From a virus (taxonomy: Duplodnaviria; Caudoviricetes): DNA of 64,000 nt. The translations under genes were made by a program, and so were the position numbers. Positions 1 to 64,000 of this stretch are shown here, piece by piece; within the stretch, counting starts at the first letter, position 1, and each line of letters starts with the position of its first letter. The DNA is taken from IMG/VR virus record IMGVR_UViG_3300037067_011000, positions 10,632 through 74,631 of that record; one strand, given 5' to 3'. Under the pieces are notes generated by a model that was not told the DNA's origin, did no database searches, and saw only the letters and a program-made list of their open reading frames with translations.

Positions 1-99
1 ATATTTACGTTACAGACAAGTATTACTTGATACAAAAACGAAAATATTAAAAACAATAGAACACTACCTTCCTATTAAATAAATTAAAACCGTAAGAAA

Positions 100-258
100 A
101 TGATTACAAAAACAGAACATAGAAAAAGAAGTTATAGCATAAGTGGGCCTTCTACATATGATAAGAAAAAACATATTGAAGATCATTTAATAATCACCTA
201 CTGGTTTTTATTTATCCCTATATTTCAATACAAAAAACTTATTGGGACTAATTTATAA
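100..258 (+). CDS. small hypothetical protein (52 aa)
   Basis: Manually translated ATG..TAA ORF (MITKTEHRKRSY...TYWFLFIPIFQYKKLIGTNL) ending 2 nt before the primase start; below ORF-track cutoff. Confidence 0.6.
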   Translation: MITKTEHRKRSYSISGPSTYDKKKHIEDHLIITYWFLFIPIFQYKKLIGTNL

Positions 259-260
259 CC

Positions 261-1184
261 ATGAATATCATACAGCTTTATCAGGATTTTGGAATACCTT
301 ATCAAACAGAGGGGCACAAACACTGCCGTCCTGGATGGGTAAATATTGAATGCCCTCTTTGCATTGGTGAACATGAAGGATTACACCTTGGTTTTAATTT
401 AGAAGGTAACTATTATTCCTGTTACAGATGTGGTGGAAATTCCATTTATAAAGTCCTTTCTGCCCTTCTCAAAATAAATAACTACGAAGAACTTAAAGCT
501 ATCATCAAACGATATGATACTGTAACACTCAAAAAAGAACCAATTGTCAAAATACGAGCAAAAGCATTCAGACTACCTTCCAACTGTGAACCTTTGCAAG
601 CAAATCACAGGCATTATCTGGAAAAACGTAACTTTGATCCTGATTATCTTGAAAAGACTTGGGGACTTCTTGGAACCGGTGTTTACAGCAAACTTTCAAC
701 AGGAGATGGAGGAAAAGAACATTTAGTTGATTACAAATTCAGAATTGTTATTCCTTTCATTTGGGAAGGTAAGCAAGTCAGTTTTGACAGTAGGGATATT
801 ACAGGAAAAGATCCTGGAAGATACAGGACTTGCCCAAAGGACAGGGAATTAATACCACACAAAAGTATATTGTATGGAAAACAAGAAAAGTGGAAAGAAA
901 CAGCAATTTGTGTCGAAGGACCCACTGATGTATGGAGATTGGGCACGAATGCCTTTGCCGTCTCAGGGATTAAATACACACCAAAACAAGTTAGATGTAT
1001 TGCAAGCAGTTTCAAACGTGTTGCCGTCTGTTTTGATGATGACCCACAAGCAAAAGTGCAAGCTTCTAAAATTGTGGCTGAATTGAAATTTAGAGGTGTA
1101 GATGCTTTCAGGGTTGATATTGAAGATGATCCTGGAAGTATGAAACAGGAAGATGCTGATTATTTAGTTAAACAACTATTATGA
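261..1184 (+). CDS. phage DNA primase (Zn finger + TOPRIM)
   Basis: N-terminal CPLC...CYRC zinc motif; TOPRIM motifs VEGPTD and FDDD. Confidence 0.85.
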   Translation: MNIIQLYQDFGIPYQTEGHKHCRPGWVNIECPLCIGEHEGLHLGFNLEGNYYSCYRCGGNSIYKVLSALLKINNYEELKAIIKRYDTVTLKKEPIVKIRAKAFRLPSNCEPLQANHRHYLEKRNFDPDYLEKTWGLLGTGVYSKLSTGDGGKEHLVDYKFRIVIPFIWEGKQVSFDSRDITGKDPGRYRTCPKDRELIPHKSILYGKQEKWKETAICVEGPTDVWRLGTNAFAVSGIKYTPKQVRCIASSFKRVAVCFDDDPQAKVQASKIVAELKFRGVDAFRVDIEDDPGSMKQEDADYLVKQLL

Positions 1185-1408
1185 CAGAAATTTTATCTAT
1201 TCCTGCAAATCATGAAGGGGACAAATTATTTATAAAACATTTTCATACAATGAATAAGAGAATGTTTTGTAGTTATAAAAGTACTTATAATGATATGCCA
1301 TTTCAAGAAACAGAATTATTCTTTGCAGATAATAATAAAAATGTAGTTATCTGTGGAGAAGATGGTACAGTTCTTTGGAGAATACCCTATAAACTATTAA
1401 TACATTAA
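1181..1408 (+). CDS. hypothetical protein
   Basis: ATGA overlap with primase stop; no recognised motif. Confidence 0.6.
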   Translation: MTEILSIPANHEGDKLFIKHFHTMNKRMFCSYKSTYNDMPFQETELFFADNNKNVVICGEDGTVLWRIPYKLLIH

Positions 1409-1412
1409 AATT

Positions 1413-1598
1413 ATGAAAACAAAATTTATTTTTGTTGTTTTTATGTCTTTTTTTATTCTGTTTTTTATAATAGGAATAATACAACACCATTATGCAGGTA
1501 TATGGGTTTCTTGGAAATTTGTTCTTTTATATGCTTTAATAGCATCTTCAATTCTTACTTTTGCTTATTTTATTATGAATCAAATTATAAAGAAATGA
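1413..1598 (+). CDS. small membrane protein (2 hydrophobic segments)
   Basis: FIFVVFMSFFILFFIIGII and FVLLYALIASSILTFAYFIM. Confidence 0.65.
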   Translation: MKTKFIFVVFMSFFILFFIIGIIQHHYAGIWVSWKFVLLYALIASSILTFAYFIMNQIIKK

Positions 1599-1834
1599 AA
1601 ATAAAATTTGTAAAAATCAGTTCAGACTTCTTTAAGATTTCTGAAAAAGGAAAAACATTTAAAGGATACACTTTAAATGAAAGAAATCTTGACTCAAGCC
1701 AATGGTGTTTATATCTTGAAACAATATATATGACAGGAAATAGATACCAAACTTTAGTAGAATTGTTTTCCCCAAAAGGATTTGTAACAACTGTCCCAAT
1801 GAAAGAAATAAGACTTTTAAAACTGAAGAAATGA
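1595..1834 (+). CDS. hypothetical protein
   Basis: Likely start is the ATG at 1595 overlapping the upstream TGA (ORF track starts at 1502). Confidence 0.55.
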   Translation: MKIKFVKISSDFFKISEKGKTFKGYTLNERNLDSSQWCLYLETIYMTGNRYQTLVELFSPKGFVTTVPMKEIRLLKLKK

Positions 1835-2058
1835 GTCACTCTTGGCAAAAATCAGATGGGTTTCGTACAGATGTTTGTGTTCATTGTGGGTTGATAAGAT
1901 ATTGGGATGATAGTTTTAAAAAACTGATGTACAAAACCAAATGGAGAATCTGGTACTTTGGTATGCCTTCTTGTAAAAGCACTTACACTTGTGATAAAAT
2001 AGAAAAACCGGAAAAAGAAACAATAAATTTTCTTAAACATAAAAACTTTATAGCATGA
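1831..2058 (+). CDS. small Cys/His-rich (Zn-ribbon-like) protein
   Basis: HSW...CVHC...C pattern; ATGA-coupled. Confidence 0.55.
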   Translation: MSHSWQKSDGFRTDVCVHCGLIRYWDDSFKKLMYKTKWRIWYFGMPSCKSTYTCDKIEKPEKETINFLKHKNFIA

Positions 2059-2339
2059 AATGGATTCTTTACATTACAATTATTTCCTTTATTGGGTTTG
2101 TCTTTTCACTTGTAAAAGCAAGAAAGGATGCCCAAAAGGAACCTGAAAATGGAACAACTATTGTTTATCCTGATGAAGAAATGTTTCAGGAAAATGATAT
2201 TGATGAGTTTTCACCTGATAGTATGATTTCCGATCAGACTATAAAAGATGTTTCTTTAAAGTACAAACTTAAAAAAATTGAGGAAGAAGAAACAAAAATT
2301 GACTCTTTTGATTTTGATAATCGTGAAGATGGAAAGTAG
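2055..2339 (+). CDS. membrane-anchored acidic hypothetical protein
   Basis: N-terminal hydrophobic helix followed by an acidic tail. Confidence 0.6.
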   Translation: MKWILYITIISFIGFVFSLVKARKDAQKEPENGTTIVYPDEEMFQENDIDEFSPDSMISDQTIKDVSLKYKLKKIEEEETKIDSFDFDNREDGK

Positions 2340-2386
2340 AATAGGTGGTGGGTTGAGAAGGGTGAAAGAAGAAATATTGGAAAATG

Positions 2387-2418
2387 TTTGTTTATTAAAT
2401 TTATTAGTTGTTACTTTG
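2387..2418 (+). promoter_or_regulatory. putative Bacteroidota-type promoter (TTTG-N20-TTACTTTG)
   Basis: -33 TTTG at 2387-2390; -7 box TTACTTTG at 2411-2418, one mismatch to TAnnTTTG. Confidence 0.5.
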
Positions 2419-2434
2419 TAGGGGTATTTAAAAA

Positions 2435-2570
2435 CCAGAGCGAATATGAGATTGCAAATTAACGTCTTTTTATATACTGCCTTCACAGGCATAGATTATC
2501 CACAAAGGTTGTACAGGTCGCTCTGGATTCCCAAGTGGATTTTTTATTAACCTGTGAGGGCTTTTATTTT
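2435..2570 (+). promoter_or_regulatory. attenuator-like leader 1 (crossing helices A/A' and B/B' plus U-tract)
   Basis: CCAGAGCGA 2435-2443 pairs with TCGCTCTGG 2518-2526; GCCTTCACAGG 2479-2489 pairs with CCTGTGAGGGC 2551-2561 (one G-U); followed by TTTTATTTT. Confidence 0.6.
2446..2550 (+). CDS. putative leader peptide 1 (34 aa)
   Basis: MRLQINVFLYTAFTGIDYPQRLYRSLWIPKWIFY*; starts 2 nt after helix arm A and stops immediately before arm B'. Confidence 0.45.
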   Translation: MRLQINVFLYTAFTGIDYPQRLYRSLWIPKWIFY

Positions 2571-3212
2571 ATAGATATGGAAAATGAAGGGTTTTTTATT
2601 ATGTCAAAAGAGATGAGGATTGAATTAGAAAATTCTAAAAATAATTACATTACTTCATTAAATAAAAAATACAGTTCAATGGGGTATACAAAAATTAAAT
2701 CATCACATTTTGAAAAAGTTTGGAAGATGTGTCCTTTTGAACTTTCTAAATATGATAACAAAGAAAAAGCTCAAAAAGCATGGGATATATTGTGTGTTGA
2801 AAATATTACACCAACATTAGAAGTAATAGAGGCTCTTTTAAATGAAGTTAAATATCTTATTCAAACCAAAATAGAACTTGCAGAATTGCATTTTAGTGCA
2901 ATTATTGATAATACATCTCTTATTGAGCACATAACAACAAGATATTTAATATGTAAATTAAACAATAAAAATGCTTTTCTTACTTATAAAGAACAGTTAC
3001 AACATCCTTTGTGGCAAAAGAAAAGATTAGAAATAATGCAAAGGGATAATTTTAGTTGTAGACAATGTGGGGATAACCAAAATGTTTTAAATGTGCACCA
3101 TAAAAAATATATTTCAGGAAATAAACCTTGGGAATATCCTGATGAGGATTTAATAACTCTTTGTGAAACCTGCCATTCTAATCTTGAACTTAATAAAAAA
3201 AAGAATGGCTAA
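2535..3212 (+). CDS. HNH endonuclease domain protein
   Basis: C-terminal LQHPLWQKKRLEIMQRDNFSCRQC...VHH...LCETCH; true start may be the ATG at 2577 or 2601. Confidence 0.75.
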   Translation: MDFLLTCEGFYFIDMENEGFFIMSKEMRIELENSKNNYITSLNKKYSSMGYTKIKSSHFEKVWKMCPFELSKYDNKEKAQKAWDILCVENITPTLEVIEALLNEVKYLIQTKIELAELHFSAIIDNTSLIEHITTRYLICKLNNKNAFLTYKEQLQHPLWQKKRLEIMQRDNFSCRQCGDNQNVLNVHHKKYISGNKPWEYPDEDLITLCETCHSNLELNKKKNG

Positions 3213-3999
3213 AGATCCTGCATTTTTATTCTATACAAATGACTTCTATACAGGTACTATTTTCATGTCAGATGAACAGGTAGGAATGTATGTTCGTTTA
3301 CTCTGTTTACAACATCAAAAAGGACATTTAGAAGAAAAACATATGTTAAACATATGTAAAACATATGATAAAGATGTGTTTTCTAAGTTCATTCAGGATA
3401 ATGAAGGAAAGTATTTTAATGAACGTCTTGAAATAGAAATAGATAAACGTAATAAATATTGTGAAAATAGAGGAAAAAACAGGAAAAAGAAAAAATCATA
3501 TGATACAACATATGAAAATCATAGTGAAGATGAAGATATAGATAATTTTTTAAAGGGGGTACAGGGGGAAGAAACCTCCCAAGAAAAAAACGGTTTTATA
3601 ACACCAAAATTGTTTGAAGACTTCTGGGAACTATACCCAAAGAAAACAGATAAAGGAAAGGCTCTTTCAAAATGGAATCAAATTTGTTCAAGAAAAGAAA
3701 ATCGTCCTGTGTGGAAAGAATTAAGAAAAGCTATACATGATCAAAAAAAATCAGATCGTTGGCAGAACAAAAAATTTATACCTGTACCAACAACTTGGTT
3801 AAATCAAAGTCGGTGGTTAGATGATCCAAAAGAAATGGTATCTTATAATTTTGATGAAGATAAGCAAACTTTTTCATGTCCTGAAAATTGGGTTTTTGGT
3901 GTAGATTATGCAGAAGGTAAACAGGGTTGTAGAGATTGTGAAGAATTTCATTCAAATATTTGTAATGCTTGTATAAGTAAATTTCAACTTAAAAAATAA
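3205..3999 (+). CDS. phage replication initiator (lambda O-like; DUF1376-like N-terminus)
   Basis: MAKDPAFLFYTNDF..GT..MS.EQVG.Y.RLLC N-terminus; FEDFWELYPKK...TWLNQSRWLD C-terminal domain; lies upstream of the helicase. Confidence 0.75.
   Translation: MAKDPAFLFYTNDFYTGTIFMSDEQVGMYVRLLCLQHQKGHLEEKHMLNICKTYDKDVFSKFIQDNEGKYFNERLEIEIDKRNKYCENRGKNRKKKKSYDTTYENHSEDEDIDNFLKGVQGEETSQEKNGFITPKLFEDFWELYPKKTDKGKALSKWNQICSRKENRPVWKELRKAIHDQKKSDRWQNKKFIPVPTTWLNQSRWLDDPKEMVSYNFDEDKQTFSCPENWVFGVDYAEGKQGCRDCEEFHSNICNACISKFQLKK
3337..3526. repeat. iteron-like CATATG repeats (candidate origin)
   Basis: AAACATATG x3 at 3337, 3348, 3359 (11-bp period); CATATG at 3497 and 3509; degenerate CATAGTG at 3520. Confidence 0.55.
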
Positions 4000-4002
4000 A
4001 AT

Positions 4003-5292
4003 ATGGCTATAAAATACTCAGAAGATCATGGACACCCAAATACTTTTGTTGAAAGAAAAATAACACTTGGTTTATTAACCTCCACAGAGTTTTGTGATAA
4101 AGTTGCAAAAATTTGGGATATTGGTTTGATTGAATCCTCCACAGATAAAATGATTTTGTCTTGGGGTTGGGAATATTATTTGAAATTTAAAAAAGCTCCA
4201 GGAAATACTATTGCAGATATTTATTACTCCAAACTTAAAGAAACAAAAATTAACCCTGATATTGCAAATGAGATTGAAGAAGTTCTTCTTCCAAATTTAT
4301 ATACTGATTTTAAACAGGATAATTATAATTTAGAATATCTTGTTGAAGAAACAGAAAAATACTTCAATGACAGAGGACTTCAAATTTTCCACGAAAGCGT
4401 GGAAGCCTTGAGAAAAGCAAATAAACATGAAGAAGCAGAAAAACTTATCAGGGAATACAAACCCCCAAGTAAAATAGGGAAACTTGCAAAATATATTTCA
4501 ACTGTAGCAAAACTTAAAAAAGATGAAACACCCACACCAACAACAATTATGCACCCTTGGCTTAAAGAAGGACAGATAACAATCATCTATGCAAACTATG
4601 GTGTGGGGAAGTCCCTGCTTTCAATTCTCGTGGGATATATGTGTGGGTTGAAAGAGTTTGATACCAGTGACTGTGAAATAGGAGAATGGTTTGTTAAAAC
4701 ACCAACAGGGTGTTTATATGTTGATGGGGAACTTGGAGAAAAAGAAATGGTAGAACGTATAAAGCAGTATGAGTGGCTTGGTATTCAGCATAGGGATCAC
4801 AAAATGCAAATACTTTCAATCCCTGATTATCAAATCAAAACAGAAGATGTGTTTTATCTTGGTAATAGGAAAAATCAACTTGAAATTGTGTCTTGGTTAA
4901 AAGATCACCCAACTTACAAACTCATAATTCTTGACAGTGTGAGTACCTTGTTTGGATTAGCAAATGAAAATGATAACAGTGAGTGGGGATATAAAGTAAA
5001 CCCATTCTTGAGGGATCTTAGGGCACTAAACGTGGCTTGTTTGCTTTTACACCATTCAGGGAAAAGTTCAAAGACAGGGTTGAGGGGTGCTTCTGCAATG
5101 GGGGCAATGGCACAGAACATATTTAAACTTGATTCCCATAAGAAATGTGATGTGGACAATGGTGAGGCTTGGTTCGTTTTGAAGAAAGATAAACAGAGAA
5201 GTGGAGGTAAACAATTTAAAACTTTTTCTATTCACTTCTTCCAAAATGAGGAAAAAACAAAAACTAATTGGAAAATAACTGAAAACTACTAA
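4003..5292 (+). CDS. replicative helicase (RecA-fold, AAA_25/DnaB-like)
   Basis: Walker A ANYGVGKS, YVDGE, Walker B IILDS, HHSGK motif. Confidence 0.8.
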   Translation: MAIKYSEDHGHPNTFVERKITLGLLTSTEFCDKVAKIWDIGLIESSTDKMILSWGWEYYLKFKKAPGNTIADIYYSKLKETKINPDIANEIEEVLLPNLYTDFKQDNYNLEYLVEETEKYFNDRGLQIFHESVEALRKANKHEEAEKLIREYKPPSKIGKLAKYISTVAKLKKDETPTPTTIMHPWLKEGQITIIYANYGVGKSLLSILVGYMCGLKEFDTSDCEIGEWFVKTPTGCLYVDGELGEKEMVERIKQYEWLGIQHRDHKMQILSIPDYQIKTEDVFYLGNRKNQLEIVSWLKDHPTYKLIILDSVSTLFGLANENDNSEWGYKVNPFLRDLRALNVACLLLHHSGKSSKTGLRGASAMGAMAQNIFKLDSHKKCDVDNGEAWFVLKKDKQRSGGKQFKTFSIHFFQNEEKTKTNWKITENY

Positions 5293-5321
5293 AAATAGAT
5301 TCAAAAATTTTAAATAAAGTC

Positions 5322-5340
5322 AAATTAAATTTGTATAATG
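5322..5340 (+). promoter_or_regulatory. putative promoter AAATTAAATTTGTATAATG
   Basis: Intergenic; contains TAAATTTG (TAnnTTTG) and TTGTATAAT; related motif recurs at 16237 and 23730. Confidence 0.5.
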
Positions 5341-5359
5341 TCTAAAATGAAGTAAAATT

Positions 5360-6649
5360 ATGAAAATTACAAAAGATGATTTATTCGTAGCAGCAAGGGA
5401 AATGATAGATGTCATGGAGTTAGTAAACAACCAGACTGACAAAATTCCTATTCAACTTGAAGACACAAAGACAGAAGATGAACTGAAATCTTTCATCCTC
5501 ACAGCAGCAAAGGACAGGTATGATTCTGATAAGTTCACCGAACTCACAGAGGATATTATCAAGGAACTTGCAGACAATCCTGCACCAACAGGGGATACTC
5601 TTGCAGATGACATTGCACAGGCTGATACCCTGAAAGAACTCAGGAACATTGCCAAGGCAGAAGATGCTTTCAAGTCCATAAGGGGAAACCTGATGTCCTA
5701 CAAAGAAGTTGAATTTCTCAAAAATGACATGTTGGAGATTTTAAGTGATACTCCCAACACTGACAAGATTGTGGAGGAAAAAATCGTTGTAAATGCCCTT
5801 CCCGAAGCACAAGGGGCATCCAAAACCAAAAGTGACACTCTCATATCAAAAATGATGAAAGTGTCAGAAATCATCACAAAAGAGCCTTTTAGTGGGTTAT
5901 TTAAAATTGACCCACTTACAAGAGAAAAAATCAAATCTGACATGGAAGAAAATGGATTTGACAGGGCTTTTCCAGTAATTCTTTGGGGAAATGTGTTGAT
6001 AGATGGCAATACAAGACTTCTCGTTGCACGAGAACTTGAAATTGAAGAAGTGCCTGTTGAAGTGAAAGAGTTCTTTGATCAGCAAGAGGCTTTGGAGTAT
6101 GCTATTCATGCACAGAGGGACAGGAGAAATATTACTGATAGTGAGATACTATCTTGTATTGAGGTATTGGATGAGAAGATGTCAAGGAAAGAAGCAGGAG
6201 CAAAAGGTGGGAACAAAGAAAAGAAAGAGGAACCAAGTCATGTGAAAACTGCAAAGACTTTGAAAGTTACCAAGACAAAAGTGAGTGATGCAAGGGCAGT
6301 ACTGACTGATGCAGTGGCTACGGAAGAAGTGAAGTCGGGCAAGAAGACAATTTCAAAAGCTGCAAAAGAGGTAAGGGAAAAGAAAAAACCTGTAAAAGAG
6401 GTTAAGGAAATAAAGAAAACAAGGTTGGAAGCTGTGGCAGAGGTGGCAAAAGGTTTTATGAGTGCAAGTACTACAATGCAGGAATTGATTGAGGAATCTG
6501 ATATTCTCTTTGAAGATTGGGGAGGAAAAACTGATATGAAAGAAATGGAAAAGGTTGTTATGAACACTCTTGATGTGCTCAAAGCCTTTGGTCTTGTTGT
6601 ATTTTTAGGGGAAGATGAAATTTCGGTAAAAGGAGTTTTAATAATATAA
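5360..6649 (+). CDS. ParB N-terminal domain protein with extra N- and C-terminal domains
   Basis: FSGLF...IKSDMEENGFD..FPVILW...LIDGNTRL..ARELEIEEVPV...RRN ParB-like core. Confidence 0.75.
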   Translation: MKITKDDLFVAAREMIDVMELVNNQTDKIPIQLEDTKTEDELKSFILTAAKDRYDSDKFTELTEDIIKELADNPAPTGDTLADDIAQADTLKELRNIAKAEDAFKSIRGNLMSYKEVEFLKNDMLEILSDTPNTDKIVEEKIVVNALPEAQGASKTKSDTLISKMMKVSEIITKEPFSGLFKIDPLTREKIKSDMEENGFDRAFPVILWGNVLIDGNTRLLVARELEIEEVPVEVKEFFDQQEALEYAIHAQRDRRNITDSEILSCIEVLDEKMSRKEAGAKGGNKEKKEEPSHVKTAKTLKVTKTKVSDARAVLTDAVATEEVKSGKKTISKAAKEVREKKKPVKEVKEIKKTRLEAVAEVAKGFMSASTTMQELIEESDILFEDWGGKTDMKEMEKVVMNTLDVLKAFGLVVFLGEDEISVKGVLII

Positions 6650-6665
6650 ATTTAAAAATTAAAAA

Positions 6666-6989
6666 ATGAATCCAAAAATTAATGAGATTGTTATTGATGG
6701 TGTAACCTATGTTCCTAAAAATTCAGTAAAAGAATATGATGGGGATATTAAAATTGTAATCCTCCAAAGAGGGTGGGTGTATGTTGGTCGTTTTGAAAGA
6801 AATGGAACTGATTGTAAACTCCACAATGCTTCTTGTATTCGGGTTTGGGGGACTACAAAAGGGCTTCAAGAACTGGTGAATGGTGTTACAAGTTCTACAA
6901 AACTCGATAAATGTGATGGTGTTGTGGAATTTGATTGGCTTACGGTTGTACATACTATAACTGTAAATAAATCCAAATGGCTTCTGTAA
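6666..6989 (+). CDS. DUF6948-like phage protein
   Basis: IVILQRGWVYVG...L.NA.CIRVWGTTKGL.EL pattern, typically found just upstream of Gly-rich repeat genes. Confidence 0.65.
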   Translation: MNPKINEIVIDGVTYVPKNSVKEYDGDIKIVILQRGWVYVGRFERNGTDCKLHNASCIRVWGTTKGLQELVNGVTSSTKLDKCDGVVEFDWLTVVHTITVNKSKWLL

Positions 6990-7288
6990 GGATTGCTATG
7001 AATTTTGAGGATACTCAAAATTTATACGGGAACGGGTACGGGAACGGGTACGGGAACGGGGACGGGTACGGGTACGGGAACGGGTATGGGAACGGGTATG
7101 GGAACGGGTACGGGAACGGGGATGGGGACGGGTACGGGGACGGGTACGGGGACGGGTATGGGAACGGGAATGGGAACGGGAACGGGAACGGGAACGGGTA
7201 CAGGAACGGGAACGGGTACGGGAACGGGTACGGGAACGGGTACGGGTACGGGAACGGGTACGGGAACGGGTACGGGTACGGGTATTAA
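6977..7288 (+). CDS. Gly-rich (GNGY/GDGY)n repeat protein
   Basis: 103-aa ORF overlapping the DUF6948-like gene end; 43 X-Gly dipeptides (one is Tyr-Arg). Confidence 0.6.
   Translation: MASVRIAMNFEDTQNLYGNGYGNGYGNGDGYGYGNGYGNGYGNGYGNGDGDGYGDGYGDGYGNGNGNGNGNGNGYRNGNGYGNGYGNGYGYGNGYGNGYGYGY
7025..7282 (+). repeat. hexanucleotide microsatellite, about 43 x NAYGGG
   Basis: Continuous tacggg/aacggg/gacggg/tatggg units over 258 bp. Confidence 0.95.
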
Positions 7289-7316
7289 AATTTTTAAAAA
7301 ATAATTACAAAAGTTC

Positions 7317-7345
7317 TTTGATATTAAAATAATTGTTTATCTTTG
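7317..7345 (+). promoter_or_regulatory. Bacteroidota-type promoter (TTTG-N17-TATCTTTG)
   Basis: Exact TAnnTTTG -7 box at 7338-7345; TTTG at 7317-7320; intergenic. Confidence 0.7.
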
Positions 7346-7348
7346 TGG

Positions 7349-7479
7349 CTGGATTATATGCTCAGTATGGCTACAAAAACACAATTTATTGATATACCAT
7401 TATGGTTAGGGAGTAAGGTACTTTCCCACCTAACAGTGAGCAGTAATCCAGACTTACTCCCCCCATAATGTGTTTTTTT
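7349..7479 (+). promoter_or_regulatory. attenuator-like leader 2 (crossing helices A/A' and B/B' plus U-tract)
   Basis: CTGGATTATATGCTCA 7349-7364 pairs with TGAGCAGTAATCCAG 7437-7451; CATTATGG(TTA)GGGAGTAAG 7398-7417 pairs with CTTACTCCCCCCATAATG 7453-7470; then TGTTTTTTT. Confidence 0.65.
7367..7468 (+). CDS. putative leader peptide 2 (33 aa)
   Basis: MATKTQFIDIPLWLGSKVLSHLTVSSNPDLLPP*; starts 2 nt after arm A and stops inside arm B'. Confidence 0.45.
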   Translation: MATKTQFIDIPLWLGSKVLSHLTVSSNPDLLPP

Positions 7480-7760
7480 ACGTTGGTAAGTCAAAGCCAA
7501 ATATCAAAAGACACTCCCGAACAAAGGATGCTTCTAAGCTAAAAAACTTAATTTTAACGAAAACTAACGATGATGGGCACACTGCAAGACAGAAAATTCT
7601 GTAAAATCCCTCACTTTTTTGGGGGTAGGGGGCACTTGCAGGAGCCCTGAATTGAAGATTTGAGTTCTGAAATTTGCGTTAGCAACTGAAAATAAGATTC
7701 TGCGTTAGCAGATGTTTTACTGGTTCAAATTTATGGGTACTGTACCTAAAAGTGTAGAAA

Positions 7761-7907
7761 ATGGAACAAATATTATACATGATTCAAGAAATAGAAAATA
7801 TGGAGGATTTTATTAAAATATCTTCCATAGATTTTAAAATAGATAAACAAGTAACTAATGAATTGTTGAGATTATTACAAAATATAAAAGAAATTGGTTT
7901 AAAATGA
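7761..7907 (+). CDS. small hypothetical protein (48 aa)
   Basis: Manually translated; ATGA overlap with the methylase start. Confidence 0.5.
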   Translation: MEQILYMIQEIENMEDFIKISSIDFKIDKQVTNELLRLLQNIKEIGLK

Positions 7908-8542
7908 GAGTACTAAACCTTTATAGTGGCTTAGGGGGGAATAGAAAACTTTGGGAAAGTGTTGAAGTAACTGCTATTGAAAACAATCCTGAAATAGCTA
8001 AATTCTACCAAGAACACTTTCCCAAAGATATAATGATAATTACAGATGCTCATGATTATCTACTAAATCATTATTTTGAATATGACTTTATTTGGAGTTC
8101 TATAAATTGTCCTTCACATAGTCGTGCCAGGTTTTGGGGGAGTAAACCAAATGGAAAAATAAAACCGGTATTTCCAGATATGAAACTTTATGAGGAAATT
8201 ATATTTTTAGAACACTATTTTGAAGGTTTGTGGGTAGTGGAAAATGTTGTACCATATTACACACCTTTAATTGTACCTTCTGTAAAACTTGGGAGACATT
8301 TATTCTGGTCTAATTACACTATCCAACAACAAAAATTTGAGGATGCAGATATAAATAGAGGGAATAAAGAAGAATGGCAGAATTTACATGGTTTTGATAT
8401 AACAGGATATAAATTTACTTCCAGAAGGGATAAGATACTTCGTAATTGTGTAAATCCTCAACTTGGGTTGCATATTTTAAATTGTGCTTTAGGTAAACAA
8501 ACAGAAATTTTAAATCGTCCAGAAACATTTTTTAATTTATAA
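7904..8542 (+). CDS. DNA cytosine-5 methyltransferase (short phage type)
   Basis: Motif I LNLYSGLGG; motif IV WSSINC (normally SPPC); motif VI VENV. Confidence 0.8.
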   Translation: MRVLNLYSGLGGNRKLWESVEVTAIENNPEIAKFYQEHFPKDIMIITDAHDYLLNHYFEYDFIWSSINCPSHSRARFWGSKPNGKIKPVFPDMKLYEEIIFLEHYFEGLWVVENVVPYYTPLIVPSVKLGRHLFWSNYTIQQQKFEDADINRGNKEEWQNLHGFDITGYKFTSRRDKILRNCVNPQLGLHILNCALGKQTEILNRPETFFNL

Positions 8543-8544
8543 CT

Positions 8545-9564
8545 ATGAAAATTAACAAAACAGACTTACAAAATGCTTTGGAGAGGGTTAAGCCAGGGTT
8601 GAGTAGTAAAGAAACTATTCAACAAAGTACCTCCTTCTGTTTTTTAGAAGGAAATGTAGTAACGTATAATGACGAAATATCAATCGCTTCGCCTGTGGAA
8701 AATCTGAATATTACAGGTGCAGTACAAGCCACTGAACTCTATCAACTGCTCAAAAAGCTAAAGCAAGAGGAAATTTCTCTTGAAGTCAGCGAAAATGAGA
8801 TACTGATAACTTCAGGAAAGACAAAAGCAGGTCTTATACTTCAAACGGAGATAAAGTTACCACTTTCCGAAGTGGAAAGGAAATCCGAGTGGAAAATCCT
8901 TCCAGAAGGATTTAAAGAGGCCTTACGCTTCGTTGTAAGTTCCTGTTCAAAGGATATGTCCAAACCTGTCCTTACCTGTGTCCACATTAATGCTGTGGGG
9001 TTTATAGAGGGTTGTGACAATTACAGGGTGGCACGTTGGATGTTAGAAGGGGAATTTCCGACAGGAACATTTTTGATACCTCAAAGTAGTGTCTTGGAAC
9101 TTCTGAAACTTGAACCTGTTAAGGTAGCACTTGATGGTGGGTGGGTACACTTTATAACAGAGGACAAAACCATGATGAGTTGCAGGGTGATTGACGATAA
9201 ATTTCCAGACACAAGTAAACTACTGAACCAAAGTGGAAATGAAGTAAGTTTGCCTGATGGAATTACAGAAGTGCTCGATAGAGCAGGGATTTTTGCGAAA
9301 AGGGACAGTCAGTTAGACGAGGATATTTCGATTATATTGGACAAGGGAAAAGTCAGGGTTGAAAGCAAAAGCGAAACAGGGTGGTTCAAGGAGGAGGTCC
9401 CCAATGAAATTTATAAAGGTGAGGAGGTTCAGTTTGATATTACTCCAAGTTTGCTGAAAGACATTCTGAAAGAAACTAATGTTTTCAGTCATTGTGGTAG
9501 GATGTTGAAGTTTGAAAGTGGAAATTGGAAATATGTTGTTAGTTTAAGAGGTGGAAAACAATGA
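8545..9564 (+). CDS. dnaN: DNA sliding clamp (beta-clamp-like)
   Basis: 339 aa; INKTDLQNALERV start; SKDMSKPVLTCVHI...GCDNYRVA; CRVIDDKFPD motifs typical of DnaN. Confidence 0.75.
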   Translation: MKINKTDLQNALERVKPGLSSKETIQQSTSFCFLEGNVVTYNDEISIASPVENLNITGAVQATELYQLLKKLKQEEISLEVSENEILITSGKTKAGLILQTEIKLPLSEVERKSEWKILPEGFKEALRFVVSSCSKDMSKPVLTCVHINAVGFIEGCDNYRVARWMLEGEFPTGTFLIPQSSVLELLKLEPVKVALDGGWVHFITEDKTMMSCRVIDDKFPDTSKLLNQSGNEVSLPDGITEVLDRAGIFAKRDSQLDEDISIILDKGKVRVESKSETGWFKEEVPNEIYKGEEVQFDITPSLLKDILKETNVFSHCGRMLKFESGNWKYVVSLRGGKQ

Positions 9565-10181
9565 CACAGGAAGGGATCTTCTCAAAGACAGAGGTGCAAT
9601 CTATCAACAGACCTGGTGGTAAAACATTGAGTTGCCATTCTTGCGGATTATATCAAAATTGTAACTCTCCTTGGATGAAAGTGCAGGGCACCGGCAAGAA
9701 GCATATTCTCAACGTGTTTGAGTACCCCCCCTTTGAGGATGATAAAGCAGGAAGAATGTTTCAGAGTAAATCAGGCAGGCTTGTAACCAAAACTTTGAAA
9801 TCCTTGGGTGTAGATATACTTGGGGACTGTTACAATATCCATGCTCTTTCTTGTTTTCCTGATAACAAATATACGGCACATAGTGTTGATTGCTGCCGAA
9901 AATTTGTATTGAAAGCAATACAGGAACATCAACCTAAAGTGGTGTTACTATTTGGTAACTTACCTTTACAGACGGTGATTGGACAAAGGTGGAAAAGGGA
10001 TTTAGGAGGGATTAACAAGTGGAGAGGTTGGACGATTCCCGACCAGAATTTCCAGTGTTGGATTTGCCCTGTGTTTAGTCCTGAATATGTGGAAAGGAGT
10101 TTTGGGGAGTTTGACAAGATTACCGCAGAGAATACAGTTTGGGTAAATGATTTGAAACAGATAATAAATTTAGTGGTATGA
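9561..10181 (+). CDS. family-4 uracil-DNA-glycosylase-like domain (N-terminal piece of split PolA)
   Basis: CxxC..C, SCFP and DCCR Fe-S ligands; QPKVVLLFG motif; catalytic motifs degenerate. Confidence 0.75.
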   Translation: MTQEGIFSKTEVQSINRPGGKTLSCHSCGLYQNCNSPWMKVQGTGKKHILNVFEYPPFEDDKAGRMFQSKSGRLVTKTLKSLGVDILGDCYNIHALSCFPDNKYTAHSVDCCRKFVLKAIQEHQPKVVLLFGNLPLQTVIGQRWKRDLGGINKWRGWTIPDQNFQCWICPVFSPEYVERSFGEFDKITAENTVWVNDLKQIINLVV

Positions 10182-12736
10182 TAAAACTTCTTCTTGGTGA
10201 TAGTGCAGACATTTTAAAGACTTTGGAAGATAATTCTGTTGATTCTGTTGTAAGCGATCCCCCAGCGGGCATCGCCTTCATGGGGCGTTCGTGGGATTCA
10301 GATAAAGGTGGTAGAGATTTATGGATAAAATGGCTTAGTGGTATTTTTGTTGAAGTAAAAAGAGTTTTAAAGCCTGGAGGTCATTGTTTAGTTTGGGCAT
10401 TGCCCAGAACCTCACATTGGACAGGAGTGGCATTGGAAGATGTGGGGTTTGAGGTGAGGGATTGTGTGTATCATGTTTTCGGGTGTTTGTCGGAAGATAC
10501 AGAAATATTAACAATTAATGGGTGGGAACATTACCATAAAAATATTTGTTTATATCCCGTATTGTGTTACCTTTGTGAAGAAAATAGATTTGAATTTCAC
10601 AAACCAACAAAAAAATACTTCTATGAAAACAAATATCCCGCTTACAGAATACAATCAGATCATACAGATCAAATCGTCTCCAGAAATCATCGTGTCCTTG
10701 TTGAACGAAGCGGAAGAAAGGAATTTGTTTTTGCCGAAACATTGGAACAGCAAGAGAACATACCCTTTTTGGAAAGTCTGTCAGATTTGCCAGAAACCCT
10801 TTCCAACATACACGAAGGAAAAAGCATTACGAAACAAGACTTGTTCTATCGTATGCAGAGGCATACAAATATCCAAAGCAAAAAAAGGAGTTTCTCATGG
10901 AAGAACAGCACCTTGGATAAAAGAACCTTGTGCACATTGTGGAAAAATAGTGGAAATGAGGAAGAAACAACGCAAGTACAGCAAAAAGGTATATTGCAGT
11001 TATTCTTGTCGTGCAAAAGAACACTCCAAACACTTACTTCTTTTTTGTTCAAATGGCAAAGGGAAGAAAAATCCCAAAAAGGGCATGAAATTAGAGAAAA
11101 ATCCTGCATGGAAAGGTGGTGTAACATATTTCAAAACACATGGGAATTATGTTGGGGTAAAATATGTCAGATGTCCAATAGAGTATTTATCTATGGCACG
11201 AAAAGATGGGTATGTTATGGAACACCGTCTTATTGTAGCCATGCAGCTTCAACGTCCTTTACTTCGGACGGAAACAGTTCATCACATAGATCACAACCCA
11301 ACGAACAACGATCCTTTAAATCTGATGTTATTCAAAACAAATCAGGAACACAAACTGTACGAGGGACAACAGCGACAGTTACAGAAATAGAATATAAAGG
11401 AAATGTGTGGTGTGTAGAAGTTCCCACAGGAGCTTTTGTTGCTCGAAGAAATGGAAAAATATTTATTACAGGTAATTCTGGCTTTCCGAAAAGTATGAAC
11501 ATTGGGAAAGCTGTGGATGCAATAGGTGGACAATCTTTATCTTGGTTTATAGATTATATTTTAGAAGTTGCTGATGAAAAAGGTATAAGTAGAAAGGAAT
11601 TAACAATGTTATTTCCAAGTAAAAATGGAAATCCTACGGGGTGGTTATGGAATAAACAAAAGACACAAGGGATAACTATTGATCAATTTAATAAAATAAA
11701 AACCTTTTTAAATTTACCATTTGAAAATATAGAAGAAACTAAACGAGAAGTTATAGGAAAAGGAAAAGCAGGTTTAACAGCAGGGAGTATTGCTAACTTT
11801 GCAGGGGAAAAAGAATTTGATTTGACCAAAGGCACTTCTGTATTTGAAGGTTGGGGTACAGCACTTAAACCTGCTGTTGAATGTTGGTGGTTGGTAAGGA
11901 AACCCATAAGTGAAAATACAATAGCAGAAAACGTGTTAAAACATGGTACAGGGGGGTTGAATATTGAAATGTGCAGAATCCCTTTACAAGAAACAGGGGA
12001 AGATTCTCGTTTAGGAGGGAAGGGTACATGGTCAACTGAAAATGCAGGTTGGGTTGTAAGTGGGTCAAAAAGAGAAAGGGTTAGTTCATCAGAAAAAGGC
12101 AGATTTCCAAGTAATCTTATTCATGATGGTTCAGAAGAAGTCCTTTCATATTTCCCAAATGCAGGGGGTCAGCAAGGGGATCTTACAAATCATACAAGGG
12201 TTATAAAATCTCCAAATGGGATTTGTGGAACACAAACCCCACGTTTTGATGCAATAGCAAGAGAAGAAAATGATAAATCAGCAGCAAGATTTTTCTATTG
12301 TTCTAAGCCTTCTCCAAGTGAACGTCAGTTTGGTTGTGGTGAAATAGAAGAAAAGTTTGACAGTCCACGTCCTTGGTGTACAGAAGAAAGTGACAGAGGT
12401 AGAATTGCAACAAGAATGGTTTCCCGTACAGGGAAGAACAACCATCCTACGGTAAAATCCATAAAATTAATGAGTTACCTCTGTAAATTGATCACTCCCA
12501 AAGGCGGGATTATCTTAGATCCTTTCATGGGGAGTGGTAGTACAGGAATTGCTGCAAAAATAAATTCTTTTAGTTTTATTGGAATTGAGAAAGAAGAACC
12601 TTATTTGAAAATTGCAGAAGCAAGAATAAAAGCCCACACAGTTGGAAAAGTAACTGTGCCTAAAGTAAAAAAGGAAAAAGTGTTAAAAGTAGAATCAAGT
12701 AGTGAAACTGTTCAAAATACTTTATTTGAATTATGA
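10178..12736 (+). CDS. N4/N6 DNA methyltransferase (beta class) containing an intein
   Basis: Catalytic DPPA motif near N-terminus; SAM-binding DPFMGSGSTG near C-terminus; HPTVK; FG|SGFPKS restored on intein removal. Confidence 0.9.
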   Translation: MIKLLLGDSADILKTLEDNSVDSVVSDPPAGIAFMGRSWDSDKGGRDLWIKWLSGIFVEVKRVLKPGGHCLVWALPRTSHWTGVALEDVGFEVRDCVYHVFGCLSEDTEILTINGWEHYHKNICLYPVLCYLCEENRFEFHKPTKKYFYENKYPAYRIQSDHTDQIVSRNHRVLVERSGRKEFVFAETLEQQENIPFLESLSDLPETLSNIHEGKSITKQDLFYRMQRHTNIQSKKRSFSWKNSTLDKRTLCTLWKNSGNEEETTQVQQKGILQLFLSCKRTLQTLTSFLFKWQREEKSQKGHEIREKSCMERWCNIFQNTWELCWGKICQMSNRVFIYGTKRWVCYGTPSYCSHAASTSFTSDGNSSSHRSQPNEQRSFKSDVIQNKSGTQTVRGTTATVTEIEYKGNVWCVEVPTGAFVARRNGKIFITGNSGFPKSMNIGKAVDAIGGQSLSWFIDYILEVADEKGISRKELTMLFPSKNGNPTGWLWNKQKTQGITIDQFNKIKTFLNLPFENIEETKREVIGKGKAGLTAGSIANFAGEKEFDLTKGTSVFEGWGTALKPAVECWWLVRKPISENTIAENVLKHGTGGLNIEMCRIPLQETGEDSRLGGKGTWSTENAGWVVSGSKRERVSSSEKGRFPSNLIHDGSEEVLSYFPNAGGQQGDLTNHTRVIKSPNGICGTQTPRFDAIAREENDKSAARFFYCSKPSPSERQFGCGEIEEKFDSPRPWCTEESDRGRIATRMVSRTGKNNHPTVKSIKLMSYLCKLITPKGGIILDPFMGSGSTGIAAKINSFSFIGIEKEEPYLKIAEARIKAHTVGKVTVPKVKKEKVLKVESSSETVQNTLFEL
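10484..11476 (+). mobile_element. intein (331 aa) in DNA methylase
   Basis: Block A CLSEDTEILTINGW; block B IVSRNHRVL; block F VWCVEVPTGAFVARRNG; block G FITGN followed by +1 Ser. Confidence 0.9.
10518..11390 (+). CDS. HNH homing endonuclease nested in the +1 frame of the intein
   Basis: CxxC/CSxxC zinc repeats, NPAWKGG, MEHRLIVA...ETVHHIDHNPTNNDPLNL; start may be 10518 or 10623. Confidence 0.85.
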   Translation: MGGNITIKIFVYIPYCVTFVKKIDLNFTNQQKNTSMKTNIPLTEYNQIIQIKSSPEIIVSLLNEAEERNLFLPKHWNSKRTYPFWKVCQICQKPFPTYTKEKALRNKTCSIVCRGIQISKAKKGVSHGRTAPWIKEPCAHCGKIVEMRKKQRKYSKKVYCSYSCRAKEHSKHLLLFCSNGKGKKNPKKGMKLEKNPAWKGGVTYFKTHGNYVGVKYVRCPIEYLSMARKDGYVMEHRLIVAMQLQRPLLRTETVHHIDHNPTNNDPLNLMLFKTNQEHKLYEGQQRQLQK

Positions 12737-13083
12737 AAATAGTTTACATAGCACACCCTGTTTCGGGAGACATTACAGGAAATCTGAAAAAGATACAAAG
12801 TATCATTCGTCAAATTAATCTTTACTACCCTGACATTTTACCTTTTGCACATTATGTAGTGGATTGTTATTCTTTGGATGATGACAATCCTATTGAAAGA
12901 TTAAGAGGTATAAAAAATGATATAGCTTTGTTAAAAGCAGGTTTCGTAAATGAAATGTGGTTGTATGGAAATAAGATAAGCGAGGGAATGAAAGCTGAAA
13001 TTAAATTAGCAAAAGAACTTGGTATTCTTGTTTGTCCAAAAACAACAGAAACTATGGAAGAATATATAAAATATAATCTATGA
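12733..13083 (+). CDS. DUF4406/DUF7768-like (nucleoside deoxyribosyltransferase-like) protein
   Basis: VYIAHPVSG start; EMWLYG..ISEGMKAEI..A..LGI C-terminus. Confidence 0.7.
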   Translation: MKIVYIAHPVSGDITGNLKKIQSIIRQINLYYPDILPFAHYVVDCYSLDDDNPIERLRGIKNDIALLKAGFVNEMWLYGNKISEGMKAEIKLAKELGILVCPKTTETMEEYIKYNL

Positions 13084-13667
13084 GAGAGTTTCCCATATAC
13101 AAAGAATCTTCCATTGAAGTCATAGAAGACTTAGAAATTCTAAGGACAATAACTGAACCATTTGCATGGGACATAGAAACAAATTCTATTAAAAGCCATT
13201 CACAGGAAAGTAAGATAATATCAGTTGCTATTTGTGATAGTGAAGAAAGGGTTTTTGTTTTTATGATGCCTCAGAAGAGAAGTTTGAGGCTTCCACTTGT
13301 GGAATTATTAACAAACCCCAACATAGGTAAATATGCACACAATTTAAAATTTGAACATTCTTGGGTTGAAAGCAAGTTGGGTATAGTTGTTCGGGGATGG
13401 CAATTGGATACAATGTTAATGTGTCATTGTGAAGATAATCGTTCAGGGATAACTTCATTAAAATTTCAGACATTTGTAAATTTTGGGGTGTTTGATTACA
13501 GTTCGGAAATTGAACCTTATTTAAAAGCAAAGGAAGAAAAAAACGCAAATTCTATAAATCATATTGAAGAATTAATTTCAACAGAATCGGGTAAAGCAAA
13601 ACTATTAAAATATAATGCACTTGATGCTTTTTTTACTTATAAGTTAGCTAAAAAACAAATGTCATGA
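13080..13667 (+). CDS. 3'-5' exonuclease domain (middle piece of split PolA)
   Basis: ExoI WDIET, ExoII HNLKFE, DTML, ExoIII YNALDA. Confidence 0.85.
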   Translation: MREFPIYKESSIEVIEDLEILRTITEPFAWDIETNSIKSHSQESKIISVAICDSEERVFVFMMPQKRSLRLPLVELLTNPNIGKYAHNLKFEHSWVESKLGIVVRGWQLDTMLMCHCEDNRSGITSLKFQTFVNFGVFDYSSEIEPYLKAKEEKNANSINHIEELISTESGKAKLLKYNALDAFFTYKLAKKQMS

Positions 13668-14217
13668 AAAAAGGAAAAAGGAAATCACGAGTAGGGGATC
13701 TGAATAGTAATTGGAAGGGTGGTATGACAATTGAACCAAGTGGACGAGTTTTAATTCGTGTAAATCAAAAATCTGTGTATAGGTACAGATTAGTAATGGA
13801 AGAACAATTAGGAAGAAAACTAAAAAGAGTGAAATTGTACATCATATCAATAGTGTTGTTGATGATGACAGACCTGAAAATTTACAAGTATTGTTCCAAA
13901 GTGAACATGCAAGAATACATGGTTTAAATTGTTCTGATGAATCAAGACAAAAAAGAAAAAGATTAGGGGAAGACAATCATTGGTTTGGAAAACATCATAA
14001 ACCTGAAACTATTGAAATATTTAAAGAAATAGCAAGAAATAGGGAACCTACAAGAACAGGAGCAGTATTAACAAGGGATACATGTAATAAAATATCAGAA
14101 TCTCTCAAAGCATTTTATCAAACAAAAGAAGGAGAATTAGCAAAAAAGAATATCAGCAAAGTTCATAAAGGTAAAAACTTCAATGAAAATCAACAACCTA
14201 CACTTGGATTATTATGA
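13664..14217 (+). pseudogene. frameshifted HNH/NUMOD3 homing endonuclease
   Basis: Frame 1 gives NWKGG...RLVMEEQLGRKLK; continues in the -1 frame from 13828 as SEIVHHIN...PENL..EHARIH then HWFGKHHKPET (NUMOD3-like); break at A-run 13822-13826. Confidence 0.75.
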
Positions 14218-14441
14218 CCCTAAAATCAAAAGTAACACCAGTTGAGGATTGGCAGAAAGCTGTCAAGGAACACATTGATAAACTTGATGAAGATGAAAAA
14301 AGAGAGTTTGCACATAAAGTGATTTATGAAATTGCACTTTGGACAGGATATAATGGATATGAGATGATAGGTTTGTTGGAGTGTGTGAAAATAGATTTGT
14401 TGAACGATTTAAATTATATTGAGGACGAAGAAGATGAATAA
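14214..14441 (+). CDS. hypothetical protein
   Basis: ATGA-coupled small ORF inside the PolA split. Confidence 0.6.
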   Translation: MTLKSKVTPVEDWQKAVKEHIDKLDEDEKREFAHKVIYEIALWTGYNGYEMIGLLECVKIDLLNDLNYIEDEEDE

Positions 14442-14646
14442 AATTATAATTGACAACAGAAGTGATTTATTTGCTGATGAAGCCTTTGAATTAGTTTTGA
14501 GAGTTATTAAACGAGGTAGAATATCAAATAATAATACTCAATATTGTTATTTAACTGTATTTACAATTGATCCATGTAAATATCAAGTTAGTACTGATTT
14601 GAATAAATGTTCTGACAGATTTGTAATTGTTAAAGAACCAAAATGA
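14434..14646 (+). CDS. hypothetical protein
   Basis: Likely ATG start at 14434 (track starts at TTG 14419). Confidence 0.55.
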   Translation: MNKIIIDNRSDLFADEAFELVLRVIKRGRISNNNTQYCYLTVFTIDPCKYQVSTDLNKCSDRFVIVKEPK

Positions 14647-14828
14647 TGAATAAAAATGATAAGGGGAAATTCTTGGCTGCTATACAAACAGCAAGGAGTT
14701 TACATTTTATAGATTTTGTAATTTGGGATGTGTTTAAGTCATATAAAAGCAAGAAGTTTATGGAATGTATTAAAAATGGTATGCATTGGGAAGCAGCATT
14801 TCAAACAGCAAAGAAAGTAAAAAGATGA
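14643..14828 (+). CDS. hypothetical protein
   Basis: Stop overlaps the polymerase ATG (ATGA). Confidence 0.55.
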   Translation: MMNKNDKGKFLAAIQTARSLHFIDFVIWDVFKSYKSKKFMECIKNGMHWEAAFQTAKKVKR

Positions 14829-16201
14829 TATATAATCCCCATACAAAAGATGCATATGACTTGCTGCATGCAGGAACTTTAGCCTTACAAAGAGCAGAAA
14901 GTCAAGGATTTAGAATTGACGTGCCATATTGTGAACGTAAAATCCATCAACTTGAACGGAAGATGACATCCTTGGAAGAAGAATTTAAGGAAACTACATT
15001 CTTTCGTCATTGGGAACATTCCACAAGTGGAAAAGTCAATATCAATTCTCCTACACAACTTTCCAACTATCTCTACAATATCAAAAAGCTGAAACCTACA
15101 AAACTTACCGAAACCGGTAAAGGTTCTACTGACGAAGAGGCTTTGGATGCTTTGAATATTCCTGAACTGAAAGCCTTGGCACAAAAGGGGAAGTTGAAGA
15201 AGTGTAAGGATGTGCTTCATGGTTTCTTGACGGAACAGGTAGATGGGGTGCTTCACCCAAGTTACAATTTGTATTTGGTGGTTAGCTATAGGTCAAGTTC
15301 CAACAATCCTAACATGCAAAACGCCCCCAAGAGAGACCCTGAGGCAATGAAAATTGTTCGTACAGCAATCATTCCCCCAGAGGGTTATCAGTTTATGGAA
15401 GTAGACTTCAAGGGTATCGAGGTAGCCATAAATTGTGCATACAATAAGGATACAAACCTTGTTAAATATGTTTCTGACCCTACTACGGATATGCATAGGG
15501 ACATGGCGATACAAATATTTAAACTCGATGATTATGACAAGTCTATTCATAAAGGTTTAAGATATACAGCAAAGAATGGTTTTGTGTTTCCACAATTCTA
15601 CGGTGATTATTACAAGAATTGTGCAAACAATATGGCTTGTACACAGTGGCAGCTCCCACAGGGAAAATGGAAAGCAGGACAAGGGTTAAAGTTTGGGGAT
15701 ACTCATTTATCTGATCATTTAATAAGTAAAGGGATAAAGTCGTTTGACAATTTTGTAGATCATATCAAAGAGATTGAAGATGACTTTTGGGGAAACAGGT
15801 TTCAGGAGTATGGTGAATGGAAGGATATGTGGTGGAAAACCTATCGCAAGTACGGGTATTTTACAATGCTTACGGGGTTTCAGTGTTCAGGAGTGATGAA
15901 CAAGAAAGAAGTTTGCAATTATCCAGGACAGGGGTCAGCATTTCATTGTTTACTAAAAACTTTCATTGATACAGATGCTATGATTATTAAAGAAAAACTA
16001 AGTTCACGTTTAATTGGGCAAATTCATGATTCGGAAATTTTGACAGTTTTGCCCGATGAGTGTGCTTTTTTAAAGGAGAGAATTAACAAGATAGCAACAG
16101 AGGATCTTCCTAATGCTTGGAAATGGATTAATGTACCACTTGCTGTGGATTTTTCAATTGGGAGTGTAGATCAACCTTGGTCAGAAAAAATTGAGGAATA
16201 G
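14825..16201 (+). CDS. polA: family A DNA polymerase, polymerase domain only
   Basis: NINSPTQL, RSSSNNPNMQN, motif A VDFKGIEV, motif B RYTAKNGFVFPQFYG, NYPGQGSA, motif C QIHDS; likely start ATG 14825. Confidence 0.92.
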   Translation: MIYNPHTKDAYDLLHAGTLALQRAESQGFRIDVPYCERKIHQLERKMTSLEEEFKETTFFRHWEHSTSGKVNINSPTQLSNYLYNIKKLKPTKLTETGKGSTDEEALDALNIPELKALAQKGKLKKCKDVLHGFLTEQVDGVLHPSYNLYLVVSYRSSSNNPNMQNAPKRDPEAMKIVRTAIIPPEGYQFMEVDFKGIEVAINCAYNKDTNLVKYVSDPTTDMHRDMAIQIFKLDDYDKSIHKGLRYTAKNGFVFPQFYGDYYKNCANNMACTQWQLPQGKWKAGQGLKFGDTHLSDHLISKGIKSFDNFVDHIKEIEDDFWGNRFQEYGEWKDMWWKTYRKYGYFTMLTGFQCSGVMNKKEVCNYPGQGSAFHCLLKTFIDTDAMIIKEKLSSRLIGQIHDSEILTVLPDECAFLKERINKIATEDLPNAWKWINVPLAVDFSIGSVDQPWSEKIEE

Positions 16202-16236
16202 TTGAAAGATATTTCAGTTTTTACTATCTTAATTGG

Positions 16237-16254
16237 AAAATTAATTGTATAATG
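16237..16254 (+). promoter_or_regulatory. putative promoter AAAATTAATTGTATAATG
   Basis: Intergenic after polA; same motif as 5322 and 23730; 4 nt before the next ATG. Confidence 0.45.
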
Positions 16255-16258
16255 TACT

Positions 16259-16444
16259 ATGAAAGCAAAAGCAAAAGCAAAAGAATCTATCATAGGTAAA
16301 CCTGAAAAGATAATCAGGAAATATGGTTACGAGTATCATCTTGTCGAAAGTGATGACAGGGATAGTTATAAATTACCAAATGCTTGTGCTTTTGGGTATG
16401 TAGGTTGGGCATTAAAATCTGTAAATAAAATAAAAGAGGGATGA
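16259..16444 (+). CDS. hypothetical protein
   Basis: ORF track; coupled to the next gene. Confidence 0.5.
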   Translation: MKAKAKAKESIIGKPEKIIRKYGYEYHLVESDDRDSYKLPNACAFGYVGWALKSVNKIKEG

Positions 16445-16689
16445 ATGTTGTTATAAATCAGATTAAAGAAGAAAAAATAGATGTTACAACATCGGATTTT
16501 CCTGGCATATCACAAGGATTGAGGGATTATTTAATAACAGGATGGAAAATAATGTTTACTATATATTTACCAACTTTTATATTACAAGGGGAATGTTGGA
16601 GAACGCATGATAAACACAAAACAATTGTAATTTTAGAAAAAGAAATTCTTGATAAAATAACAAATGAATTAAAAGCAGATTTGAAATGA
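16441..16689 (+). CDS. hypothetical protein
   Basis: ORF track; ATGA overlaps at both ends. Confidence 0.55.
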   Translation: MNVVINQIKEEKIDVTTSDFPGISQGLRDYLITGWKIMFTIYLPTFILQGECWRTHDKHKTIVILEKEILDKITNELKADLK

Positions 16690-17597
16690 GTCTTTATTTA
16701 AAATACCGTCCTACGGAACTTTCCGAAATTAAAGGTAACACAGACATTGTTGCTTCACTGGAAAAGATGCTTTCAAACAAAGATACTTTTCCCCACTCAA
16801 TTTTGCTACATGGTGGTACAGGTCTTGGGAAGACGAGTCTTGCACGAATCATTGCTTCACGTTTAGGGTGTGTAGGAAACGATTTAAAGGAGTTAAATGC
16901 TTCTGATGTGAATGGGGTTGATACAGTAAGAGAAATCATTAAAAACAGTCAATTTGCCCCTATGGAGGGTAATTGTAGAGTGTGGATAATGGATGAAGTG
17001 GGAAAATTAACCTCAAGTGCTATGAATGCTTTCCTCAAAATCCTTGAAGACACCCCAAAAAATGTTTACTTTATATTATGTACAACTGATCCTGAAAAAC
17101 TCCTTACTACAATAAAGGGAAGATGTCAACAGTTTCAGGTGAAACCCCTGACAGATTCCCAAATGTTTTCTTTGCTTAGAAGGATTGTAAGAGAAGAAGG
17201 GGAAACTTTGGAACAAGAGGTTTATGATCAAATCATCCAAGACAGTTTGTGCCATCCCCGCAATGCTTTGCAGATACTTGAACAAGTATTGAGTGTTGCT
17301 CCTGAACGTCGGTTGGAGATGACAAAGCAAACAGCAGAAATTCAGAGTCAGGCAATTGAACTTTGTCGTGCTTTGATAAAACATGAGAAGTGGAGTTCGG
17401 TAAGTAAGATTCTTACAGGGTTGAAAGGACAAGAAGAAGAAACTATTCGGAGAATTGTTTTAGGGTACTGTCAAGCAATACTTTTGAAAGAGGACAATAC
17501 CTGTGCAGGTTTGATAATGGAAGAAATGTTTGAACCCTTGTATAATGTGGGGTTCCCAGGTTTGGTTTATAAATGCTATACTATAACTAAAAATTAA
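16686..17597 (+). CDS. dnaX: clamp loader AAA+ ATPase (DNA Pol III gamma/tau-like)
   Basis: LYLKYRP start, Walker A GGTGLGKT, ELNASD..GVDTVR, Walker B IMDE, FLKILED, TI.GRC. Confidence 0.88.
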   Translation: MSLYLKYRPTELSEIKGNTDIVASLEKMLSNKDTFPHSILLHGGTGLGKTSLARIIASRLGCVGNDLKELNASDVNGVDTVREIIKNSQFAPMEGNCRVWIMDEVGKLTSSAMNAFLKILEDTPKNVYFILCTTDPEKLLTTIKGRCQQFQVKPLTDSQMFSLLRRIVREEGETLEQEVYDQIIQDSLCHPRNALQILEQVLSVAPERRLEMTKQTAEIQSQAIELCRALIKHEKWSSVSKILTGLKGQEEETIRRIVLGYCQAILLKEDNTCAGLIMEEMFEPLYNVGFPGLVYKCYTITKN

Positions 17598-17603
17598 GTT
17601 GAT

Positions 17604-17804
17604 ATGAAACTTTATGAATTTATGAATAAAAGTAGTGTTGAATACATATTTGTTATAGCAAAGAACACAAAAAGAGCAATTAAATTGGCAAATAAAAATT
17701 CAGATTGTGTTGATCCTGATTATGATGAGTATGATATTATAAGTGATGATTTAGAAGTTGATATGTCAAATAAAGAGGGTGTATATGAAAAAATTATTAG
17801 ATAA
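17604..17804 (+). CDS. small acidic hypothetical protein
   Basis: ORF track. Confidence 0.5.
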   Translation: MKLYEFMNKSSVEYIFVIAKNTKRAIKLANKNSDCVDPDYDEYDIISDDLEVDMSNKEGVYEKIIR

Positions 17805-17820
17805 CTAAAAATTAAATATC

Positions 17821-18027
17821 ATGGAAAAATTATTATTGATTTTAGGTGCTATTATGTTAGTGCTGCTTGTTGCTTTTTTATTAACATTACCTGTAATGTG
17901 GTTATGGAATTGGTTGATGCCCCTTATTTTTGGTTTGATAAAAATAAATTTTTGGCAAGCATTAGGAATAAATATTCTTTGTGGGTTTTTATTTAAAACA
18001 TCTATTCCAAGTTCTTCAAATAAATGA
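17821..18027 (+). CDS. small membrane protein
   Basis: Hydrophobic; PVMWLWNWLMPLIFGL..INFWQALG pattern common in phage membrane proteins. Confidence 0.7.
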   Translation: MEKLLLILGAIMLVLLVAFLLTLPVMWLWNWLMPLIFGLIKINFWQALGINILCGFLFKTSIPSSSNK

Positions 18028-18383
18028 AATGTGCAACGGAATCCTGTGAAAATGAAGCAAGGCTTCATAGGAAGTTGTGTCACAAATGTGAAAAGAAAAA
18101 ATACAGAGAAAAGTACCCTTTGAAATATTGGTACGACACATTAAAAATGAATGCAAAACGCAGAGGAAAAGATTTTAGTTTGACAATAGAACAATATGGA
18201 ACTTTTTGTATGAAGACAGGATACGATGAAAAGAAAGGAAGAACAGCAGACAGTTTGTCAGTTGACAGGATTAAGCCTTGGCTTGGGTATTCAGTTGACA
18301 ATATCAGGGCAATCACTTTGTCAGAAAATGTAAAAAGAGAACGAAATCCTGAATATGAGGTAAAAGAAACTTGTCCGTTTTAA
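18024..18383 (+). CDS. HNH-like endonuclease / Zn-binding protein
   Basis: Cys cluster; AKRRG..FSLT; SVDRI...GYSVDNI motif. Confidence 0.65.
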   Translation: MKCATESCENEARLHRKLCHKCEKKKYREKYPLKYWYDTLKMNAKRRGKDFSLTIEQYGTFCMKTGYDEKKGRTADSLSVDRIKPWLGYSVDNIRAITLSENVKRERNPEYEVKETCPF

Positions 18384-18401
18384 ACTTAAATAAATACAAT
18401 T

Positions 18402-18887
18402 ATGGCAGAATTAAATTATGAGAAGGATCTTAAAATAGATGAAGACAGTCTTGATTTGGAAATGTTCAATCAGGCATCCTTGTTTATGAAATATGCAAAA
18501 CATTATGCAGAAACAAGAAGGACATTGGATGAAGAAAAACAACGTCTTGATATTGTCAGAGCAGACATTGACAAGCAAATTCGGGAACACCCTGAAAAGT
18601 TCAAAATTGAAAAAGTTACAGAGGGTGCAATACAATCTGCAATTTTAACAGAAGGGACATACAATATTGCTTATAAAAAGTATCTTGATGCAAAATATGA
18701 ATCAGATATGGCAAGTAATGCAGTACAGGCAATGAACACAAGAAAGGAGATGTTGGAAGGTTTACAAAAACTTCTTGCACAATCATATTTTGCAGGACCA
18801 TCTGTTCCTCATGATCTTTCAAAACTGAAAGCAGAAAGAGAAAAGAAAACAGAAGTAGGAGTAGGAACAAGACTAAGGAGAGGGTAA
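18402..18887 (+). CDS. UvsY-like recombination mediator
   Basis: DLKIDEDSLD.E...QASLFMKYA start, coiled-coil body; sits beside SSB and RecA. Confidence 0.65.
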   Translation: MAELNYEKDLKIDEDSLDLEMFNQASLFMKYAKHYAETRRTLDEEKQRLDIVRADIDKQIREHPEKFKIEKVTEGAIQSAILTEGTYNIAYKKYLDAKYESDMASNAVQAMNTRKEMLEGLQKLLAQSYFAGPSVPHDLSKLKAEREKKTEVGVGTRLRRG

Positions 18888-18888
18888 T

Positions 18889-19035
18889 ATGTGGCAAGTG
18901 ATAGTAGGTATTCTTTTAGGATTACTTGGCATTTTCATATTGCTGATTGCAATTTACATTGTTTCTGGTATTCAGGCAAAAGCGTGGATTGATGTTTTAG
19001 ATAAATATATTGGTGATAAACTTAATAAAAAGTAG
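18889..19035 (+). CDS. small membrane protein (48 aa)
   Basis: Manually translated: MWQVIVGILLGLLGIFILLIAIYIVSG...KK*. Confidence 0.6.
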   Translation: MWQVIVGILLGLLGIFILLIAIYIVSGIQAKAWIDVLDKYIGDKLNKK

Positions 19036-19055
19036 AAAATTATGAAAAAGAAAGA

Positions 19056-19253
19056 TTGTACAAAGTAAAAGTAGGTGGGACTAAATTAGTTTTTTATGTC
19101 CTTGCAAATACTTGCAGTGAAGCAGAAACTAAAACTATTTCTCTTTTAAATGAGAATAGAAAAACAAGCACAGAACCTTATTTAACTTTTGAAGGTGAAG
19201 TTGTAATACATAGTGTGAAACTTTTTTCACGAGAAACATACAACATTCAATAA
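19056..19253 (+). CDS. hypothetical protein
   Basis: TTG-start ORF; upstream ATG at 19042 is out of frame by one base. Confidence 0.45.
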   Translation: MYKVKVGGTKLVFYVLANTCSEAETKTISLLNENRKTSTEPYLTFEGEVVIHSVKLFSRETYNIQ

Positions 19254-19276
19254 TTAACATTAATAAATTTGAAAAA

Positions 19277-20329
19277 ATGAAAGAAAAAACAAACAGTTTT
19301 CGTGGTAAAGTAAGAACAGATGGTGAACGAAGTTCAAAAAATGATTCTTCATATCTGAATCTTCCAAGTGGAATAAAGCAATACAACATTGAATCAGAGG
19401 CAAGGAAAGTAAAACTTGATATTCTTCCTTATACAATTTCTGATCCTTATCATCCTTGCAAGGATGTTGTAAACAAGATTGCCCTTCAGGGGGATTTGTG
19501 GTATCGTAGACCAATCAAAGTTCACAGGAACGTTGGTCAGGGAAACCTGAAAGTCATTTGTCCTACAAGTATCGGAAAGAAGTGTCCTATCTGTGAATAT
19601 CAGAAGAAGCGTTTCAACGAAGGTGCACCGAAAGAGGAAACTGTACCAATGTATCCTCAACAGAGAAGTTTGTATATTGTCATTCCTGATGGGGAAGATG
19701 ATATTTATGTTTGGGATATGAGCAATAAAATGTTTCAGGATATGTTGATTGAGGAACTCAAGGATAATCCTGATAATGAGATTTTCCCTGACTTGGAAGA
19801 AGGGAAGACTTTGGAAATGCGCTTAAAGTGGAAAACCATTGGGGAAAAAGGCAAACCGTTCCCAGAGGTAACAAATATCAGTTTTCTCGATAGAGAACCT
19901 TACAAGGTAAGTATTTTGGATGAAGTACCTGATTTGGATACAATTCTTAATGTAAAGAGTTATGATGAGATAAAGAACTTGTTCTTTGAACTTGATGAGG
20001 AACCTGATGGGGGAAGTCTGAAATCAGAAGAGGATGAACCAAAACCTGAACGTAAAAGTCGGAAGGTAGAGAAAGAAGCAGAACCAGAAGAAAAGACAGA
20101 AAGACGTTCAAGAAAGTCTGAACCTGAACCTGAGAAGGAAAAGGAACCTGAGAAAGAGGAAAGACGTACAAGAAGAAGTGAACCTGATAAAGAAGATGAC
20201 AAAAGTTCAGGAAAAAAATGTCCTAAAAATCTGATATTTGGAAAAGATTTTGAAAAAATAGATGATTGTGACAAGTGCGATCTTTGGGACCCTTGTTATG
20301 ATGAGCATAAGAAACTCAAAAAAGGTTAA
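19277..20329 (+). CDS. single-stranded DNA-binding protein (T4 gp32-like)
   Basis: VHRNVG...VICP...GKKCPICE Zn motif; long acidic/charged linker; C-terminal Cys4 domain. Confidence 0.7.
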   Translation: MKEKTNSFRGKVRTDGERSSKNDSSYLNLPSGIKQYNIESEARKVKLDILPYTISDPYHPCKDVVNKIALQGDLWYRRPIKVHRNVGQGNLKVICPTSIGKKCPICEYQKKRFNEGAPKEETVPMYPQQRSLYIVIPDGEDDIYVWDMSNKMFQDMLIEELKDNPDNEIFPDLEEGKTLEMRLKWKTIGEKGKPFPEVTNISFLDREPYKVSILDEVPDLDTILNVKSYDEIKNLFFELDEEPDGGSLKSEEDEPKPERKSRKVEKEAEPEEKTERRSRKSEPEPEKEKEPEKEERRTRRSEPDKEDDKSSGKKCPKNLIFGKDFEKIDDCDKCDLWDPCYDEHKKLKKG

Positions 20330-20331
20330 TT

Positions 20332-20685
20332 ATGGTACTTTTAAAAAGAGACAACCATACAAAAGGTTACAAGCTCATAGGGGTTTCAGTGCCTCTATGG
20401 GTGCATAACTATATTTCTTTATATTGCCTTGCTAAGAATAAAACCAAGTCAGAAATAATGAAAGGATGGGTGGGGGCTTGGCATGATCAGGTAAAGTCCA
20501 AGGAACCAGAAGAAAAACTTGTTCAGGAAATTATAGATATGTCAAATACTGAATGGGCAGGTATAAAGAAAAAAACCCCTGAAAAAACATTTGTTGAATT
20601 TAAAGAAGAATTAGAAAAAGAACTTGTGTGTCGGGGAGTAAGCATTTATCAAATACGTATTATACTTAAAGCAATAAAACAATGA
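20332..20685 (+). CDS. small DNA-binding protein (ribbon-helix-helix-like)
   Basis: KLIGVSVP strand followed by two helices (KTKSEIMKGWV). Confidence 0.4.
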   Translation: MVLLKRDNHTKGYKLIGVSVPLWVHNYISLYCLAKNKTKSEIMKGWVGAWHDQVKSKEPEEKLVQEIIDMSNTEWAGIKKKTPEKTFVEFKEELEKELVCRGVSIYQIRIILKAIKQ

Positions 20686-20828
20686 AAAAATATATTATAA
20701 CATTTGTATTCAAAGGGAAAAAAGATTCAAAAATTGTTGAAGCAGATATTTTTATAAATGCTTATCAAACTTTTATTGAATCTTATGAATGGCATGAAAT
20801 TCTCTGTATAAAAAAACATGAAGTCTAA
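20682..20828 (+). CDS. small hypothetical protein (48 aa)
   Basis: Manually translated; TAATG overlap with recA. Confidence 0.5.
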   Translation: MKKYIITFVFKGKKDSKIVEADIFINAYQTFIESYEWHEILCIKKHEV

Positions 20829-21874
20829 TGGAAAGAAAGAAAGAAGAATCTTTAAGTTCACAGATGAAAAAGAAAGTTGAGAAACCTGTGGAAAAGGAGG
20901 AGGTGTTTACTGGTAATTTTAAAACTGTTATAAGTACGGGCAGTACATTAGGAGATTTGGCAATATCTGGAAAAAGAATAAGAGGGGGAGGATTACCAGG
21001 GGGTATTTTTGTGGAAGCATTTGGACCAAGTCAATCAGGAAAAACAGCTTTTTTAAGTTCAATTGCAGGCAAAATAGAAGAAAAAAAGGGTGAAAACCAA
21101 TTTAATGATCCAGAAGCACGTTTAGATGAAGAATTTACACGTATTTTTGGTATGCACATCCCTAAAAAAAATTATCATCAACCAGATACAGTTACACAAT
21201 TGTTTGAAAATATAAGAAATTGGGATGTTACTGATCTAAATGTTGTAAATGGTATTTTTGGAGATTCCTTAACAGCCCTTTCAACACAAATGGAAATGGA
21301 AAATGATGATGGGGATAAAATGGGGGGGAGAAGGGCAAAAGAATTTTCTGAAGGATTACGTAAAACTTGCAGAATACTCAAACAAAATAATTATTTGTTT
21401 GTTGCTTCAAATCAAATTAGAATGAATATGGATGCAAATAAATATAGTCCAAAATTCAGAACATCTGGTGGGGAAGCTATTAAATTTTATGCAAGTGTAC
21501 GATTAAAATTTAACAATCCTAAAAAAATAACAGAAACACATTCTTTTAATAAGAAAGATATAGAAAAAGTTATAGGGATTGAAACTGAAATAGAAGTTAT
21601 TAAGACTGTGGATGATCCATTCAGAACATTTCCTTTAATTATTATTTATGGGTATGGAATTGATGACATTCGAGCAAATTTGCAATATTTAAAAAAATAC
21701 AGAGCTACCACTGTCTATTGTTTAGGAGAACATAAGTTATCTAATGATATGGATGAAGCTATTAGAATAGTTGAAGATAGTAATGCTGAAAATGACCTCA
21801 GAGAGGAAGTTATAAATCTCTGGGGTGAAATAGAGGAAAAGTTTGTACAAGAACGAAAACCGAAGATACAATGA
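20828..21874 (+). CDS. recA: RecA/UvsX-like recombinase
   Basis: ISTGS..GDLAI.G.GG.P.G.FVE.FGPSQSGKT; DSL; NQIR; TSGG.AIKFYASVRL. Confidence 0.9.
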   Translation: MERKKEESLSSQMKKKVEKPVEKEEVFTGNFKTVISTGSTLGDLAISGKRIRGGGLPGGIFVEAFGPSQSGKTAFLSSIAGKIEEKKGENQFNDPEARLDEEFTRIFGMHIPKKNYHQPDTVTQLFENIRNWDVTDLNVVNGIFGDSLTALSTQMEMENDDGDKMGGRRAKEFSEGLRKTCRILKQNNYLFVASNQIRMNMDANKYSPKFRTSGGEAIKFYASVRLKFNNPKKITETHSFNKKDIEKVIGIETEIEVIKTVDDPFRTFPLIIIYGYGIDDIRANLQYLKKYRATTVYCLGEHKLSNDMDEAIRIVEDSNAENDLREEVINLWGEIEEKFVQERKPKIQ

Positions 21875-22062
21875 AAGAAGGAGATATTGTAATGCTGTTT
21901 GGAAATCCAATAACCAACACACATCCAATAGGACAAGCAAAACTGGTTACTAAATTAAGTGATTATGGAAAATCATTGGAAAATTGGAAAGTAGAATATC
22001 TTGATGATGAGGGTCATTTTTATAATTGTTTAATAAAGAAAGAAGATGGAGAGAGTAAGTAA
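21871..22062 (+). CDS. hypothetical protein
   Basis: ORF track; coupled. Confidence 0.55.
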   Translation: MKEGDIVMLFGNPITNTHPIGQAKLVTKLSDYGKSLENWKVEYLDDEGHFYNCLIKKEDGESK

Positions 22063-22540
22063 AAGAATTTTCATTGGAATTGATAATGGTGTGAGTGGGG
22101 CTGTTACTATTCTTACTGAATCGGGGAATATTATAGCACACATAAAAACACCTGTTAAGAATTGTCTTAATTACACTAAGAAAAAAGCATTTCATAATAG
22201 GGTGGACTTTGTACAACTCCATAAAGAGTTAAATTTTGGCAGTAATTACACCCCTTTTTGTATGATAGAGAGGTCGATGGTGAATCCTATGCGATGGGTT
22301 GCTTCTGTAAGTGCTATAAGGTGTTTAGAGGCAACTGAAATAGTTCTTGAAGAACTTCAAATTCCTTATCAGTTCATTGATTCTAAAGAATGGCAGAAGG
22401 TATTGTTGCCATCAGGGTTAAAAGGAGATCAACTGAAAAAAGCAGCAGACGACGTTGCAAAGAGACTGTTTCCAAAACAAAAGATAGTAAATTCAGATTC
22501 ATTATTAATAGCAGAATATTGTAGGAGAGTAAAGAGATGA
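22046..22540 (+). CDS. ruvC: RuvC-like Holliday junction resolvase
   Basis: FIGIDNG, MIER and DSLLIA catalytic acidic motifs. Confidence 0.75.
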   Translation: MERVSKRIFIGIDNGVSGAVTILTESGNIIAHIKTPVKNCLNYTKKKAFHNRVDFVQLHKELNFGSNYTPFCMIERSMVNPMRWVASVSAIRCLEATEIVLEELQIPYQFIDSKEWQKVLLPSGLKGDQLKKAADDVAKRLFPKQKIVNSDSLLIAEYCRRVKR

Positions 22541-22689
22541 AAAATTTTTATATTAGTATATTAACCTATGAAAGTGTAATTTTAATCCCTACTATTTTTT
22601 GGGATAATCAAAAATGGAATGAACACTACTTTAGTGTTTCTATTGGTTGGATTAAATGGAGTATTGATTTTAATATAAGAACAAAATGA
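22537..22689 (+). CDS. small hypothetical protein (50 aa)
   Basis: Manually translated; ATGA overlaps at both ends. Confidence 0.5.
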   Translation: MKNFYISILTYESVILIPTIFWDNQKWNEHYFSVSIGWIKWSIDFNIRTK

Positions 22690-23735
22690 TAGATTCCATT
22701 TCCTTATCTAATTTTCAGTCCCATAAAGACAGTACATTGAAATTTTCCGATGGTGTAAATGCCATTGTTGGGAGTTCTGATTCCGGTAAAACTGCAATTC
22801 TTCGGGCAATCCGAAAATTGGCATTTAACAAACCCTCTGGGGATGAAATGAAATCTCATTGGGGTGGAAAAATGCAAATTGAAATGTTAACTGATGATGC
22901 CCATGTTGTTTATAGTAAAGACAGAGAAGCAGAGTATATTTTAGGAGATACACATTTTAAAGCATTTGGTACAGAAGTTCCACAGGAAATCGGAGATGCT
23001 TTGAATTTGAATACAGATAATGTGCAAAGTCAGTTAGATGCACCTTATTTACTTTCTGAAACAGCAGGTGCAGTGGCAAGTCATTTCAATGCAATTGCTC
23101 ATCTTGAAGTCATAGATCGGGCAACTTCTAATATCAATAGTGCAATCAGAGAACTTACCTCTGATATAAAGTATTCAGAAGGACAAGAAGTTTCGTTAAA
23201 AGGAAACTTGGAAAAATTCCAATATCTTGAACAGTTTGAATCAGAAGTCCAGGAATTAGAAGGGTTGAAAAAACAATATGATGCTTTAGTTGATTCACGT
23301 AGAAAACTACAAGTACTTGTTGATAAAATTGGATTTCTTAAAATAGACATTGATAAAGCAAGTAAGTTACTACCACTTGAAAAACCAGTAAATGATATTC
23401 TTGTACTTATTGAACTTCGTGCAGAAAAGGATATTGAAGCAGTTAAATTGGATAAATTGATTGTTCAAATAAAAGAAGTTCGGAGCAAGTTGACAAATCA
23501 AAATGCTGTTTTGTCAATTGAAAAACCTGTGGATGATTTGTTGAAGTTGTATAAGGAGAAAGAAACCCTCGTAAAACAGCGTGAGAATTTAAATAAGGCA
23601 TTAACTAATTTAAGAAATACCCAAGATAACTTAAATAAGGCAAGGGTTAATTATGCTTCCCTGACATTGATGTTTGAAAAAGAAATGGGTTCAGTGTGTA
23701 TTTTGTGCGGTCAAAAGATAGAGAATCACAAATAA
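22686..23735 (+). CDS. sbcC: SbcC/Rad50-like ATPase, N-terminal half
   Basis: LSNFQSH, Walker A GSSDSGKT, Q-loop, coiled coil ending in CILCG zinc hook; no Walker B. Confidence 0.85.
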   Translation: MIDSISLSNFQSHKDSTLKFSDGVNAIVGSSDSGKTAILRAIRKLAFNKPSGDEMKSHWGGKMQIEMLTDDAHVVYSKDREAEYILGDTHFKAFGTEVPQEIGDALNLNTDNVQSQLDAPYLLSETAGAVASHFNAIAHLEVIDRATSNINSAIRELTSDIKYSEGQEVSLKGNLEKFQYLEQFESEVQELEGLKKQYDALVDSRRKLQVLVDKIGFLKIDIDKASKLLPLEKPVNDILVLIELRAEKDIEAVKLDKLIVQIKEVRSKLTNQNAVLSIEKPVDDLLKLYKEKETLVKQRENLNKALTNLRNTQDNLNKARVNYASLTLMFEKEMGSVCILCGQKIENHK

Positions 23736-23748
23736 ATTTTGTATAATA
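23730..23748 (+). promoter_or_regulatory. putative promoter AAATAAATTTTGTATAATA
   Basis: Third copy of the motif; 4 nt before ATG 23753. Confidence 0.45.
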
Positions 23749-23752
23749 GGGT

Positions 23753-23951
23753 ATGGAAAGAATAAAACCAAATGACAGAGAAATGATTATTATGGATGAT
23801 CCATATAATGATGTACCTTTAACAAGTAAACAAAAAAAGAAATTTGAAAAATGGTTCACAAAAACAATGTCAAAAAGATTGGGTTCAAATAATGATCACA
23901 TTGAATTTTTTCATTCAAGAATAAAAGATAATGGAAAGAATAAAACCAAAT
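23753..23951 (+). repeat. perfect 21-bp direct repeat ATGGAAAGAATAAAACCAAAT
   Basis: Copies at 23753-23773 and 23931-23951, each beginning a gene. Confidence 0.95.
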
Positions 23952-23953
23952 AA
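23753..23953 (+). CDS. 66-aa protein resembling a terminase ATPase Walker-B segment
   Basis: IIMDDP...WFTKTMSKRL; same WxxxThxxR spacing as this phage's TerL (WMEQTLPTR). Confidence 0.5.
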   Translation: MERIKPNDREMIIMDDPYNDVPLTSKQKKKFEKWFTKTMSKRLGSNNDHIEFFHSRIKDNGKNKTK

Positions 23954-24806
23954 AACTGTTACAGCAATCCTGACTTCTGATTGGCATTTGCGTGAAGATA
24001 CTCCTACTTGCTTCATTGGGAATTTCCAAAAAGAACAATGGGATGCTGTGGATTTTATAAGTGAATTACAAAAGAGACACAACTGCCCTGTTGTACATGC
24101 AGGAGATTTATTTCATACGTGGAAATCGAGTCCTTGGTTGTTAAGAGAAACAATGAAACATTTACCCAAAATGTTTGGGACGATTTATGGGCAACATGAC
24201 CTACCCTCTCATAATTTACAATTAGCAGATAAGTGTGGAATCAATGTTTTAGAAGAAGCAGGGAAATTAACAGTGTTAGAAGGGTGTCATTGGGGGCAAA
24301 CACCAGAAACATATGAATCTACGGATTTTATAAAAAACAGACACACTCTCATTTGGCATCATTTAACTTATCTTACTAAACCCTTCCCTGGAGCAGATGG
24401 TGGTATGGCAGAAGGAATTTTGAGAAAATATCCTATGTATGATATGATTTGTACAGGAGATTGTCATCAGAGTTTTACAGTAGAATACCAAGGCAGAAGG
24501 TTAGTAAATCCAGGTAATCTCACACGTCAGACAGCAGATCAGGCAGACTTTCAGCCACGAGTAGCACTCTGGTTTGCTTCTGACAATTCTATTGAATGGG
24601 TGAATTTACCAATACAGAAGGATGCTATTAGTAGAGAACACCTTGAAGTCAAGGAACAAAGGGATGCAAGAATAGATGCTTTCGTGAGTAGTTTAAATGG
24701 GGATTATAAAACTGAAATGTCTTTCGAGCAAAATCTTGAAAGTTTTTTTCAGGTTAATCCTGTACGTGAATCAGTAAAAAACATAATTTATAAAAGTTTG
24801 GAGTAA
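23931..24806 (+). CDS. sbcD: SbcD/Mre11-like metallophosphoesterase nuclease
   Basis: SDWH, AGDLF, GQHD, GDCH and NPG motifs. Confidence 0.88.
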   Translation: MERIKPNKTVTAILTSDWHLREDTPTCFIGNFQKEQWDAVDFISELQKRHNCPVVHAGDLFHTWKSSPWLLRETMKHLPKMFGTIYGQHDLPSHNLQLADKCGINVLEEAGKLTVLEGCHWGQTPETYESTDFIKNRHTLIWHHLTYLTKPFPGADGGMAEGILRKYPMYDMICTGDCHQSFTVEYQGRRLVNPGNLTRQTADQADFQPRVALWFASDNSIEWVNLPIQKDAISREHLEVKEQRDARIDAFVSSLNGDYKTEMSFEQNLESFFQVNPVRESVKNIIYKSLE

Positions 24807-24807
24807 A

Positions 24808-25053
24808 ATGAAAGATGAGATTTTAAAATTATTAGAAGATGAATATGATCATTATGTCCAATCTACTAATATCTATGCAGCATCAGAAACTATAACAAAA
24901 ATGGTCAATGATTTTATTGAATGGTGTTGTACAACACACATCAAATTACATAAAGTTTGGTGTGGTTTATATCAAGATCAAAGGAATGAAAAGAATCGGA
25001 AAACAACAGAAGAACTTTTTATATATTGGAATACTAATATAAGAACTAAATAA
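24808..25053 (+). CDS. hypothetical protein
   Basis: ORF track. Confidence 0.55.
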   Translation: MKDEILKLLEDEYDHYVQSTNIYAASETITKMVNDFIEWCCTTHIKLHKVWCGLYQDQRNEKNRKTTEELFIYWNTNIRTK

Positions 25054-25256
25054 TTTACGACAACTACAAGAAAACTTTTAGAGCAATATGTCTGTGCGTG
25101 GAATATCTATTTGAAAGATGTTGTACAGAAAATGGATTTACTAATCCTGTTGAGAAATGCACCACCTACATACAGGGGAACTTTTGCTTTGACTTTGATG
25201 AATGAAAAGCAGATAAGTAAAGATGAATGTAAGAAATTTGTTAAATTAGTAGGAAA

Positions 25257-25448
25257 ATGAGTTTATTACCTGTGGAATTACTTCAAAAAGAACTTGCTGT
25301 TTATAAAAAGGCATTGGAACTCTCAGATAAGAAATTTGCAGAAGGTAAAATAGATGCAAAACTTCATGAAACTCATGTGAGCAATTTGAAACCTAAAATT
25401 GCAACTTACACACAAGCATTAAGAATTTTAAGATTTTATATGGATTAA
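25257..25448 (+). CDS. hypothetical helical protein
   Basis: ORF track. Confidence 0.55.
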   Translation: MSLLPVELLQKELAVYKKALELSDKKFAEGKIDAKLHETHVSNLKPKIATYTQALRILRFYMD

Positions 25449-25554
25449 TTATGGAAAATCACTGAACTTAAGAAAACCATGCCCTGTAAGTGAATCATTT
25501 AAATAAAAAGAAACCCATCACTTAAAAGTGAATTAATTAAAAAAATAAAAAATT

Positions 25555-25794
25555 ATGAGTATGAACGAAAAACAACTTTTAGATTTAAAGGAAGACGTAG
25601 GGGATGCAAAACAGAAAGTTGCAGAACTTACTGGACAACAAACTGCTCTTATGTCTCAACTGAAAACTGAATATAGTTGCAAAACTATTTCAGAAGCAGA
25701 GATAAAACTCAAAGAAATGAATGATTCTATTTCTGTAATTGATAAGAAGATTGAAAAAGGATGTTTAGAGTTACAAGAAAAATATGAAGTATGA
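25555..25794 (+). CDS. coiled-coil protein (possible third SbcC piece)
   Basis: Heptad pattern throughout; lies between the two SbcC halves. Confidence 0.55.
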   Translation: MSMNEKQLLDLKEDVGDAKQKVAELTGQQTALMSQLKTEYSCKTISEAEIKLKEMNDSISVIDKKIEKGCLELQEKYEV

Positions 25795-26044
25795 AAAATA
25801 TACCAATTTTAGAATTTGCAAATGGTTTAACAATAAAAGGAAATAGAAATATTTATATTACAATAACAAAAGAAAAAAATGTAAGTATTAAAAATGATAA
25901 AGGATTAAATTTAATTCTTTCTATTTCTATGTGGGAATCTTTTTATTTTATTAAATTTTAAATTTATGAGTTACGAAAAATTTACTACAATTTGTACAAT
26001 CATTGGTTGGTGTTTATTGGGTATTGGGTTGATATGGAAAATAT

Positions 26045-26656
26045 ATGATGGATATAAAAACATTAAGAAATAAATTGGAGCGGTCCAAAGGTGCTAAAGC
26101 ACAACTGGAAAAATCCTTATCTACTCTCCAAACAGAACTAAAGGAGAAAGGACGTTCTTTGAGACAACATGAACAGGCAAAGGAGATTATCAGAGAAGTC
26201 GGGCAAAAAACCCAAAGCCAAATACAATTTCACATTGAAGATATTGTTTCAATGGCTTTAGATGCTGTGTTTGAATCCCCCTACAAATTTGCCGTAGAAT
26301 TTTTACAGAGACGTAATAAAACAGAATGTGACTTGTATTTTGTAAGGGATGGGAACAGAGTAGATCCTTTGACTGCAAGTGGTGTGGGTGCTGTTGACAT
26401 TGCTTCTTTTGCTTTGCGAATTGCAAGTTGGGGTATGAGTATACCTCATAGTAGGAATACAATAATTTTGGATGAGCCTTTCAGATTCCTTAGTGAAAAT
26501 TATCAAGAACAAGCAGGGATTATGTTGAAGGAAATAAGTCAGAAGTTAGGAATACAATTTTTGATAATAAGTCATAACACCACATTAGCAAGTTGTGCAG
26601 ATAAAACATTTGAAGTAAGCATCAGGAACGGTGTCAGCAAAATAAAAGAAGTATAA
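26045..26656 (+). CDS. sbcC: SbcC/Rad50-like ATPase, C-terminal half
   Basis: Coiled coil, signature variant ASGVG, Walker B IILDEPF, H-loop ISH. Confidence 0.85.
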   Translation: MMDIKTLRNKLERSKGAKAQLEKSLSTLQTELKEKGRSLRQHEQAKEIIREVGQKTQSQIQFHIEDIVSMALDAVFESPYKFAVEFLQRRNKTECDLYFVRDGNRVDPLTASGVGAVDIASFALRIASWGMSIPHSRNTIILDEPFRFLSENYQEQAGIMLKEISQKLGIQFLIISHNTTLASCADKTFEVSIRNGVSKIKEV

Positions 26657-26671
26657 ACGAAAACAAGTAAA

Positions 26672-27073
26672 ATGAAGGTATTTATGATAATTCTATTCTT
26701 AGCCCTGTTTCAGACGATTTCCGGCCCTCCACTTCGGGAAGTGGTAATCTGTCAGCCGGAACAAATAAACCCATACAGCAACATAATACGGGCCGTCACG
26801 ACTATCGAAAGTGCAAACGGTAAGTATCTGTATAATGCAAAAGAAAATGCTGTCGGTTGGTTCGGGATAAGACCTGTAAGACTTCAAGACTATAATAGAC
26901 GAACAGGACAGAATATAACTCATGCTCAGTGTTATGATTACGAGATAGGCAGAAGGATCTTTATTTATTATGCAAGTAAGATAGATTATAGGGACATTAA
27001 AGGCATTTGCATCGCATGGAATGGAATGAGCAAGCATAACAAATATTATAACAAGATTAAGGCAGTATTGTAA
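26672..27073 (+). CDS. lysozyme-like / lytic transglycosylase domain protein with N-terminal hydrophobic segment
   Basis: IIRAVTTIES (catalytic Glu), ENAVGWFGI motif; N-terminus MKVFMIILFLALF. Confidence 0.65.
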   Translation: MKVFMIILFLALFQTISGPPLREVVICQPEQINPYSNIIRAVTTIESANGKYLYNAKENAVGWFGIRPVRLQDYNRRTGQNITHAQCYDYEIGRRIFIYYASKIDYRDIKGICIAWNGMSKHNKYYNKIKAVL

Positions 27074-27096
27074 TTTGATAATGAAATCATTTAATA

Positions 27097-30031
27097 ATGG
27101 AAAATAGTCAGAAAGCAAATATAAAATATCCTAAATATAAAATCATAGAGGGAGTATTTGAATGTGGATATCGAATATTAGTTCCTCCAGAGGGTGTATT
27201 TTCATGGGCAGGACATACTCATTTTTGTTCTCACGAATCTATTAGGGAAGAAAAAAAGACTTGTGAATTTGAAAAAGATTATGGATGGTCAATCAATAAA
27301 GGCAATTTTCCAATTTATTGTCCATTAAAAAACATAAGATAAAAATGGTAAAAGAATTAATGTTTACAAAAAAAGTAGGAATCACAGATTCCGATTTATT
27401 TGATTGGATTGAGGCATTTTATTCAAAACAAGGAATAAAAGCAAATAAATCCATTGTGATATCTCATAATATTACAGAAAAATTAGTGGATTACTTATTT
27501 AATGAAATTGATAAAAAAATTAATAAAAGCAACTAAATAACTATAAGATGGAAACAGATGGTAAAAAATTAATTGAAAAAATATGCAATCTTTTAAGAGA
27601 AGAAGACATATTACTTTACGATGCTCATATTAGACAGAAAATAGAGTCACTTTCTGCACAACAATTAAAAGACTTAATTGAGGGTAAAGAGATATGAAAA
27701 TACACTTTGAATTTAATTTCTGATTATGGCTTTGTAGGTTCTCTTATAAGAGGATGAAAATAGCTATTAATAAACTTCCAGTAGGCATTCTGGGAATGCG
27801 TGACCCCGACAATAGATGTGCTGGATATACTCCAAAAAAGCGATTACGGGGAGACGCTCTTAATGATTGTGAAAGCGACGAGCATTATCTTTGCAATGAA
27901 TGTGCATTTAAAAACAAAGGTGAATCAATTAATGAATAATTATACTATGAAAGAGCAAATTGTATTTTTAAAAACTAAAAAAGGATAGAACATGAAAATA
28001 TTAAAAGTAACTTATAGAGCGATCACTTGGGATAATTATCAGGGTGGTGCCGGACTTCCGTTTAATGGAACTGAATATATTAAAGTTGGAGGTGATGAAA
28101 CGATATTTGATTTAGAAGGAATTGCAGAAAGAACAATAAAGTCAAAGAAAGGGACATTTACTGAAATATTTGAAATAATGACTCTTGAAATAATCAATCC
28201 AATTGAACCTAAATAACTACTCCTATGAGCAAAACACCTAAAGAGTTTGTAAAAGACAAACTAAATGAAAAAACAGGGCAGGGGACAACCCTCTATGAGC
28301 ATTATTTGGCGCACGATACAACAGTAAGCATCGGGACGGTTGTTTCTTGGATGGAGGAATACGCTTCACTATCACAACCAATTGGCAAAACAGATGAACT
28401 GATAAGTAAACTAATTTCCTCATTAGAATATCAAATAAAGGAAATTAAAGTATTACATGATACAATGGATGAAGTATCTTGGAATGATCAACAAGGTGTA
28501 ATTATTACTGGTATTGAGGCTGAATTTATTATTTCAAAACTTACTGGCCATGTTGATAATGAACCTATTTCGTCCTTGAAAGAACAGATTAAAAAGGAAG
28601 AGACATTACCAAGTGATGCAAAAGAAGATAAGCTCAAGGGTATTATCCGTGAAGTAATCTGGCAGTACTGCTATGGCAAGGGAAGTACTGATGCTTTGTT
28701 TAATTATAAAGACATCGAGGATGTTACGCATGATATAATAGAACTATATTTTCAACCGGAATAGGCTTATTTAAGTCTCAAATCAAACAATCAAAAATAT
28801 GAATAAGAAAACACTTAAAGAGATACTTTATTCTTTTGTTAATAAAGAATATTTAGAAGTTGCTGGAATCCATGATGCCATTATTTGTGCAATGAAAGAA
28901 TATCAATTACAGTTTTCTCAACTCCCTGCCGTAACAGATGGGCAGATAGATATGTTTATATCTGAAGTTGATCTATGTCAATTTAACAATTATTATGAAG
29001 CAATAAGGTTTGGCATAACATCTTACCGTGACGGTCTTATCCCTGCTTCCAGCAATACTGTAAAGGAGGAAATCGAAACAGTAGAATTTCCAAATGACAC
29101 TTTTGAAATAAGTACTACAAAAACTTGCAATAAGGTAATTACTGAGGTAGATAAATGTGAGTGTGGTCATATAGTACCTTTGGGTTTTATTATTTGGAAT
29201 CAGGATGGGGATAGTACCTGTATTAATTGTATAAATGACATATTAATTGACAGACTTGTTAAAAAAAATAAGCAGATTAAAAGCCTTAAAAATAAACTTA
29301 AAAAGATTATCTCTTCCGCCCCAGACATTAAGCAGGGGAAAGAAGACTATAAGACTAAATACGAAAAATGTATTAAAATCATTAAGAAGTTTGATGCAGG
29401 TATTATTGGAATGTATGATTTATAAACTAAGTCAAATGGAAGAAAAAGAACTTATATTAAAGATGAAGGAATTGATTCACTATTTAAAAAGACAGATTAA
29501 TTATGGTGAATCATATTCTTGTATAAATGTAATTAGAAAATACGAATTTGAAATTCCATCTATTGAAGATAAGATTAAAGAAAAGGAAAAAGGAGAGTAC
29601 TGTTCTTGCATTAATGAAGGGTGTACAAACAGAAACGGGATAACTGTATGTGGGAATTGTTTACAACCAATTAATCCTATTTATCTAAAAGGTAAGTAAT
29701 TGATTAACTAATAACAAAACAAATGACAGACAAACAGAGTGCTATAATTGAAAAACAGGATAATGAAATTAATTACATGCAAATACGAGAATTAACAGAT
29801 GAAGAATGGTTAAAACTTCCCAAAGAAGAAATACTTCAACTTTATAAGAATTGTTATTCAATACTTATGAATTATATTAAGTTATCCAAGAAAAGTTCTT
29901 CTGGTATGCGTGAATTTGTAATATCTGAAATTCAAAAAGGCATTGTTCACCCAAATCCTTTAACAACGTCAGAAATGCGAGTTTTGGATCTTTGTTGTAA
30001 ATATATGGAAACTCATCCTGTAAAAAAATGA
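27097..30031 (+). other. hyperplastic array of small hypothetical ORFs
   Basis: Densely packed + strand ORFs (27097, about 27344, 27754, 27992, 28225, 28799, about 29417, 29723); several Cys-rich; no recognised family. Confidence 0.6.
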
Positions 30032-30444
30032 CAGTAGCAGAAAAAAAAGAGATAGTCTTGATTAAAAACCAATTAAATACTATACTTGAAAAGATAAATA
30101 GTTTTGAAGTGCAACGTCCTATGCCTCAACTCATCCTTAAAAAGGATGACAGGATAAGATATGTTATGGATACTATATGTGATTACTATGGAGTAAATCA
30201 GGCAACACTTGTGAAAAGGTATAGAGATTCCCACTATGCATTACGAAAAAAACTTACTATAAAATTACTCAGGGACATTGCAGACATCACTTATCAGGAT
30301 GTGGGGGATGCCTTAGGGATGACTCAGGAAGCATCCCAAATCTCATATACAGAAATAAATGAAATATTGCAAGAAGATACCTATGGAAATAAAGAACTTA
30401 AACAAGAATATAAAACCCTTCTTAAATATTTATTAAGGATATAA
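30028..30444 (+). CDS. DnaA C-terminal-like HTH DNA-binding protein
   Basis: VMDTICDYYGV...LVKRYR...LRKK...LLRD...TYQDVGDALG resembles DnaA domain IV. Confidence 0.55.
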   Translation: MTVAEKKEIVLIKNQLNTILEKINSFEVQRPMPQLILKKDDRIRYVMDTICDYYGVNQATLVKRYRDSHYALRKKLTIKLLRDIADITYQDVGDALGMTQEASQISYTEINEILQEDTYGNKELKQEYKTLLKYLLRI

Positions 30445-30447
30445 CAT

Positions 30448-30482
30448 AAAAAAAGGAGTTTGACCAATCATATCAAACCCCT
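30448..30482 (-). terminator. intrinsic terminator at the convergence of the two arms
   Basis: Stem AGGAGTTTGA / TCAAACCCCT (one mismatch), 9-nt loop, A7 on + strand = U7 on - strand. Confidence 0.65.
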
Positions 30483-30499
30483 ATTACAAAGATGCTTGT

Positions 30500-31141
30500 T
30501 TACTTGTTATTAAATAATTTAATTCCTGTTTTAATACTATGTATATTTGTAGATCCAAATCTTTGGTATTCATACCCTATTAAAGTTTCCTTTTTAGTTA
30601 TAAAATCTAATCCACCACCGAATAAAAATGCAGATTTATTTCCTCCTGCTGTACCATACCCATAAAATCCATTTTTAGGCACTTTAACGATAGTTTCTAT
30701 TGGATAAGGTTTGGGGACGAAAATACTGTCAACCTCTCTTATAAAAGTTATTACAGGTGTGTACTGCCATTTTCTATTAAGTAACGTTCCTTTGATTTTT
30801 AAATCCACAGAAACATTGATATCTTTTCGTGTTAAAGCATCATGATAATACTTAATAGTTGTGTCTTTTGAATCTATAACCGGCATAGGGATAAAGTTAT
30901 CTATAAAAACAGTATCTCCTTTTTGATAAATTGTATCAATATGAATAATAGGGGGTTTATCTGCCAAAGCAATCATACTATCCCAAATATCTTTTTTTAC
31001 AATTACTTCATCCTTTGCAGGGCAAGGCTCTGATCTTTTACATTCTCTTAAATAAAGAATATAGAATATTGCCACTATAAGGAGAACTAAGAAACCGTTC
31101 CCTAATATTTTCTTTAATAATTCTTGTACCCATGTTTTCAT
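30500..31141 (-). CDS. lysis-cassette membrane protein (spanin-like candidate)
   Basis: N-terminal TM helix, extended middle, C-terminal Gly/aromatic beta-strand pattern; follows holin and lysin. Confidence 0.45.
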   Translation of the reverse strand: MKTWVQELLKKILGNGFLVLLIVAIFYILYLRECKRSEPCPAKDEVIVKKDIWDSMIALADKPPIIHIDTIYQKGDTVFIDNFIPMPVIDSKDTTIKYYHDALTRKDINVSVDLKIKGTLLNRKWQYTPVITFIREVDSIFVPKPYPIETIVKVPKNGFYGYGTAGGNKSAFLFGGGLDFITKKETLIGYEYQRFGSTNIHSIKTGIKLFNNK

Positions 31142-31377
31142 TTTGGTTCAGGAGTTAAAATATCACCTTTGGAATTTGTTAATAAATTCTTAACTAAATA
31201 AGATAAGAATGCAATAATAGCAGCAATCCCCATTCTTTTAAAGAGGGATAAATCCACAGAAGAACCTATTTGCAGTTCATTAGCAAGAAATGTAATTACA
31301 GCAGTAATCACAGCAAGGACAAGTCCTTTAAAAAAGTCTCTTGCATTTAACATAAATAATTTAGCTTTTGTTTTCAT
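31138..31377 (-). CDS. holin-like protein
   Basis: 79 aa, two TM segments, adjacent to lysin. Confidence 0.65.
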   Translation of the reverse strand: MKTKAKLFMLNARDFFKGLVLAVITAVITFLANELQIGSSVDLSLFKRMGIAAIIAFLSYLVKNLLTNSKGDILTPEPK

Positions 31378-31381
31378 AGTT

Positions 31382-31834
31382 TTACTCTTTAATTGTTATA
31401 AATGTACGTTTACCTTCTTTTTTTGCATTGTCAATAAGATCAATAATATATTTTTCCCAATAATCCCCATTTATTAAACTACCTTTAATTTTATTTTCCC
31501 CTACACCAATACACCCTTCCGTACCTTTTGCAGTTTTTAGTTTATGTATTCTTATTCCTGTAAACCCAACTACATCTAAAAACAAAGGAAGTCTTCTTTT
31601 TAATTTGGGGGAATCAGAAACAATTACTTCATATCTCCCACAGGAGATTGCTGTTTCCCCATAAATCTTCCCTTCCCCTTCATCTGTAAAATCCCCATCA
31701 TGGTTGGTGTCTTGTAGATTTCTTACTTTATCTTCTAATGAATTGCACAAGAACTTCCCATCACATAGAAAATTTCCTATTGTATAGGTTGGAAGAAACC
31801 ATTTTCTAAATACAACTAACTCTAATGTTTTCAT
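31382..31834 (-). CDS. DUF5675 family putative endolysin
   Basis: TIG.F...G.FLCNSLED; TAI..GRY.V...SPK..R.LP; GIRIH......EGCIGVG. Confidence 0.75.
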   Translation of the reverse strand: MKTLELVVFRKWFLPTYTIGNFLCDGKFLCNSLEDKVRNLQDTNHDGDFTDEGEGKIYGETAISCGRYEVIVSDSPKLKRRLPLFLDVVGFTGIRIHKLKTAKGTEGCIGVGENKIKGSLINGDYWEKYIIDLIDNAKKEGKRTFITIKE

Positions 31835-32355
31835 TATTTCACTAATTTAACTGAATCACTTATACCCTGGATATTGTATTTAACATAACCCCCTCTTGTT
31901 ACCTTTGATACACCCTCTTGCATACGTATTTCTCTTTTGACTGTATCTTTTACTTCTTTGCCATTAGTAAAGTTAAAATACACCGTAAATGCAAAACCAA
32001 GAGCCACAATTAAAAATGAAAGTGCTTTTATCCACATAGCAATTACAGTTCTTTTTTCAGTTTTAATTTCTTTCTCTGTTTTACCTGATGCCTTTTTTCC
32101 TATGGATTCTTCATGTAATTCTTTAACTATTCCAGAAATCCCTGTAAGTTTTTCATTGATTTGATTTACAGTATTCCCCATCATATTTAATTTATACACA
32201 TACCCTTCTTCTGGGGTTCCGTTTCCAGTAATTATTATAGATAATTTATCTGTATTTTTTATCAACTTTTCAATTTTCTCCTCTTGAGTACACACATGAA
32301 TAACTTTCACAGGGATTCCCTTTTTAGGACTTTTTCTTAAAGATGATGTTTGCAT
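31834..32355 (-). CDS. membrane protein of the lysis region
   Basis: Coiled region then a single TM helix (ALSFLIVALGFAFTVYF). Confidence 0.55.
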   Translation of the reverse strand: MQTSSLRKSPKKGIPVKVIHVCTQEEKIEKLIKNTDKLSIIITGNGTPEEGYVYKLNMMGNTVNQINEKLTGISGIVKELHEESIGKKASGKTEKEIKTEKRTVIAMWIKALSFLIVALGFAFTVYFNFTNGKEVKDTVKREIRMQEGVSKVTRGGYVKYNIQGISDSVKLVK

Positions 32356-32376
32356 AGTGTATAGTTTTTAGTTAGT

Positions 32377-35300
32377 TTATAATGAAGAAAAACCAATGCC
32401 TGTAGCATACCATTCGGAATGTCTTCCATCCCATATAAGCGTAACTGTTTCTCCTGGCATTAAATCAATAGATGTTTCTACCCCCCCTGCCCAAATAATA
32501 TTATTCCCATTTCCATTTATTGTAAATATTGGTTTAGTCCAATCAGGGATTCCCAAATTATAAGTTAAAGAATTTATTATTGTTGTTATTTGCCCAATTG
32601 GAGCATTTTCTAATTCAGATGTTTCAGGTAATGTTAAAGTGGTATTCGTCCCTCCATTATCTAATGTATATACACGGGATAGAGTATGTACTTCAAGATT
32701 TCCTTGAACAGAATACACATAAAAAGATTGACCATCATGACATATATTTCCATTTGATTTTAAATAGAACATATCAGAAGTACCACAATACAATTTATCT
32801 GTCCCTATATTCCATCCTGCTACTGTACCACTTGTAGCTTTTAATACTCCTGCTAAAGTCACACTAAAAGGGGCACTTGCAAAAGTATCATGTCCTAAGT
32901 GTATTCCTGCTGTAGTACTTAGACTTATTCTTGTAGCACCGAAACCTGCTATTAATGTTGTTGTAGATAATGTGAAACCTCCCACAGTTCCAGAACTTGC
33001 TGTAAGCACACCTGCTGATGTTACTCTAAATGGTGCTGATGCTTGTGCCGTTGCTCCTGCCCAAAAGCCACCTGCTGCTTGCATTTCTACTCTTGTAGCA
33101 CCTGTCCCTGCATATAATTCACTTGCAGTAATAGTAAATCCACCAATGGTTCCTGAACTTGCTGTAAGTACACCTGCTTCTGTTACTCTAAATGGAGCAG
33201 AGGAAGGTGTTACATGTCCTGCCCAAAATCTAACATCATCACCTACTGTAACAGTACTGGACATTCCTACAACACCTGCTGCATCCATTAAAGTTGTTGT
33301 CCCTATAACCCAACCTCCTATTGCCCCTGTTGTTGCTGTTATACCTCCTATAATAGTTAAATCTGCACCATCCCATTTAAACCCTTTTACTAAAGCCCCA
33401 CCTGAAACAGTCCCAACACGCATTTTATATGTTGTGTCTTTTCCCATCCAAATACCATCTTGCACTAAAAATCCCGATGGTAGTATTGTCCCCATAGCAA
33501 ATGACAAGCCTGTATGATCTAATTTAACAGTATTTATAGCACCATCATAAAGTAGTAAATCAATTCCATGTAATTCAAAATGTTGATCAGAAGCTAAAAA
33601 ATATTGTTGGGCGGTTGTATTACCTGCAAAAAACCCCCACTCATCTCCAATTCCTGCAATACCATCTAATTGTCCTGTACGAGTACGTACTGTTTGTGTC
33701 CAAGGATCAGTTTCCCAAGTTACCACTTGTTGGTAAGGACTCCCCGCAGCATCTATTGTTGTCGTTTCAATGAATCCATCTCCTGTTACTCCAAAATCTA
33801 AAATAATTGCACCTTTTAAAACAGTCTCCCCAGAAGCCGTTCCTGCATCTATTGCAGACCTACTAAAAGTATAATGTTGATACCCAGGTTCATCTCCTGT
33901 TGCTGCATGATGGTCTATAAAAGTTACCCTCCCCCAAGCATTTGCTATAATAAAACTCCCATCATCATCTCTATTAAACAACCTTAGTTGAACCCAATCA
34001 TTGTTTGCAAATACATTTGCTATGGAACCTGGAAGATCCTCAACTTCTATTTGCACACTTGCTCCTTTAGCAGGAATTACAACATCAGCATGTAATATAG
34101 CCACACTTTTTGAAATTACCTGTGCCCCTGCCAATGCTTGTTCTAAATCTGCAACAAATCTTTTAGCGTGCATTTCATCAACAGACAAATATCTAAAATC
34201 TGCCCCACCACTTCTTCCATCTGCCATATGGTAAATTCCCCATCCTGTTGTTCTACTTACCCAATCTGCTGAACAAATTGTATCTGTATGTGGAATTAAA
34301 ATATCATTTCCAGTAGCAGCAATAGTTAAGTCTCCATTTGTATCCGTTGTAAAGGAGGTATATTTTGCATCATCATACCCCAATCTTAATTGTTCTGTTG
34401 TAGCTAACGAATGTATTTTAGCAGACACCGTTGTTGCCCCAGCTGAAATTGTCCCGTCTACTAAAATATTATCTATGCCTGGATCAGATGTTCCCCCAAC
34501 ATGGATACCCCCGACTGTTTTTATAAGTCCTGTAAATGTGGATATGCCTGTTACTCCTAAAGTGCCGTCTATTAGTGCATTATTATCACCAGCATCACTA
34601 TCCCCTCCAACATGCAGACCCCCATTAATTGAAAGTTTTGAACTCGGAGTGGCAGTACCAATACCTACATTTGCACCTTTTAATACTACATTATTAGTAG
34701 TCGCATCACTTGAAATTCGCAATGGGTATGTACCATCGGTATTGTTTTTTAATACAAATTCATCAACAGTAGCCCCAAAATAATACTCATCAGCTCCTGT
34801 AACGGCCAATCTAATATGTGTATTGGATGTTATTTCATTAACAGTTGTAACCCCAGTAAATGTAGGACTTGCAGAAAATACAATATTGGTAGTTGCCGTT
34901 CCTGTTGTACCTGTTGCCCCTGTTAGATAATTTAATTTTGTGGAAGTACTTGTTAAAGCAACTGCCTCATTTATATTCGGACTGGTTAATGTTTTATTTG
35001 TTAAAGTCTGTGTCCCATCTATAGTAACCACACTTGTTGCAGTATTTGTAGGTGTGGTAATTTTTAAAGTACCTACATTGAGTGTTAATATTCCTGAACT
35101 ATGAGTTAATGTCACATTAGAATTTGCATAATTTAATACTGCACCTGAAGCAAGAAATAAGTCAGACCATCCTAATGAAGTTGTTCCTAAGTATGCTCCA
35201 TCGTTTGCATCTGGAACTATACCTATATTTGAAACCATCAAACTGTCAAATATAGTATGATGTGCCTCCGTATGTTCCCCAATATGATCTGCAAGTATTG

Positions 35301-35577
35301 TTGTAGTATGTATTGTTGTGGCAGATACTGTCCCTGTAAATGTGGGGTCTGCTAATTTAGCATATAATGCACTTTCAACACCATCAAATAAATCTGCATC
35401 TAATCCTGATCCTGCCCCATCCACACCCAATAATGCAGTAAGAATTTCCCCAGCAGTCATTGACCCACTACCCCCACCAGATACACTCACACCTTTACTT
35501 GAAGTTGATCCTCCTGAATATATCTGTTTATCCCTGCGAACAGGTAGTAGTGATTTTTGTGTGATTATAATTGCCAT
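32377..35577 (-). CDS. tail fibre / receptor-binding protein (1066 aa)
   Basis: LLGVDGAGSGLDADLFDG fibre motif; Thr/Gly-rich beta repeats; follows the tail hub gene. Confidence 0.75.
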   Translation of the reverse strand: MAIIITQKSLLPVRRDKQIYSGGSTSSKGVSVSGGGSGSMTAGEILTALLGVDGAGSGLDADLFDGVESALYAKLADPTFTGTVSATTIHTTTILADHIGEHTEAHHTIFDSLMVSNIGIVPDANDGAYLGTTSLGWSDLFLASGAVLNYANSNVTLTHSSGILTLNVGTLKITTPTNTATSVVTIDGTQTLTNKTLTSPNINEAVALTSTSTKLNYLTGATGTTGTATTNIVFSASPTFTGVTTVNEITSNTHIRLAVTGADEYYFGATVDEFVLKNNTDGTYPLRISSDATTNNVVLKGANVGIGTATPSSKLSINGGLHVGGDSDAGDNNALIDGTLGVTGISTFTGLIKTVGGIHVGGTSDPGIDNILVDGTISAGATTVSAKIHSLATTEQLRLGYDDAKYTSFTTDTNGDLTIAATGNDILIPHTDTICSADWVSRTTGWGIYHMADGRSGGADFRYLSVDEMHAKRFVADLEQALAGAQVISKSVAILHADVVIPAKGASVQIEVEDLPGSIANVFANNDWVQLRLFNRDDDGSFIIANAWGRVTFIDHHAATGDEPGYQHYTFSRSAIDAGTASGETVLKGAIILDFGVTGDGFIETTTIDAAGSPYQQVVTWETDPWTQTVRTRTGQLDGIAGIGDEWGFFAGNTTAQQYFLASDQHFELHGIDLLLYDGAINTVKLDHTGLSFAMGTILPSGFLVQDGIWMGKDTTYKMRVGTVSGGALVKGFKWDGADLTIIGGITATTGAIGGWVIGTTTLMDAAGVVGMSSTVTVGDDVRFWAGHVTPSSAPFRVTEAGVLTASSGTIGGFTITASELYAGTGATRVEMQAAGGFWAGATAQASAPFRVTSAGVLTASSGTVGGFTLSTTTLIAGFGATRISLSTTAGIHLGHDTFASAPFSVTLAGVLKATSGTVAGWNIGTDKLYCGTSDMFYLKSNGNICHDGQSFYVYSVQGNLEVHTLSRVYTLDNGGTNTTLTLPETSELENAPIGQITTIINSLTYNLGIPDWTKPIFTINGNGNNIIWAGGVETSIDLMPGETVTLIWDGRHSEWYATGIGFSSL
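32790..33350 (-). repeat. internal peptide repeats APF.VT.AGVL.A.SGT[IV]GG[FW]
   Basis: 3 full copies and 1 partial copy; near-identical about 50-bp DNA copies near 32985 and 33147. Confidence 0.8.
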
Positions 35578-35578
35578 A

Positions 35579-38035
35579 TTACGCTATTGTTTCTCGTGTA
35601 TCAGTCAATTCAATCATTTCCACATCTAACATTTCTTCTTTGTCTATATATGTTCCTGATACTATATAAAAAGATTTATCTGGTAAAAATGCAGAATCTT
35701 GTATTAGTTTAGTACGAATATTTAATGGTTGATCTATCATATTTAAACGACCTTTTAATGTAAGTCTGGGATTTTTATATTGACTCATAAAAGATTGTAA
35801 ACACAATTGTGTGGTAGAATATAAATCAGAATCAACACCCCTATGTAACCCCTCTATATTATCTCCTGCTAAAGTACACAAAGAAGATTTAAACGCCCCT
35901 CTGCTACAACCATAAGGTCCTGTACCGGATGTTACAGATTTTTCAAAATCATCTTCTCCTGTTAAATTAGTACTAAGAATTGCTTTTTCTTCTATTCCAT
36001 TATTTCCTATATTTTCTCTTGAAACAGTATGGACAACTTCAATTTTTATATCTTTTATAAATACCCTTACTGCCAAATATGTATAATTATATACCATATT
36101 TGTAGAATACCCAGATTCAATGTGATTATACCCCACACCGAAATAAGGAGTGCCGGAAGTAGTAATACGAAATATAAGTGTATCTGTTAATGTTGTATAA
36201 GATATTATTTGATATGTTGTTTCTGCTACAGTAGAACCAAAAGCTGTTGGATTATTACTTACATCATGCCAAACACCAGAAACAACACTCCCAGAAGGAA
36301 CTGTTGTGTTTATACCTGTTACAGCATTGTTAATTACAAGATACTCTCTATCATCTAAATTTGCATGTGTTTTAAATCCTACAACAGTCACATCAATAGA
36401 ACTGTCTGTTACTCTTGCCCATGTTACCCCTGTTGTACCATGTGAATTTGTTTTTGCTGTGGTAATGGCTGTAAAAAACGAGGTTGTATTTGGTATGATT
36501 TGATCATCTATTACAGGAGCCGTCGACATATCATCTAATATTTCTACTATAACATCCCCTGAAATAATGGGATCAACATATCCCCAAAGAGGAATATCAA
36601 TACTTGCAGTTACCCATTGACCATTAATTGTACTTGTAAGATAATCTGCCTGTAATTCACTTCCTGCAACCCATAATTCTTGCCATTTATCTGTACCAGA
36701 GGAATCCTCTGAATTGTCCCAATCTGTGCCACCTTTCCAATAATACTCACCAATTTTAACTGTAACAGGAATAATTAAACGATTTATTTCCACACCTTCT
36801 GTAGAAACATACATATCTCTACCACTATCTAATTTTGTGCAAAGATATACTTCCATACTTAATCTTAAACAAATATTCTCATCCTCAATTACAACAGCAT
36901 CCATAAATTCATAACTTATTTCTTCTTTAGAATCTGTTAATTGTAACCCATATTCAGGAGCAGAGTATTCATATTGTTTAATAGCAATTTGTATATTACT
37001 TGCAGAAGAAATCACCCAGTTTTTATATTCTATTGTATTGTTTAAATACCATGATCCACCATCCTGACTAACAAAACTCCCTTCTACAACCCAATTATCC
37101 TCATTATCAAAAGTGTAAGTACTTTCTGTAAAATTATAAGGATCATATTTAATTATAGCTTTACACACATTTGCAACAATATCTTCTTGTGTATTATTGT
37201 CCCCCCAACGAATATCTCTATCAGTAATATTTAAGTATCCCCCTAAAACAATAGGTGTTTCTGATCCCCATGTATTTTGATTGTATGATTTTCCTTTTGA
37301 TGTGTCATGTAAATTAATTGGGTCAACCACATAAATAGAGTCTCCTTCAAACCACATACTTAATCCCAAACCTCCCATAATACTTTCTAATACTTCTCTA
37401 CAAGACATTGGTTCAGCATTCTCATCTATAAAATTTTCATTGAATAACTCCAAATAAAGAAAAGGATTTGTATCCGTACTGGTTATTTGAATGTCATTGC
37501 TTGTATAAACAAGATTCCAAGAAAGTTCTAATTTAGATAGTACATTATTTATAATTTGTCCTACTGTTTGTTTTCCTGAATAATTATCTGTTGTTTTATA
37601 AAGAATTTTATCTAATAATGACATCCCATCATTACAATTTATTTTTATTTCTGAAATAACAGGATTACTATATCCCTCGGAAAATACTCTCGCATCTATA
37701 AATCCTTGCCATCTTAAAATACCACCTGCATCACTACTTGCATCACTATCTGTGTCTGTTACACCATCCCAAACTTGTACTTTCCATTCCTGTGGGTCTG
37801 CTGTATATAATTCTAACATTGCTAAAGGTGTTCCCACAACAGAAATTGTTGCCCCAGAACCTGTAGTAGGAGTAAATATATCTTGTAAATCCCCTTCCCA
37901 AGAATATTCAAATGGAGAAGCCCCCCCTTTAAATGTATATATGGTAGAAGAATACCCTCTTTGAAGAATGTCTATTGTTGTAAATCCTCCACTTAGTCTA
38001 TAATACTGTAAACGATATTTTACACCATGAGCCAT
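35579..38035 (-). CDS. tail hub / baseplate protein
   Basis: Directly after the tape measure; MAHGVKYRLQY start of the type seen in Bacteroidota siphovirus tail proteins. Confidence 0.65.
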   Translation of the reverse strand: MAHGVKYRLQYYRLSGGFTTIDILQRGYSSTIYTFKGGASPFEYSWEGDLQDIFTPTTGSGATISVVGTPLAMLELYTADPQEWKVQVWDGVTDTDSDASSDAGGILRWQGFIDARVFSEGYSNPVISEIKINCNDGMSLLDKILYKTTDNYSGKQTVGQIINNVLSKLELSWNLVYTSNDIQITSTDTNPFLYLELFNENFIDENAEPMSCREVLESIMGGLGLSMWFEGDSIYVVDPINLHDTSKGKSYNQNTWGSETPIVLGGYLNITDRDIRWGDNNTQEDIVANVCKAIIKYDPYNFTESTYTFDNEDNWVVEGSFVSQDGGSWYLNNTIEYKNWVISSASNIQIAIKQYEYSAPEYGLQLTDSKEEISYEFMDAVVIEDENICLRLSMEVYLCTKLDSGRDMYVSTEGVEINRLIIPVTVKIGEYYWKGGTDWDNSEDSSGTDKWQELWVAGSELQADYLTSTINGQWVTASIDIPLWGYVDPIISGDVIVEILDDMSTAPVIDDQIIPNTTSFFTAITTAKTNSHGTTGVTWARVTDSSIDVTVVGFKTHANLDDREYLVINNAVTGINTTVPSGSVVSGVWHDVSNNPTAFGSTVAETTYQIISYTTLTDTLIFRITTSGTPYFGVGYNHIESGYSTNMVYNYTYLAVRVFIKDIKIEVVHTVSRENIGNNGIEEKAILSTNLTGEDDFEKSVTSGTGPYGCSRGAFKSSLCTLAGDNIEGLHRGVDSDLYSTTQLCLQSFMSQYKNPRLTLKGRLNMIDQPLNIRTKLIQDSAFLPDKSFYIVSGTYIDKEEMLDVEMIELTDTRETIA

Positions 38036-40824
38036 TATCTGTATGAATTTGATTTACGACTTTGATAATTCATATATCCTTGCAATGAACCATTCTCAAA
38101 TCTTATAAGTACTTCTTTTGGGAAAGTACTATCCCCCATACTTAAATTCCCCAAATTCAAACCTTCTGGAAGTACTGTTTCTCCTGATGAAAGCATTGCA
38201 GGATAAGAATCATTTGGAAATCCTTGTGGAATTGTACCACCAGAAGCCATTTGAGCAGCACTGTTTATATGACTTGTATAACTTCCCCAAGCTGCCATTA
38301 AAGCACTTACAGCAATCATACCTGCAATTAAACCCACAACAGGAACTTCTATTGCTTTGTGCATTAATAATGCTGCTGCTGCTTCTGCAAGAAATATAGA
38401 AATAACTTGTTGAGCAGTGGACAAGATAATGCTTACCATAGATTGAAATCCAGATTTAGCATTTACAAAAGCCTCCCCTATAGCAGATGCAAAATCTACA
38501 AAAGCATTAGAAATTGTACTTAACACTTGTTTTTTTCTTTCAACTTTATCAAATTCTAATTGAAGTTTTTCAAGATTAACAATCACTCCTTGTATTCCTT
38601 CTGACCATTCCAATCCCCGTTCTTGTACAGGAATATTTAAGTATCCCTCTAAAGCATTTGAATAAGCATTTATTTGAGCAGATATAGAATTGTATAAATC
38701 TCTGTTTTGTCCTAATGTTGTGTTTAATGTAGATTCTTTTAAATTAATATATTCCAAAGATGCTGCCAAATCATCCATTACTTTTCTTTGTTCTGTGCCA
38801 GATGATTGTGGAGTAAGATTCATTTTATTTAATTGTAATCCAAACATATCAGGACCTGATACAGCATTTGTTTTAGAAATTGGTTTAAATAAATCAAATG
38901 CTTTTGCTGGATTGTTAAGTCTTCCCTGATTTAATTTTTCAAATGCTTTTAAATCTATTTCTGCCCAAGCATCTTCTAATCTTTTAACAGCTTCTATTTG
39001 AGTTGTAGTATCTGTTGTAATTTGTACAAGTTTCTTTTGTAATTTATTAAATTCAGGCAAATTCCCTAATAAATAGGCATTTGTCATGTCATTATATAAT
39101 TTACTATATTCTGTTATTTGTCTTGCATATTCTAATTGTTGTTTAAGATTTTCTTTCTGATTGATTTTCCATCCCAAACCTTTATTTTTTTCTGCTTGTT
39201 TCCATCCTGTTTCAGCAGCAACCCATGCTGCTCTTACCTGATCCATAGCAACAGCAACTTGGGGTTTTGTCATTGCTTCTACATCATTTCCAGTTAAATC
39301 TTTTAATTTTTTTAATTCCCCATTTACATTTACCAATGTTGTATAATACAAATCATGTTCTTTTGCTAATTCCTTAACTTTTTTAGCATATTTTGTTACA
39401 GCAATTGTAGCACCCCCTACAGCAATTCCTACACCACCTATAATAGCTGCTAAACCCGAATTTCCTAAAAATTCTAAAATAGGAATTAAAAATTGTTTTA
39501 AATTTGGTAATGTTAATTTACTCAATTTCAATGTAGCAAATCCCATTATATCCATTGCCTTTCCTGCGGACATGATTACTTTTGATAAAATTTTAAAAGT
39601 TGAAACCAACCCAGATAAGGAATACCCTATAACAGATATTAATAAACTTGCAGGACCCATTGCAGCAATTAATGCTAACCATTTTAATCTATTCTCTTTT
39701 TGTGTATCTGATAATGAGTTAAACCAATTTGTAACACCCCCCAATTTTTGTACTAAACTATTTAAAAGAGGTAGAAAAGTTTCTGCTACGGATTTTCCTA
39801 AAGATATTAATGACACTTGTGCTTGGGAAATGGCTGCATCATACTTAAATTTAATAGTATCCGATACAGCAGCAAATGATTTGGCTAAAGAACCACTTGC
39901 ATTTGTTACCCTATTCATTAAATCTGTATTATATTTGAAATTTTTCCCTGCTAATGATAAATAGCCTGTTAATGCTCTAATATTTGGAAGAACATCACTT
40001 AATAACTCATCCCCATATTTTACTTGAATATCTCTTAATCTTTGCATTAAAGGAATTATTCCTTGTTCACCTAAAATCTTTCGTAATCCTACATAACTAT
40101 TCCCTGTTTTTTGTAATGCAGCTTCTCCTTGTGTAGTTGCTTTTAACAAAGAATTAAATACTCCTTTAAGATATACTGCTGCTTGTGAAGATGAAGAACC
40201 TGTAAGTGTGATTGCAGCCATACCACCTGCAACTTGGTCAAAGGAAACTCCTAATTGAGATGCAATAGGAATAATTTGACCCATTGCAGAACTAAAACCA
40301 CTTGCTTCTGCTTTACCTTCTCTCACAGCAGCTACAAGCACATCCGTTGCATAAGCAGCAGTCAATCCTGTTCCTTTATAAGCATTAAGTGCAGATGTTA
40401 ATAAATCAGCAACATCCTTTGTTTCCCCAAGTCCTGATGCAGATGCTTTGGCAGATAATTTTAAAACATTCATTGCTTCTGCTCCTTTAATACCAGAAGA
40501 AGAAATAAAATATAAAGCATCTGCAAGTTCTTGTGGTGTTTTTGCTAATTGAGGTCCTATTTTTAATACTTCCTCACTCCATTTATTAACAACATTTTGA
40601 GCAACACCAGTTAAACCCACAATCTTTTGCATAGCAAATTCATAATCTTTTGCCATATTTAAAGATGCTTTTCCTGCCATAACCATAGGTGCTGTAAGTG
40701 CAGCAGATGCCAAATACCCAAAAGTTCTAAACTTCTGAGCAGTTGTACCCAGTGATTTAGTAATATTGTTTAATTGTGTTGCATCTACCCCAAGAGTAAC
40801 TACCAAAGTTCCCAGATTTGCCAT
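38035..40824 (-). CDS. tape measure protein (TP901-like)
   Basis: LGTLVVTLGVD start, Ala-rich helical repeats, hydrophobic stretches, 929 aa. Confidence 0.9.
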   Translation of the reverse strand: MANLGTLVVTLGVDATQLNNITKSLGTTAQKFRTFGYLASAALTAPMVMAGKASLNMAKDYEFAMQKIVGLTGVAQNVVNKWSEEVLKIGPQLAKTPQELADALYFISSSGIKGAEAMNVLKLSAKASASGLGETKDVADLLTSALNAYKGTGLTAAYATDVLVAAVREGKAEASGFSSAMGQIIPIASQLGVSFDQVAGGMAAITLTGSSSSQAAVYLKGVFNSLLKATTQGEAALQKTGNSYVGLRKILGEQGIIPLMQRLRDIQVKYGDELLSDVLPNIRALTGYLSLAGKNFKYNTDLMNRVTNASGSLAKSFAAVSDTIKFKYDAAISQAQVSLISLGKSVAETFLPLLNSLVQKLGGVTNWFNSLSDTQKENRLKWLALIAAMGPASLLISVIGYSLSGLVSTFKILSKVIMSAGKAMDIMGFATLKLSKLTLPNLKQFLIPILEFLGNSGLAAIIGGVGIAVGGATIAVTKYAKKVKELAKEHDLYYTTLVNVNGELKKLKDLTGNDVEAMTKPQVAVAMDQVRAAWVAAETGWKQAEKNKGLGWKINQKENLKQQLEYARQITEYSKLYNDMTNAYLLGNLPEFNKLQKKLVQITTDTTTQIEAVKRLEDAWAEIDLKAFEKLNQGRLNNPAKAFDLFKPISKTNAVSGPDMFGLQLNKMNLTPQSSGTEQRKVMDDLAASLEYINLKESTLNTTLGQNRDLYNSISAQINAYSNALEGYLNIPVQERGLEWSEGIQGVIVNLEKLQLEFDKVERKKQVLSTISNAFVDFASAIGEAFVNAKSGFQSMVSIILSTAQQVISIFLAEAAAALLMHKAIEVPVVGLIAGMIAVSALMAAWGSYTSHINSAAQMASGGTIPQGFPNDSYPAMLSSGETVLPEGLNLGNLSMGDSTFPKEVLIRFENGSLQGYMNYQSRKSNSYR

Positions 40825-40825
40825 C

Positions 40826-41607
40826 TTATTTTTTTGTTTTCTTAACAGGTGGTTTATTTAACCTTTCTACTTTCTTATTTTGAGAATTTGCAATACTCCT
40901 CAGTGCTTGTTTCATTGCTTCCACACTTTGTTGTTTTACCACTGGTTTTCTTTCTCCTGCCCAATCAATCATAAAATCTAAGGGATTTGTTAATTTTGGT
41001 GTGTGTCCCTTCTTTGCATATAACTGTTGAACTATATTAGTTATCAGACTTTCAATCTTTGCTAACCTGAAATCATCCCTCCATGTACCTATTGGATCTA
41101 TCTTATCATAAGCCTCCCATTCACTAATCTGCCTTGAAGTAAGCAGATCCAATAAGTAATCTGGATGAATTATCCCTAATTCTCTACAGAGCCGGAATTG
41201 GAATTGTCTTCCGGTTCTGGACTTGAGTTTTTTACAAGGTCATCTTTATCTTGTTCCGAAATTGCATTCAACTTCTGAGCAGCATTAACAATCTTTTCCA
41301 ATCTTGCTGCACTCATATTCTGGCTCAATATGGAATAATCTCTTGGTTCAAGTAACAGTTTTCCTGTCTCATCACATAATGTAACAACAGCTAATTTGGC
41401 ACGAAAATCTTCCGTTGCCTGCTCATATCCTACTACTTGTCCTTTAGTATCCCTGTTCTTTTTTAAAAGAGACTGTTCAAAATTGTCCCTTTCCCTTCCT
41501 GTCATTTGTTTTACATAAACAAATTCATCATTTCCAAGTTCAACCTTTTCTACTTCGAGTTTTTCTTTTTCGAGTAATTTTGCTCTGTTTAATAAATTTT
41601 TTCCCAT
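40826..41607 (-). CDS. tail assembly chaperone gpGT (via -1 frameshift, about 260 aa)
   Basis: After slipping at A AAA AAC the -1 frame reads LKSRTGRQFQFRLCRELG...EWEAY...DPIG..R.DFR.A, a typical gpT. Confidence 0.8.
41176..41607 (-). CDS. tail assembly chaperone gpG
   Basis: Between tail tube and tape measure; VYVKQMTGRERD.FE motif. Confidence 0.8.
   Translation of the reverse strand: MGKNLLNRAKLLEKEKLEVEKVELGNDEFVYVKQMTGRERDNFEQSLLKKNRDTKGQVVGYEQATEDFRAKLAVVTLCDETGKLLLEPRDYSILSQNMSAARLEKIVNAAQKLNAISEQDKDDLVKNSSPEPEDNSNSGSVEN
41227..41233 (-). promoter_or_regulatory. -1 programmed frameshift slippery heptamer A AAA AAC
   Basis: GTA AAA AAC in the gpG frame; the -1 frame is open into the 40826-41152 ORF. 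Confidence 0.8.
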
Positions 41608-41668
41608 GATTAAGAAATTTTAATTGTTTGTGATAAAATAAATCTTGATTAGACTTTGTTAATTGTTT

Positions 41669-42106
41669 TTAAACGGTTCCTGTTCCAGAACCTGAACCGG
41701 AATTTTCTACTACCTTACCACTGATCTTGATGGTTACATCCGATGAAATCTTATCATCCACAGGAATCCCCAAACCAAGTTCAGTTACCAATCCCTCAAA
41801 TTCAAATGATGTATGTTCAGCATCAGGGAGATATATCTCATAGTTCTGAAGAACATCACTCTCATAATCGGCATTCATCTCATCATAGGTATCCCTGCTG
41901 AAATTCATGGAAAGTGAAACAGTTCCTCCGTCTCGTAACGATCCAAGAAATTCACGATACCCATCCACAGAATCCAACGAGGTCACGTCTATCGTGTCTC
42001 GTGACTTGGTAGGTCCATCAATATTAGTTATTTCAGCGAGTTCCTTCCAAGTGGAATTGTCCCATCGCCTAAAACTTGTACCTACACCTGCTACAGCATT
42101 GCTCAT
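41669..42106 (-). CDS. major tail tube protein (lambda gpV-like)
   Basis: LAEITNIDGP..SRDTIDVTSLDS..GYREF..SLRDGG motif; strong SD. Confidence 0.85.
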   Translation of the reverse strand: MSNAVAGVGTSFRRWDNSTWKELAEITNIDGPTKSRDTIDVTSLDSVDGYREFLGSLRDGGTVSLSMNFSRDTYDEMNADYESDVLQNYEIYLPDAEHTSFEFEGLVTELGLGIPVDDKISSDVTIKISGKVVENSGSGSGTGTV

Positions 42107-42128
42107 TTGTTTTTACCTCCTTCTTAAA

Positions 42129-42554
42129 TTACACAGCCCTTCGCTGTATGTTAAAATTACACACCAATCTACAATTTTCGTTATCATCCCAATCAAGCAG
42201 AGCGGGGCTGCTGACAGCGTAGATAACACTATATAAAGTCCCATTCCACGTTTGTTGGTGTCTCCCATGTAATGAGTTCTTTATCCCTTCTATAAGAGTC
42301 CAAGCAATAGACTCTTTTGCATTTCTTACTCGTATCTGAATAGATGGTCTTTCATAACCACTTGCACCTCCCATATCCAAATCAGGTGCAAATCCTGAAG
42401 TATCAAATATTGTAACACAATTAATAGGTTTGGTAGGTTCCCTGTTTATAAACAAGTTTGTACCAAACACCAATCCTAATCCAGTTCCAGATGATTCAGA
42501 ATCATCTAATCCTGCTTCCAAAATGTGTCTTATGTCTTCACTGGGAACGTTCAT
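42129..42554 (-). CDS. tail terminator / completion protein
   Basis: CVTIFDTSG...YERPSIQIRVR; position upstream of the tail tube. Confidence 0.7.
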   Translation of the reverse strand: MNVPSEDIRHILEAGLDDSESSGTGLGLVFGTNLFINREPTKPINCVTIFDTSGFAPDLDMGGASGYERPSIQIRVRNAKESIAWTLIEGIKNSLHGRHQQTWNGTLYSVIYAVSSPALLDWDDNENCRLVCNFNIQRRAV

Positions 42555-42555
42555 A

Positions 42556-43122
42556 CTATCCTTTTATTTGAGATTCATTTGCAATAATCTTTAAAATATT
42601 CCCTTTTTCACTATATATTGTATTCTGAAACCACTTTGCATTTGATCCTATTCGTGACCATCTGATATTTGGGTCTATAAATTCATGTACAAATCCTGCA
42701 TAAGGGGCACTGTAACCCAACATTAAAAATTTCTTATTTGCATTTGACATACTTGCAACTTCCCCTCTTGCCTGTTCTACTACTCCTGAATGACCTGCCT
42801 GTACTTTTGCTCCTTTAGAATCACTTGAAAATTTCTTAGAACCTTTTACAGGGGGTGTAGAATTTGGGGTTACTATAAAAAAACTTGCATTCAAATTTCC
42901 TTTATCAACTGGAGTTAAATCAGATGCTTTCCCTTCATCATTTGTCTTTGCACGAATATGAGCAGCAGCAAGAATTAAACCTCTCATACTACCATTTTTA
43001 ATTTTCTCTATTTCTTTATTAAGATTTGACATAACAGTATCCATCCCTTTTAGGTAATTTACTCCACCACTTGCTCCTGGTGTTCCTGGAATATTTGTTA
43101 AACCTCCTCCTAATCTTGCCAT
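42556..43122 (-). CDS. neck protein (HK97 gp10-like)
   Basis: TPVDKGNLNAS and GYSAPYA.FVHE motifs; likely start ATG 43122. Confidence 0.75.
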   Translation of the reverse strand: MARLGGGLTNIPGTPGASGGVNYLKGMDTVMSNLNKEIEKIKNGSMRGLILAAAHIRAKTNDEGKASDLTPVDKGNLNASFFIVTPNSTPPVKGSKKFSSDSKGAKVQAGHSGVVEQARGEVASMSNANKKFLMLGYSAPYAGFVHEFIDPNIRWSRIGSNAKWFQNTIYSEKGNILKIIANESQIKG

Positions 43123-43123
43123 C

Positions 43124-43528
43124 TTAAAATCCTCCAAATGATAAACTTGGTGTCAAATATGCTTTTCTTAAAAATCCTTCCCCATCCAAAGAAGGGACTT
43201 TCTGAAATCTTTTTATAATATATGTCCCATCAATGTTCTTTGGGTCTGCTATTGCATCTGCACTACTTTCTGCACTGTCATACAATTCTTCCAATGTACC
43301 ATGATATAAATACCCTTCTACATCCAAATCCTGAAGAACAAATACTAATGCTCTTGAAGTTATTTCTTTTCCCTTATTGTCCGTTACAATCTGACTAATA
43401 TCTTCCCAACGACAGGAAATCTCAATAGCATCATTGAAAGTAAAGAAATTTCTACCATCATTAATTGGATTGCCCCAATAAACTGCTTTATCCAAGCAAT
43501 TATTCTCTATACTTTCCTGTATGCTCAT
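43124..43528 (-). CDS. head closure protein
   Basis: Position and beta-rich composition. Confidence 0.65.
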   Translation of the reverse strand: MSIQESIENNCLDKAVYWGNPINDGRNFFTFNDAIEISCRWEDISQIVTDNKGKEITSRALVFVLQDLDVEGYLYHGTLEELYDSAESSADAIADPKNIDGTYIIKRFQKVPSLDGEGFLRKAYLTPSLSFGGF

Positions 43529-43899
43529 TCATTGAATCCTTTTACAGCGTATATACTCGCTCTCATTTTCCCTGTATTAGCCATCTTCCCTGTTATGTCC
43601 ATCATCAAAACTGCCTGACCATAAGGAGTAGATTCTAATTTAGTTCCATACTTCCCAATATACTTTACAGAAGCATCCCCAAGTTTTTCCTCACTTGACA
43701 TTCTCATAATTGTACTTGCAATGAAATGAGCAGACAACCATGTTTTAATTTCTGCCAATAAAGTGCTTCCAAGTTCATCATCTTCTGAAAACACAGCATC
43801 AGCCACTCCCCCTGCCATAGTAATAAAAGGTAATGCTTGTGCATCTGATAATTGTGCTTCTGTTTTCTTTAATATCAACCGAACATCTGCTGCTGCCAT
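43525..43899 (-). CDS. head-tail connector / adaptor
   Basis: WLSAHFIA...EKLGDASVKY...STPYGQ motif. Confidence 0.7.
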   Translation of the reverse strand: MAAADVRLILKKTEAQLSDAQALPFITMAGGVADAVFSEDDELGSTLLAEIKTWLSAHFIASTIMRMSSEEKLGDASVKYIGKYGTKLESTPYGQAVLMMDITGKMANTGKMRASIYAVKGFNE

Positions 43900-44552
43900 T
43901 ATTTGCTCCTTTCTCTTTGACGACTATTCCACATTAACGGTGTAACCATATCTATTACATCATTGTCCCAAGTTAATCCTGCCCATTCTACCACTTCTTT
44001 TATCTGGTTGTAATCACCCATTGCCATTCTTTCAGGCCAAACTTCCTTACAAACAATCCCTGCCTCAATCATCTCATTGAACAATTTTATATGTTCATGC
44101 ACCCATCCTGTCCATCCTTCTTTATCCTTATAAGCCCTCATATATCCTGTCTTCAAACAAGATTCTACAATATCAGGAGTTCTCCGTCTCACAATAATCC
44201 ATTTAGCATTTGGAAAAGCATATTGCCAAATAGGCCATGTCTGGCAAAGTCTGGAACCTTTTAACATCCAAGGTTCCCCTTTCCATTCTTGTAAACATTC
44301 TTCTGTTTTGGATTTCCAATTTGTTGGTATTATCAATTTCTTTGTATCTGGTAAAGGATATTGTCCTCTTATATCTGCCCCAAGAAGTTCATAATACTTG
44401 TCCATCAATCCTTTAACCTCTATATTCTCTAACATTTCTGTACTCATCCCTGTAAATGCCCCACAATGTTTTATAATCTTGGCAATAATGGTACTTCCTG
44501 AACGTTCTATTCCAGTTATAAAAATTGGGCTATTTACTGCATTTTGTATCAT
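43899..44552 (-). CDS. sulfotransferase family protein
   Basis: PIFITGIERSGST 5'-PSB loop; WMLK; AKWIIVRR 3'-PB motif. Confidence 0.8.
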   Translation of the reverse strand: MIQNAVNSPIFITGIERSGSTIIAKIIKHCGAFTGMSTEMLENIEVKGLMDKYYELLGADIRGQYPLPDTKKLIIPTNWKSKTEECLQEWKGEPWMLKGSRLCQTWPIWQYAFPNAKWIIVRRRTPDIVESCLKTGYMRAYKDKEGWTGWVHEHIKLFNEMIEAGIVCKEVWPERMAMGDYNQIKEVVEWAGLTWDNDVIDMVTPLMWNSRQRERSK

Positions 44553-45859
44553 GATGTCTTTTTATATTTATTCACTACCTGTTTCCTGTTTACAGTTCTT
44601 TTTACCTTATCAACCTTCTTTATCAATTGTTCAGAATGTCTGCGGTAAAAAGCCAAAGAGGAATTACAATATCCTATTTTCATTCCCATCTGTAGACACC
44701 GAACATTAAACTCAAATTCTTCAAAAGACTTAACCTGCTCTGTTTCATTCAATAATCCTACTTTTTGAAATACCTCTTTCCGGTACATTGTTGTTGCACT
44801 ATGAATAGTATTCTTTGCTAACAATTGTTGTAAAGTTGGGAATTTAACTTTTGGTTTCCAAACAATTTTATTTCCCGATACCTGACTGTATTGTATTGCA
44901 TTTCCATGAATAAAATCAACCCCCTGCTCCTCTATTGCTTTTACAGAATCCTCAATACAATTTAGAGTTAGCATATCATCCTCATGGAGATACTTAATAT
45001 AATCCCCTGTGGCTTCATTTAAGACCTTATTAAAATTCTGAGGCCAACTACCATCTCCCTGACTTACGATCAACTGTACACTGTCAGGAACGCTTGCTAT
45101 GGCATCTTTTAAATACCCCCTGTCAATGTTATATGGAATTATAACAGTTACCTTCTTCTTTTCAACAGGTTTTTGAAATACCTCTTGATTAACATACTCT
45201 TTTACCCATTGCAAACTCATGGAAGCATTTGCTGCTTCAAATATTCTTGGTCTACCATGAAAACAAACTAAATTTGCATCCTCAGGGACTTGTTTAAGTA
45301 CCCCTGTTTCTTTTGGTTTAAAATCATATATGGTATTTGTAAGTTGTTGCCAGAACATGTCTGGTTTTACAACCTTACGTAAAAAATAATCCATCCTGCT
45401 ATGCCCTACCCCTTCTTTTTGCCATGCTTTCCAAATAGTACTTATCTTCTCTGAATTGGCAGGAATCCAAGCAAGTCCAGTAGCCAGTTGTCCTTTTTGG
45501 TAGAAATCTTCTAAGGGGATAAACATACTTGGTTCCTTTACCAATTCAAATATATTTTCAAGTGACTTCACAATAACTGTATCCAAGTCAACATAAAGGA
45601 AAGGACGATACTGCTCCATTTCCGGTGAATACAGCATCATCCTACTCCACCACTTTGGATAATCGTTGGACAAGGGTAGAAGTTCCAGGTTACCCAAATC
45701 ATAATATCCTGAGGCATTATCCCAAAGACAAATAATTCTCGGTCTGGTAGAAGATTGCCATTTCCCATTAATGTGTCTTGCAATCAATCCCACATCACGA
45801 AAAGAAAAATCTCCTCCTGAACGTAAAACCACAACAATTGTATGTTTTAAATTAATCAT
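44549..45859 (-). CDS. two-domain glycosyltransferase (GT8-like + GT2)
   Basis: N-domain WWSRM, YVDLD, CFHGRPR; C-domain VTVIIPY, YLHEDD, YRRH. Confidence 0.8.
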   Translation of the reverse strand: MINLKHTIVVVLRSGGDFSFRDVGLIARHINGKWQSSTRPRIICLWDNASGYYDLGNLELLPLSNDYPKWWSRMMLYSPEMEQYRPFLYVDLDTVIVKSLENIFELVKEPSMFIPLEDFYQKGQLATGLAWIPANSEKISTIWKAWQKEGVGHSRMDYFLRKVVKPDMFWQQLTNTIYDFKPKETGVLKQVPEDANLVCFHGRPRIFEAANASMSLQWVKEYVNQEVFQKPVEKKKVTVIIPYNIDRGYLKDAIASVPDSVQLIVSQGDGSWPQNFNKVLNEATGDYIKYLHEDDMLTLNCIEDSVKAIEEQGVDFIHGNAIQYSQVSGNKIVWKPKVKFPTLQQLLAKNTIHSATTMYRKEVFQKVGLLNETEQVKSFEEFEFNVRCLQMGMKIGYCNSSLAFYRRHSEQLIKKVDKVKRTVNRKQVVNKYKKTS

Positions 45860-46689
45860 AATTTACTGATTATTGTTTTAGCACATCCTTCAAATGTAAA
45901 GAACTCTTCATAAATCCTTTTTCCATTATCAATGTACTTTTCAATATCCTCTTTTGTTTTACTTTTAATTATGTTTAAAATATCTGGTATTTGCTTCTCT
46001 GATACAAGTATTCCTATTTCATTGAAATCAAACTTATCCTGAAAAGGAATCCAGGGTTTATCATAAACATAAATTGGAATAGAACCATGTTGTAAGGATT
46101 CACAAATCCTGAATGAAGTTGCACCGTATCCTCTTGGGCACAATGAAAAAATACTCCTTTCCATTCTATTTATAAATAGGTCATAACCCCCATTTTCATG
46201 TATTACAAAATTCTTAAAAAATAAATTTGCTATCTTTCTTCTTATTGGGTGGTTTTTGGTACTTCCTACAAAACTGCACAATACATCCCTATTTTGTTCT
46301 ATTCTTGGACTTGGTTGACACAATAATGGAATAGGAGTACCTAAATTTCTTTCTGATAAAGTCTTCTTCCCCCCACCACCTGCTCCAAATATAAGTATAT
46401 CCAAATCTTTTAAATCCTGCAAAATACCATCATCATATTGGAGGATTGTAAAATACTTTTTACTCCTATCTAATGAATCTAAAAACTTCTGTAAATCCCC
46501 CATAACAACAGTCCCATATTTTCTACTAATATAAAAGTTAGTCCAAAGAATAGGTAGATAGACATATTCTGTCTTAACAGTATTTGTCTTATACCAATTC
46601 ATAAAGTACTCTTCAAATATCATTTTATTGAAAGGTGGATACTCATGATTTGTATGAGTCTGAAATATATTTGGAACCTGCTCTATCAT
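45856..46689 (-). CDS. exostosin-like glycosyltransferase (GT47)
   Basis: SFVG, S.FSLCPRGYG..SFRICESL..GSIPI. Confidence 0.85.
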   Translation of the reverse strand: MIEQVPNIFQTHTNHEYPPFNKMIFEEYFMNWYKTNTVKTEYVYLPILWTNFYISRKYGTVVMGDLQKFLDSLDRSKKYFTILQYDDGILQDLKDLDILIFGAGGGGKKTLSERNLGTPIPLLCQPSPRIEQNRDVLCSFVGSTKNHPIRRKIANLFFKNFVIHENGGYDLFINRMERSIFSLCPRGYGATSFRICESLQHGSIPIYVYDKPWIPFQDKFDFNEIGILVSEKQIPDILNIIKSKTKEDIEKYIDNGKRIYEEFFTFEGCAKTIISKL

Positions 46690-47465
46690 ATCTTCATCTT
46701 TTTATTATAATACCTGTCTGCCCAAGGTAACATCATTGTTCCTGCTGCTAAATGTCTTACAATAATCTCATCAAATGGGCAATATCTTTCTTTCTTTACA
46801 AATCTGGCAACTACCCTATAAGTCTTGTTTGAATCTTTAACCCCATTAAACCCTATATTTGTAAAAAGATTTGTGTCATCAGGATGAAAGGTACAACCCC
46901 AATTTGCAGGTAATATTTTTATATGTTGTTCCAATTCTTCTTTGGTAAAAGGAGTTGTATTTCTTGTTCCCATCATTTTAGGATCTTGCCCCCATTCTAA
47001 ACCAAGTATTTGAAATATTGCATCATTGTCCTGCCAAGTATTCCAGTGAGATAAACCTTTGTTAATTTCCTGTAATTTATCACTGCACATTTCATTAATA
47101 AATCTACGACTCCATTCTGATATTCTAATTGACCATGTTCCCATACAAAGTATCCCTGTGGATTCCTGCACTATTGAAAAATCTGCATCAAATACAGCAG
47201 GAAATCTCCCATCCATAATACAACAATCAATATCCATATAAGTAATCACATCCCCATCATTGAACCTTCCCATATTCTTATTTATCCAGAATATCTTTGC
47301 AAAAGGAATTTCGTAAGGGGCTGCTTCATTTTTTGTAATTTCTACAAATTCAAATCCATGTATCTGACAATATTTAATAAAACGAGGTCTTGTCTTTTTC
47401 TCATAGACAATCCGAACCTTATGGTTTTTTGGGTATGTGCATAATGTGATAAAATACTTTTTCAT
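46686..47465 (-). CDS. GT34-like (GMA12/MNN10-like) glycosyltransferase
   Basis: YCQIHG, AKIFWI, YMDIDCC DxD motif, DNDA. Confidence 0.65.
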   Translation of the reverse strand: MKKYFITLCTYPKNHKVRIVYEKKTRPRFIKYCQIHGFEFVEITKNEAAPYEIPFAKIFWINKNMGRFNDGDVITYMDIDCCIMDGRFPAVFDADFSIVQESTGILCMGTWSIRISEWSRRFINEMCSDKLQEINKGLSHWNTWQDNDAIFQILGLEWGQDPKMMGTRNTTPFTKEELEQHIKILPANWGCTFHPDDTNLFTNIGFNGVKDSNKTYRVVARFVKKERYCPFDEIIVRHLAAGTMMLPWADRYYNKKMKI

Positions 47466-47466
47466 A

Positions 47467-48042
47467 TTACCACTCCATATAAATTAAATGTAAAGGGCCA
47501 CAAACTACTTTTGTATGATGTTGTTTTGCAAACTCATCAATAGCCTTTGTTAAATTTGGATAACTTGGATGATGATAATCATGACAAGAAATTACCCCAC
47601 CTTTTCTGATTAACTGACTATAATTAATCAAGTCCTTTTTAACCTGATCATAAGAATGAAACCCATCAATGAATACAAAATCATATCTTAATTCAGAATC
47701 TAATAATTGAAATGCTGTATCACTTGTCATTTTTAAAAGTTGATACCTTGTGGGAGATAATCTTTTAGCAACCAAATCACATAAACAATCAAAATCTTCC
47801 TGACTTTCTATTCCACTTGGCATTCCCCCATGTTTATAAATCATATAAGGATCAATCCCAATAAGAGAATGCAATTCCGTAGTTCCCAATATCCTTCTTG
47901 CATGCCCTCCTGCAAACACACCTATTTCAATACCTATCTTATACCCTCTCTTACGAATAAGATTTGGAATTACATCATAATATGCTGCAAAATGTTTATC
48001 TGTATCTGCCATAAGGGCAAGCATTCTTTCTTCTCTTGTCAT
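47467..48042 (-). CDS. class I SAM methyltransferase (Methyltransf_24-like)
   Basis: GIEIGVFAGG, GIDPY, DFVFIDG.HSY..V..D, GG..SCHDY. Confidence 0.85.
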   Translation of the reverse strand: MTREERMLALMADTDKHFAAYYDVIPNLIRKRGYKIGIEIGVFAGGHARRILGTTELHSLIGIDPYMIYKHGGMPSGIESQEDFDCLCDLVAKRLSPTRYQLLKMTSDTAFQLLDSELRYDFVFIDGFHSYDQVKKDLINYSQLIRKGGVISCHDYHHPSYPNLTKAIDEFAKQHHTKVVCGPLHLIYMEW

Positions 48043-48758
48043 AATTCTTTTATTTTAGTCTTAATTATATCAAAAACTGAACGTAAGGCTTTTCTGTTGT
48101 TTAAATAATAACTCCCATCATGCACCCTGTGTATATAAGATAATTCAGGAACTATTTTTAATTTGTATCCTTGTAACAACCACAAATAACTAAAATAGAA
48201 TGAATCTAAAGTACTTAATCTTACATCTAAAACAGTTTGTTCAACCACATCTGTATATCTTTGTCTGTTGAAAAAATAATTTCCTGTATTCAACCATGTA
48301 CTGAAAACTGAATTATCTATGTGTTCTTTTACATTTGTTCTATCTATATCCAATGTATTAAATTCTTTATATGTCCAGTTAACCCCTTCCTTATTCAATT
48401 TGTACATTACCTCTGGACAATAAATTGTATCCTTATCCTTTTCTAAATTACTTACTTTTTCAATATAATCATTATCAATAATATTATCACAATCCAATAA
48501 GATACACCATTCATTATTACATTGTTTTACAACTTTGTACTTATTCAAAAATGGACCAATATTTTCTACATTCCGATACAACTTTACTTTATCTGTATTT
48601 AATCCCTGAATAAGATTCCATAGTTTAGCATATTTATTAACATCAGAAAAATCATCCTGTATAATAATTTCACCCACCAAGGCATTACCCAAAACCTGAA
48701 TGAATGACTCAATTGTCATTTCTACCCTATCATAATTTGCAATTGCTAATGAAATCAT
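48039..48758 (-). CDS. GT2-type glycosyltransferase
   Basis: ISLAIANY, IIQDDFS, EN.GPFLNK, LLDCDN. Confidence 0.8.
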   Translation of the reverse strand: MISLAIANYDRVEMTIESFIQVLGNALVGEIIIQDDFSDVNKYAKLWNLIQGLNTDKVKLYRNVENIGPFLNKYKVVKQCNNEWCILLDCDNIIDNDYIEKVSNLEKDKDTIYCPEVMYKLNKEGVNWTYKEFNTLDIDRTNVKEHIDNSVFSTWLNTGNYFFNRQRYTDVVEQTVLDVRLSTLDSFYFSYLWLLQGYKLKIVPELSYIHRVHDGSYYLNNRKALRSVFDIIKTKIKEL

Positions 48759-48759
48759 A

Positions 48760-49380
48760 CTAAGTATATTTTAAATATAAAGCATCACCCCACGACTTTG
48801 GTTTGGCATCTGTGAGTATTCTCACAAACCCAAACTTCCCTAAGAACTTATCTAAATCATCTACAAGAACACACCCTTTGTAAACTTCCTCAAAATTGAC
48901 TTCTGAATAAATAATGTCAATTGTTTTTAATGTTTCTGTTGCTCCTTTAAATACTTCTAATTCATATCCCTGAGTATCAATATTGATCATATTAAACTTT
49001 GTACGATCAAATTCTATATTATCCAATTTATCCATTCTCACAATTTCCTTTTTATCAAACTTGATTTTTGGATATTGTTTCAAATGTATTTTAGGTTCAA
49101 GTATGGAACAACTCTGCCCTTTATTTGCTGTTTCCACAAACATTTCTTTCTCTCCTGTTTCATTTCCAAGAGCAAGTTGACAAATCAAAATGCTACCATC
49201 CACAGGTAAATTTTCTAATAGTTTAATAAAATTGTCATGAATAGGTTCAAAAAAGATCATATTTTTAATCCCCTGCTTTTTGTAATCAAGATATTCCTGT
49301 CCATAGTGTGCCCCAATATGAATAACCCCATTAATTTGAAGATTATAATTGTTTACAATATTTTGCAATTTCATCATCAT
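48760..49380 (-). CDS. FkbM family methyltransferase
   Basis: VIHIGAH.G, FFEP, INIDTQGYELEVFKG; likely start ATG 49380 overlapping the upstream TGA. Confidence 0.88.
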   Translation of the reverse strand: MMMKLQNIVNNYNLQINGVIHIGAHYGQEYLDYKKQGIKNMIFFEPIHDNFIKLLENLPVDGSILICQLALGNETGEKEMFVETANKGQSCSILEPKIHLKQYPKIKFDKKEIVRMDKLDNIEFDRTKFNMINIDTQGYELEVFKGATETLKTIDIIYSEVNFEEVYKGCVLVDDLDKFLGKFGFVRILTDAKPKSWGDALYLKYT

Positions 49381-50153
49381 AATAATTTCCATTCTTTTGG
49401 TAAACAGAACTCTTTCATAAATTTTACCTGATTCTCTTCCTTTGTTCTCCACTGCTTTGGTGCAACAACCACAGAATTTGAATCTTCATTTAATAATGCT
49501 GCCCAAGCACTAAATGTACTGTTGGCAATTATCTTTTGTTTGCAGGATTTTAACAATTCAAAATCAAAATAATCCCCACCCTTTATAAACATCACATTTT
49601 GAAATCTTCTTCCTGTAAAATATTTTTGACACCATTTTATATCATCACTAAAAACAAGAATATCCCCTTTTACATATCTCAAAGCATTCTGATAATATGA
49701 TAATGGTAAAACATTAAAAGCATTGTTTTTTACATAATCCCCTCTTCTGACATGAATCCCCACAGAATTGGTATTAAGAATCTGATTTTTTAATGTAATA
49801 AATTCAGGAATATAAAATTCTTCTTTCACACAAAATTCTTTTCTCAAAATTGGAAGAACATCTTTGTAAATATTGATATACTGCCAATATCCCCAAAAAT
49901 TACAATTGTCTAATTTTGTATATAATGGAGAAAATTCTTTCTCTCTGATTGTTCGTTGATTTAAAAAAGAACTGATTTTAACATCAGTATTGAATTTATT
50001 CAACCTGTATGGCCTTGAATCCTCATCAGCATGAATCTTCACCCTATAAGTCAAATCATATCTTACTTCAATTCCATTGGATTCCATTACTCTTCCAAAA
50101 GCATATTGAAATAATTGATTTCCTAATCCACCATATATCCTGATAACATTCAT
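49377..50153 (-). CDS. alpha-1,2-fucosyltransferase (GT11)
   Basis: GGLGNQLFQYA, GYWQ, HVRRGDY, FSDD..WC, ANSTFS.WAA. Confidence 0.92.
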   Translation of the reverse strand: MNVIRIYGGLGNQLFQYAFGRVMESNGIEVRYDLTYRVKIHADEDSRPYRLNKFNTDVKISSFLNQRTIREKEFSPLYTKLDNCNFWGYWQYINIYKDVLPILRKEFCVKEEFYIPEFITLKNQILNTNSVGIHVRRGDYVKNNAFNVLPLSYYQNALRYVKGDILVFSDDIKWCQKYFTGRRFQNVMFIKGGDYFDFELLKSCKQKIIANSTFSAWAALLNEDSNSVVVAPKQWRTKEENQVKFMKEFCLPKEWKLL

Positions 50154-50881
50154 TCTTTATTAACTTTTTCTTTTTCTAATACATCTTGCACTTCATCTAA
50201 AGACATCTTGGGAAATTCTTTTATGGCACTGTCAGGACATATATTCCAAATAGTAATTCCCCTTCTTTTTGCATCTTTAGCAATATCTGCAAATCCTCTT
50301 AAATGCCTGTCAAATGGTAATGTAATTGGTTTCTTTGAAATCTTGGCAATTATACCCTTTCCATATAAATCATGCCAATGTTGTCTTCTGTCATCACTTA
50401 ATTTCATATCAAACCCAAGTAAAATAATTCTCTTTGCCCCTGCGTTAGCGGCTATGCTGATTGCTGCTGCCCCACTATTCCCATTCCAACTTGTCATTTG
50501 TGGATTGTCACTTATACCCTTTGGATATTTCATATCTCTTGGTGTAAATTTAACCCAATCATATTTCCCCATTTGGGGATGGCAAGAGACTTTTAATCCA
50601 GGGAATTTTGCCAATCCCTGTTGATGTTTTAAAAAGAACCCAATATCTCCAAAGAACACTATGTCAATCCAATCCCCAATCAAATATGCTACATTAATAC
50701 CAATTACGTGTTTGTCATGTAAAAAACTCATATAAGGAGAATAGACGTTGGCAGGGGAAATCCCTTTTATTACACTATCCACAACTTCATCTGGAATCCC
50801 AAACTGTTTTGGTATAGAAGCACCTCCCCCTATAATCCAAACATCTCCCCCTTCCCACATTCGAGGAACCTGCCAAATCAT
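50150..50881 (-). CDS. DUF115/Maf-like (GT29-like fold) transferase
   Basis: VWIIGGGASI, IGIN, NSGAAAI..A...GAKRIILLGFDM. Confidence 0.65.
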   Translation of the reverse strand: MIWQVPRMWEGGDVWIIGGGASIPKQFGIPDEVVDSVIKGISPANVYSPYMSFLHDKHVIGINVAYLIGDWIDIVFFGDIGFFLKHQQGLAKFPGLKVSCHPQMGKYDWVKFTPRDMKYPKGISDNPQMTSWNGNSGAAAISIAANAGAKRIILLGFDMKLSDDRRQHWHDLYGKGIIAKISKKPITLPFDRHLRGFADIAKDAKRRGITIWNICPDSAIKEFPKMSLDEVQDVLEKEKVNKE

Positions 50882-51264
50882 TTTGTTCCTTTTAGTAAGT
50901 CTGCAACCAATGCTTCTGCAACATCTTTCTTGAGTGACTTTTCATTCATCACCTTTCCTGTATTGCTTACAACATCAAACAAAAACAAACTCTTCCCATG
51001 AGGGACTGCCTCAAATGTAGGTTTTGTTATTTCCTTTGGTGTTTCAACATTCTCTTTTTCTTTTGTTGCAAGAGGTAGAAAAGTTGCATCCCCACTTAAA
51101 GGGATAACAAACTTTCTAAATGAAGATGATATTTCCTCTGGATAGGCTTCAAACTTCTCATTTGGTTTGATAATTCTATTCCCTATTCTCAAAGAACCTC
51201 CTCCTATTTTTTGCCATCTTGGTTTTGATTCTACTTTAATGTCTTCACTTTTTGCTCGTTCCAT
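50878..51264 (-). CDS. hypothetical protein downstream of major capsid
   Basis: ORF track; ATGA-coupled to the glycosylation cassette. Confidence 0.65.
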   Translation of the reverse strand: MERAKSEDIKVESKPRWQKIGGGSLRIGNRIIKPNEKFEAYPEEISSSFRKFVIPLSGDATFLPLATKEKENVETPKEITKPTFEAVPHGKSLFLFDVVSNTGKVMNEKSLKKDVAEALVADLLKGTK

Positions 51265-51315
51265 AATTTTATAATCTTTAATTTAAAAAATAATTTCTTG
51301 ATTAGAAATTTTAAC

Positions 51316-52413
51316 TTATGCCAATTTTACTATACCGCACTTGCCATTCTGATCACTACGTATTTGCGGGACCTGAATGCAAAATGCCTTGAATTTCGTA
51401 ACAAAAACACCTTCTTCTTTCCACTGTACATTTGTCAAACCAAGACCATTGACCAAACGAACTACATCAGGAGTCATTTGTACAAGAAGAATTGTATCAT
51501 CTGCAAGAGTATCAATAACTTTAATACCTTTGATAACATCAATTTTCATAATACGATCCTTAATAGTAGTCCCTGGAGTAGTGGTATCATAGTCATCATA
51601 CAGTACAATCCCATATTCTGTAGGAATGTACAACATGAATGGGCCATAATAGTAAGCAGCGTTTGCAGATTTAATCATGTTCAATACATCATTTAAAATA
51701 CCAGCAGCAGTTTTTGCTGAAGCATCCCAATGAGTACCAAGAGTAACAAGATTAATATCAGGAAAATTAATATAACTATAAATCTTATTTCTGCTTCTGT
51801 CATCCACTTCTCCATAACCATAGGTCGTGTCAGTAAAAAGCATATTTTCCAATGTTTCATTAATTGCTCTTGCTGCCATCCTTGCATCAGTTGTATCCAA
51901 TGGATTCCCCATATTACGACTGGTTGCCAATTCCCTTGCATTAATCTCATAATCAACATGAGTTATAGGAATTGGTAAATAATTGTGCTGATAATTAGGA
52001 CGTTGATTTTCCCCTTTTGGAAGTCCATCCATACTAACAACAGCAGTCATCTTACCAGCCACATCATGCCATTCGAGAACAGTTGTTCCCATAGCATTGC
52101 CTAAATTGTAGGTAAGTCCATTTGCTCTCAAATCATCAATACCACCGAGACGGTACATTTTTTCCGCCATTAAAGCAGCATCCAACTGTTTCCACTCATC
52201 CCTACGGAGAGTAGCATTAGATACAAGCTGAAGACCCCAATTTTCCCTTTTTGCAGGATCACCTCCTTTATACATGGAAATATAAGGTCTCCCATCTGTT
52301 CCAATGAACGGACGTTTTGCCCCTGCATTAAATGTTCCATTGTTTTGGAGCATTTTAGCAAAATCTCCTTGGGCATGTCCGTTTGCCATTAAATCTATTT
52401 TTACATCAGGCAT
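51316..52413 (-). CDS. major capsid protein (HK97 fold, linocin/encapsulin-like)
   Basis: 365 aa; TLRRDEWKQLD, LPIPITHVDYEINARELA, ENMLF; follows protease and decoration genes; AGGAGG SD. Confidence 0.85.
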   Translation of the reverse strand: MPDVKIDLMANGHAQGDFAKMLQNNGTFNAGAKRPFIGTDGRPYISMYKGGDPAKRENWGLQLVSNATLRRDEWKQLDAALMAEKMYRLGGIDDLRANGLTYNLGNAMGTTVLEWHDVAGKMTAVVSMDGLPKGENQRPNYQHNYLPIPITHVDYEINARELATSRNMGNPLDTTDARMAARAINETLENMLFTDTTYGYGEVDDRSRNKIYSYINFPDINLVTLGTHWDASAKTAAGILNDVLNMIKSANAAYYYGPFMLYIPTEYGIVLYDDYDTTTPGTTIKDRIMKIDVIKGIKVIDTLADDTILLVQMTPDVVRLVNGLGLTNVQWKEEGVFVTKFKAFCIQVPQIRSDQNGKCGIVKLA

Positions 52414-52441
52414 TTTCTTTTCCTCCTTTTTTCTTTTATAA

Positions 52442-52933
52442 TTACAGTATCATTACTTTTATACGAGGATTATGATATGTCCCCCCTGCACTGGATTCTG
52501 AACCTTCTGGAAGAGTACTCAAATCCACAGCTTCTGTAGCAATACCAATAATGGCATTCTGTACAGAACCAGTAGTTGAATCCCCAGGATCAGCAGCATG
52601 TAACTGTAATCTACCATCCCCATCTGATTCAAGAAATTGTCCAATCGTAATTGTCTGCTCATCTCTCAAAAGGGCATTTACAATATCCCCTCTTCCAGGA
52701 ATCCATACCTGAACCCTGTCAGCAGCAGCATAATCATCATCAATCCCATGTCCCTGAAGAGCATCCTCCACAGCAAACATTATAGGCACTACATTTCCAC
52801 TGGCAGTGGCATGTGCAAGAACCTCATCATCTGAGTTAAATGCAACCAACATCCCAGGAATTATAGTAGCATGTGCTATCTTTTCTATGATAACATCACT
52901 GTACTTTTTTAACTTAATAGTATTTGCAGCCAT
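52442..52933 (-). CDS. capsid decoration / cement protein
   Basis: IIPGMLV...A.ED.LQG.GIDDDYAAADRV...G..VNALL.....I..GQFLESDGDG.L pattern between scaffold and capsid. Confidence 0.7.
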   Translation of the reverse strand: MAANTIKLKKYSDVIIEKIAHATIIPGMLVAFNSDDEVLAHATASGNVVPIMFAVEDALQGHGIDDDYAAADRVQVWIPGRGDIVNALLRDEQTITIGQFLESDGDGRLQLHAADPGDSTTGSVQNAIIGIATEAVDLSTLPEGSESSAGGTYHNPRIKVMIL

Positions 52934-52945
52934 TCCTTTTCCTCC

Positions 52946-53422
52946 TTATTTTTTAACTTCAAATTCAATTCCGGTTGGCAGTAAAATCTCTTCCGTACCT
53001 GCATTAGCATTCATGTTATTTGCATTTAAAGCATAATTCCCTGCTGTTGCACTTTCCTCTTTCACAACAGAATCATACACCCTTTTAATCAGGGCATCTG
53101 TCATAGTTCCAAATCCAGTATCAGGCCACAACTCTTTTGAAGTATTTGCCTGAATCCCCTGAATCATAGCATCCCTTTTTTCTTTTCTCTGCTGTCTTGC
53201 CCAAGCTACATCAGCCTGATCTTCTGCGGAGAGTTTATTAATTTCCACTGTCTTCTCAACGATCTTCTCTTTTTCAATCACCTTTGGAGTAATTGCTTTA
53301 TCAAGAGCCTTTTCGCTAAGGACTTCCAACCATTCCCTATCTGTCTCATCAAAACCAGACTCCTTGTTTGCAAGAAGTTTATTGATTTTTTCGAGGCATT
53401 TTGGGCATTTCTCATTTGCCAT
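52946..53422 (-). CDS. internal in-frame scaffold protein (158 aa)
   Basis: AGGAGG 8 nt upstream of in-frame ATG (Met386, MANEKCPKC). Confidence 0.55.
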   Translation of the reverse strand: MANEKCPKCLEKINKLLANKESGFDETDREWLEVLSEKALDKAITPKVIEKEKIVEKTVEINKLSAEDQADVAWARQQRKEKRDAMIQGIQANTSKELWPDTGFGTMTDALIKRVYDSVVKEESATAGNYALNANNMNANAGTEEILLPTGIEFEVKK

Positions 53423-54577
53423 TTTCGTGTCCTCCTTTTTATTATTAGTATTAACTTTATTTCGTACCCAACCACTGTTGACTACGTATTCCACTTTTTT
53501 GTGGACTTCAATAGGCTCCCCTACAAATTCGATTTTCCCGCTTTCGATTTTATAAGATTGCTTATACATTGAACGATTATTATCACCACTTTTTGAATAA
53601 ATCAAAGAATCGTCATACATTTCTTCCAAATAATGATATATATAATGGTGTTTTCCTTCTGCATCTTCATGTTCAGAATCCAAAGAACGAAGTTTATCAT
53701 AAACCAAATTCATTCTTTCCTGATATCCTTGTTCAGAATTATTTCCTATGGAGGTGAATGAATATCCTTTCTTATTAACTGTCAATAAGAAAAGATTATG
53801 TACTGATATTTCATTCCACTCTTTTTTACTATTTGCTCCTAATCCACATCCATCAGCACAACTACAAGCCCCTATCTGATCTGGAAGTATTGCCAAATGA
53901 TCAGGTCTGTGATTGTGTGCTATTCCAACATATTTTTCACCCTCATAATCCCCCTCTGCCATTTCATTTTCAGTGAACATCCCAAGACTCACTTCTACTT
54001 CCTTTGTAGCATTTATATCCTCCAATGTATTTGCTGAAATGGAATTGAGTTTGTCCTCATCTAACCAAACCTCTGCCTTTAACTTCTTTCCTTCAACAGA
54101 AGTGTTGTAAACACGTCCCACGGTCATTTTATCAATGATGTCAGGGGAATTTGCTGATACGGCATTCCCATCTTCCTCTGGATGATAAATTACAACTGGT
54201 ATCCCATTCCAGGATTCTGGAAATTTACCAAGTTCACTTATCTCATGTAAAAGAGGCCCCTGACTACCATTATGCACCCCCTCCACCATCATCACAACAG
54301 GGATTACCAAATGCGCCTTTTCCTGATGAACAGTAAGTTTTACTTCATAATCCAATACCTGTTTATTCTTGTAAACAGAATATTTTCCTTTACTCTCATT
54401 CACATTCATCACAACTCCATTTGCCTGTTTAATAGCAGATGCAGTGGCTTCCTCCTCTGTCTTGCCTGCTTTCATTTCTTTTTTTCTTACAGATTCAGCG
54501 ATTCGACTCCACTGCTTTTTTCCTTTTTCACTAAGTCCTTTTTTATGTTTTTCGGCATCTTCCGGTTTAAATGGCAT
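52946..54577 (-). CDS. DUF2213-like prohead protease / scaffold fusion
   Basis: WNGIPVVIYHP, EVSLG, HLAILP...GACS...GCG; helical C-terminal scaffold. Confidence 0.75.
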   Translation of the reverse strand: MPFKPEDAEKHKKGLSEKGKKQWSRIAESVRKKEMKAGKTEEEATASAIKQANGVVMNVNESKGKYSVYKNKQVLDYEVKLTVHQEKAHLVIPVVMMVEGVHNGSQGPLLHEISELGKFPESWNGIPVVIYHPEEDGNAVSANSPDIIDKMTVGRVYNTSVEGKKLKAEVWLDEDKLNSISANTLEDINATKEVEVSLGMFTENEMAEGDYEGEKYVGIAHNHRPDHLAILPDQIGACSCADGCGLGANSKKEWNEISVHNLFLLTVNKKGYSFTSIGNNSEQGYQERMNLVYDKLRSLDSEHEDAEGKHHYIYHYLEEMYDDSLIYSKSGDNNRSMYKQSYKIESGKIEFVGEPIEVHKKVEYVVNSGWVRNKVNTNNKKEDTKMANEKCPKCLEKINKLLANKESGFDETDREWLEVLSEKALDKAITPKVIEKEKIVEKTVEINKLSAEDQADVAWARQQRKEKRDAMIQGIQANTSKELWPDTGFGTMTDALIKRVYDSVVKEESATAGNYALNANNMNANAGTEEILLPTGIEFEVKK

Positions 54578-54595
54578 CTTAATTCCCTCCTATTT

Positions 54596-54829
54596 TTAAA
54601 TTCTATTTGTCATCTTTTGAGTTATTCTTCTACCACACTCTTTACAATTATAAATATACATTCTTGCTCTCCTGTTTGTTAAATGTTTCATGTTTTCCCA
54701 TTTCAACCCAACCAACCTGATACAATGTCTGCAATACACATAATTGTCAGTATGAATCCCTCCTACCACAGGATTTGATTCCGTAGGAGTCAATGTTGGA
54801 AAACTTGAATATGTTACTTCTGAACCCAT
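54596..54829 (-). CDS. small Zn-finger protein
   Basis: CRHC...CKEC. Confidence 0.55.
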   Translation of the reverse strand: MGSEVTYSSFPTLTPTESNPVVGGIHTDNYVYCRHCIRLVGLKWENMKHLTNRRARMYIYNCKECGRRITQKMTNRI

Positions 54830-54831
54830 TC

Positions 54832-55758
54832 TTATTTGTATTTTTGAAGTTCTTCAATGTAGGGAACTGTAGTGCAACGGCAAGACGGATGAAAAGGTAT
54901 TAAAGATTCTATCTCATCCAATGTGAACACTTTACCATCCATAGCCAAACATTTATCACATACTTTTCCATCTCTTGCACTGCTCCATTCTGCTAATACT
55001 TTAATCCCTTCCAATCCCCAATTCCTGTATTCTTGTATGGTAGCAAGATGGTGTGCCCTTATTATTTCTGTTCTTGCTATCATCTCTGCCCTACGTGCAG
55101 CAGGTATAAACCTTCCCAACGTGTCTGTTATCCCCAATTCCCCCATCCCTGTTCTGTTAATTGTCGCTACGAGTTTTCTCGCAATTACAATTGGTGCTTC
55201 CCCATTCAAGAATCCCTGTGTAAGAATTTTACTTATCTGAGCATTCATTGCATCTGTAACACCCTTCAGATTTGTAAAAGTTCCTGAATACAACAATTCT
55301 AACCTTTCTGCATGAGAAATACCCTGTAACACAACATCAATCCCACCCATTTCTTCTATGGTTGGTATTTTATACCCTGCTTTTATTAATTCCTGATGTG
55401 CCCTGATTACACCACTCCTATAAGCCTCATACACATATTTATTTGCCCAAGGGTCTTGAAATCCTCCTATACTTAAAATTCCTCTGTCAATTTGCACCTG
55501 TGCCCAAAGAAGAAACAAAGCAATTTTCTCTGCACTTGTTTTATATTTGTATTCTTCCTCTGAAACAGGTTGCATCTGATTCTTTTGTAAATCCTTTAAT
55601 CCAAAACAATCATTGTTATATATTGATTTCTTAACAACAACAGCAAATTCTGTAAATCTCCGTTGCATATCCTTTGCAAAAATATTTCTCAACCCTGTTG
55701 TCTGGGTTGGGTCATATCTCCTTATTTGCTTTTCAGTATATACTGCTGTCTCTTCCAT
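54832..55758 (-). CDS. minor head protein (Mu gpF / SPP1 gp7-like)
   Basis: RAEMIARTE..RAH, D.KVC..C, PFHPSCRC. Confidence 0.88.
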   Translation of the reverse strand: MEETAVYTEKQIRRYDPTQTTGLRNIFAKDMQRRFTEFAVVVKKSIYNNDCFGLKDLQKNQMQPVSEEEYKYKTSAEKIALFLLWAQVQIDRGILSIGGFQDPWANKYVYEAYRSGVIRAHQELIKAGYKIPTIEEMGGIDVVLQGISHAERLELLYSGTFTNLKGVTDAMNAQISKILTQGFLNGEAPIVIARKLVATINRTGMGELGITDTLGRFIPAARRAEMIARTEIIRAHHLATIQEYRNWGLEGIKVLAEWSSARDGKVCDKCLAMDGKVFTLDEIESLIPFHPSCRCTTVPYIEELQKYK

Positions 55759-57234
55759 TTATTTTGTAACAGTTACTTTCTTTTTTGGTACAGAAACTTC
55801 TTCTTTTTTTACCTGTTGTTCTTTTGATGCAGGAGGCATTGCTATTTCTGCAAGTTCTTTCATCATTTCTTTTTCTTCTTTTGAAACTCCCTCAGATAAT
55901 ATTTTTTCAATCAAATCAATCTGCATCTGTGATAACCCAAGACAAAATTCATAAAATGCCCTTGCAGGAATAACTGCCTGTGCTAAAGGATTTGTCGTGT
56001 ATTCCCTTATTGCATTTGCTCTTGATTTTCCAATCTCAACTCTTTCCTTTTCACTAATTGAGAATAAATCTAACCAATCTACCTGATAATCCCCACTTTC
56101 AGGGGCAGGTAATATTTTCAACTCAATTAAACGATTTATAAATGGGAATATAATATTTGGTTCAGCATGGTCTTCCCTTCTTGACTGTACATAAGTTTTC
56201 CATTCCCCTGTATCCTGTGTACTTGCTAATTCTCCTCTTTCACTACCAGACAAGATTCTCTTTGGAATACCTGTTACTGCTGAAATCATTGTTAATTGAA
56301 TATCCACATGATTTTTTGGATCTTCTATTTGCTGTTGTAATGCCTTTAAATCAATTCCCTGATTAATTAAAAATCTGCGAAGTCCATGTTCATACTCATC
56401 CATCTGATCTTTTACATCCTCTTTGGTTGCCTGTGTCATGGAAAAATCTTTATCCACGTTGGCTTGAAATCCTGGACGTGCCCCTTTCCAAAACATCTCT
56501 GCATCACCCCCTACAAGTTTTTCCAAATCATAAAGTCTGTTAAACACAGATTCTAACTTTGGAATACCCATTACCTCTGATTCCAGATGATCTTCCAAAA
56601 TATGTATTACTCTCGTATAATGTACATTTACCGTAGAAGAATTTCCACTTGCTACATCTGCTACCTGTACAGAATAAATTAAAGGCATCCCATATCTGGG
56701 ATTACTTGGATCACTTTCATAACTATCTATCTTTGCACTCTCTTCCCCGAAAGGTTTTACATACAACAATTTCCTTGCTCCTGATCGTACAGGTCTTAGG
56801 AACCCTTCTATATTCTCTCCTACATCATCCAATCCCAAAAGCAATACTCCATATCTTCCAATACCAGTTAAACGATCTACCCTTGAAAGAATAGAACGCA
56901 ATCCCATCTTTTTATTCAAATCATACCAAGCCTTTTCAAATACTGTCTTTTGAGCATCTTCTGATTCAATCAATTCCAACTGTCCCTGCCAAGTTGCTTT
57001 TACAGGCCTGTCAATAATTGCCTTGGCGATGTCCTGACGGGTATATTGTGCAAAATAATCTTCATAATGTAATATTTTCTTATACCCAAGTGCTTGGTAA
57101 ATATCCCTATCCCCACCATACTGCTGTCCCAAATTAGCAGCCAACTGTGCTCTTGCTATAACAGCACTTGTAAGAGCCTGTATCTGCTTATTTGTTAAGA
57201 TATATTCTGATTTATTATGTTGTATTCTTTCCAT
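55759..57234 (-). CDS. portal protein (DUF1073-like)
   Basis: Y...DIAKAIIDRP...W, HYTRVIH, TGIPKRILSGSERG.LAST.D. Confidence 0.8.
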   Translation of the reverse strand: MERIQHNKSEYILTNKQIQALTSAVIARAQLAANLGQQYGGDRDIYQALGYKKILHYEDYFAQYTRQDIAKAIIDRPVKATWQGQLELIESEDAQKTVFEKAWYDLNKKMGLRSILSRVDRLTGIGRYGVLLLGLDDVGENIEGFLRPVRSGARKLLYVKPFGEESAKIDSYESDPSNPRYGMPLIYSVQVADVASGNSSTVNVHYTRVIHILEDHLESEVMGIPKLESVFNRLYDLEKLVGGDAEMFWKGARPGFQANVDKDFSMTQATKEDVKDQMDEYEHGLRRFLINQGIDLKALQQQIEDPKNHVDIQLTMISAVTGIPKRILSGSERGELASTQDTGEWKTYVQSRREDHAEPNIIFPFINRLIELKILPAPESGDYQVDWLDLFSISEKERVEIGKSRANAIREYTTNPLAQAVIPARAFYEFCLGLSQMQIDLIEKILSEGVSKEEKEMMKELAEIAMPPASKEQQVKKEEVSVPKKKVTVTK

Positions 57235-57369
57235 GTCAATCAGTTATTTTCAAAGTAGTATATTTATCAATTTAGTAATTAAATTGTTATATTTTGATTT
57301 AATCTGCAAATGTTTTTCGATCACTCATGGTTTTTAATTTAAAAGAATCATTTGTATATGATTTTAAAG

Positions 57370-59649
57370 TTATGATCTTACATTTCCTAATACATAAACA
57401 TTTCTTGATTTATTCCAGCCAGTCGGAGCGTCATTATAAGTCGCAGATGCATTATTATTTAAAATAAACCCGTCCATACTTTCCCTCCATCTTGCTATAT
57501 CTCTTGTGGTAACTTCACTTCCCCTGAAGTGATTATTTCGCACTTCATAATTTCTTAATCTAAAATTACATTCAATAGAATTTAGATATGTTGCAATAGT
57601 ATTAAGATTTGCCTTCACATTACTTAATTTTCCTCTGTGTTCAGGATGTCCTAATAAAATCCCAGATCCCCCAGCTCCATTTACTCCAGGAGCCCAATCA
57701 TTCACTCCTGTAATTGCTATAACTTCAGCACCGATAAGATCGTAGGTTTGCTCTTCAGCTATAGCACCCCCAAAACTATATTCACTATTATTGTCTCCAT
57801 ATAGCATTATTAGTCTCTGGCAATTTTGAAGTGTAAGACTATATATCCCAACATCCTTCAATCTACCATGACCCAAAATACAGGAAGGAAGATTTTTTGC
57901 ATGTAATGAAGATGGGACTTGTTTTGTATAATTCATATCAATAGTGCCGGAACCGAATATCTTAACATCATGGATATAATTTGAATGAAATCCCGTACCC
58001 ACTCTTATACCATAAGTTTCTGCCCCATCAAAACATACTATCCATGTATTATCTATTGCATATCCCGTAAGATAGTCGAATTTAATTTCAATTCCTTCTG
58101 CTATTGACTGCCAGCCGCCTGTAATAGTAACTCCTGTAGTCCCGTAAGTGGGTTCCCAGATATCAAATCCCCATTTGAAGGTGTTTGGTGAACCAGTTCC
58201 ATCTATTTTTACAACCAGATCCTTAAATGTGTTTCCTGTATATATGCCCCTATAAGAAAAACCCTCTTGCGTTCTTTGCGTTCCTTGATTTGTAACAAGT
58301 TCCCCTATATAATCTAATGTATTTGAATTATCTGCAAGTTTTAATATTGCCCCTGCTTCTAACTCTACATACATCTTTTTGTCACAATAAAGAATGCTTC
58401 TGTTTTTGTTAATGACTCCATTATGTGTTCCTGCCTTGAATCTTACAAGAGAGCCTGCCGGAGCCACATCAAATATTGTCTGAGGATTATCAGAAGTGGT
58501 AATATCATACTGATTTATTGTTCCTGCTGTTACTAAATCGTAAACATCCTGTGTAACAAAATAATCGGAAAGTTGTGGAGTTGCAGCAACTAATTCTGCA
58601 AGTGTTTGTGATACAGATTTTATAAACCGCCCCGAAGGATTAAACTTATTTTCCAGATAATTATATATTGTTGTTCTTTTTGTTGCATCTAACTTATCGG
58701 AAAAATAACACATCAATTCTTTAAACCCAAAATCAAAACCACCCCCCGTTCCGACATAATAAGACAATATATAAAGTTCTGTGCTTCTTACTAATTGTAT
58801 TGAAAAAGCGTAATTTAAAGTGGTCTCAACATCATCAATTTTATACTTAATAACATTATTTGGTTTATCAAAAATTATCCTTATTATATTGCTTCTCTTT
58901 ACATGACAATCATTTGCAGTTGTTTGTATTGCACCAGTATTAGTACGCATCTGGCCATTCAATTTTTTATCAGCAAATGTATATGCAAGTTGTAGTAATT
59001 CTGTTGATGCATTACGATAAGAAAAAATTGTCTGGTTAACTGATGCGTGCCAAGATGGTTGTAATACAAGATAAAATTCAGCGTAAGATAATGATTGAAA
59101 TCCGGCAGATAAGGCTGCTTTCATTGCCGAGTTTGTAGCAATATTACAAAGGTAGTCACCATTACTACGATATGAAAGCCTTGTAGCACCACTTCCAGTG
59201 AAATCATTATTACTTGCAGTTTTATCTTCAAGAGTAGTTACTAATTCTTTGTCAGCTAGTGCTAAATTAGAATCAACCCAAATATCCGCATCATTAAATA
59301 ACGTAGTGCATGAAGCAACTGATGAATATTGTGATTGACTTCCTACTTTATACAATGCAATCTTAAAATAATACAGAGTGTTTGCAGTAAGTCCTGTAAC
59401 TATACAGGATTCAACGATACTGGTTATTGTATCTTTTAATGTAAAAGTTACATTATCGGTTGAGTAATAAACTTTTATTCCAGTAAAGTCTGCAACACCA
59501 TTATTCAGCCAATTTAATTTAGCCTTAGTGTCCGAATATACTATTGCTGTTAACCCTGAAGGATATCTTGTCTTCCAGTAACTCTTCCTCCTCCTGCCTA
59601 TGCCAATGCCTATATCTCTTACAACCGATCTGACAACACCTTCACTCAT
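57370..59649 (-). CDS. multidomain virion-associated protein (FN3-like + LamG-like + beta-helix-like)
   Basis: GIGIG start; VTGLTANTLYYF FN3 signature; LamG-like segment; FKAGTH and Asn ladders in the C-terminus. Confidence 0.55.
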   Translation of the reverse strand: MSEGVVRSVVRDIGIGIGRRRKSYWKTRYPSGLTAIVYSDTKAKLNWLNNGVADFTGIKVYYSTDNVTFTLKDTITSIVESCIVTGLTANTLYYFKIALYKVGSQSQYSSVASCTTLFNDADIWVDSNLALADKELVTTLEDKTASNNDFTGSGATRLSYRSNGDYLCNIATNSAMKAALSAGFQSLSYAEFYLVLQPSWHASVNQTIFSYRNASTELLQLAYTFADKKLNGQMRTNTGAIQTTANDCHVKRSNIIRIIFDKPNNVIKYKIDDVETTLNYAFSIQLVRSTELYILSYYVGTGGGFDFGFKELMCYFSDKLDATKRTTIYNYLENKFNPSGRFIKSVSQTLAELVAATPQLSDYFVTQDVYDLVTAGTINQYDITTSDNPQTIFDVAPAGSLVRFKAGTHNGVINKNRSILYCDKKMYVELEAGAILKLADNSNTLDYIGELVTNQGTQRTQEGFSYRGIYTGNTFKDLVVKIDGTGSPNTFKWGFDIWEPTYGTTGVTITGGWQSIAEGIEIKFDYLTGYAIDNTWIVCFDGAETYGIRVGTGFHSNYIHDVKIFGSGTIDMNYTKQVPSSLHAKNLPSCILGHGRLKDVGIYSLTLQNCQRLIMLYGDNNSEYSFGGAIAEEQTYDLIGAEVIAITGVNDWAPGVNGAGGSGILLGHPEHRGKLSNVKANLNTIATYLNSIECNFRLRNYEVRNNHFRGSEVTTRDIARWRESMDGFILNNNASATYNDAPTGWNKSRNVYVLGNVRS

Positions 59650-59661
59650 CTCCCTTTATTT

Positions 59662-60051
59662 TTACCAATCAAAACCAAATGTATAACTCCCACTTGTATA
59701 ACCCCCATCTTCTACTCCTGCCCTCCATCTTACCCCCGCACCTATGTCATCTATAACTAAACGATTCCCCACAGCAATTTCAGATTCATCCAACGGTAAA
59801 TAATTCTGCCATCCTGCATCCCCCTCACATTTGAATTGAAGCAACACTGTCATCACAGAAGTTTCTGAAAATCCAGATGAATCTGCATCATTCTCTCGGA
59901 TCGAGAAATACATTTTGTCTTTTGCAGTCCCATCATTCACTTTGTCCCGCAAACAGACTTCATTTGTCCAATATCCTAACTCTGTACCACTTGGAGCAGT
60001 ATTTACAGTAGCATATTCTTTATAATCCCCTGAACTTTTACTATTTGCCAT
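59662..60051 (-). CDS. hypothetical beta-rich protein
   Basis: ORF track; coupled orientation. Confidence 0.6.
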   Translation of the reverse strand: MANSKSSGDYKEYATVNTAPSGTELGYWTNEVCLRDKVNDGTAKDKMYFSIRENDADSSGFSETSVMTVLLQFKCEGDAGWQNYLPLDESEIAVGNRLVIDDIGAGVRWRAGVEDGGYTSGSYTFGFDW

Positions 60052-60105
60052 TTTATTATATTTTTAGTTTATTTTATAATTAAAAATAAATAGTTTTTTC
60101 ATATT

Positions 60106-61611
60106 TTAAATTGTTTCAATCCATCCTCTTACGGCTGCAATACACAATGTAGCACCCGAAGCATAATCCCCCTGAACACTCATTTTTACATCTGATTTAG
60201 CTGCAATTACAGCAGGAAATTCAAGTGGCCTTAGGGTGTCCCCATTTATTGTCATAAATTCCCCCTGTGGAATAAATACAGTTGATCCAAATACTCGAAT
60301 CTTTGGGGTAAAAACCACTGCATTTAATTTAATAGCATTGCCACCAGCACCAGAAGCCATTGTTAAACTTGTTAAATACAGTGTTTTCCCTACTGGTACA
60401 GTATAAACTAAAGTCCTACAAGCCGTTAATCCTGTTTCTATTGAACTATAAGTAATTGTTTTTGCTGCATTCTTTATAGTAATTACCCCAGCAGCCACTC
60501 CGTTAGCACCTGCCTGAGTAGCATAACAATAATTTATTCTTAGGAAATTTTTAGTAGTGACTACATCTGCTGTTCCGTTTAAAGTAACCTCCTCTGTCTG
60601 TTCTGCATAATTAGTATCCAAGCCAGAAATCATAATTTTTTCTATCCCAGTACTTCCTTCATCATCATTTCCAGAAGTAGAGGCAATTGTGAATTTTATT
60701 GCTGATGGAGGAAAGACATAAACACTTGCCGAACCACCTTCTCCTGCCCATACATCCACTAAGAGATTATTTACACCTGCAACTCTTCCATATTTTGCAA
60801 ATGCAGTATGCCCGACAATATTACCTTCGGCTATATCATAAGCATATGGGGTAGATGACACCCTCGGTTTGCCACCCACCGTTTCAAAACTATATAATAA
60901 TCCATCAGATATATTTCTGAATTTACCTTGATTATCTGAACTGGAAGGATTAATCTTTGTATTTCCAGTTGCATTTCTTAATCGAGATAAAACATTAAAC
61001 TGACCTGCTGAAGTAAGTATTGGTTGTACAACACCCGTATCTTCATCTGTCCCCTGCATATTTGCAGAAACAATTATTTCTTTTCTTATGGTGATACTTG
61101 TCAACCCTATTTCGTTTGTAGTGCAAAATGACACCTTTATACCAATACATACAATGGAAGGAGACAATAATGACACTGGAATATGATAAAGCATTGTTCC
61201 ATATTGTGTATTATTTGCAGAATCATCATAGGTATTTCTTACCGTACCATCACTACCAATAAATTCAAATTTGACATTACTAAATGTTTTCCCAGTATTA
61301 CATCCTATTCCAATTTTATTAAGATATACTACCCTATTAAATGCCAAATAAAGTACCTTGGGATTTGTAGCAGTTGCATTGGTTATTCCAGAGAGTTCAT
61401 TAGGGTTTATAAATAAATCAGCAATATTCCCTGTCCATCCAACTTTCGTAGAATAGGTTAAATCAATATCCTTTGTATAAACACTATCCCCATCAGTCGG
61501 AATAGGATTCTGAACGGATATAAAACTCCCAGCATCATCAACAAGTTGTGTTGCCTGAGAACCATCCGTAAGTAATTCCCCAAGAGTTCTATTTAAAATG
61601 TAGTCTGGCAC
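60106..61611 (-). CDS. putative virion structural protein (501 aa)
   Basis: GTG start overlapping upstream TAG; C-terminal KYG...DVW...ISGLD.NY....EEVTLNG..RIN domain seen in other phage virion proteins. Confidence 0.55.
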   Translation of the reverse strand: MPDYILNRTLGELLTDGSQATQLVDDAGSFISVQNPIPTDGDSVYTKDIDLTYSTKVGWTGNIADLFINPNELSGITNATATNPKVLYLAFNRVVYLNKIGIGCNTGKTFSNVKFEFIGSDGTVRNTYDDSANNTQYGTMLYHIPVSLLSPSIVCIGIKVSFCTTNEIGLTSITIRKEIIVSANMQGTDEDTGVVQPILTSAGQFNVLSRLRNATGNTKINPSSSDNQGKFRNISDGLLYSFETVGGKPRVSSTPYAYDIAEGNIVGHTAFAKYGRVAGVNNLLVDVWAGEGGSASVYVFPPSAIKFTIASTSGNDDEGSTGIEKIMISGLDTNYAEQTEEVTLNGTADVVTTKNFLRINYCYATQAGANGVAAGVITIKNAAKTITYSSIETGLTACRTLVYTVPVGKTLYLTSLTMASGAGGNAIKLNAVVFTPKIRVFGSTVFIPQGEFMTINGDTLRPLEFPAVIAAKSDVKMSVQGDYASGATLCIAAVRGWIETI

Positions 61612-61919
61612 TATTTTTCTACCTCTACAAATTTTTCATAAAGGGGGAATGAGCGTTCATCCAGTTTTCCTGCTTTATCCAATCCTTTCAACGCTTCCTG
61701 TATGATTTCTCTCGCCTTTTCCCCTATTTCAATTTCTTTATCAACAGATTTCTTCCAATGAATCAATCCATCTTTTTCAACCATCCCAAATTCTTTAAAT
61801 TCCTTTTCATTAAAGGAAAGAGCAGATTTTAAACTGATAAGAATTTTAAAAGTTACATAACTTCCTTCCTTTGGAAGAACCTGCATCAATGTAATACGTT
61901 CAATAACTGATAATTTCAT
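61611..61919 (-). CDS. hypothetical protein
   Basis: ORF track. Confidence 0.65.
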   Translation of the reverse strand: MKLSVIERITLMQVLPKEGSYVTFKILISLKSALSFNEKEFKEFGMVEKDGLIHWKKSVDKEIEIGEKAREIIQEALKGLDKAGKLDERSFPLYEKFVEVEK

Positions 61920-61958
61920 AATTTTAATTTTTAAAGTGTTTGATTAACAAGAAATATT

Positions 61959-62732
61959 TTATGCTGTTAAACTATTAAATATTGGGATATAATAAGGAAC
62001 TCCACCGACAGATATTACAATATGCCCATCAGCCCCAAGACCCCCATCACTGGGGGTATCTTTTGCTGCAACATCTGTGGTTGCCACACATCCTGTAGCA
62101 GTTGCAAAAGAAACAAAATTAGTAAGATTCACATTGCTGTAAAACTCAATAGCATTTGTACAAGCACGCCCTATATCCATTACACACATTGAAAGTGTTC
62201 CTGTCACAGTCTGAGCAGCAGAATCATCATCCAAGGTGAGTAACAAGCATTCTACTGTACCAGTAACCTCTGCATTAATACTGACCTTAAAACTGGCAGC
62301 ACAAATATTTCCCGTAGCATCATGTGTTACACAATCACTTGTAATAGCTAAATGGCCTTGAACAGCATAAGCATCATAACAATTCCCTTGAATTGTGGTA
62401 GAACAAAGTAAAGCCTGTAATTTATTATGAGTAGTGTTTGCTGTATTCTTTACAGCAATAAAAGCTGCCAAAGTGCTTGTATCTGCAACAGTTTTATTTG
62501 TTGCCGTAGACATATTTACAACAAAAGCAATATTATCCACAACAGCAGCATCCACTACTGGTGTAGAATAAGACCCCACACCCATACTATGTATTAAGTA
62601 CGATGTTGGTGCTTTTGTCGTTTTTACTGGTTCTGCTAAACCATTTGCAAAAAAATCTGTATGAAATTCTGCAAATCTTGCAGCATTTGGGTATCCTTTT
62701 AACCCATACAATCCTTCTACTGTTCTTTTCAT
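61959..62732 (-). CDS. putative structural beta-rich protein (257 aa)
   Basis: Ala/Thr/Val-rich; C-terminal GHIVISVGGVPYYIPIF fibre-tip-like motif. Confidence 0.55.
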   Translation of the reverse strand: MKRTVEGLYGLKGYPNAARFAEFHTDFFANGLAEPVKTTKAPTSYLIHSMGVGSYSTPVVDAAVVDNIAFVVNMSTATNKTVADTSTLAAFIAVKNTANTTHNKLQALLCSTTIQGNCYDAYAVQGHLAITSDCVTHDATGNICAASFKVSINAEVTGTVECLLLTLDDDSAAQTVTGTLSMCVMDIGRACTNAIEFYSNVNLTNFVSFATATGCVATTDVAAKDTPSDGGLGADGHIVISVGGVPYYIPIFNSLTA

Positions 62733-62785
62733 CTTTTTTACATTTTAATTTGAACTTATCATCCTTGACTTCCAATTGAACATGA

Positions 62786-62875
62786 TTAGTTCCTATTTCT
62801 CGTGTAAAATAAAATCCCTGCAAGAAGCAGAACAATTGCACCTATTATTATATAACACCATTCTGCCTGCCCCAT
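62786..62875 (-). CDS. 29-aa single-TM peptide
   Basis: Manually translated MGQAEWCYIIIGAIVLLLAGILFYTRNRN*, starting 1 nt after the cold-shock gene stop. Confidence 0.55.
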   Translation of the reverse strand: MGQAEWCYIIIGAIVLLLAGILFYTRNRN

Positions 62876-62876
62876 C

Positions 62877-63089
62877 TTATTCTTTTCTACGTTGAACATT
62901 AACTGCATTTTTTCCTTTTTTCCCATCAATAAGACTGTAAGCTACCTTGTCATCTTTTTGGACAACATCAAGCGTGTTTGTTTTATGAAAAAAATACTCT
63001 GTTTGACCTCGGTCATCAATCAAGAATCCATAGCCTTTAGACTCATTAAAAAATTTTACGACTCCTGTGTTGGTTGCATTTGTTGTCAT
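62877..63089 (-). CDS. cold-shock domain protein (CspA-like)
   Basis: TGVVKFFNESKGYGFL (RNP1), YFFH (RNP2 variant), GKKGKNAVNV. Confidence 0.9.
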   Translation of the reverse strand: MTTNATNTGVVKFFNESKGYGFLIDDRGQTEYFFHKTNTLDVVQKDDKVAYSLIDGKKGKNAVNVQRRKE

Positions 63090-63127
63090 TTTGTAATAAA
63101 AATTTAATTGTATATACTAAAAATTAA

Positions 63128-64000
63128 TTATGTAATCCTCCTTGCTACTTTTTTACTTGCAAGTTTGTTAAAAGATCCAGAACTTGCATCCGTCTGGTCT
63201 TTGTATGTACTATTAGGAAAAAACCTAAGTTCATGCACATAAGCAAAATTCCAATCTGCTTTTGTAAGATAGACATTTCCATTGTTCACCTGCACTGAAT
63301 AAGCATCCGCCCTTACTGTTTTATCCCCTGTTGGGTGTTCCCCTCTGACAATAAACCCTGCAAGATTCCTAATTGTATTCTCTGTACTTTCTTTTCCACT
63401 ACTCCCCGGTTCTGTCTCTACCCAAACTTCTACATTCCTTCCATCTGCCTCTGCCGTCTGTTTTATTATATCCTCACGTTCATTTGTTCCCCACTGACCT
63501 CGTTTTACATCTTCCACAATGAACTTTCCGTTTTCCAATTTACACATCTTTACTCCTACTGTGTAAGCACCACCTCCCGCTGTACCTGCCTTATCCCAAT
63601 AACGTACTGTGTGTTCCACCCTGCTTTTTAAAGGTGTATAGGCATCAATATATTGAAAATGATCAACTTTAAACATTCCTCCTCCGGGGGGTACAGGATT
63701 CTGTCCTATTTGCCCTGCAAAACCATATTGTCCCAAATCTGCTTGCATATCATTTAAAACAGACCAAGGCATTCTTACAACATCAAAAAGATCATCCTTA
63801 TAAAATTTTATCAATTCAGGTGGTTGCACCTGTTTTGCATAATTCCTGCATTCCCCAGGTAAACTAATATGTCTTATGTTTGCTTTTTGTTTTGCAAGTA
63901 AATGTCCTGCCGGATCATTTTCATGAAGACGTTGCATTATTAATATGGTAGGGGTAACTGCTTTGTTTGTTTTACGTGTAGGAAGTGTTTGCTCCATCCA
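63128..64000 (-). CDS. terL: terminase large subunit, C-terminal part (5' end beyond window)
   Basis: ILIMQRLHENDP coupling motif, RYWDKAG, VETEPGSSGK, DQTDA nuclease motifs; frame is open to the window edge. Confidence 0.88.
   Translation of the reverse strand, partial: WMEQTLPTRKTNKAVTPTILIMQRLHENDPAGHLLAKQKANIRHISLPGECRNYAKQVQPPELIKFYKDDLFDVVRMPWSVLNDMQADLGQYGFAGQIGQNPVPPGGGMFKVDHFQYIDAYTPLKSRVEHTVRYWDKAGTAGGGAYTVGVKMCKLENGKFIVEDVKRGQWGTNEREDIIKQTAEADGRNVEVWVETEPGSSGKESTENTIRNLAGFIVRGEHPTGDKTVRADAYSVQVNNGNVYLTKADWNFAYVHELRFFPNSTYKDQTDASSGSFNKLASKKVARRIT

Follow-up and report, generated by a model that had tools for sequence, protein, structure and literature searches.

The RNA predicted to head a phage replication operon opens with an element in which two long helices cross. 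This layout is kept under unrelated sequences in related phages and, judging from sequence comparison, probably represents a new type of on/off leader. Among variants of the element, helix A/A′ covaries and helix B/B′ is conserved together with its U tract; on this comparative evidence, the RNA structure is real. The preferred reading, held with somewhat less than even confidence, is that of a transcription attenuator or co-transcriptional read-through switch, which would head a ∼415-nt structured leader (7349-7765) of the replication operon.

Genomic setting and promoter

The window, i.e. the whole stretch of 64,000 nt that was analysed, covers bases 10632-74631 of an IMG/VR phage record (complete, 74.6 kb) and carries plus-strand genes throughout its positions 1-30444. 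The neighbourhood of the element is composed as follows.

4003-5292, plus strand: AAA_25 helicase-like gene
5360-6649, plus strand: ParB-like gene
Up to 7288, plus strand: 107-aa ORF and Gly/Asn/Tyr-repeat ORF, the latter ending at 7288
7317-7345, plus strand: predicted promoter P1, with TTTG (−33 box) at 7317-7320, a 17-nt spacer and TATCTTTG (−7 box) at 7338-7345
7761-7907, plus strand: 48-aa ORF, downstream of the leader
7904-8542, plus strand: gene for a 212-aa protein with a C5-methylase N-terminus
8545-9564, plus strand: sliding clamp gene

The clamp gene is followed by a UDG-family gene and then by an intein-bearing N6/N4 methylase. A 615-nt gap comes after the end of the repeat ORF (7288), and the leader element, located at the start of this gap, heads a methylase/clamp/UDG/polymerase operon, between the helicase/ParB-like and the clamp/polymerase genes. 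Comparisons rely on ∼160 clamp loci fetched from IMG/VR and JGI metagenomes, the clamp protein having hundreds of relatives. Three of these loci are essential to the argument: L085 (clamp 79% identical), the close relative L084, and L066 (clamp 46% identical).

The consensus for the Bacteroidetes sigma factor sigma-ABfr consists of TTTG near −33 and TAnnTTTG at −7 (PMC7366714). P1 (TTTG-N17-TATCTTTG) fits this consensus, and this sequence match predicts a transcript start at ∼7348-7352. The motif by itself is not enriched, with 9 matches in the window versus 5.9 expected; it is the location of P1 and its conservation among relatives that support it, not the motif count. Twenty-six nucleotides of the promoter are identical in L066, and P1 is conserved in L085, L084 and a contig of metagenome run X3. 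The promoter of L084 is the same as that of L085; it is the sole one visible ahead of the clamp gene and leads straight to it. Upstream, no terminator was seen after 7288, so that transcripts of the upstream genes may read into the leader. Downstream, a motif scan of the plus strand detected nothing else resembling a promoter from 7317 to 9483. The operon could also be driven independently from a weak promoter-like site near 7726-7733. A Shine-Dalgarno-like 4-mer is found upstream of only 15 of 80 genes, and from this rarity and the promoter type alone we infer a Bacteroidota or Bacteroidota-like host.

Just upstream of P1, positions 7025-7284 are occupied by 21.5 copies of the G-rich 12-nt tandem repeat TACGGGAACGGG. 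The array has no stop in any of the three frames, and its product is a Gly-Asn-Gly-Tyr repeat protein. Because the repeat is matched by many unrelated metagenome contigs, the depth at 7025-7284 is inflated.

Two crossing helices

The element extends from the predicted transcript start to a U tract and contains the following parts, all on the plus strand.

7349-7356 (A1) and 7359-7364 (A2): 5′ arm of helix A, at the extreme 5′ end of the predicted RNA
7367-7468: leader frame, with ATG 2 nt past arm A, 33 codons and stop codon TAA at 7466-7468
7398-7405 (B2) and 7409-7417 (B1): 5′ arm of helix B
7409-7415 with 7419-7425: local hairpin H, a competitor of B1
7437-7442 and 7444-7451: A′, 3′ arm of helix A, inside the B/B′ loop
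7453-7461 and 7463-7470: B′, 3′ arm of helix B, 1 nt past A′
7473-7479: U7 tract, which together with B/B′ makes an intrinsic-terminator-like signal

Since the arms follow each other in the order A, B, A′ and B′, the helices cross (wiring 1:3 and 2:4). Helix B/B′ comprises 17 bp (−23 kcal/mol) closing a 35-nt loop and is followed by U7; a terminator scan made no call for this combination. The last 8 nt of B′ (CCATAATG) contain the stop codon of the leader frame and have an alternative pairing with the start-codon region 7363-7370. The first-pass annotation of this DNA had described the promoter, arm A, the ATG 2 nt further on, the 33 codons, both helices and U7, and each of them was found where it had been placed.

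Whether such crossing helices are frequent by chance was a question raised in that annotation, and shuffled sequences indicate that they are rare. A crossing pair of at least 8 bp was found in 1 of 1000 dinucleotide shuffles, and four exact stems of at least 8 bp in none of 1000. A stricter search, for a crossing pair with an A′-B′ gap of at most 10 nt within 150 nt past the −7 box, returned 5 of 2000 shuffles. The z-score of the nested minimum free energy of the element (−0.73) is unremarkable, as a nested fold is unable to hold both helices.

Covariation and divergence among variants

The element itself occurs in only one of the ∼160 clamp loci, namely L085. A third variant is provided by a Logan contig from a landfill metagenome (run X3, record 2, 7309-7492, 23 differences); it was rebuilt from a difference table without one substitution and two gaps, and is slightly incomplete. 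The window, L085 and the X3 contig constitute the covariation set. Across these three variants, Watson–Crick pairing in helix A/A′ is kept at 13 of 14 positions, the terminal pair alone being lost. Double-sided changes with pairing kept are seen at 7352/7448, 7354/7446, 7355/7445, 7360/7441 and 7361/7440, the last of which appears as C–G, G–C and A–U, and a shift in register accommodates a 1-nt deletion. Helix B/B′ is invariant except for one A–U to G–U change. In a MAFFT alignment, 97.7% of the cells are paired, versus 39-46% when partners are slid by 1-3 columns. Hairpin H is present in all three variants and contains G–U pairs, one of which changes to G–C. The G–U pairs in H, and those in B1 of the X3 variant, point to an RNA of the plus strand.

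Divergence between the window and L085 is distributed unevenly over the region:

Arms of helix A: 31-40%
Arms of helix B: 5-6%
Loop L1: 24%
Loop L2: 37%
Downstream leader, 7480-7765: 7%
Third codon positions of the flanking genes: 29% and 44%

A/A′ drifts at a near-neutral rate under a pairing constraint, as is characteristic of structural RNA helices. In B/B′ and the downstream leader, judging from their divergence, it is the sequence itself that is constrained. The idea that A/A′ is a ‘hypervariable specificity helix’ was rejected, the A arms diverging no faster than the loops or nearby third codon positions. The U tract varies in length, with U7 in the window, U5 in both L085 and L084, and UUCUU in L066. 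Two copies of the octamer CAUUAUGG are present in L085 and in the X3 variant, one around the start codon and one as B2; each is complementary to CCAUAAUG, which contains the stop codon.

These data bear on the extremely unlikely explanation that the inverted repeats act in DNA, as a replication origin, a single-strand initiation signal or operators. Such a role would suit a location between helicase/ParB-like and clamp/polymerase genes, the primary-sequence conservation of the next 290 nt with their direct repeats and palindromes, and the G-rich 12-nt array just upstream. However, the arms are ∼90 nt apart and cross, unlike those of cruciforms, the G–U pairs fit an RNA made from one strand, and the promoter makes arm A the 5′ end in three different cassettes.

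The same layout in unrelated sequences

Two further loci, picked up through the similarity of their promoters and not through their frames, carry cassettes of the same layout. In L084, the promoter of L085 is followed by a different sequence. In L066, the 26 promoter nucleotides and a 23-nt block (AGTCAAAGCCAAATATCAAAAGA) are shared with the window, and the ∼150 nt between promoter and block are unrelated to it.

L084 cassette: A 87-101, ATG 101, B 132-146, A′ 173-187, B′ 189-202, then U5; L1 30 nt, L2 26 nt, A′-B′ linker 1 nt
L066 cassette: A 2735-2746, ATG 2758, B 2786-2803, A′ 2827-2838, B′ 2839-2855, with a 34-codon frame; L1 39 nt, L2 23 nt, A′-B′ linker 0 nt
Window element: L1 33 nt, L2 19 nt, A′-B′ linker 1 nt

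Duplex energies in the three cassettes range from −17 to −19 kcal/mol for A and from −20 to −23 kcal/mol for B. In the strict crossing test, all three are rare in shuffles (5, 3 and 1 of 2000). Neither nhmmer nor a covariance model gave a cross-match among the cassettes; taken with the matching geometry, this means that the architecture is conserved and not the sequence. The core idea of the first-pass annotation, an architecture recurring with unrelated sequence, is thereby borne out by L084 and L066.

That annotation had started from another comparison, with a first leader at 2387-2570 said to lack any common primary sequence with the present element and to match it in spacing. The former statement holds, in that the covariance model of the present element does not match 2387-2570. 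The latter is true in a loose sense only: leader 1 has shorter stems (9 and 7 bp) and an A′-B′ gap of 24 nt instead of 1 nt, with an extra nested hairpin and U6 in between, and it fails the strict crossing test. Its nested fold is strong (z = −3.3). The L066 genome has no comparable element at the position of leader 1. A conserved class of Bacteroidota phage attenuators, as had been proposed, is not supported by the distribution of the layout, which was found at the P1-type locus only among ∼160 related loci; the intergenic gaps of other relatives contain AT-rich chance stems only. Nothing in the data speaks for the proposed trans factor common to both leaders.

Searches for relatives gave the same restricted picture. 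Run on 32 sources, covariance model R1, built from the window, L085 and the X3 variant, retrieved nothing but the sequences used to train it; leader 1, L066 and L084 were not among the matches. When the element, 7470-7770 and the L066 and L084 cassettes were run with nhmmer against the ∼160 loci, only L085, L083 or the query itself was returned. Exact-pattern scans of IMG/VR with four conserved strings found the L066 contig only, or nothing, and such scans of contigs from GTDB species-representative genomes found nothing. A blastn search of 7000-8000 against a phage GenBank collection retrieved a methylase only. Rfam 15 had no match on the whole window at gathering thresholds, and one chance match, outside the element, on 7200-8000 at E up to 10; ARAGORN detected no tRNA or tmRNA. 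A generic scan for crossing 8-bp stems followed by a T run proved useless for finding new members (22 versus 23 on the two strands).

A short string is common to the window and L066. In the window, CCCCCATAAT(T)GTGTT makes up the 3′ terminus of the element at 7459-7476 (B2′ and the start of the U tract). In L066 (2720-2735), it is located directly past the −7 box, where the transcript begins; the 10 nt that match exactly give E = 0.056. Its placement could be the trace of cassette insertion at different points, or of a permutation.

The leader reading frame

The leader frame covers B, A′ and most of B′, and its predicted peptide is MATKTQFIDIPLWLGSKVLSHLTVSSNPDLLPP. It is open in all three variants, the other two frames having 2-4 stops. 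An ATG within 15 nt of A and a frame open to B′ are found in four of four instances (leader 1 included), versus 3-4% of shuffles for each. The context of the leader ATG is not A-rich, and Bacteroidetes start sites have been reported to be A-rich (PMC7366714).

The peptide itself evolves differently from the neighbouring proteins. Substitutions in the leader frame are spread evenly over the three codon positions (8/7/7 and 8/5/5), versus 14/9/31 and 53/42/144 in the neighbouring genes, which indicates that the leader peptide is not under protein-level selection. The conserved stretches of the peptide coincide with helix B, with no conservation beyond RNA-constrained positions, and neither MATKTQFIDIPLWLGSKVLSHLTVSSNPDLLPP nor the variant peptides contain regulatory-codon runs. 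Translation of the frame may thus matter and the peptide itself may not, as far as substitution patterns can tell.

The same counts weigh against the element being a small-protein gene, either a ‘moron’ or a type I toxin-like mRNA, in which the 33-aa product would be the function and the folds would keep the gene silent. Such a gene could explain a unit made of promoter, short ORF and terminator, ORF lengths of 33, 34 and 34 codons, and the 5′-3′ long-distance pairing that buries the start codon as in hok and aapA mRNAs (PMC6733600). Yet beyond the even substitution spread, the four instances encode unrelated peptides without any clear membrane helix, and the frame is absent from a collection of 5.8 billion proteins, where it is uncalled; this explanation is very improbable. 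A protein search with the 41-aa, TTG-extended version of the frame gave no candidate.

In L084, a 96-codon frame (101-391) opens where arm A ends and takes in B, A′, B′ and U5. Neither its 96-aa product nor the small neighbouring ORFs have a PHROG or Pfam match. The frame is without homologues at the locus and could be a genuine gene or an extended leader frame.

The stop codon of the leader frame in the window overlaps an ATG (TAATG, 7466-7470), and a frame of 44 codons starts with the GTG at 7470 (window 7466-7604); its residues SKPNIKR fall in the block conserved with L066. The L066 counterpart (2878-3027, 49 aa) has a Phe/Leu-rich, membrane-helix-like end. The 44-codon frame is shifted in L085 and therefore is probably not a conserved protein.

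The downstream leader and a minus-strand promoter-like site

Non-coding conservation continues for ∼290 nt beyond U7, a fact missed in the first-pass annotation. The features of this part of the leader are listed here.

7480-7765, plus strand: conserved non-coding continuation of the leader, 286 nt, 7% divergence from L085
7489-7511: 23-nt block common to L066
7498-7525, minus strand: candidate convergent antisense promoter, with TTTG at 7525-7522, a 16-nt spacer and GATATTTG at 7505-7498
7575-7588 with 7635-7647: helix
7674-7685 and 7699-7712: two GTTA-loop hairpins with identical loops
7736-7746: palindrome GGTACTGTACC

Over 7480-7765, conservation is higher than in the flanking genes, and its limit coincides exactly with the next start codon. 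L083:17-85 matches 7693-7761 with 100% identity despite a different following gene (C5 methylase), and a contig of run X7 passes from 7763 into an N6/N4-methylase-like start that resembles the one of L066. In variants, the pair 7578/7644 changes from C–G to U–A, which is compensatory only if both changes are on one X3 contig; the difference table suggests that they are. Also in variants, CCCUC becomes CCUCC opposite a G run. These changes hint at RNA structure downstream too.

The slot between leader and clamp gene (window 7761-8542, L083:86-1360, L066:3040-3996) is a hotspot, filled in related phages by a C5-like fragment, a full C5 enzyme or an N6/N4 enzyme, and empty in L084.

On the minus strand, both promoter-like boxes are conserved in L085 and L066, and the spacer sequence varies; in X3 and X4 contigs, compensating indels keep the spacer length. 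This type of motif is common by chance, with ∼40 matches in the genome. The site may be an antisense promoter or an operator, as it is an inverted copy of the TTTGATATT of P1.

With an antisense promoter, P1 and the minus-strand site (7525-7498) would form a convergent sense/antisense module, in which an antisense RNA pairs with the nascent leader and decides termination, and the swappable cassette sets specificity (incompatibility or immunity). Seen as a specificity module, two convergent promoters would bracket unrelated cassettes that all form the same 1:3/2:4 knot, and transcription of the replication operon would be set by sense-antisense pairing or by self-pairing between terminated and read-through isoforms. 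If this were true, the element would confer a lineage-specific ‘incompatibility’ or superinfection-immunity identity, comparable with those of plasmid antisense RNAs and P4 CI RNA. Agreement comes from the conserved TTTG-N16-GATATTTG boxes with a spacer varying at constant length (L085, L066 and X3/X4), from a 23-nt block identical in L066 despite 46% clamp identity, and from the unrelated sequences of the cassettes between conserved blocks, ahead of replication genes. All of this must be set against the chance frequency of the motif, the lack of the 23-nt block in L084, a putative antisense start in L066 that leads directly into a hairpin and U4, and G–U pairs that reveal selection on the plus-strand fold only. 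Both versions are decidedly unlikely.

A proposed model for co-transcriptional switching

In the attenuator reading, the P1 transcript would begin with arm A, whose 3′ edge adjoins the start codon. About 90 nt later, A′ is predicted to emerge and to pair with A; indeed, predicted folds of the nascent RNA up to A′ show the full A:A′ helix in four of four instances. B′ would come next and pair with B, back into the loop closed by A, yielding the 17-bp helix followed by U7. Whether the polymerase stops at U7 would be set by competing pairings, i.e. A:A′, B:B′, the folding of B into H, and the stop-codon end of B′ with the start-codon region, and these in turn by ribosome loading on the leader frame before A′ appears. 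With just 2 nt between arm A and the AUG, helix A and a ribosome at the start would exclude each other; helix A would close the start site, so that loading would be possible only before A′ is made. A ribosome trailing the polymerase would then keep B and B′ apart, resulting in read-through. Without translation, the RNA would fold shut into the A+B knot and transcription would end at U7, giving a compact molecule with both ends closed and the start codon buried. The opposite polarity, in which a ribosome at the start frees A′ and B:B′ then forms, is also conceivable. A gating role over the operon is supported by the position of the promoter and by the arrangement in L084.

The first-pass annotation had called the element an attenuator. 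Structure, promoter, frame and recurrence agree with this term; the classical alternative-helix type does not apply, because A/A′ and B/B′ share no nucleotides. For the same reason, A and B need not exclude each other, and strand-sharing alternatives are secondary only, namely H versus B1 and the start-codon region versus B2 for CCAUAAUG. When nested folds alone are modelled, the A-state and the B-state of the window element are near iso-energetic (−27.2 versus −25.7 kcal/mol); L084 and L066 prefer the A-state, and leader 1 prefers the B-state. Points against the attenuator reading are the 35-nt loop, the weak U tract of L066 (UUCUU), the frame run-on in L084, the ATG context that is not A-rich, and a comparison limited to three variants.

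It may also be that the A+B pseudoknot is just what a stable small RNA ends up folding into. An unlikely alternative is a stand-alone small RNA gene, giving a knot-folded RNA of ∼125-130 nt from P1 to U7 that acts in trans or on its own read-through copies, the open frame being either incidental or the sign of a dual-function RNA. The element would have its own promoter, a hairpin with U7 and both ends base-paired, and the A+B fold should be very stable; an own promoter and a hairpin/U tract are criteria for high-confidence intergenic sRNAs in Bacteroides (PMC7366714). There are also precedents among leader-embedded phage RNAs, such as Gifsy-1 IsrK and P4 CI (PMC4825925). However, the phage genome offers no complementary target of at least 12 nt, only chance-level matches, and the layout in L084 lies within the 96-codon frame directly ahead of the clamp gene, with no other promoter seen. 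In addition, ATG and open frame are found in all four instances, and conservation of the leader extends past U7.

Relation to known systems and significance

Classical attenuator logic comes from Proteobacteria and Firmicutes, where transcription and translation are coupled via Shine-Dalgarno-led ribosome loading. To our knowledge, early and middle gene regulation in phages of Bacteroidota-type hosts is almost unknown. The element resembles several known systems in parts; it is a member of none and is absent from Rfam 15.

Leader-peptide attenuators of the trp, his and thr operons (Rfam ‘Bacteroid-trp’ type) likewise have a short promoter-proximal frame overlapping helices and a hairpin with a U tract before an operon, and the peptide sequence itself is unimportant there as well. 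They differ in their pairing scheme (1:2, 2:3 and 3:4), whereas the element pairs 1:3 and 2:4, with crossing helices that have no nucleotides in common. The element further lacks regulatory-codon runs, has a 35-nt terminator loop that holds the 3′ arm of the other helix, and precedes replication genes instead of biosynthetic ones.

A start site closed by a long-distance interaction of the 5′ end is shared with the maturation-gene leader of Levivirus MS2. In this 5′ UTR, the 5′ end pairs distantly and closes the translation start, so that ribosomes load on nascent RNA only, and relatives with different primary sequences retain the structure (PMC4615214). The MS2 leader, however, controls a real protein on a replicating RNA genome, whereas the element has a 33-codon frame in the transcript of a DNA phage and a terminator-like signal.

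In countertranscript attenuators of plasmids (pT181, pIP501/pAMbeta1, and prgQ/Anti-Q of pCF10), leaders without a translated frame form overlapping pre-emptor and terminator helices. Their likeness to the element lies in a leader before replication genes, alternative folds and an attenuator, the convergent promoter being a candidate only in the present case. P4 CI RNA (seqA/seqB/seqC) and Gifsy-1 IsrK are comparable as short leader RNAs of phage operons with internal complementary segments; in these, replication or late functions are governed by premature termination, and the RNA exists as a terminated and a read-through isoform (PMC4825925). The element has no sequence or Rfam similarity to them, and no processing sites or trans targets were identified.

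The hok and aapA1/aapA3 mRNAs also carry an ORF of ∼30 codons in an mRNA with 5′-3′ pairing and metastable local hairpins (PMC6733600), but the leader peptide is neither hydrophobic nor conserved. Finally, H-type pseudoknot riboswitches (preQ1-II and SAM-II) have a conserved ligand-binding core, whereas the present cassettes share geometry and no sequence; with 12-17 bp, the helices of the element are far longer than those of the preQ1-II and SAM-II aptamers.

With its conserved geometry and free sequence, the element would offer a compact, testable case in which the order of folding controls genes, and possibly one of ribosome sensing without regulatory codons. Three sequence-unrelated versions behind one promoter amount to a natural swap experiment on the role of geometry. 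Were the antisense reading true, the element would also be a phage analogue of plasmid copy-control modules.

Follow-up and report, generated by a model that had tools for sequence, protein, structure and literature searches.

The replicative DNA polymerase of this uncultured phage is encoded in the window (the whole 64,000-nucleotide stretch of DNA analysed) by three open reading frames (ORFs), namely, a UDG-like gene (9561-10181), a 3'-5' exonuclease (exo) gene (13080-13667) and a family-A polymerase (pol) gene (14825-16201). These and the other features of the locus listed below lie on the plus strand. ORF positions and Pfam matches confirmed the earlier note, made from the sequence alone, which had read the three domains as separate genes in this order: piece 1 is a family-4 UDG-like domain of 206 amino acids (Pfam UDG, E 4e-11), piece 2 an exonuclease of 195 amino acids (DNA_pol_A_exo1, E 2e-11) and piece 3, starting with ATG at 14825, a polymerase domain of 458 amino acids (DNA_pol_A, E 2e-40). 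The gene of a DnaN-like sliding clamp (8545-9564), syntenic in relatives L003-L006, L022, L023, L026 and L030 (31-79% identity), is located directly upstream of the UDG-like piece and ATGA-coupled to it.

The UDG/exo gap (break 1, 2.9 kb) is filled by two genes. The first (10178-12736) encodes a methylase, as previously proposed, of the N6/N4 DNA type (Pfam N6_N4_Mtase, E 4e-25, in two stretches), with an intein-like insert at C...GN/S and the C-terminal tail QNTLFEL; within the intein, the +1 frame contains an HNH_3 endonuclease ORF (10518-11390), and both reading frames stay open. The second (12733-13083), formerly called DUF4406-like, belongs to DUF7768 and not strictly to DUF4406; its product is nucleoside 2-deoxyribosyltransferase-like (Pfam DUF7768, E 3e-18; PHROG 355). 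The exo/pol gap (break 2, 1.16 kb) contains, in agreement with the first reading, a frameshifted homing-endonuclease gene with HNH and NUMOD3 domain matches (13664-14217), disrupted where the frame shifts by -1 at a run of five A (13822-13826), and three small ORFs of 75, 75 and 61 amino acids (14214-14828), the first of which is conserved in L017 and L023 (77-80% identity). The two HNH genes of the window showed no detectable kinship beyond the NxWKGG motif.

In the stretch between clamp and pol, every real boundary between genes (8/8) is an ATGA stop/start overlap, as had been claimed. The note had seen no target duplication, and this tetranucleotide is the sole repeat at the insert ends. 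Intron signals were likewise not found: no Rfam family matched the plus strand at E<=1 between 7000 and 19000. Scans for promoters and for plus-strand terminators did not exceed chance in this stretch. A single intergenic TAnnTTTG motif precedes the chain, at 7338, upstream of the clamp gene; the same motif also occurs at 10568 and 10585, within the HNH_3 ORF of the intein.

Alignment with the 416-residue fused protein of L003 showed that the piece ends abut, with the UDG piece corresponding to residues 3-206 (47% identity) and the exo piece to residues 217-410, while the exo C-terminus and the pol N-terminus flank a short unconserved linker of fused proteins, e.g. P0008. Both breaks are thus located in inter-domain linkers, and the locus represents, as suggested, a genes-in-pieces counterpart of the single-chain polymerase of relatives. 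The fused relative P0008, as modelled by AF2 (pLDDT 91.8, pTM 0.90), is one compact body with a fold matching Klenow, in which break 2 falls in the sole disordered internal segment (409-416) and break 1 in a coil (201-214). Published UDG-PolA models pack the UDG domain into the space that separates exo from pol, and reassembly has been predicted for a split T7-like PolA (PMC10201439). Most likely, the three pieces of the window polymerase would reassemble non-covalently into the three-domain fold of their single-chain relatives.

The polymerase piece has retained intact motifs A (D194, E199), B (R246, K250, Y259, G260) and C (H401, D402), whose residues are invariant or nearly so across 151 family members, as expected of a PolA, and its orthologues begin with the same MIYNPHT. 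The exo piece possesses ExoI D31/E33 and ExoIII Y178/D182, invariant in its clade, and is predicted to be an exonuclease; its ExoII motif, N-x-K-F-E, carries an invariant Glu (E92) where Klenow has Asp. Free-standing exo orthologues of 195-202 amino acids (57-87% identity) begin and end where the window piece does. Purifying selection acts on the UDG and exo pieces, with dN/dS values of 0.07-0.20 (UDG 0.12-0.17, exo about 0.15-0.2).

The UDG piece matched the NCBIfam model UDG_fam4 (E 2.5e-15), yet under that model's cut-off. It is collinear with its fused relatives, and its family-4 UDG-like fold stands N-terminal to exo-pol as in UDG-PolA enzymes, in which, however, all three domains share one polypeptide. 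The N-terminal Cys cluster is retained and the catalytic motifs are degenerate: GE(A/T)PG and HPS of active family-4 glycosylases, preserved in L003 and P0008 as GEAPG and HPS, are replaced by FEYPP and SPE. The G-[FI]-F motif conserved at the N-terminus in the family is also present in the piece; it is predicted to be disordered and persists even in relatives with a deleted UDG fold. With its GE(A/T)PG and HPS lost, the UDG-like piece might act alone or not at all. Accordingly, only exo and pol might still cooperate, with the UDG-like piece now independent or decaying, e.g. a DNA-binding factor or adaptor unrelated to the polymerase, which would also fit the 2.9 kb between UDG piece and exo and the condition of P0041 and P0145, where the UDG fold has been deleted outright and exo-pol retained. 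We consider this improbable, given the low UDG dN/dS against all relatives, the invariable position of the UDG gene between clamp and exo, and the wedging of the UDG domain between exo and pol in UDG-PolA models (PMC10201439). Moreover, the motif loss did not follow the split, because it is already present in the still-fused L018.

At break 1, fused UDG-exo proteins of 399-430 amino acids are encoded by L003, L004, L005, L025 and L026, and also by L018, the nearest fused relative for this break (80% identity of its pol), whose linker ELSERTFPIYK resembles that of distant fused forms. At least 17 split exo sequences group in a single clade, to which L018 is basal. Judging from these sequence relationships, break 1 is a derived trait of one close clade, descended from a fused ancestor, and plausibly arose once. 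Free-standing clusters were found in independent metagenomes (11 for exo, about nine for UDG), and the same start/stop positions recur in >20 independent contigs from JGI, ENA and Logan (49-87% identity); the genomic contexts of free-standing exo and UDG proteins come from one metagenome scan and are fragmentary, because most relatives are short metagenome contigs. Two split sites are empty: L024, with a clean ATGA overlap (GT-ATGA-TACC), and L023, with a 66-nt tandem duplication of the junction. In such empty alleles the UDG and exo frames are one base out of register.

The cargo of break 1 sits exactly between duplicated ATGAs and varies among relatives, all alleles being ATGA-bounded. Besides the empty alleles, the gap holds an MT-A70 methylase in L017, L022 and L028, a Dam methylase in L029, an N6_N4 methylase in L021 and the window, and DUF7768 in L020 and the window. 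The window N6/N4 methylase has no homologue in L003-L006; the related methylase of L021 is directly upstream of exo, and the same DUF7768 gene end precedes exo in L020. The left arm of this slot consists of the final ~170 nt of the UDG gene (10010-10181) and ends with GT-ATGA; its nucleotide identity to L018, L022, L023, L028 and L029 rises from 55-70% to 98-100% towards the junction. The right arm, the first ~60 nt of exo (13080-13140), begins with ATGA and is 77-93% identical to all relatives except L024 (70%); beyond it, exo identity drops to 43-67% in most relatives. The rise in flank identity towards the junction, overall from about 60% to 96-100%, marks a recombination hot spot, although the conservation could partly reflect a nucleotide-level signal instead of gene conversion. 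Phage exchange boundaries with HNH, GIY-YIG and EndoVII genes reportedly show a similar mosaic identity around gene boundaries (Barth et al., 2023, PMC10448857); in our case, the exchange point is inside a former single gene, and the exchanged units are methylases, ATGA-bounded to the base.

Methylases of two unrelated families at the break-1 slot share a C-terminal Q-x-x-L-F-E-L tail that matches the bacterial beta-clamp-binding consensus and represents a putative clamp-binding site. Tentatively, and with more doubt than confidence, break 1 might be regarded as a dedicated ATGA-bounded slot in the replicase operon, through which members of this phage clade trade methyltransferases, serving against restriction, by gene conversion that the flanks guide; the product of the upstream clamp gene would tether both the polymerase (through UDG G-F-F) and the methylase (through QxxLFEL). 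If true, the cargo would be linked in function to the replisome, and methylation would be coupled to replication.

Break 2 has a wider distribution and is found in distant relatives as well. The comparison set consisted of the 148 nearest 50%-identity clusters of the polymerase, 86 of which are pol-only and interleaved on the tree with fused forms; UDG-exo-pol single chains of 760-1280 amino acids account for 52, so some relatives do encode the domains fused, as the earlier note had presumed. Most pol-only clusters start within ~10 residues of the start in the window, a few up to ~20. At least 11 changes of state between pol-only and fused are forced on the tree, which is unrooted and whose count recombination between lineages could also raise; because it is unrooted, the polarity of break 2 (fission or fusion) is unreadable. 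As far as the compared sequences tell, exo/pol fission is old and recurrent across the polymerase family and not special to the present phage, the two-gene form being the commoner one. The content of the gap differs between genomes: L003 (57% identical) has a 25-nt spacer without endonuclease, L004, L005 and L030 contain unrelated small ORFs, and L018 has an intact GIY-YIG/NUMOD3 gene. A conserved accessory gene in break 2 was considered and dropped, since the small ORFs of the window share no homology with their counterparts in L004 and L005. The idea that break 2, like break 1, is a recent hot spot of conversion was also rejected, as the pol 5' end showed no rise in identity; a high-identity tract of pol at nt 120-480 adjoins the intein site.

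Among known systems, the closest in domain order (UDG-like, 3'-5' exo, pol) are the UDG-PolA enzymes (PMC10201439; Missoury et al., 2026, PMC13697223), including the N4-like ones, whose UDG catalytic residues are unconserved, as here; the difference is the distribution over three genes. The nearest deposited phage polymerase is only ~25% identical to that of the window, which therefore belongs to a separate, uncultured lineage. No match was obtained with the UDG piece as a query against viral contigs, and a 501-aa minus-strand protein from the capsid/terminase side, used as a query, found no cultured relative above 32% identity. An exo/pol split has been described in S-SBP1-like T7-type cyanophages as the first in PolAs, with a single origin by frameshift and overlapping genes (Czernecki et al., 2023, PMC10201439), and a split polymerase occurs also in uncultured cyanophages (bioRxiv 10.1101/325100). 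The S-SBP1-like case resembles ours in its adjacent exo and pol genes, the fission in a linker and the predicted persistence of the complex. It has no insert and one origin, whereas the present split concerns another PolA family, is the majority state, is interleaved with fused forms, contains inserts that vary and occurs together with a second fission.

The earlier note had further claimed that homing-endonuclease invasion created the breaks, twice in one enzyme, after the model of mobE in nrdA of phage Aeh1 (Friedrich et al., 2007; Crona et al., 2011, PMC3045599). Aeh1 and the T4-like split gp43 are alike in that an essential replication enzyme is made in separately translated parts, with a mobile gene between them and function presumably retained. 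If each break had been made by a homing-endonuclease gene (HEG), or an HEG-mobilised cassette, entering an intact gene, the empty sites would be later precise losses. HEGs do occur at break 2 in two close genomes (the frameshifted HNH/NUMOD3 gene here, with its three ORFs, and the intact GIY-YIG/NUMOD3 gene of L018), an HNH lies within the methylase intein at break 1, and L023 has an EndoVII-like gene between clamp and UDG; in addition, the break-1 identity gradient resembles the co-conversion tracts around HEG cleavage sites, and the 66-nt duplication in L023 could be a repair scar. Nevertheless, such an origin seems unlikely. The insert of Aeh1 is itself the HEG, which is missing from unsplit relatives, whereas here break 2 of L003, with its 25-nt spacer, and break 1 of L024 and L023 are split without any protein-coding insert, leaving the claim of a twofold invasion unsupported. 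Furthermore, the small ORFs in break 2 of L004, L005 and L030 are unrelated, pol-only genes are the family majority, the only HNH at break 1 is that inside the methylase intein, and the break-1 cargo is free of endonuclease in the recovered DNA of five loci (three with MT-A70, one with Dam and one with N6_N4). The empty L024 allele is a clean ATGA overlap, and PolA fission through a plain frameshift is documented (PMC10201439). Endonucleases may drive cassette turnover at break 2.

A rejoining of the pieces into one chain after transcription or translation, by intron splicing, trans-splicing split inteins, ribosomal bypass or frameshifting, might be thought of in an intein-rich polymerase family (L002, L020, L030, P0001) whose empty alleles are only one base out of register. 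It is very improbable, considering the lack of Rfam introns mentioned above, the fillers, conserved protein genes of full length whose own starts are ATGA-coupled, and the junctions, at which no slippery site was seen. The pieces carry no residues beyond their fused homologues and end inside the linker. In this respect they differ from fractured genes, likewise metagenomic phage replication genes broken by endonuclease-containing inserts, in which the HEG is flanked by split-intein halves at the piece ends (Dassa et al., 2009, PMC2677866); such halves are absent here, and therefore no protein trans-splicing is expected. Finally, assembly or sequencing artefacts, conceivable in an uncultured viral genome with a homopolymer frameshift in the neighbouring HNH gene, can practically be dismissed, since the start/stop positions recur in the independent contigs and the fillers are intact and kilobase-sized.

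In our opinion, the locus quite probably encodes a three-gene polymerase with reassembling pieces, in which a recurrent exo/pol fission was joined by a UDG/exo fission that later became a recombination-active cassette slot. A UDG-PolA-type polymerase would thus be made from three translationally coupled genes, presumably co-transcribed as a single operon, and would act as a heterotrimer. The UDG/exo fission would have occurred by a small linker change creating an overlapping stop/start (GT-ATGA-TA), and the new junction would then have acted as any other gene boundary of the module. Whole ORFs, chiefly for DNA methyltransferases belonging to three unrelated families but also for DUF7768, would have been placed between the duplicated ATGAs and swapped between phages, putatively by recombination through the highly conserved flanks. 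In the exo/pol gap, small ORFs would likewise have been gained and lost, and so would homing endonucleases, of the HNH type here and of the GIY-YIG type in L018.

Split PolA entered the literature in 2023 as a peculiarity of a single cyanophage group, and in this large uncultured UDG-PolA family the two-gene form is the commoner one. The three-gene clade, all parts of whose polymerase remain under purifying selection, is a test provided by nature of the covalent links that are indispensable to a replicase. It suggests that a junction newly formed by fission acts at once like any boundary between genes and takes up exchangeable cargo, in this case methylases from three families, and that its flanks bear the mark of gene conversion. 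The present case would thereby link gene fission, ATGA translational coupling and the modular exchange of counter-defence genes, and the short conserved arms could help to locate such slots in other phages.

The window covers 64 kb of an uncultured virus record that is 74.6 kb long and rated complete; the plus strand of the window carries, between about 7.9 and 17.6 kb, an uninterrupted chain of replication genes. According to Pfam, the chain contains a small methylase-like gene (7904-8542), a DnaN-like sliding clamp (8545-9564), a UDG-like gene (9561-10181), an N6/N4 methylase of 852 aa (10178-12736), a DUF7768 gene (12733-13083; deoxyribosyltransferase-like in PHROGs), a 3'-5' exonuclease (13080-13667), an HNH/NUMOD3 endonuclease in two fragments (13664-13927 and 13891-14217) and, following three small ORFs (14214-14828), a family-A polymerase domain (14825-16201, starting at the ATG used by orthologues), which two further small ORFs separate from a clamp-loader-like gene (16686-17597). 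All eight real gene boundaries from clamp to polymerase are ATGA stop/start overlaps, and the HNH reading frame shifts by -1 at an A5 run (13822-13826), which breaks the gene. Since no plus-strand terminator above chance was found at 9.6-16.2 kb and, ahead of the chain, a Bacteroidota-type -7 motif occurs between genes only at 7338, the clamp-to-polymerase genes can reasonably be regarded as one operon with translational coupling.

Judged by their alignment to relatives, the UDG-like, exonuclease and polymerase pieces derive from one gene. The polymerase piece was searched against 1.8 billion cluster representatives, the three pieces were mapped onto the best 150 matches, and groups were counted among the 148 that span most of the query. 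The order UDG-exonuclease-polymerase on a single chain was found in 52 of these proteins, mostly of 800-910 aa and longer with inteins. Another 86 are polymerase only; in most, the start lies no more than about 10 residues from that of the window's polymerase (up to about 20 in a few). Eight are exonuclease-polymerase forms with no UDG detected, at least four of them 5'-truncated ORFs and two (P0041 and P0145) having genuinely lost the UDG fold; two have unrelated N-terminal extensions. Compared with the fused proteins, no residues are missing between the pieces: the UDG end and the exonuclease start both fall within a short linker, and the exonuclease end and the polymerase start within a second short one, which is unconserved. 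For the fused relative P0008, AlphaFold2 gives a confident model (pLDDT 91.8, pTM 0.90) that matches Klenow-type structures; its sole disordered internal segment (409-416) is exactly the exonuclease/polymerase break, and the UDG/exonuclease break lies in a coil (201-214) after the last UDG helix. In the relatives P0002 and P0005, the predicted polymerase bears an unrelated N-terminal extension of 140-190 aa that starts like a signal peptide and looks like a lysozyme or transglycosylase, reflecting either an in-frame fusion of a neighbouring gene or a wrong gene call.

The exonuclease/polymerase break is, by its distribution among relatives, a polymorphism of the whole family rather than something that happened in the window phage; it is old and widespread. 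Five metagenome loci with polymerases 50-58% identical to the window's (L003, L004, L005, L026 and L030) share the order clamp, fused UDG-exonuclease, separate polymerase, clamp loader, the fused gene encoding 399-430 aa in the first four and 793 aa in L030, which has an intein. Their exonuclease/polymerase gap is 25 nt in L003 and holds two small ORFs each in L004 and L005, one 179-aa ORF in L026, and a 292-aa ORF plus small ORFs in L030. Split and fused forms are intermingled on a tree of 151 polymerase domains, which requires about 27 changes, at least 11 of them forced by well-supported branches; this FastTree phylogeny is unrooted and recombination is evident, and it is read for neither direction nor an exact count. 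A split exonuclease/polymerase PolA has been published for S-SBP1-like cyanophages, attributed there to a frameshift and described as the first such example among PolAs (PMC10201439), and a split DNA polymerase has also been described for an uncultured cyanophage lineage (bioRxiv 10.1101/325100). Locus L018 has an intact GIY-YIG/NUMOD3 endonuclease in this gap (L018:1528-2421).

The UDG/exonuclease break, by the gene orders at 14 loci from a single metagenome scan in which close relatives are mostly short contigs, is confined to one close clade, where it acts as a cargo slot. Free-standing exonucleases (195-202 aa, 57-87% identity) have a common start residue, and free-standing UDG-like proteins measure 204-209 aa (49-82% identity). 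UDG and exonuclease are fused in L018 (407 aa; polymerase 80% identical), with a linker like that of distant fused forms, and are split without an insert in L024, where the UDG stop overlaps the exonuclease start (GT-ATGA-TACC). The gap holds an MT-A70 methylase in L017, L022 and L028, a Dam-family methylase in L029, an N6/N4 methylase in L021, and an intein-bearing N6/N4 methylase plus DUF7768 in the window; in L020, DUF7768 lies upstream of the exonuclease. In all filled alleles the cargo starts at the ATG of the first ATGA and stops inside the second, which starts the exonuclease. The exonuclease tree unites the 17 split sequences with L018 in a single well-supported group apart from the distant fused forms, a placement compatible with one origin of the split; the outgroup state and the L018 linker together make fused to split the likely direction. 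In split locus L023, a 66-nt tandem duplication of the UDG-stop/exonuclease-start junction (L023:2660-2770) makes a 21-codon mini-ORF between the pieces and may have been left by the gain or loss of a cassette; the same locus has an EndoVII-like gene between clamp and UDG (L023:1431-2072).

Between the window and L018, L022, L023, L028 and L029, nucleotide identity of the UDG gene is 52-70% over the first 390 nt, climbs to 88-92%, and reaches 98-100% over the last 100 nt; mean identity at the UDG end over all pairs rises to 0.96-0.99. The first 60 nt of the exonuclease are 77-93% identical to all relatives except L024 (70%), beyond which identity drops to about 45-65% in most. Synonymous divergence elsewhere in both genes is near or beyond saturation (dS 0.7 to >2), so that the near-identical flanks point to recent shared ancestry of the arms, a pattern that marks the junction as a recombination hot spot and from which we infer flank-guided gene conversion or cassette exchange. 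The left arm is also present in fused L018. The same comparison revealed no identity rise at the polymerase start; a high-identity tract of the polymerase (nt 120-480) adjoins the site at which L002 and L020 carry an intein.

The break-1 methylases, here those filling the UDG/exonuclease gap, share across two unrelated families a C-terminal tail, (V/I)-Q-(N/K)-x-L-F-E-(L), found in MT-A70 enzymes (L017:560-597; L022:4780-4819; L028) and N6/N4 enzymes (window 12700-12736; L021:380-416), with codons that differ between the families. The bacterial beta-clamp-binding consensus is Q-x-x-L-F, which we take the tail to fit. Of the 119 other nearest MT-A70 homologues, one ends in such a motif; homologues end about 20 aa before L022's tail, and L029's Dam-type cargo has no tail of this kind. 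At the N-terminus of the polymerase family, a conserved M-x(0-3)-[GS]-F-F motif occurs (P0008, P0009, P0041, P0145 and others; G-I-F in the window, within 9561-9590). The motif sits in a segment that is disordered in AlphaFold2 (pLDDT below 55) and persists in P0041 and P0145 even though their entire UDG fold is gone; it could serve for docking, perhaps to the product of the clamp gene immediately upstream.

Intein-like sequences are found at several sites. The insert in the window's methylase ORF (10178-12736) starts C-L-S-E-D-T and ends G-N, directly before S; its endonuclease (zinc finger and HNH_3), especially 10518-11390, is readable in the +1 frame only, across which the methylase frame is also open for about 290 codons, and TAnnTTTG occurs at 10568 and 10585, shortly before 10623, where an internal start is possible. 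Large in-frame polymerase insertions occur in close and distant relatives (L002:2-1591; L020:1007-1624; P0001, P0019, P0025), after window-polymerase residues ~158 (R-S-S-S/N-P-N motif), ~196-212, ~249 and ~371, three of them together in P0025 (1417 aa). The P0001 insert matches HNH_3 and, narrowly below Pfam's cut-off, Intein_splicing (E 5e-8), and that of L002 ends V-H-N, directly before S. The fused UDG-exonuclease gene of L030 (L030:1020-3401) is interrupted within the exonuclease domain by an intein of ~390 aa, presumably of LAGLIDADG type; P0073 and P0146 have an insert at the same position.

With pairs of unsaturated dS included, the UDG piece has a dN/dS of 0.07-0.17 and the exonuclease piece one of 0.15-0.20. 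Polymerase motifs A, B and C are intact, as are ExoI and ExoIII; in ExoII, an invariant Glu stands in place of the Klenow Asp. The UDG-like piece retains the N-terminal cysteines but has neither the GE(A/T)PG nor the HPS motif, and is therefore probably non-catalytic, as has been proposed for the UDG domain of N4-like UDG-PolAs (PMC10201439). These motifs are altered in several other lineages and already absent from fused L018, so the inactivation would not be a consequence of the split. Taken together, the fold of the fused form, the models published for UDG-PolAs and for a split PolA, and the selection acting on every part suggest an enzyme that reassembles from three separately made polypeptides.

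The earlier note was accurate on the window's ORFs, domains, ATGA boundaries and frameshifted HNH gene; its further proposal, that homing-endonuclease invasion created both breaks, is possible but unsupported. Endonucleases are plentiful in the replication module (the window's HNH, the GIY-YIG of L018, the EndoVII-like gene of L023, and inteins at several polymerase and exonuclease sites), but each break is also seen in split alleles that hold no insert, the cargo of the UDG/exonuclease break consists of methylases, and a frameshift origin of a PolA split has precedent (PMC10201439). Rfam found no introns on the plus strand at 7000-19000, and rejoining of the pieces by splicing is unlikely, as is an assembly artefact as the source of the splits. 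The endonucleases and inteins are the obvious candidates for driving cassette turnover and conversion tracts, and it seems that nucleases or other cargo can settle at any gene boundary of the replication module.

Follow-up and report, generated by a model that had tools for sequence, protein, structure and literature searches.

A predicted HNH homing endonuclease gene in the +1 frame of a phage DNA methylase intein

Related inteins and hidden nucleases

Inteins in mycobacteriophage N6_N4 methylases have been described as DNMT inteins (Kelley et al. 2016, PMC5050341) and as the ShiLan gp65 intein (Gosselin et al. 2023, PMC9957025), the latter carrying a LAGLIDADG endonuclease in the host frame. 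Hidden out-of-frame HNH nucleases in actinophage methylases are known from the ShiLan domain and the Pacc40 insertion (Arsenault et al. 2025, PMC11855218); an earlier note on the DNA studied here had correctly pointed to such a nuclease in a non-intein insertion. Endonucleases in another frame or strand of an intein have been reported for the cyanobacterial (Synechocystis) DnaX intein (Gorbalenya 1998, as cited in Phillips et al. 2026, 10.64898/2026.09.14.751524) and for inteins of actinophages, where the nuclease is EndoVII-like, an antisense LAGLIDADG or VSR (Gosselin et al. 2025, 10.1101/2025.01.02.630785). The earlier note regarded the intein-nested form as much less described, which these reports show to be overrated. 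The layout is already published for other inteins and nucleases (1998, 2025–26), and what is new here is a very large HNH/methylase family. Fractured genes, or genes-in-pieces, arising via free-standing homing endonucleases form a further related system (Dassa et al. 2009, as cited in 10.1101/2025.01.02.630785).

The window, the whole stretch of DNA that was analysed, covers 64,000 nt of IMGVR_UViG_3300037067_011000 (Caudoviricetes; record positions 10,632 to 74,631). Sequence comparison identifies its methylase intein as an ortholog of the ShiLan gp65 methylase intein. Both interrupt members of one host-gene family at an identical site (YG|C...TGN|SGFPKS), blocks F and G together with the junction are 76% identical, and blocks A and B align. 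In contrast to ShiLan gp65, where a LAGLIDADG domain is read in frame, the corresponding slot in the window gives no meaningful protein in the host frame and encodes an HNH nuclease in the +1 frame. This HNH is in turn identified by alignment as a distant relative of the hidden HNH of the ShiLan domain, which is a detectable homolog of the same clade (83% of an intein-less 'class B' member aligns with it at 33–38% identity). The ShiLan domain likewise places an out-of-frame zinc-ribbon HNH within an open ORF of the same methylase family. It differs in its site (after GTALKPSYEP...KP), in its frame (+2), in having zinc fingers on both sides of the HNH and in being without splicing domains, whereas the window copy is enclosed by those of an intein. 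With the non-canonical DnaX and actinophage inteins the locus shares host-frame splicing domains, a disordered middle, a confident overlapping-frame nuclease fold and frame-dependent dN/dS. It differs from them in nuclease family (HNH) and host gene (DNA methylase), and about 55 codons of its N-terminal splicing domain also lie within the nested ORF.

Architecture of the interrupted methylase gene

The methylase and its insertion are organised as follows, all on the + strand:

10178..12736, +, DNA methylase precursor ORF (N6/N4), 852 aa; from the ORF list, Pfam and ShiLan gp65 homology, uninterrupted across the intein
10178..10483, +, N-extein, ending ...VYHVFG; 60 other loci have N-exteins that align as far as this residue
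10484..11476, +, predicted intein, 331 aa, 993 nt, Cys1...Gly-Asn / Ser+1; from conserved boundaries, invariant residues, HINT fold and the 6zgq match
10484..10798, +, N-terminal splicing domain, intein residues 1–105, with block A CLSEDTEIL and block B TDQIVSRNH; pLDDT 85–97, AceL NrdHF and ShiLan gp65 alignments
10799..11350, +, host-frame passenger segment, residues ~106–289; low pLDDT, host-frame dN/dS, host position 1 most variable
11351..11476, +, C-terminal splicing domain, blocks F and G VWCVEVPTGAFVARRNGKIFITGN; pLDDT 90–94, ShiLan gp65 identity
11477..12736, +, C-extein, starting SGFPKS; Ser+1 and GFPK invariant in 61 loci

The Pfam N6_N4_Mtase match (E 3.6e-25) is split into two stretches of the methylase frame, which a frame scan of the window finds stop-free from 10151 to 12733. 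The +1 frame is stop-free from 10512 to 11387, with ATGs at 10518 and 10623 and a stop at 11388–11390; the third frame is closed. The 331-aa intein in an open methylase frame had been proposed in the earlier note, and its coordinates and junctions hold as they were given there. The insertion splits the conserved methylase motif YG|SGFPKS between G and S, with junctions ...VFG|CLSEDTEIL... and ...FITGN|SGFPKS... (TTCGGG|TGT and AAT|TCTGGC). Identical splice junctions are present in 61 loci, and YG-[S/T/Q]GFPKS variants are unbroken in most intein-less loci (e.g. L054, L058, L062). A blastn search of the methylase against cultured phages returned only a 146-nt match, to a cyanophage methylase. 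The element is essentially missing from cultured phage records, the exception being the 484-kb uncultured phage LR756508.1.

We interpret the insertion at 10484–11476 as a HINT-fold intein on the basis of sequence conservation and structure prediction. Among 53 intein sequences, C1, H69, C310, T329, G330 and N331 are invariant, while the splicing domains as a whole are merely 24–54% identical. In the AlphaFold2 model, residues 1–105 and 290–331 are confident (pLDDT 85–97 and 90–94), and residues 111–116 and 136–289 lie below 50. Foldseek with this model returns intein or hedgehog HINT domains for all top matches (probability 1.00); a Pfam search of the host-frame insertion found no intein family model. 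A profile built from the 53 homologs matches the solved AceL NrdHF class 3 split intein (PDB 6zgq; PMC7891396) with E 4.6e-8, and Foldseek (E 5e-5) places the same structure as the nearest solved relative of the splicing domain.

The AceL NrdHF intein belongs to class 3 and has an MCT triplet (PMC7891396). Like the window intein, it has B:7 Ser, F:4 Cys and G:5 Thr and lacks the penultimate His. AceL NrdHF begins with Ala and is naturally split, whereas the window intein is contiguous and its Cys1 is invariant. With respect to the class 3 triplet, F:4 Cys (C310) and G:5 Thr (T329) are invariant in the family, B:12 is Val or Cys and not Trp, and Cys1 is retained in all members. The penultimate residue is an invariant Gly instead of His.

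Nested in this insertion, the +1 frame contains the following, again on the + strand:

10623..11390, +, predicted HNH homing-endonuclease gene, 255 aa plus stop; Pfam HNH_3, conserved ATG, AlphaFold2, I-HmuI match
10779..11009, +, two zinc ribbons, C53/C56...C74/C78 and C103/C106...C125/C129; invariant Cys, YacG-like zinc-finger matches
11100..11363, +, HNH catalytic core, NPAWKGG ... ARKDGYVMEHRL ... VHHIDHNP.NN ... NQEHK; most invariant columns, I-HmuI match
10623..10798, +, dual-coding stretch, intein block-B region and HNH N-terminal domain; diversity, dN/dS, both models confident

In the predicted product, a helical domain at the N-terminus is followed by two Cys4 zinc ribbons and by the HNH core at the C-terminus. 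Pfam HNH_3 is matched with E 1.3e-5 and 25.1 bits, against a cutoff of 24.8. In an alignment of 45 HNH sequences, C53, C56, C125 and C129 of the ribbons and H201, H220, N233 and H243 of the core are invariant. The AlphaFold2 model has a mean pLDDT of 85, and its top VIA-align match is I-HmuI, with a modest Z of 6.0 over model residues 164–252, followed by Cascade chain 8w1p_G, I-PpoI, GVE2 HNH, McrA and Gme HNH. Foldseek of the whole model against the PDB gave nothing significant because the model represents several domains on a string. I-HmuI (PDB 1u3e) is structurally closest to the C-terminal domain, with 75 residues aligned at an rmsd of 3.2 A. It differs in its N-terminal DNA-binding modules, which in the window HNH are replaced by the helical domain and the two Cys4 ribbons, and it is encoded in a group I intron and not nested in an intein. 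The intact zinc-finger and HNH nuclease that the earlier note read in this frame is corroborated by the Pfam match, the invariant residues and the fold.

For the start of the nuclease the earlier note offered 10518 or 10623. The conserved ATG at 10623, giving 255 aa, is the likely start, and the upstream ATG at 10518 is a less likely alternative. Among relatives this ATG is conserved at intein nt offset 139, and the HNH frame opens just 3–12 nt upstream of it in several loci (L013, L023, L037). The HNH stop lies 89 nt upstream of the intein end. A Shine-Dalgarno-like motif (AGGAG or a 4-nt core, e.g. GAGG, GGAG) precedes the ATG in 15 of 28 distinct relatives; it is absent before 10623 in the window copy, and such motifs are scarce in the window generally (11 of 59 ORFs). 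An internal promoter of the form TAnnTTTG, which occurs at 10568 and 10585 upstream of 10623, was not adopted, as this motif is not enriched in the window (92 versus 100 expected). Its recurrence in relatives may merely reflect coding constraint.

Selection in two reading frames

Both frames of the locus show selection. The codon position with the most variation switches frame at 10769 and 11354, i.e. at the HNH borders. Host codon position 3 is the most variable in the N-extein, and in the passenger segment it is host position 1, which corresponds to HNH position 3. For the middle, the host frame has an NG86 dN/dS of 1.41 and the HNH frame one of 0.28, with dS near saturation in many pairs. 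The flanks give 0.24 for the N-extein with the non-overlapped intein N-terminus and 0.17 for the intein C-terminus with the C-extein. Purifying selection on the +1 frame, on which the earlier reading of the locus depended, is thus found in the middle of the intein. A function for the host-frame middle was rejected on its dN/dS of 1.41 and pLDDT values below 50.

All three codon positions show little diversity in the dual-coding stretch (0.27/0.16/0.41 and 0.34/0.26/0.38), where the host frame has a dN/dS of 0.42 and the HNH frame one of 0.66. This stretch is predicted to be folded in both frames by the AlphaFold2 models of intein and HNH.

Codon choice in the HNH gene reflects the open host frame. 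Not one of the 77 HNH codons with the potential for a host-frame stop has T in third position, compared with 37% (65 of 177) elsewhere; pooled over all loci, the figure for such risk codons is 0 of 5078, compared with 24% elsewhere. When the HNH protein was recoded at random with synonymous codons according to the codon usage of the window, ~26 host-frame stops were expected where none is observed, and 0 of 20,000 resamplings were stop-free. The unused third frame serves as control and contains 14 stops versus 15.9 expected. A chance double ORF is ruled out by codon choice and by the resampling stop counts, and a sequencing or assembly frameshift by the identical layout in ~80 independent contigs. 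With its nested ORF, open host frame and selected nuclease frame, the locus is a non-canonical intein with an overlapping-frame nuclease.

Homing, mobility of the nuclease and implications for the family

We consider it very probable that the locus is a composite homing element of two overlapping genes, a spliced intein and an independently started HNH nuclease. Host-frame translation of the methylase mRNA would run uninterrupted through the 993-nt insertion; selection on synonymous codons of the nested HNH gene has purged all host-frame stops. The resulting precursor would hold a HINT-fold intein with Cys1, a block B S-x-x-H, the block F Cys, the terminal T-G-N and Ser+1, and the middle ~180 residues of this intein would be a meaningless, disordered passenger. 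Protein splicing would then remove the insertion, joining ...YG to SGFPKS... and restoring the methylase. Separate initiation at the internal ATG 10623 would yield the 255-aa I-HmuI-like HNH nuclease in the +1 frame. In co-infecting relatives, this nuclease may cut methylase alleles that lack the intein, close to the GSGFPK-coding site, and repair off the intein-bearing copy would spread the element. The composite selfish element proposed in the earlier note is supported computationally by frame-specific selection, codon choice, invariant splicing residues, the conserved ATG and the nearly uncoupled similarity of inteins and exteins.

Intein and N-extein identity are nearly uncoupled (Spearman 0.16), and pairs with >70% identical splicing domains have exteins as low as 31% identity. 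A nested HNH is present in 79 of 81 related loci, invariably in the +1 frame, in HNH copies that share as little as 38% identity; in L044 it carries an internal stop and represents a decaying copy. At 90% identity, ~1070 protein clusters carry the methylase intein, and relatives of the HNH comprise 826 clusters (E <= 1e-5). About 20 'class B' loci hold the same HNH clade directly nested in the same methylase family and fit the definition of a ShiLan-type insertion, a hidden HNH without splicing domains. In one case, L063, the same clade is free-standing between two methylase halves, which resembles fractured genes and fits a model in which an endonuclease invades a gene or an intein; the window gene and intein, in contrast, are contiguous. 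The clade is linked to one methylase family, in which it occurs in four contexts: in the intein, directly nested, at the ShiLan site and free-standing in the split gene.

These contexts bear on the alternatives to a composite homing element. The insertion could remain unspliced as a tolerated methylase loop, as proposed for the ShiLan domain, with the intein-like ends being relics. The 'class B' loci indicate that read-through loops are tolerated nearby, and the missing penultimate His would agree with a loss of splicing. However, phage inteins with a penultimate Gly do splice (PMC5050341), the splicing-domain flanks have low dN/dS, and the insertion interrupts a highly conserved motif and not a variable loop. 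The invariance of C1, H69, C310, T329, N331 and Ser+1 despite the divergence of the splicing domains also argues against relics, so that we regard an unspliced loop as improbable. The link of the HNH clade to one methylase family in these four contexts could further suggest that the nuclease is a working partner of the methylase, e.g. a restriction-like or exclusion nuclease with methylase-protected targets, and not a homing enzyme. A tie to a single gene is, however, predicted by homing target-site specificity as well. Uncoupled intein and extein histories, a homing endonuclease (I-HmuI) as the nearest fold and the decaying copy in L044, as expected in a homing cycle, make such a partnership very improbable.

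Programmed ribosomal frameshifting, +1 into and −1 out of the HNH frame, would fuse the nuclease to the intein and create a conventional in-frame HNH intein at the protein level. Such inteins exist (Dalgaard 1997, as cited in 10.1101/2025.01.02.630785), and the HNH frame of the window is already open upstream of ATG 10623, from 10512. But two precise shifts would be required, and the host frame would be free to accumulate stops over ~255 codons, whereas every one of the 79 nested loci keeps it open (T ends 0 of 5078 risk codons). The conserved ATG with Shine-Dalgarno-like motifs upstream and the late opening of the HNH frame in L013, L023 and L037 also point to separate initiation, and we judge frameshifting to be extremely improbable.

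For the origin of the composite element, the window intein is the same allele as the LAGLIDADG-bearing mycobacteriophage methylase intein. It is therefore simplest to suppose that the endonuclease slot of a pre-existing intein was taken by a free-standing HNH gene with an earlier specialisation on this methylase gene. More broadly, the HNH gene may be an autonomous mobile unit on one methylase gene with three interchangeable routes of survival, namely hiding in the intein with displacement or replacement of the LAGLIDADG, out-of-frame read-through without splicing, and gene splitting; we give this generalisation about an even chance.

The family joins three published observations, the actinophage methylase intein, the hidden HNH of ShiLan and the non-canonical inteins. 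It is very large and mostly unannotated, and overlapping-frame homing endonucleases in inteins are thus common in environmental phages, beyond actinophages. Gene callers will overlook the nuclease or wrongly annotate the intein as a decaying one. The mixed class 1 and class 3 residues make the intein a candidate for mechanistic work and protein engineering, and the ~170-nt stretch with two predicted folded domains in two frames is a compact case of dual-coding constraint. Endonuclease gain and exchange can be tested across its different states, in which the endonuclease is an in-frame LAGLIDADG, an out-of-frame HNH, an HNH with no intein around it or a free-standing HNH where the gene is split. 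If the HNH gene is indeed such a mobile unit, the family would be a natural series that records the capture of an intein by a free-standing endonuclease, including a stretch in which nuclease and splicing domain are both folded in overlapping frames.

A methylase insertion open in two frames

The window takes up most of an IMG/VR phage record of 74.6 kb that is rated complete. The features of the methylase locus are as follows.

Methylase locus
10178-12736, + strand: N6_N4 DNA methylase, single ORF of 852 aa, Pfam match in two pieces
10484-11476, + strand: insertion of 993 nt between ...VYHVFG and SGFPKS...
10512-11387, + strand: open +1 frame; product with two Cys4 zinc ribbons and a C-terminal HNH_3 domain (Pfam)

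The insertion starts with Cys and ends with Gly-Asn, followed by Ser of the C-extein. Its third reading frame is closed. The earlier note described an intein with an HNH gene hidden in the +1 frame; its coordinates for both are right according to ORF, Pfam and frame checks, and its DNA junctions match exactly. The methylase with its intein belongs to a replication module, whose neighbouring genes, by eye from the translations, look like a small second methyltransferase-like gene (7904-8542), a sliding-clamp-like gene (8545-9564), a UDG-like gene (9561-10181), a small nucleoside deoxyribosyltransferase-like gene (12733-13083) and a 3'-5' exonuclease gene (13080-13667).

For a stop to arise in the host frame, an HNH codon must end in T and the next codon must start with AA, AG or GA. 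In the window, none of the 77 HNH codons placed before such a start (risk codons) ends in T, compared to 65 of 177 in the remaining contexts. When the HNH protein is re-encoded with synonymous codons drawn at the window's codon usage, 26 host-frame stops are expected, and 0 of 20,000 resamplings were stop-free. The outcome is the same when the ORF's own synonymous codons are permuted. The unused third frame contains 14 stops versus 15.9 expected. Chance as origin of the double open frame is ruled out by the codon-ending counts and the resampling.

To follow selection by frame, 56 distinct sequences with the HNH inside the intein (class A) were aligned by codon. Host-codon position 3 is most variable through 10768 and from 11354 onward, while between these positions it is host position 1, the third position of the HNH codons, that varies most. 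This switch in periodicity is independent of the dN/dS ratios. Frame-specific dN/dS, proposed as a check in the earlier note, is 0.28 in the HNH frame versus 1.41 in the host frame for the middle of the insertion, ratios that are rough since synonymous sites are close to saturated in many pairs.

Frame-specific dN/dS (median of pairwise Nei-Gojobori values; rough, many pairs near synonymous saturation)
N-extein and non-overlapped intein N-terminus, host frame: 0.24
Intein C-terminus and C-extein, host frame: 0.17
Middle, host frame: 1.41
Middle, HNH frame: 0.28
Overlap 10622-10790, host frame: 0.42
Overlap 10622-10790, HNH frame: 0.66

In the stretch 10622-10790, intein block B is overlapped by the HNH N-terminal domain. 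Because diversity is low here at all three codon positions, dN/dS is intermediate in both frames and the AlphaFold2 models of intein and HNH are both confident, about 55 codons appear to encode folded protein in two frames.

Intein ends and nested nuclease

A Pfam search of the host-frame insertion matched no intein family. A profile built from 53 insertions of class A matches AceL NrdHF, an intein of solved structure, at E 4.6e-8; two further inteins are matched more weakly. AlphaFold2, run with the class A alignment, predicts beta strands throughout at residues 1-105 and 290-331, with pLDDT >90; over residues 136-289 pLDDT is <50. All top Foldseek matches of this model in the PDB are inteins or hedgehog HINT domains. 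C1, H69 (block B), C310, T329, G330, N331 and Ser+1 are invariant. Profile, model, Foldseek and invariant residues agree that the insertion ends are those of an intein, with splicing activity predicted.

The penultimate Gly is unusual, and is known from mycobacteriophage inteins that splice (PMC5050341). The closest solved relative, AceL NrdHF, is a class 3 intein marked by a block F:4 Cys, a G:5 Thr and the lack of a penultimate His (PMC7891396). The window intein is alike in all three marks. In contrast, AceL NrdHF starts with Ala (PMC7891396), while the window intein family has an invariant Cys1. Since class-3-like marks are combined with this Cys1, splicing may follow the class 1 or the class 3 route, with the first attack by Cys1 or by Cys310. 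The other residues concerned are 66, 69, 310, 329 and 330 of the intein.

The +1 product is modelled by AlphaFold2 with a mean pLDDT of 85. Over 45 HNH sequences the mean column identity is 47%, with the ribbon cysteines C53, C56, C125 and C129 and the block NPAWKGG...ARKDGYVMEHRL...VHH...N...HK invariant. Foldseek with the whole beads-on-a-string model gave no significant match. In an exhaustive structural alignment the top match is I-HmuI, a homing endonuclease (Z 6.0, model residues 164-252), and lower matches include a Cascade chain (8w1p_G), I-PpoI, GVE2 HNH, McrA and Gme HNH. Sequence and model identify the +1 product as an HNH nuclease, for which cleavage activity is predicted.

An ATG at intein offset 139 nt (10623 in the window) is common to 28 distinct loci, and products from it begin M(K/T)T.IP. 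A Shine-Dalgarno-like motif precedes it in 15 of the 28, about ten of them containing AGGAG; in the window there is none upstream of ATG 10623, and 11 of its 59 long ORFs carry one. In other subclades the HNH starts 40-57 nt further upstream. With a conserved ATG at fixed offset and upstream motifs, independent initiation of the predicted translation is much more likely than ribosomal frameshifting, which moreover gives no explanation for the open host frame. Two TAnnTTTG (Bacteroidota -7-like) motifs lie at 10568-10575 and 10585-10592 (+ strand), 55 and 38 nt before the HNH ATG. This motif is not enriched across the window; of 28 related loci, 8 also have the -38 copy, a recurrence for which coding constraint alone may account.

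Relatives, contexts and mobility

Among cultured and deposited phages, tblastn finds a single relative over the full length: the uncultured phage LR756508.1 (484 kb), with the same layout of methylase ORF, intein and nested +1 ORF (product 40% identical). An IMG/VR scan gave 111 HNH relatives, 80 of which were taken for locus analysis (81 loci with the window). In 79 of 81 the HNH lies wholly within a long open ORF and always +1 to it; the exceptions are L056, where it runs off the contig end, and L063, where it is free-standing. Taking all loci together, not one of 5078 risk codons ends in T, versus 24% elsewhere. The intein region is matched by 1070 protein clusters (90% identity level) in the protein collection; the best 120 of these cover it end to end, most with a methylase Pfam domain. 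One methylase protein of 1340 aa, P0004, holds the same intein (50% identity, full coverage) and a second one that Pfam detects (LAGLIDADG_3 and Intein_splicing).

Class A comprises 61 loci with common junctions G|C(L)S(E)DTEILT ... ARRNGKxFxTGN|SGFPKS and insertions of 269-427 aa. Class B comprises about 20 loci without intein ends, in most of which YGSGFPKS or a close variant is intact. Their HNH is shorter (roughly 155-260 aa) and +1 nested shortly after this motif, in many loci between the methylase CxC and CxxC.

Class B loci: L048, L053-L055, L057, L058, L062, L065-L069, L071, L072, L074, L077, L078, L080, L081

In L063 (2155-3664), a free-standing gene (2566-3075) encodes an HNH of the same clade and is flanked by separate ORFs for the N- and C-terminal methylase halves, the genes-in-pieces state of the same target gene. 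In a maximum-likelihood tree of the HNH core, class B sequences fall at at least two positions among class A, and one sequence of each class are sisters (support 100/94). This scatter indicates that the nuclease gene has moved between contexts.

Splicing-domain identity is almost uncorrelated with that of the last 90 N-extein residues (Spearman 0.16). Exteins are as low as 31% identical in pairs with splicing domains >70% identical, and median intein identity is 53% in pairs with exteins >70% identical. L044 (3001-3759) has an internal stop in the HNH frame, open only from 3166, and looks like a decaying copy. In L036 (3001-3921) the HNH stop is lost and the frame reads 25 nt beyond the intein end.

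Published systems and meaning

Mycobacteriophage methylases can contain an HNH read out of frame, the ShiLan domain, which has no splicing domains (PMC11855218); the earlier note is right on this point for actinophages. With a class B HNH as query, matches at 33-38% identity lie under the methylase genes of ShiLan, Mantra, Starcevich and others, and the ShiLan HNH is therefore a distant member of the same clade. It differs in frame, +2 rather than +1, and in insertion site; class B HNHs are likewise read-through insertions, but at a third site. In Mycobacterium phage ShiLan, gp65 (L083:690-3572) also has an intein inserted exactly where the window's is, YG|...|SGFPKS. The ends of the two are homologous (76% identity over blocks F/G and junction), and the ShiLan intein has LAGLIDADG-like motifs in frame; about 80 codons further downstream gp65 holds the ShiLan-domain HNH, in frame +2. 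The published endonuclease of this intein is an in-frame LAGLIDADG (PMC9957025; DNMT inteins, PMC5050341). With identical site and homologous ends, the window intein is the same allele with another endonuclease in another frame.

The cyanobacterial DnaX intein, one of those with an endonuclease in another frame or on the other strand (Gorbalenya 1998, cited in 10.64898/2026.09.14.751524), resembles the window intein in its disordered middle and frame-dependent omega (10.64898/2026.09.14.751524). Also reported are actinophage inteins whose endonuclease is EndoVII-like and in frame 3, or is an antisense LAGLIDADG or VSR, and the same preprint proposes that free-standing endonucleases invade inteins (10.1101/2025.01.02.630785). 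The earlier note's view that the intein-nested form appears much less described is weakened by the published inteins with endonucleases in another frame or strand; our full-text searches found no paper on an out-of-frame HNH inside an intein, nor on this methylase family outside actinophages.

The composite selfish element of the earlier note, an intein with an independently expressed nested nuclease, is supported, with splicing, expression and cleavage as predictions. The analysis supports a very abundant non-canonical intein with a putative overlapping-frame homing endonuclease, of a kind already known. Added interest comes from the true dual-coding overlap with the splicing domain, the endonuclease swap relative to the published ortholog, and one nuclease in three contexts: intein, read-through and split-gene.

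Follow-up and report, generated by a model that had tools for sequence, protein, structure and literature searches.

A capsid-adjacent gene island with a conserved sialyltransferase-fold enzyme, predicted to modify virion proteins in a lineage of uncultured phages

Nine overlap-coupled genes lying inside the late head operon of an uncultured tailed phage, together with a small gene (orf128) in front of them, are predicted to form an island that modifies virion proteins with donors from the host. We put the probability of this reading at about 0.6. The first gene of the island, g1, holds a fixed place behind the major capsid protein (MCP) gene, the last, g9, is mostly kept, and the genes between them change from relative to relative. 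The window (the whole stretch of 64,000 nucleotides that was analysed) belongs to a 74.6-kb genome and has been found in landfill and groundwater metagenomes; no RNA run holding the stretch was found.

Organization of the island

Gene order on the upstream side is terminase, portal, MuF, a 543-aa protein, head decoration protein, MCP, orf128 and then the cassette, and on the downstream side c124/c134/c193/c141, major tail protein, chaperone and tape measure. The features, in the order of transcription, are as follows.

52442..52933, minus strand: head decoration protein, 163 aa (phrog_766, 1.6e-11)
51316..52413, minus strand: MCP, 365 aa, anchoring the island upstream (phrog_771, 4.6e-17; phrog_264)
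50878..51264, minus strand: orf128, small phage-only protein (4-nt overlap with g1)
50150..50881, minus strand: g1, predicted transferase of 243 aa with mini-Maf/sialyltransferase fold (phrog_4603 "alpha-2,3-sialyltransferase", 4.4e-26)
49377..50153, minus strand: g2, GT11, fucosyltransferase family (PF01531, 1.9e-24, 86.9 bits; phrog_2644, 2e-37)
48760..49380, minus strand: g3, FkbM-family SAM methyltransferase (PF05050, 4.5e-16; TIGR01444, 2.2e-14)
48039..48758, minus strand: g4, GT2 glycosyltransferase (PF00535, 5.5e-10)
47467..48042, minus strand: g5, Methyltransf_24 SAM methyltransferase (PF13578, 5.3e-13)
46686..47465, minus strand: g6, GT34-like nucleotide-sugar transferase (PF05637, 24.3 bits, cut-off 23)
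45856..46689, minus strand: g7, GT47 exostosin-like glycosyltransferase (PF03016, 5.3e-16; RXYLT1_C, 5e-5)
44549..45859, minus strand: g8, glycosyltransferase of two domains, a weakly GT8-like GT-A at the N-terminus and GT2 at the C-terminus
43899..44552, minus strand: g9, PAPS-type sulfotransferase, TPST-like (PF13469, Sulfotransfer_3, 29.3 bits, cut-off 27)
43525..43899, minus strand: c124, first gene of the neck/connector region, downstream anchor (this place right behind the island is conserved in 44 loci)

A check of ORFs and junctions agrees with the original prediction that a run of nine consecutive coupled ORFs (50881-43899, minus strand) lies between the capsid gene plus one ORF and the neck genes. 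Overlaps of 4 nt are found at orf128/g1, g1/g2, g4/g5, g6/g7, g7/g8 and g8/g9, and also at g2/g3 provided that g3 starts at ATG 49380, which is likelier than the GTG at 49452, a start that would overlap g2 by 76 nt. The g3/g4 and g5/g6 pairs are separated by 1-nt gaps, and g9/c124 overlap by 1 nt. The gene next to the cassette had been called a head-tail connector; for c124 this holds by position only, its PHROG match being solely to a family of unknown function, and the connector and Neck1 matches belong to c141 and c193.

All nine enzyme families named earlier were matched by Pfam/PHROG profiles, g1 through phrog_4603. The GT11 match of g2 stands far above its cut-off of 23.9 bits and covers profile positions 156-294, and the GT34 assignment of g6 is supported by GT34 clusters in the ESM Atlas (0.97, TM 0.64-0.69). 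In g8, residues 7-219 match a glycosyltransferase family (phrog_1962, 1e-24) and residues 259-367 match PF00535 (3.4e-8), with GT8 (PF01501) reached only at E 0.025. No transmembrane segment was found in the island enzymes, as had been stated, the highest Kyte-Doolittle 19-residue window being 1.73.

The small orf128 has no Pfam, PHROG or NCBIfam match and is found in most related loci. Its N-terminal module of ~45 aa recurs within multidomain cassette enzymes of relatives, as in the BLASTP matches to L026 (residues 5-67, 9e-13) and L019 (residues 799-842, 3e-10). orf128 is proposed to serve the system as an adaptor or in targeting.

An invariant first gene and a hypervariable middle

The original prediction had proposed a synteny survey of MCP-adjacent clusters, and such a survey places g1 61-1309 bp downstream of MCP in 103/103 related loci with an MCP match, some of which have an MCP as little as 28% identical to that of the window. 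The identity of g1 follows that of MCP with a Spearman coefficient of 0.69 (n=102), the values for decoration protein and portal being 0.75 and 0.73. Within the head module, g1 belongs to the core genes and is inherited vertically.

From g1 to g9, by contrast, the intervening genes are replaced rapidly among relatives. The middle of the island ranges from nothing to >8 kb: g1 stands alone in L015, L035, L122 and L124, and is accompanied only by a sulfotransferase in L048-50 and L114. g9 is the usual last island gene, present in 32 of 44 loci. Against L002, where MCP is 90% identical, g2 reaches only 54% and g4 61%, two extra genes are inserted, and the head decoration protein is 59% identical. 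When 121 island ORFs were surveyed, 41 families were found, and the 25 of these that were listed comprise only glycosyl-, methyl-, sulfo- and pyruvyl-transferases, radical-SAM and MptE-like proteins. The nine enzymes, which had been treated as equals, are better described as an invariant core gene followed by a hypervariable slot.

Phages whose MCP belongs to another family also have relatives of g1, which lie between the genes for MCP and head-tail adaptor in L041, behind MCP in L036, immediately upstream of the major tail protein in L037 and upstream of tail proteins in L038. The island is absent from MaInes, a distant cultured relative, in which MCP and a small ORF are followed by the connectors. 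The window MCP is 30% identical to annotated MCPs of Brevundimonas phages. A Bacteroidota host, as suggested originally, is not borne out, since relatives are binned into MAGs of >10 phyla and strong GGAGG ribosome sites precede the genes of abundant virion proteins.

The virion is favoured as the target because the island lies inside the late head operon with g1 fixed behind MCP, and because in unrelated phages the g1 relatives are neighbours of major capsid or tail genes. As the first enzyme is kept here, the last is mostly kept and the genes between them change, the island most likely decorates the particle. Cytoplasmic decoration of the virion, as first proposed, is partly supported, in that soluble enzymes, a genome with no exporter and no integrase match, the late head operon and the synteny of g1 favour a virion target. 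It is conceivable that the position in the head operon serves late timing only, and that the substrate is a cytoplasmic protein of host or phage or a soluble glycoconjugate; the only substrate, or a carrier, could even be orf128. We regard this as very improbable, because timing alone hardly explains why g1 relatives repeatedly adjoin different major virion subunits in unrelated phages, and because the decoration protein, like the island genes, diverges fast.

The core enzyme g1 and the question of a host target

The AF2 model of g1 (pLDDT 90.6) is a single domain. Its best fold match is Maf (5mu5, residues 261-510; Z 14.4, rmsd 3.3, 186 aligned; Foldseek TM 0.53), followed by Cst-I (Z 10.5) and Cst-II (Foldseek E 1e-4), and no significant match with the Cst enzymes was obtained by sequence comparison. 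As modelled, g1 has the fold that Cst sialyltransferases share with the catalytic domain of the flagellin O-glycosyltransferases of the Maf type. The MptE-like Pfam profile (PF01973) gives 16.8 bits for g1, under the gathering cut-off of 34.6; a precomputed match to it exists in a few g1 homologues, and 6 of the 121 island ORFs match at E<=1e-4. Some relatives carry g1 as a fusion with GT8+MT24 or with a methyltransferase. A search of the INPHARED phage collection with g1 gave one uncultured record as the only match.

Maf enzymes consist of three domains, including an N-terminal Rossmann-like and a C-terminal helical one, and O-glycosylate surface-exposed Ser/Thr with no sequon needed; the enzyme of Clostridium botulinum, CbMaf, can take CMP-Kdo as donor (PMC11339370). 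Like Maf of Magnetospirillum (5mu5) and CbMaf, g1 adjoins the gene for an abundant, self-assembling surface protein. It differs in its length (243 aa against ~630 aa), in aligning to the central Maf_flag10 domain only, with the N- and C-terminal domains missing, and in its neighbours, which are capsid and neck genes in a phage that has neither flagellin nor nonulosonic-acid synthesis genes. Both the Pfam score under the cut-off and the missing flanking domains were counted against a virion target.

The Cst enzymes of Campylobacter (GT42) have the fold of g1, and the phrog_4603 label agrees with them, while their acceptor is lipooligosaccharide (LOS), not protein. Since these second-best fold matches sialylate LOS, the fold alone permits a host-glycolipid target. 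The island enzymes might accordingly work at the inner membrane face on precursors of LPS/LOS core, O-antigen, capsule or S-layer glycan and so remodel the host envelope, whereby superinfection would be blocked or progeny particles kept from sticking to cell debris. Soluble glycosyltransferases can also work on undecaprenyl-linked intermediates at the membrane face, which counts against a virion target. Furthermore, GT2, GT8 and GT11 are typical of O-antigen loci, the hypervariability resembles that of such loci, and for the GT-rich variable structural regions of marine pelagimyophages the published view favours modification of the host O-chain (PMC7029224).

Envelope remodelling is nevertheless unlikely in our judgement. 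The genome has no multi-pass membrane protein and thus no flippase, polymerase or GtrA/B-type component, which extends to 74.6 kb what had been stated for flippase, Wzy and GtrA in the window, and it has no integrase match (PF00589). The fixed spot in the late head operon, the co-divergence of g1 with head genes and the g1 relatives beside major tail or capsid genes of unrelated phages all argue against it, and in a lytic infection an envelope change that is expressed late would hardly get to the surface in time. A Gtr or Wzx/Wzy-type seroconversion module was rejected: its membrane components and the temperate mark (PF00589) are absent from the genome.

The sulfotransferase g9

The last enzyme (217 aa; AF2 model pLDDT 91.5) keeps invariant TG..RSG and R..D...SC motifs, with T13, G14, R17, S18, G19, R123, D127 and C132 invariant and S131 nearly so. 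Judging from these residues, both cofactor motifs (5'-PSB and 3'-PB) are intact and g9 is a sulfotransferase of the PAPS type. Its top three fold matches are protein-tyrosine sulfotransferases (TPSTs; Z 15.8, 15.6 and 15.3), the next family following at 13.9 and heparan-sulfate sulfotransferases at 10.7-11.2, and the best PDB match of the family profile is TPST1, over the full length at a marginal E of 0.006. As in TPST1/2 (5wri, 3ap3, 8w5z), the arginine-type 5'-phosphosulfate loop (RSG[ST][ST]) and the 3'-phosphate motif are kept; g9 differs in being shorter, soluble and without Golgi anchor, and it may sulfate a sugar.

Because TPSTs are nearest in fold and profile, the sulfate may go onto protein instead of glycan. 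Direct action on acidic Tyr sites of virion proteins, a variant of virion modification for this one step, is a tentative possibility that we hold to be the weaker one. Candidate sites exist (YDDYD in MCP, ELYDSAESS in c134), and two-gene islands of g1 and g9 occur without extender glycosyltransferases; however, the Z margin is only about 2, and an island with g9 but no g1 was never seen. The TPST ranking may mirror family membership and not substrate, since TPSTs are among the few solved PF13469 members. Tyrosine sulfation is very rare in bacteria (RaxST), which also counts against it.

A possible pathway on the virion

In the proposed pathway, the island would be expressed together with the late head genes, and g1 would prime, in the cytoplasm, by placing a first sugar on exposed Ser/Thr loops of abundant virion proteins after their synthesis. 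Its donor is probably a CMP-activated ulosonic acid (for instance Kdo or a nonulosonic acid) from the host pool, host origin being assumed because the genome has no CMP-ulosonic acid synthetase. The best candidate acceptors are the acidic Ser-rich C-terminal loop of the decoration protein (LPEGSESSAGG), whose position is kept and sequence varies in an alignment of 14 homologues, and, from a loop alignment, the MCP loop YDDYDTTTPGTT; neck or tail proteins may be further targets. orf128 may serve as the docking part that brings the enzymes to their target. The variable glycosyltransferases (GT11, GT2, GT34-like, GT47 and GT-A+GT2) would lengthen the first sugar with host NDP-sugars, the two methyltransferases (g3, g5) would cap the glycan, and g9 would sulfate it or tyrosines directly. 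GDP-fucose for g2 would likewise be host-supplied, the donor being read from the family of the enzyme. A glycan that is "branched, fucosylated, O-methylated, sulfated", as first described, is a reading of family names only.

The earlier claim that the window has no nucleotide-sugar or base-hydroxylase genes extends to the whole 74.6-kb genome for PF02348 (CMP-sugar) and PF01370 (SDR sugar-nucleotide), hence no fucose synthesis genes, and for PF00303 (ThyA-like hydroxymethylase), the last with a working control; the search for TET/JBP (PF12851) gave no match, but its positive control was silent too. These searches bear on DNA hypermodification, in which the glycan would be built on a modified base of phage DNA during packaging. 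The island does adjoin packaging and head genes, g5 matches PHROG families labelled DNA methyltransferase, and DNA glucosyltransferases are the classic phage glycosyltransferases. Nevertheless, with no ThyA-like hydroxymethylase in the genome, no TET/JBP match in the search whose control was silent, and Maf and Cst-fold enzymes acting on proteins or glycolipids, DNA as acceptor is extremely unlikely. We also know of no use of GT11, GT34, GT47, FkbM or sulfotransferase families in DNA glycosylation.

Comparison with known systems

Virion glycosylation is known from mycobacteriophages, namely Che8, Corndog/cluster O and Myrna (Freeman et al., 2023, via PMC11600133, PMC12619734). There, capsid and tail-tube subunits of the phage are modified in the cytoplasm by its own soluble glycosyltransferases together with an O-methyltransferase, and shielding of the particle surface is the proposed role (PMC11600133, PMC12619734). 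Phage-encoded soluble glycosyltransferases with a methyltransferase are common to both systems. The mycobacteriophage system has three tandem glycosyltransferases and one O-methyltransferase (PMC11600133), compared with seven glycosyltransferase domains, two methyltransferases and a sulfotransferase here, so that the island is, as originally claimed, the more elaborate one as far as the available literature goes. Further differences are the invariant enzyme with Maf/sialyltransferase fold, the hypervariable slot from MCP to neck and the large uncultured lineage.

Chloroviruses (PBCV-1) similarly encode cytoplasmic glycosyltransferases and methyltransferases by which their major capsid protein receives a complex glycan, and structural neighbours of g6 in the ESM Atlas include GT34+Methyltransf_24 fusions of giant viruses. 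They differ in being viruses of eukaryotic algae, with N-linked glycans and genes scattered in the genome; to our knowledge, a sulfotransferase core is not part of chlorovirus capsid glycosylation.

O-antigen/seroconversion loci and the "host recognition clusters" of marine myophages (PMC7029224, PMC12801897) also combine hypervariable GT2, GT8 and GT11 with tailoring genes in or near structural regions. Membrane export or host LPS targets either belong to those loci or enter into their interpretation, whereas the present island has no membrane components, a fixed slot beside the capsid gene and a conserved core enzyme. If the island indeed modifies virion proteins, the particle surface would be strain-specific and under diversifying selection.

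Gene content and organization of the island

The virus record, 74,631 bp in length, is rated complete by CheckV. The window covers its bases 10632-74631. ORF calling fills positions 50881-43899 of the window with nine minus-strand ORFs in a row (g1 to g9). Neighbouring ORFs overlap by 4 nt or are separated by a single nucleotide, and g9 shares 1 nt with the gene that follows. For g3, the listed GTG start would give a 76-nt overlap with g2, and therefore the ATG at 49380 is the likelier start. The surrounding operon is a siphovirus-type structural module in the order terminase, portal, MuF, a 543-aa protein, head decoration protein, major capsid protein (MCP), the small gene orf128 and the island, followed by four neck-region genes, major tail protein, chaperone and tape measure. 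The original prediction had recognized the island and named its enzyme families, all of which were borne out by Pfam, PHROGs, NCBIfam and ESM Atlas:

Window 50881-43899, minus strand: nine-gene island, in the order g1 to g9
g1: phrog_4603 "alpha-2,3-sialyltransferase" (4e-26); MptE-like under its cut-off
g2: GT11 (1.9e-24)
g3: FkbM
g4: GT2
g5: Methyltransf_24
g6: GT34-like (24.3 bits vs cut-off 23; Atlas support 0.97)
g7: GT47
g8: N-terminal GT-A (phrog_1962, 1e-24; GT8 weakly) and C-terminal GT2
g9: Sulfotransfer_3 (29.3 bits vs cut-off 27)

Among the island proteins, NCBIfam names g3 alone, with weak g8 matches besides, and a PDB search with the N-terminal domain of g8 gave no match. No 19-residue hydrophobic window exceeds 1.73 in any island protein, and PADLOC found no defence-family match for orf128 and the nine island proteins.

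Family searches gave no assignment for orf128. Its first ~45 residues are RWQKIGGGSLRIGNRIIKPNEKFEAY..., and this N-terminal module is also found at the N-terminus of a 1072-aa GT8-MT24 enzyme in the related locus L026 (9e-13) and inside a 1084-aa enzyme in another, L019 (3e-10). Because the module recurs in island enzymes and the gene overlaps g1 by 4 nt, orf128 is counted as part of the system, in which it might perhaps act as a docking module.

A fixed slot with a variable middle

Scans of IMG/VR and GTDB genomes yielded 106 loci in which a g1 relative accompanies this MCP or neck family. The g1 start lies 61-1309 bp past the MCP gene (median 488) in every locus with an MCP match (103/103). 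In the 44 loci that reach c124, the first neck-region gene beyond g9, the distance from the g1 start to the c124 start ranges from 757 bp to 8379 bp with a median of 3.6 kb, and therefore the window island (6982 bp) is large, not exceptional; in ~30 more loci, c124 was undetected in at least 5 kb of downstream sequence. The smallest islands have only g1 (L015/16, L035, L122 and L124) or g1 and the sulfotransferase (L048-50 and L114). Of the 44 loci, 32 have the sulfotransferase, and in those examined individually at gene level it immediately precedes c124. The longest island seen, that of L027 (8379 bp), has a tandem g1 pair at 8974-9621 and 10001-10696, 33% and then 40% identical to the window g1.

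Identity of g1 to the window correlates with that of the MCP (Spearman 0.69, n = 102, descriptive only as the loci are mutually related); the corresponding values for other head genes are 0.75 (decoration) and 0.73 (portal). Since g1 identity tracks MCP identity in this way, g1 is regarded as a long-standing member of the head module that has been passed on vertically. Between g1 and g9 the genes turn over fast. For example, L002 has an MCP 90% identical to that of the window while its g2 and g4 are 54% and 61% identical, and it has extra insertions of a cytidylyltransferase and an unknown gene; L003 is devoid of g6. In L003, a close relative whose MCP is 81% identical, a GIY-YIG/NUMOD3 homing endonuclease gene (L003:10449-11318) has inserted between the MCP gene and orf128. 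The distant cultured relative Brevundimonas phage MaInes, with an MCP of 30% identity, is free of an island: its MCP gene is followed by a small ORF, which bears no similarity to orf128, and then by neck genes. DNA near-identical to the window was not found in cultured phages.

A Pfam census covered 121 island ORFs from 18 loci, and 25 of the 41 families found were listed. These comprise sulfo-, methyl- (including sugar C-methyl-), glycosyl- (GT2, GT4, GT8, GT11, GT32 and GT47) and pyruvyl-transferases, radical-SAM and MptE-like families; no transporter or sugar-nucleotide synthase is among the 25. The radical-SAM enzymes in relatives' islands (L030:11328-12380, L030:13465-15033 and L007:6938-8188), one with a SPASM domain and one fused to a methyltransferase, hint at reactions other than the transfer of glycosyl, methyl and sulfate groups, which might act on the peptide.

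The first and the last enzymes

An AlphaFold model of g1, built with 32 homologues, has a pLDDT of 90.6. Its best fold match is the central domain of 5mu5, a Maf flagellin glycosyltransferase from Magnetospirillum (Z 14.4, 186 residues), followed by Campylobacter Cst-I (Z 10.5), archaeal MptE (Z 10.2) and animal sialyltransferases (Z 7.4-8.2), and Foldseek concurs. H170 and D158 are invariant residues of g1. The g1 sequence has no significant match in the PDB, either as a single sequence or as a profile. The tie of g1 to Maf and Cst is one of predicted fold only, and g1 corresponds to the Maf catalytic domain with no other domain attached. Maf enzymes transfer nonulosonic acids from CMP donors, by O-linkage, onto exposed Ser/Thr of flagellin with no need of a sequon, and the Clostridium botulinum enzyme also takes CMP-Neu5Ac and CMP-Kdo (PMC11339370).

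The g1 family contains 6339 clusters at 50% identity (E<=1e-3), and at least 562 IMG/VR loci have a g1 relative. In many members it forms the N-terminal part of a longer fusion protein (430-1215 aa); those inspected in relatives are joined to GT8 and MT24 (L014) or to a methyltransferase (L010). In phages with another MCP family (phrog_10), g1 relatives again adjoin major virion subunits. Relatives lie between the MCP and the head-tail adaptor (L041), past the MCP (L036), immediately ahead of the major tail gene in a prophage (L037) and ahead of tail proteins (L038). This repeated adjacency to virion subunits is the strongest argument that the g1 family acts on virion proteins.

In g9, the PAPS-binding motifs TG..RSG[ST][ST] and VRR..D...SC are kept in 15 homologues. 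The best matches of its model (pLDDT 91.5) are tyrosylprotein sulfotransferases (TPSTs; Z 15.8, 15.6 and 15.3), ahead of olefin-synthase sulfotransferase (13.9), mycobacterial Stf9 (12.4) and Stf1 (11.9) and heparan-sulfate enzymes (10.7-11.2). The family profile places TPST1 on top in the PDB, full length, at E 0.006; a pentatricopeptide-repeat match from a single-sequence PDB search was rejected as an artefact. From this TPST-like ranking, a sulfated glycan is not the sole reading, and it is a realistic alternative that g9 sulfates tyrosines of virion proteins directly, with YDDYD in the MCP and ELYDS in c134 as candidate sites; the two-gene islands of g1 and g9 are compatible with either. 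Elsewhere, the genome that has this PAPS-dependent sulfotransferase also encodes a PP-loop protein of the PAPS-reductase family:

G000:C1:1041-1877 (whole-genome coordinates), minus strand, ~8.8 kb before the window start; locus L045: PP-loop protein, PF01507 (5e-27)

Target of the island

The original prediction proposed that a cytoplasmic pathway decorates the virion with a branched, fucosylated, O-methylated and sulfated glycan made from host precursors. The island itself was confirmed, and this interpretation is supported in part: we put the probability that the virion is the target at about 0.6, and the chemistry of the products is entirely inferred. Neither a CMP-ulosonic acid synthetase nor an SDR sugar-nucleotide enzyme was found in the genome, and without these donor-synthesis genes all sugar donors must therefore be derived from the host. 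In a narrower scheme, which we consider improbable, the island's conserved core would be a pair of protein-modifying enzymes. As a single-domain mini-Maf, g1 would attach, by O-linkage, a ulosonic acid activated with CMP (Kdo drawn from host LPS synthesis, for example) to Ser/Thr on the capsid surface and g9 would O-sulfate virion tyrosines, the middle genes serving for elaboration only. If true, tyrosine sulfation encoded by a phage and Maf-type glycosylation away from flagella would both be firsts, and hundreds of uncultured phages would have them.

Remodelling of the host envelope, the standard reading of marine myophage GT clusters (PMC7029224), is an allowed function with which the Cst-type fold of g1 is compatible. 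Evidence against it comes from a genome having no multi-pass membrane protein and no integrase match, from the absence of transporter families from the 25 listed (of 41) in the island census, and from the fixed slot within the head operon. A hydrophobic ORF at G000 5659-6144 was rejected as a membrane protein, being an off-frame reading, resembling an eight-segment membrane protein, of the following gene:

G000:C1:5538-6470, plus strand, outside the window: pentapeptide-repeat protein with ~35 ASLN[DR/G]-type repeats

DNA hypermodification is unlikely. The genome has no ThyA-like enzyme, and we know of no use of the island enzyme families on DNA; a TET/JBP search of the genome gave no match, with its control search equally silent.

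For a virion target, several acceptors may be proposed from sequence. Decoration-protein homologues have a C-terminal acidic, Ser-rich loop constant in position and variable in sequence (LPEGSESSAGG in the window). Relatives that have large islands retain the YDDYDTTTPGTT loop of the MCP, and its counterpart in MaInes is KDYKT-QSD. D/E-x-SS-G/A-like strings are also found in the neck proteins c134 and c141 and in a distal tail protein; the SS dipeptide is no commoner in minus-strand proteins, where the structural genes lie, than in plus-strand ones (4.2 vs 4.6 per 1000 aa). These loops and the acidic-Ser "sequon" are candidates, as leads only.

Expression signals and host

Strong GGAGG ribosome-binding sites are located upstream of the abundant head genes as follows:

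Window 52413-52440: MCP gene
Window 52933-52960: decoration protein gene
Window 54577-54600: 543-aa protein gene

orf128 and all nine island genes have no strong GGAGG site and depend on overlap coupling, a pattern that fits low, catalytic expression of enzymes. A scan of 41-58 kb for promoters and terminators gave no excess over shuffles, and an AT-rich hairpin with an AAUCA loop and a U-run in the gap between the MCP stop and orf128 (window 51265-51318, minus strand) is weak (-3.6 kcal/mol, z -0.2) and alone no evidence of a terminator. Co-transcription therefore finds its support in gene packing only. No RNA run is among the sequencing runs listed as containing the stretch.

These runs include landfill and groundwater metagenomes. 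Relatives are binned in MAGs labelled with more than 10 phyla (five Bacteroidota), which points to mis-binning rather than to a host, and the GGAGG sites sit oddly with a Bacteroidota host. g1-bearing structural modules are also present inside L031 (CP070742.1, the "chromosome" of a 3.74-Mb Zixibacteria MAG) and L037 (a 3.68-Mb Rhodospirillaceae contig); these may be prophages or assembly chimeras and could help to identify hosts for some of the family.

Relation to known systems and implications

In mycobacteriophages, capsid and tail-tube glycosylation involves up to three GTs and an O-methyltransferase (PMC11600133, PMC12619734), and, in the accounts covered, a few mycobacteriophages are the only phages with experimentally shown particle glycosylation. 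Literature searches on DUF115/Maf in phages, glycosylated phage capsids and structural-module sulfotransferases found neither this lineage nor a phage head operon with Maf-fold or sulfotransferase genes described. We rate the island as belonging with phage virion glycosylation, the new elements being the Maf-fold core, the usually terminal TPST-like sulfotransferase and the hypervariable middle. With its conserved g1, its usual last-gene sulfotransferase and this middle, it resembles an O-antigen locus within a capsid operon. Such an organization implies that the particle surface is under strong diversifying selection, with shielding, adhesion and decoy avoidance as possible causes. For glyco-engineering, the 243-aa Maf catalytic domain and the 217-aa soluble TPST-like sulfotransferase are testable enzymes. 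The island would extend particle glycosylation to a very large uncultured lineage, bring in priming by another chemistry, akin to that of flagellin glycosylation or of sialyltransferases, and add sulfation to the modifications of phage particles.
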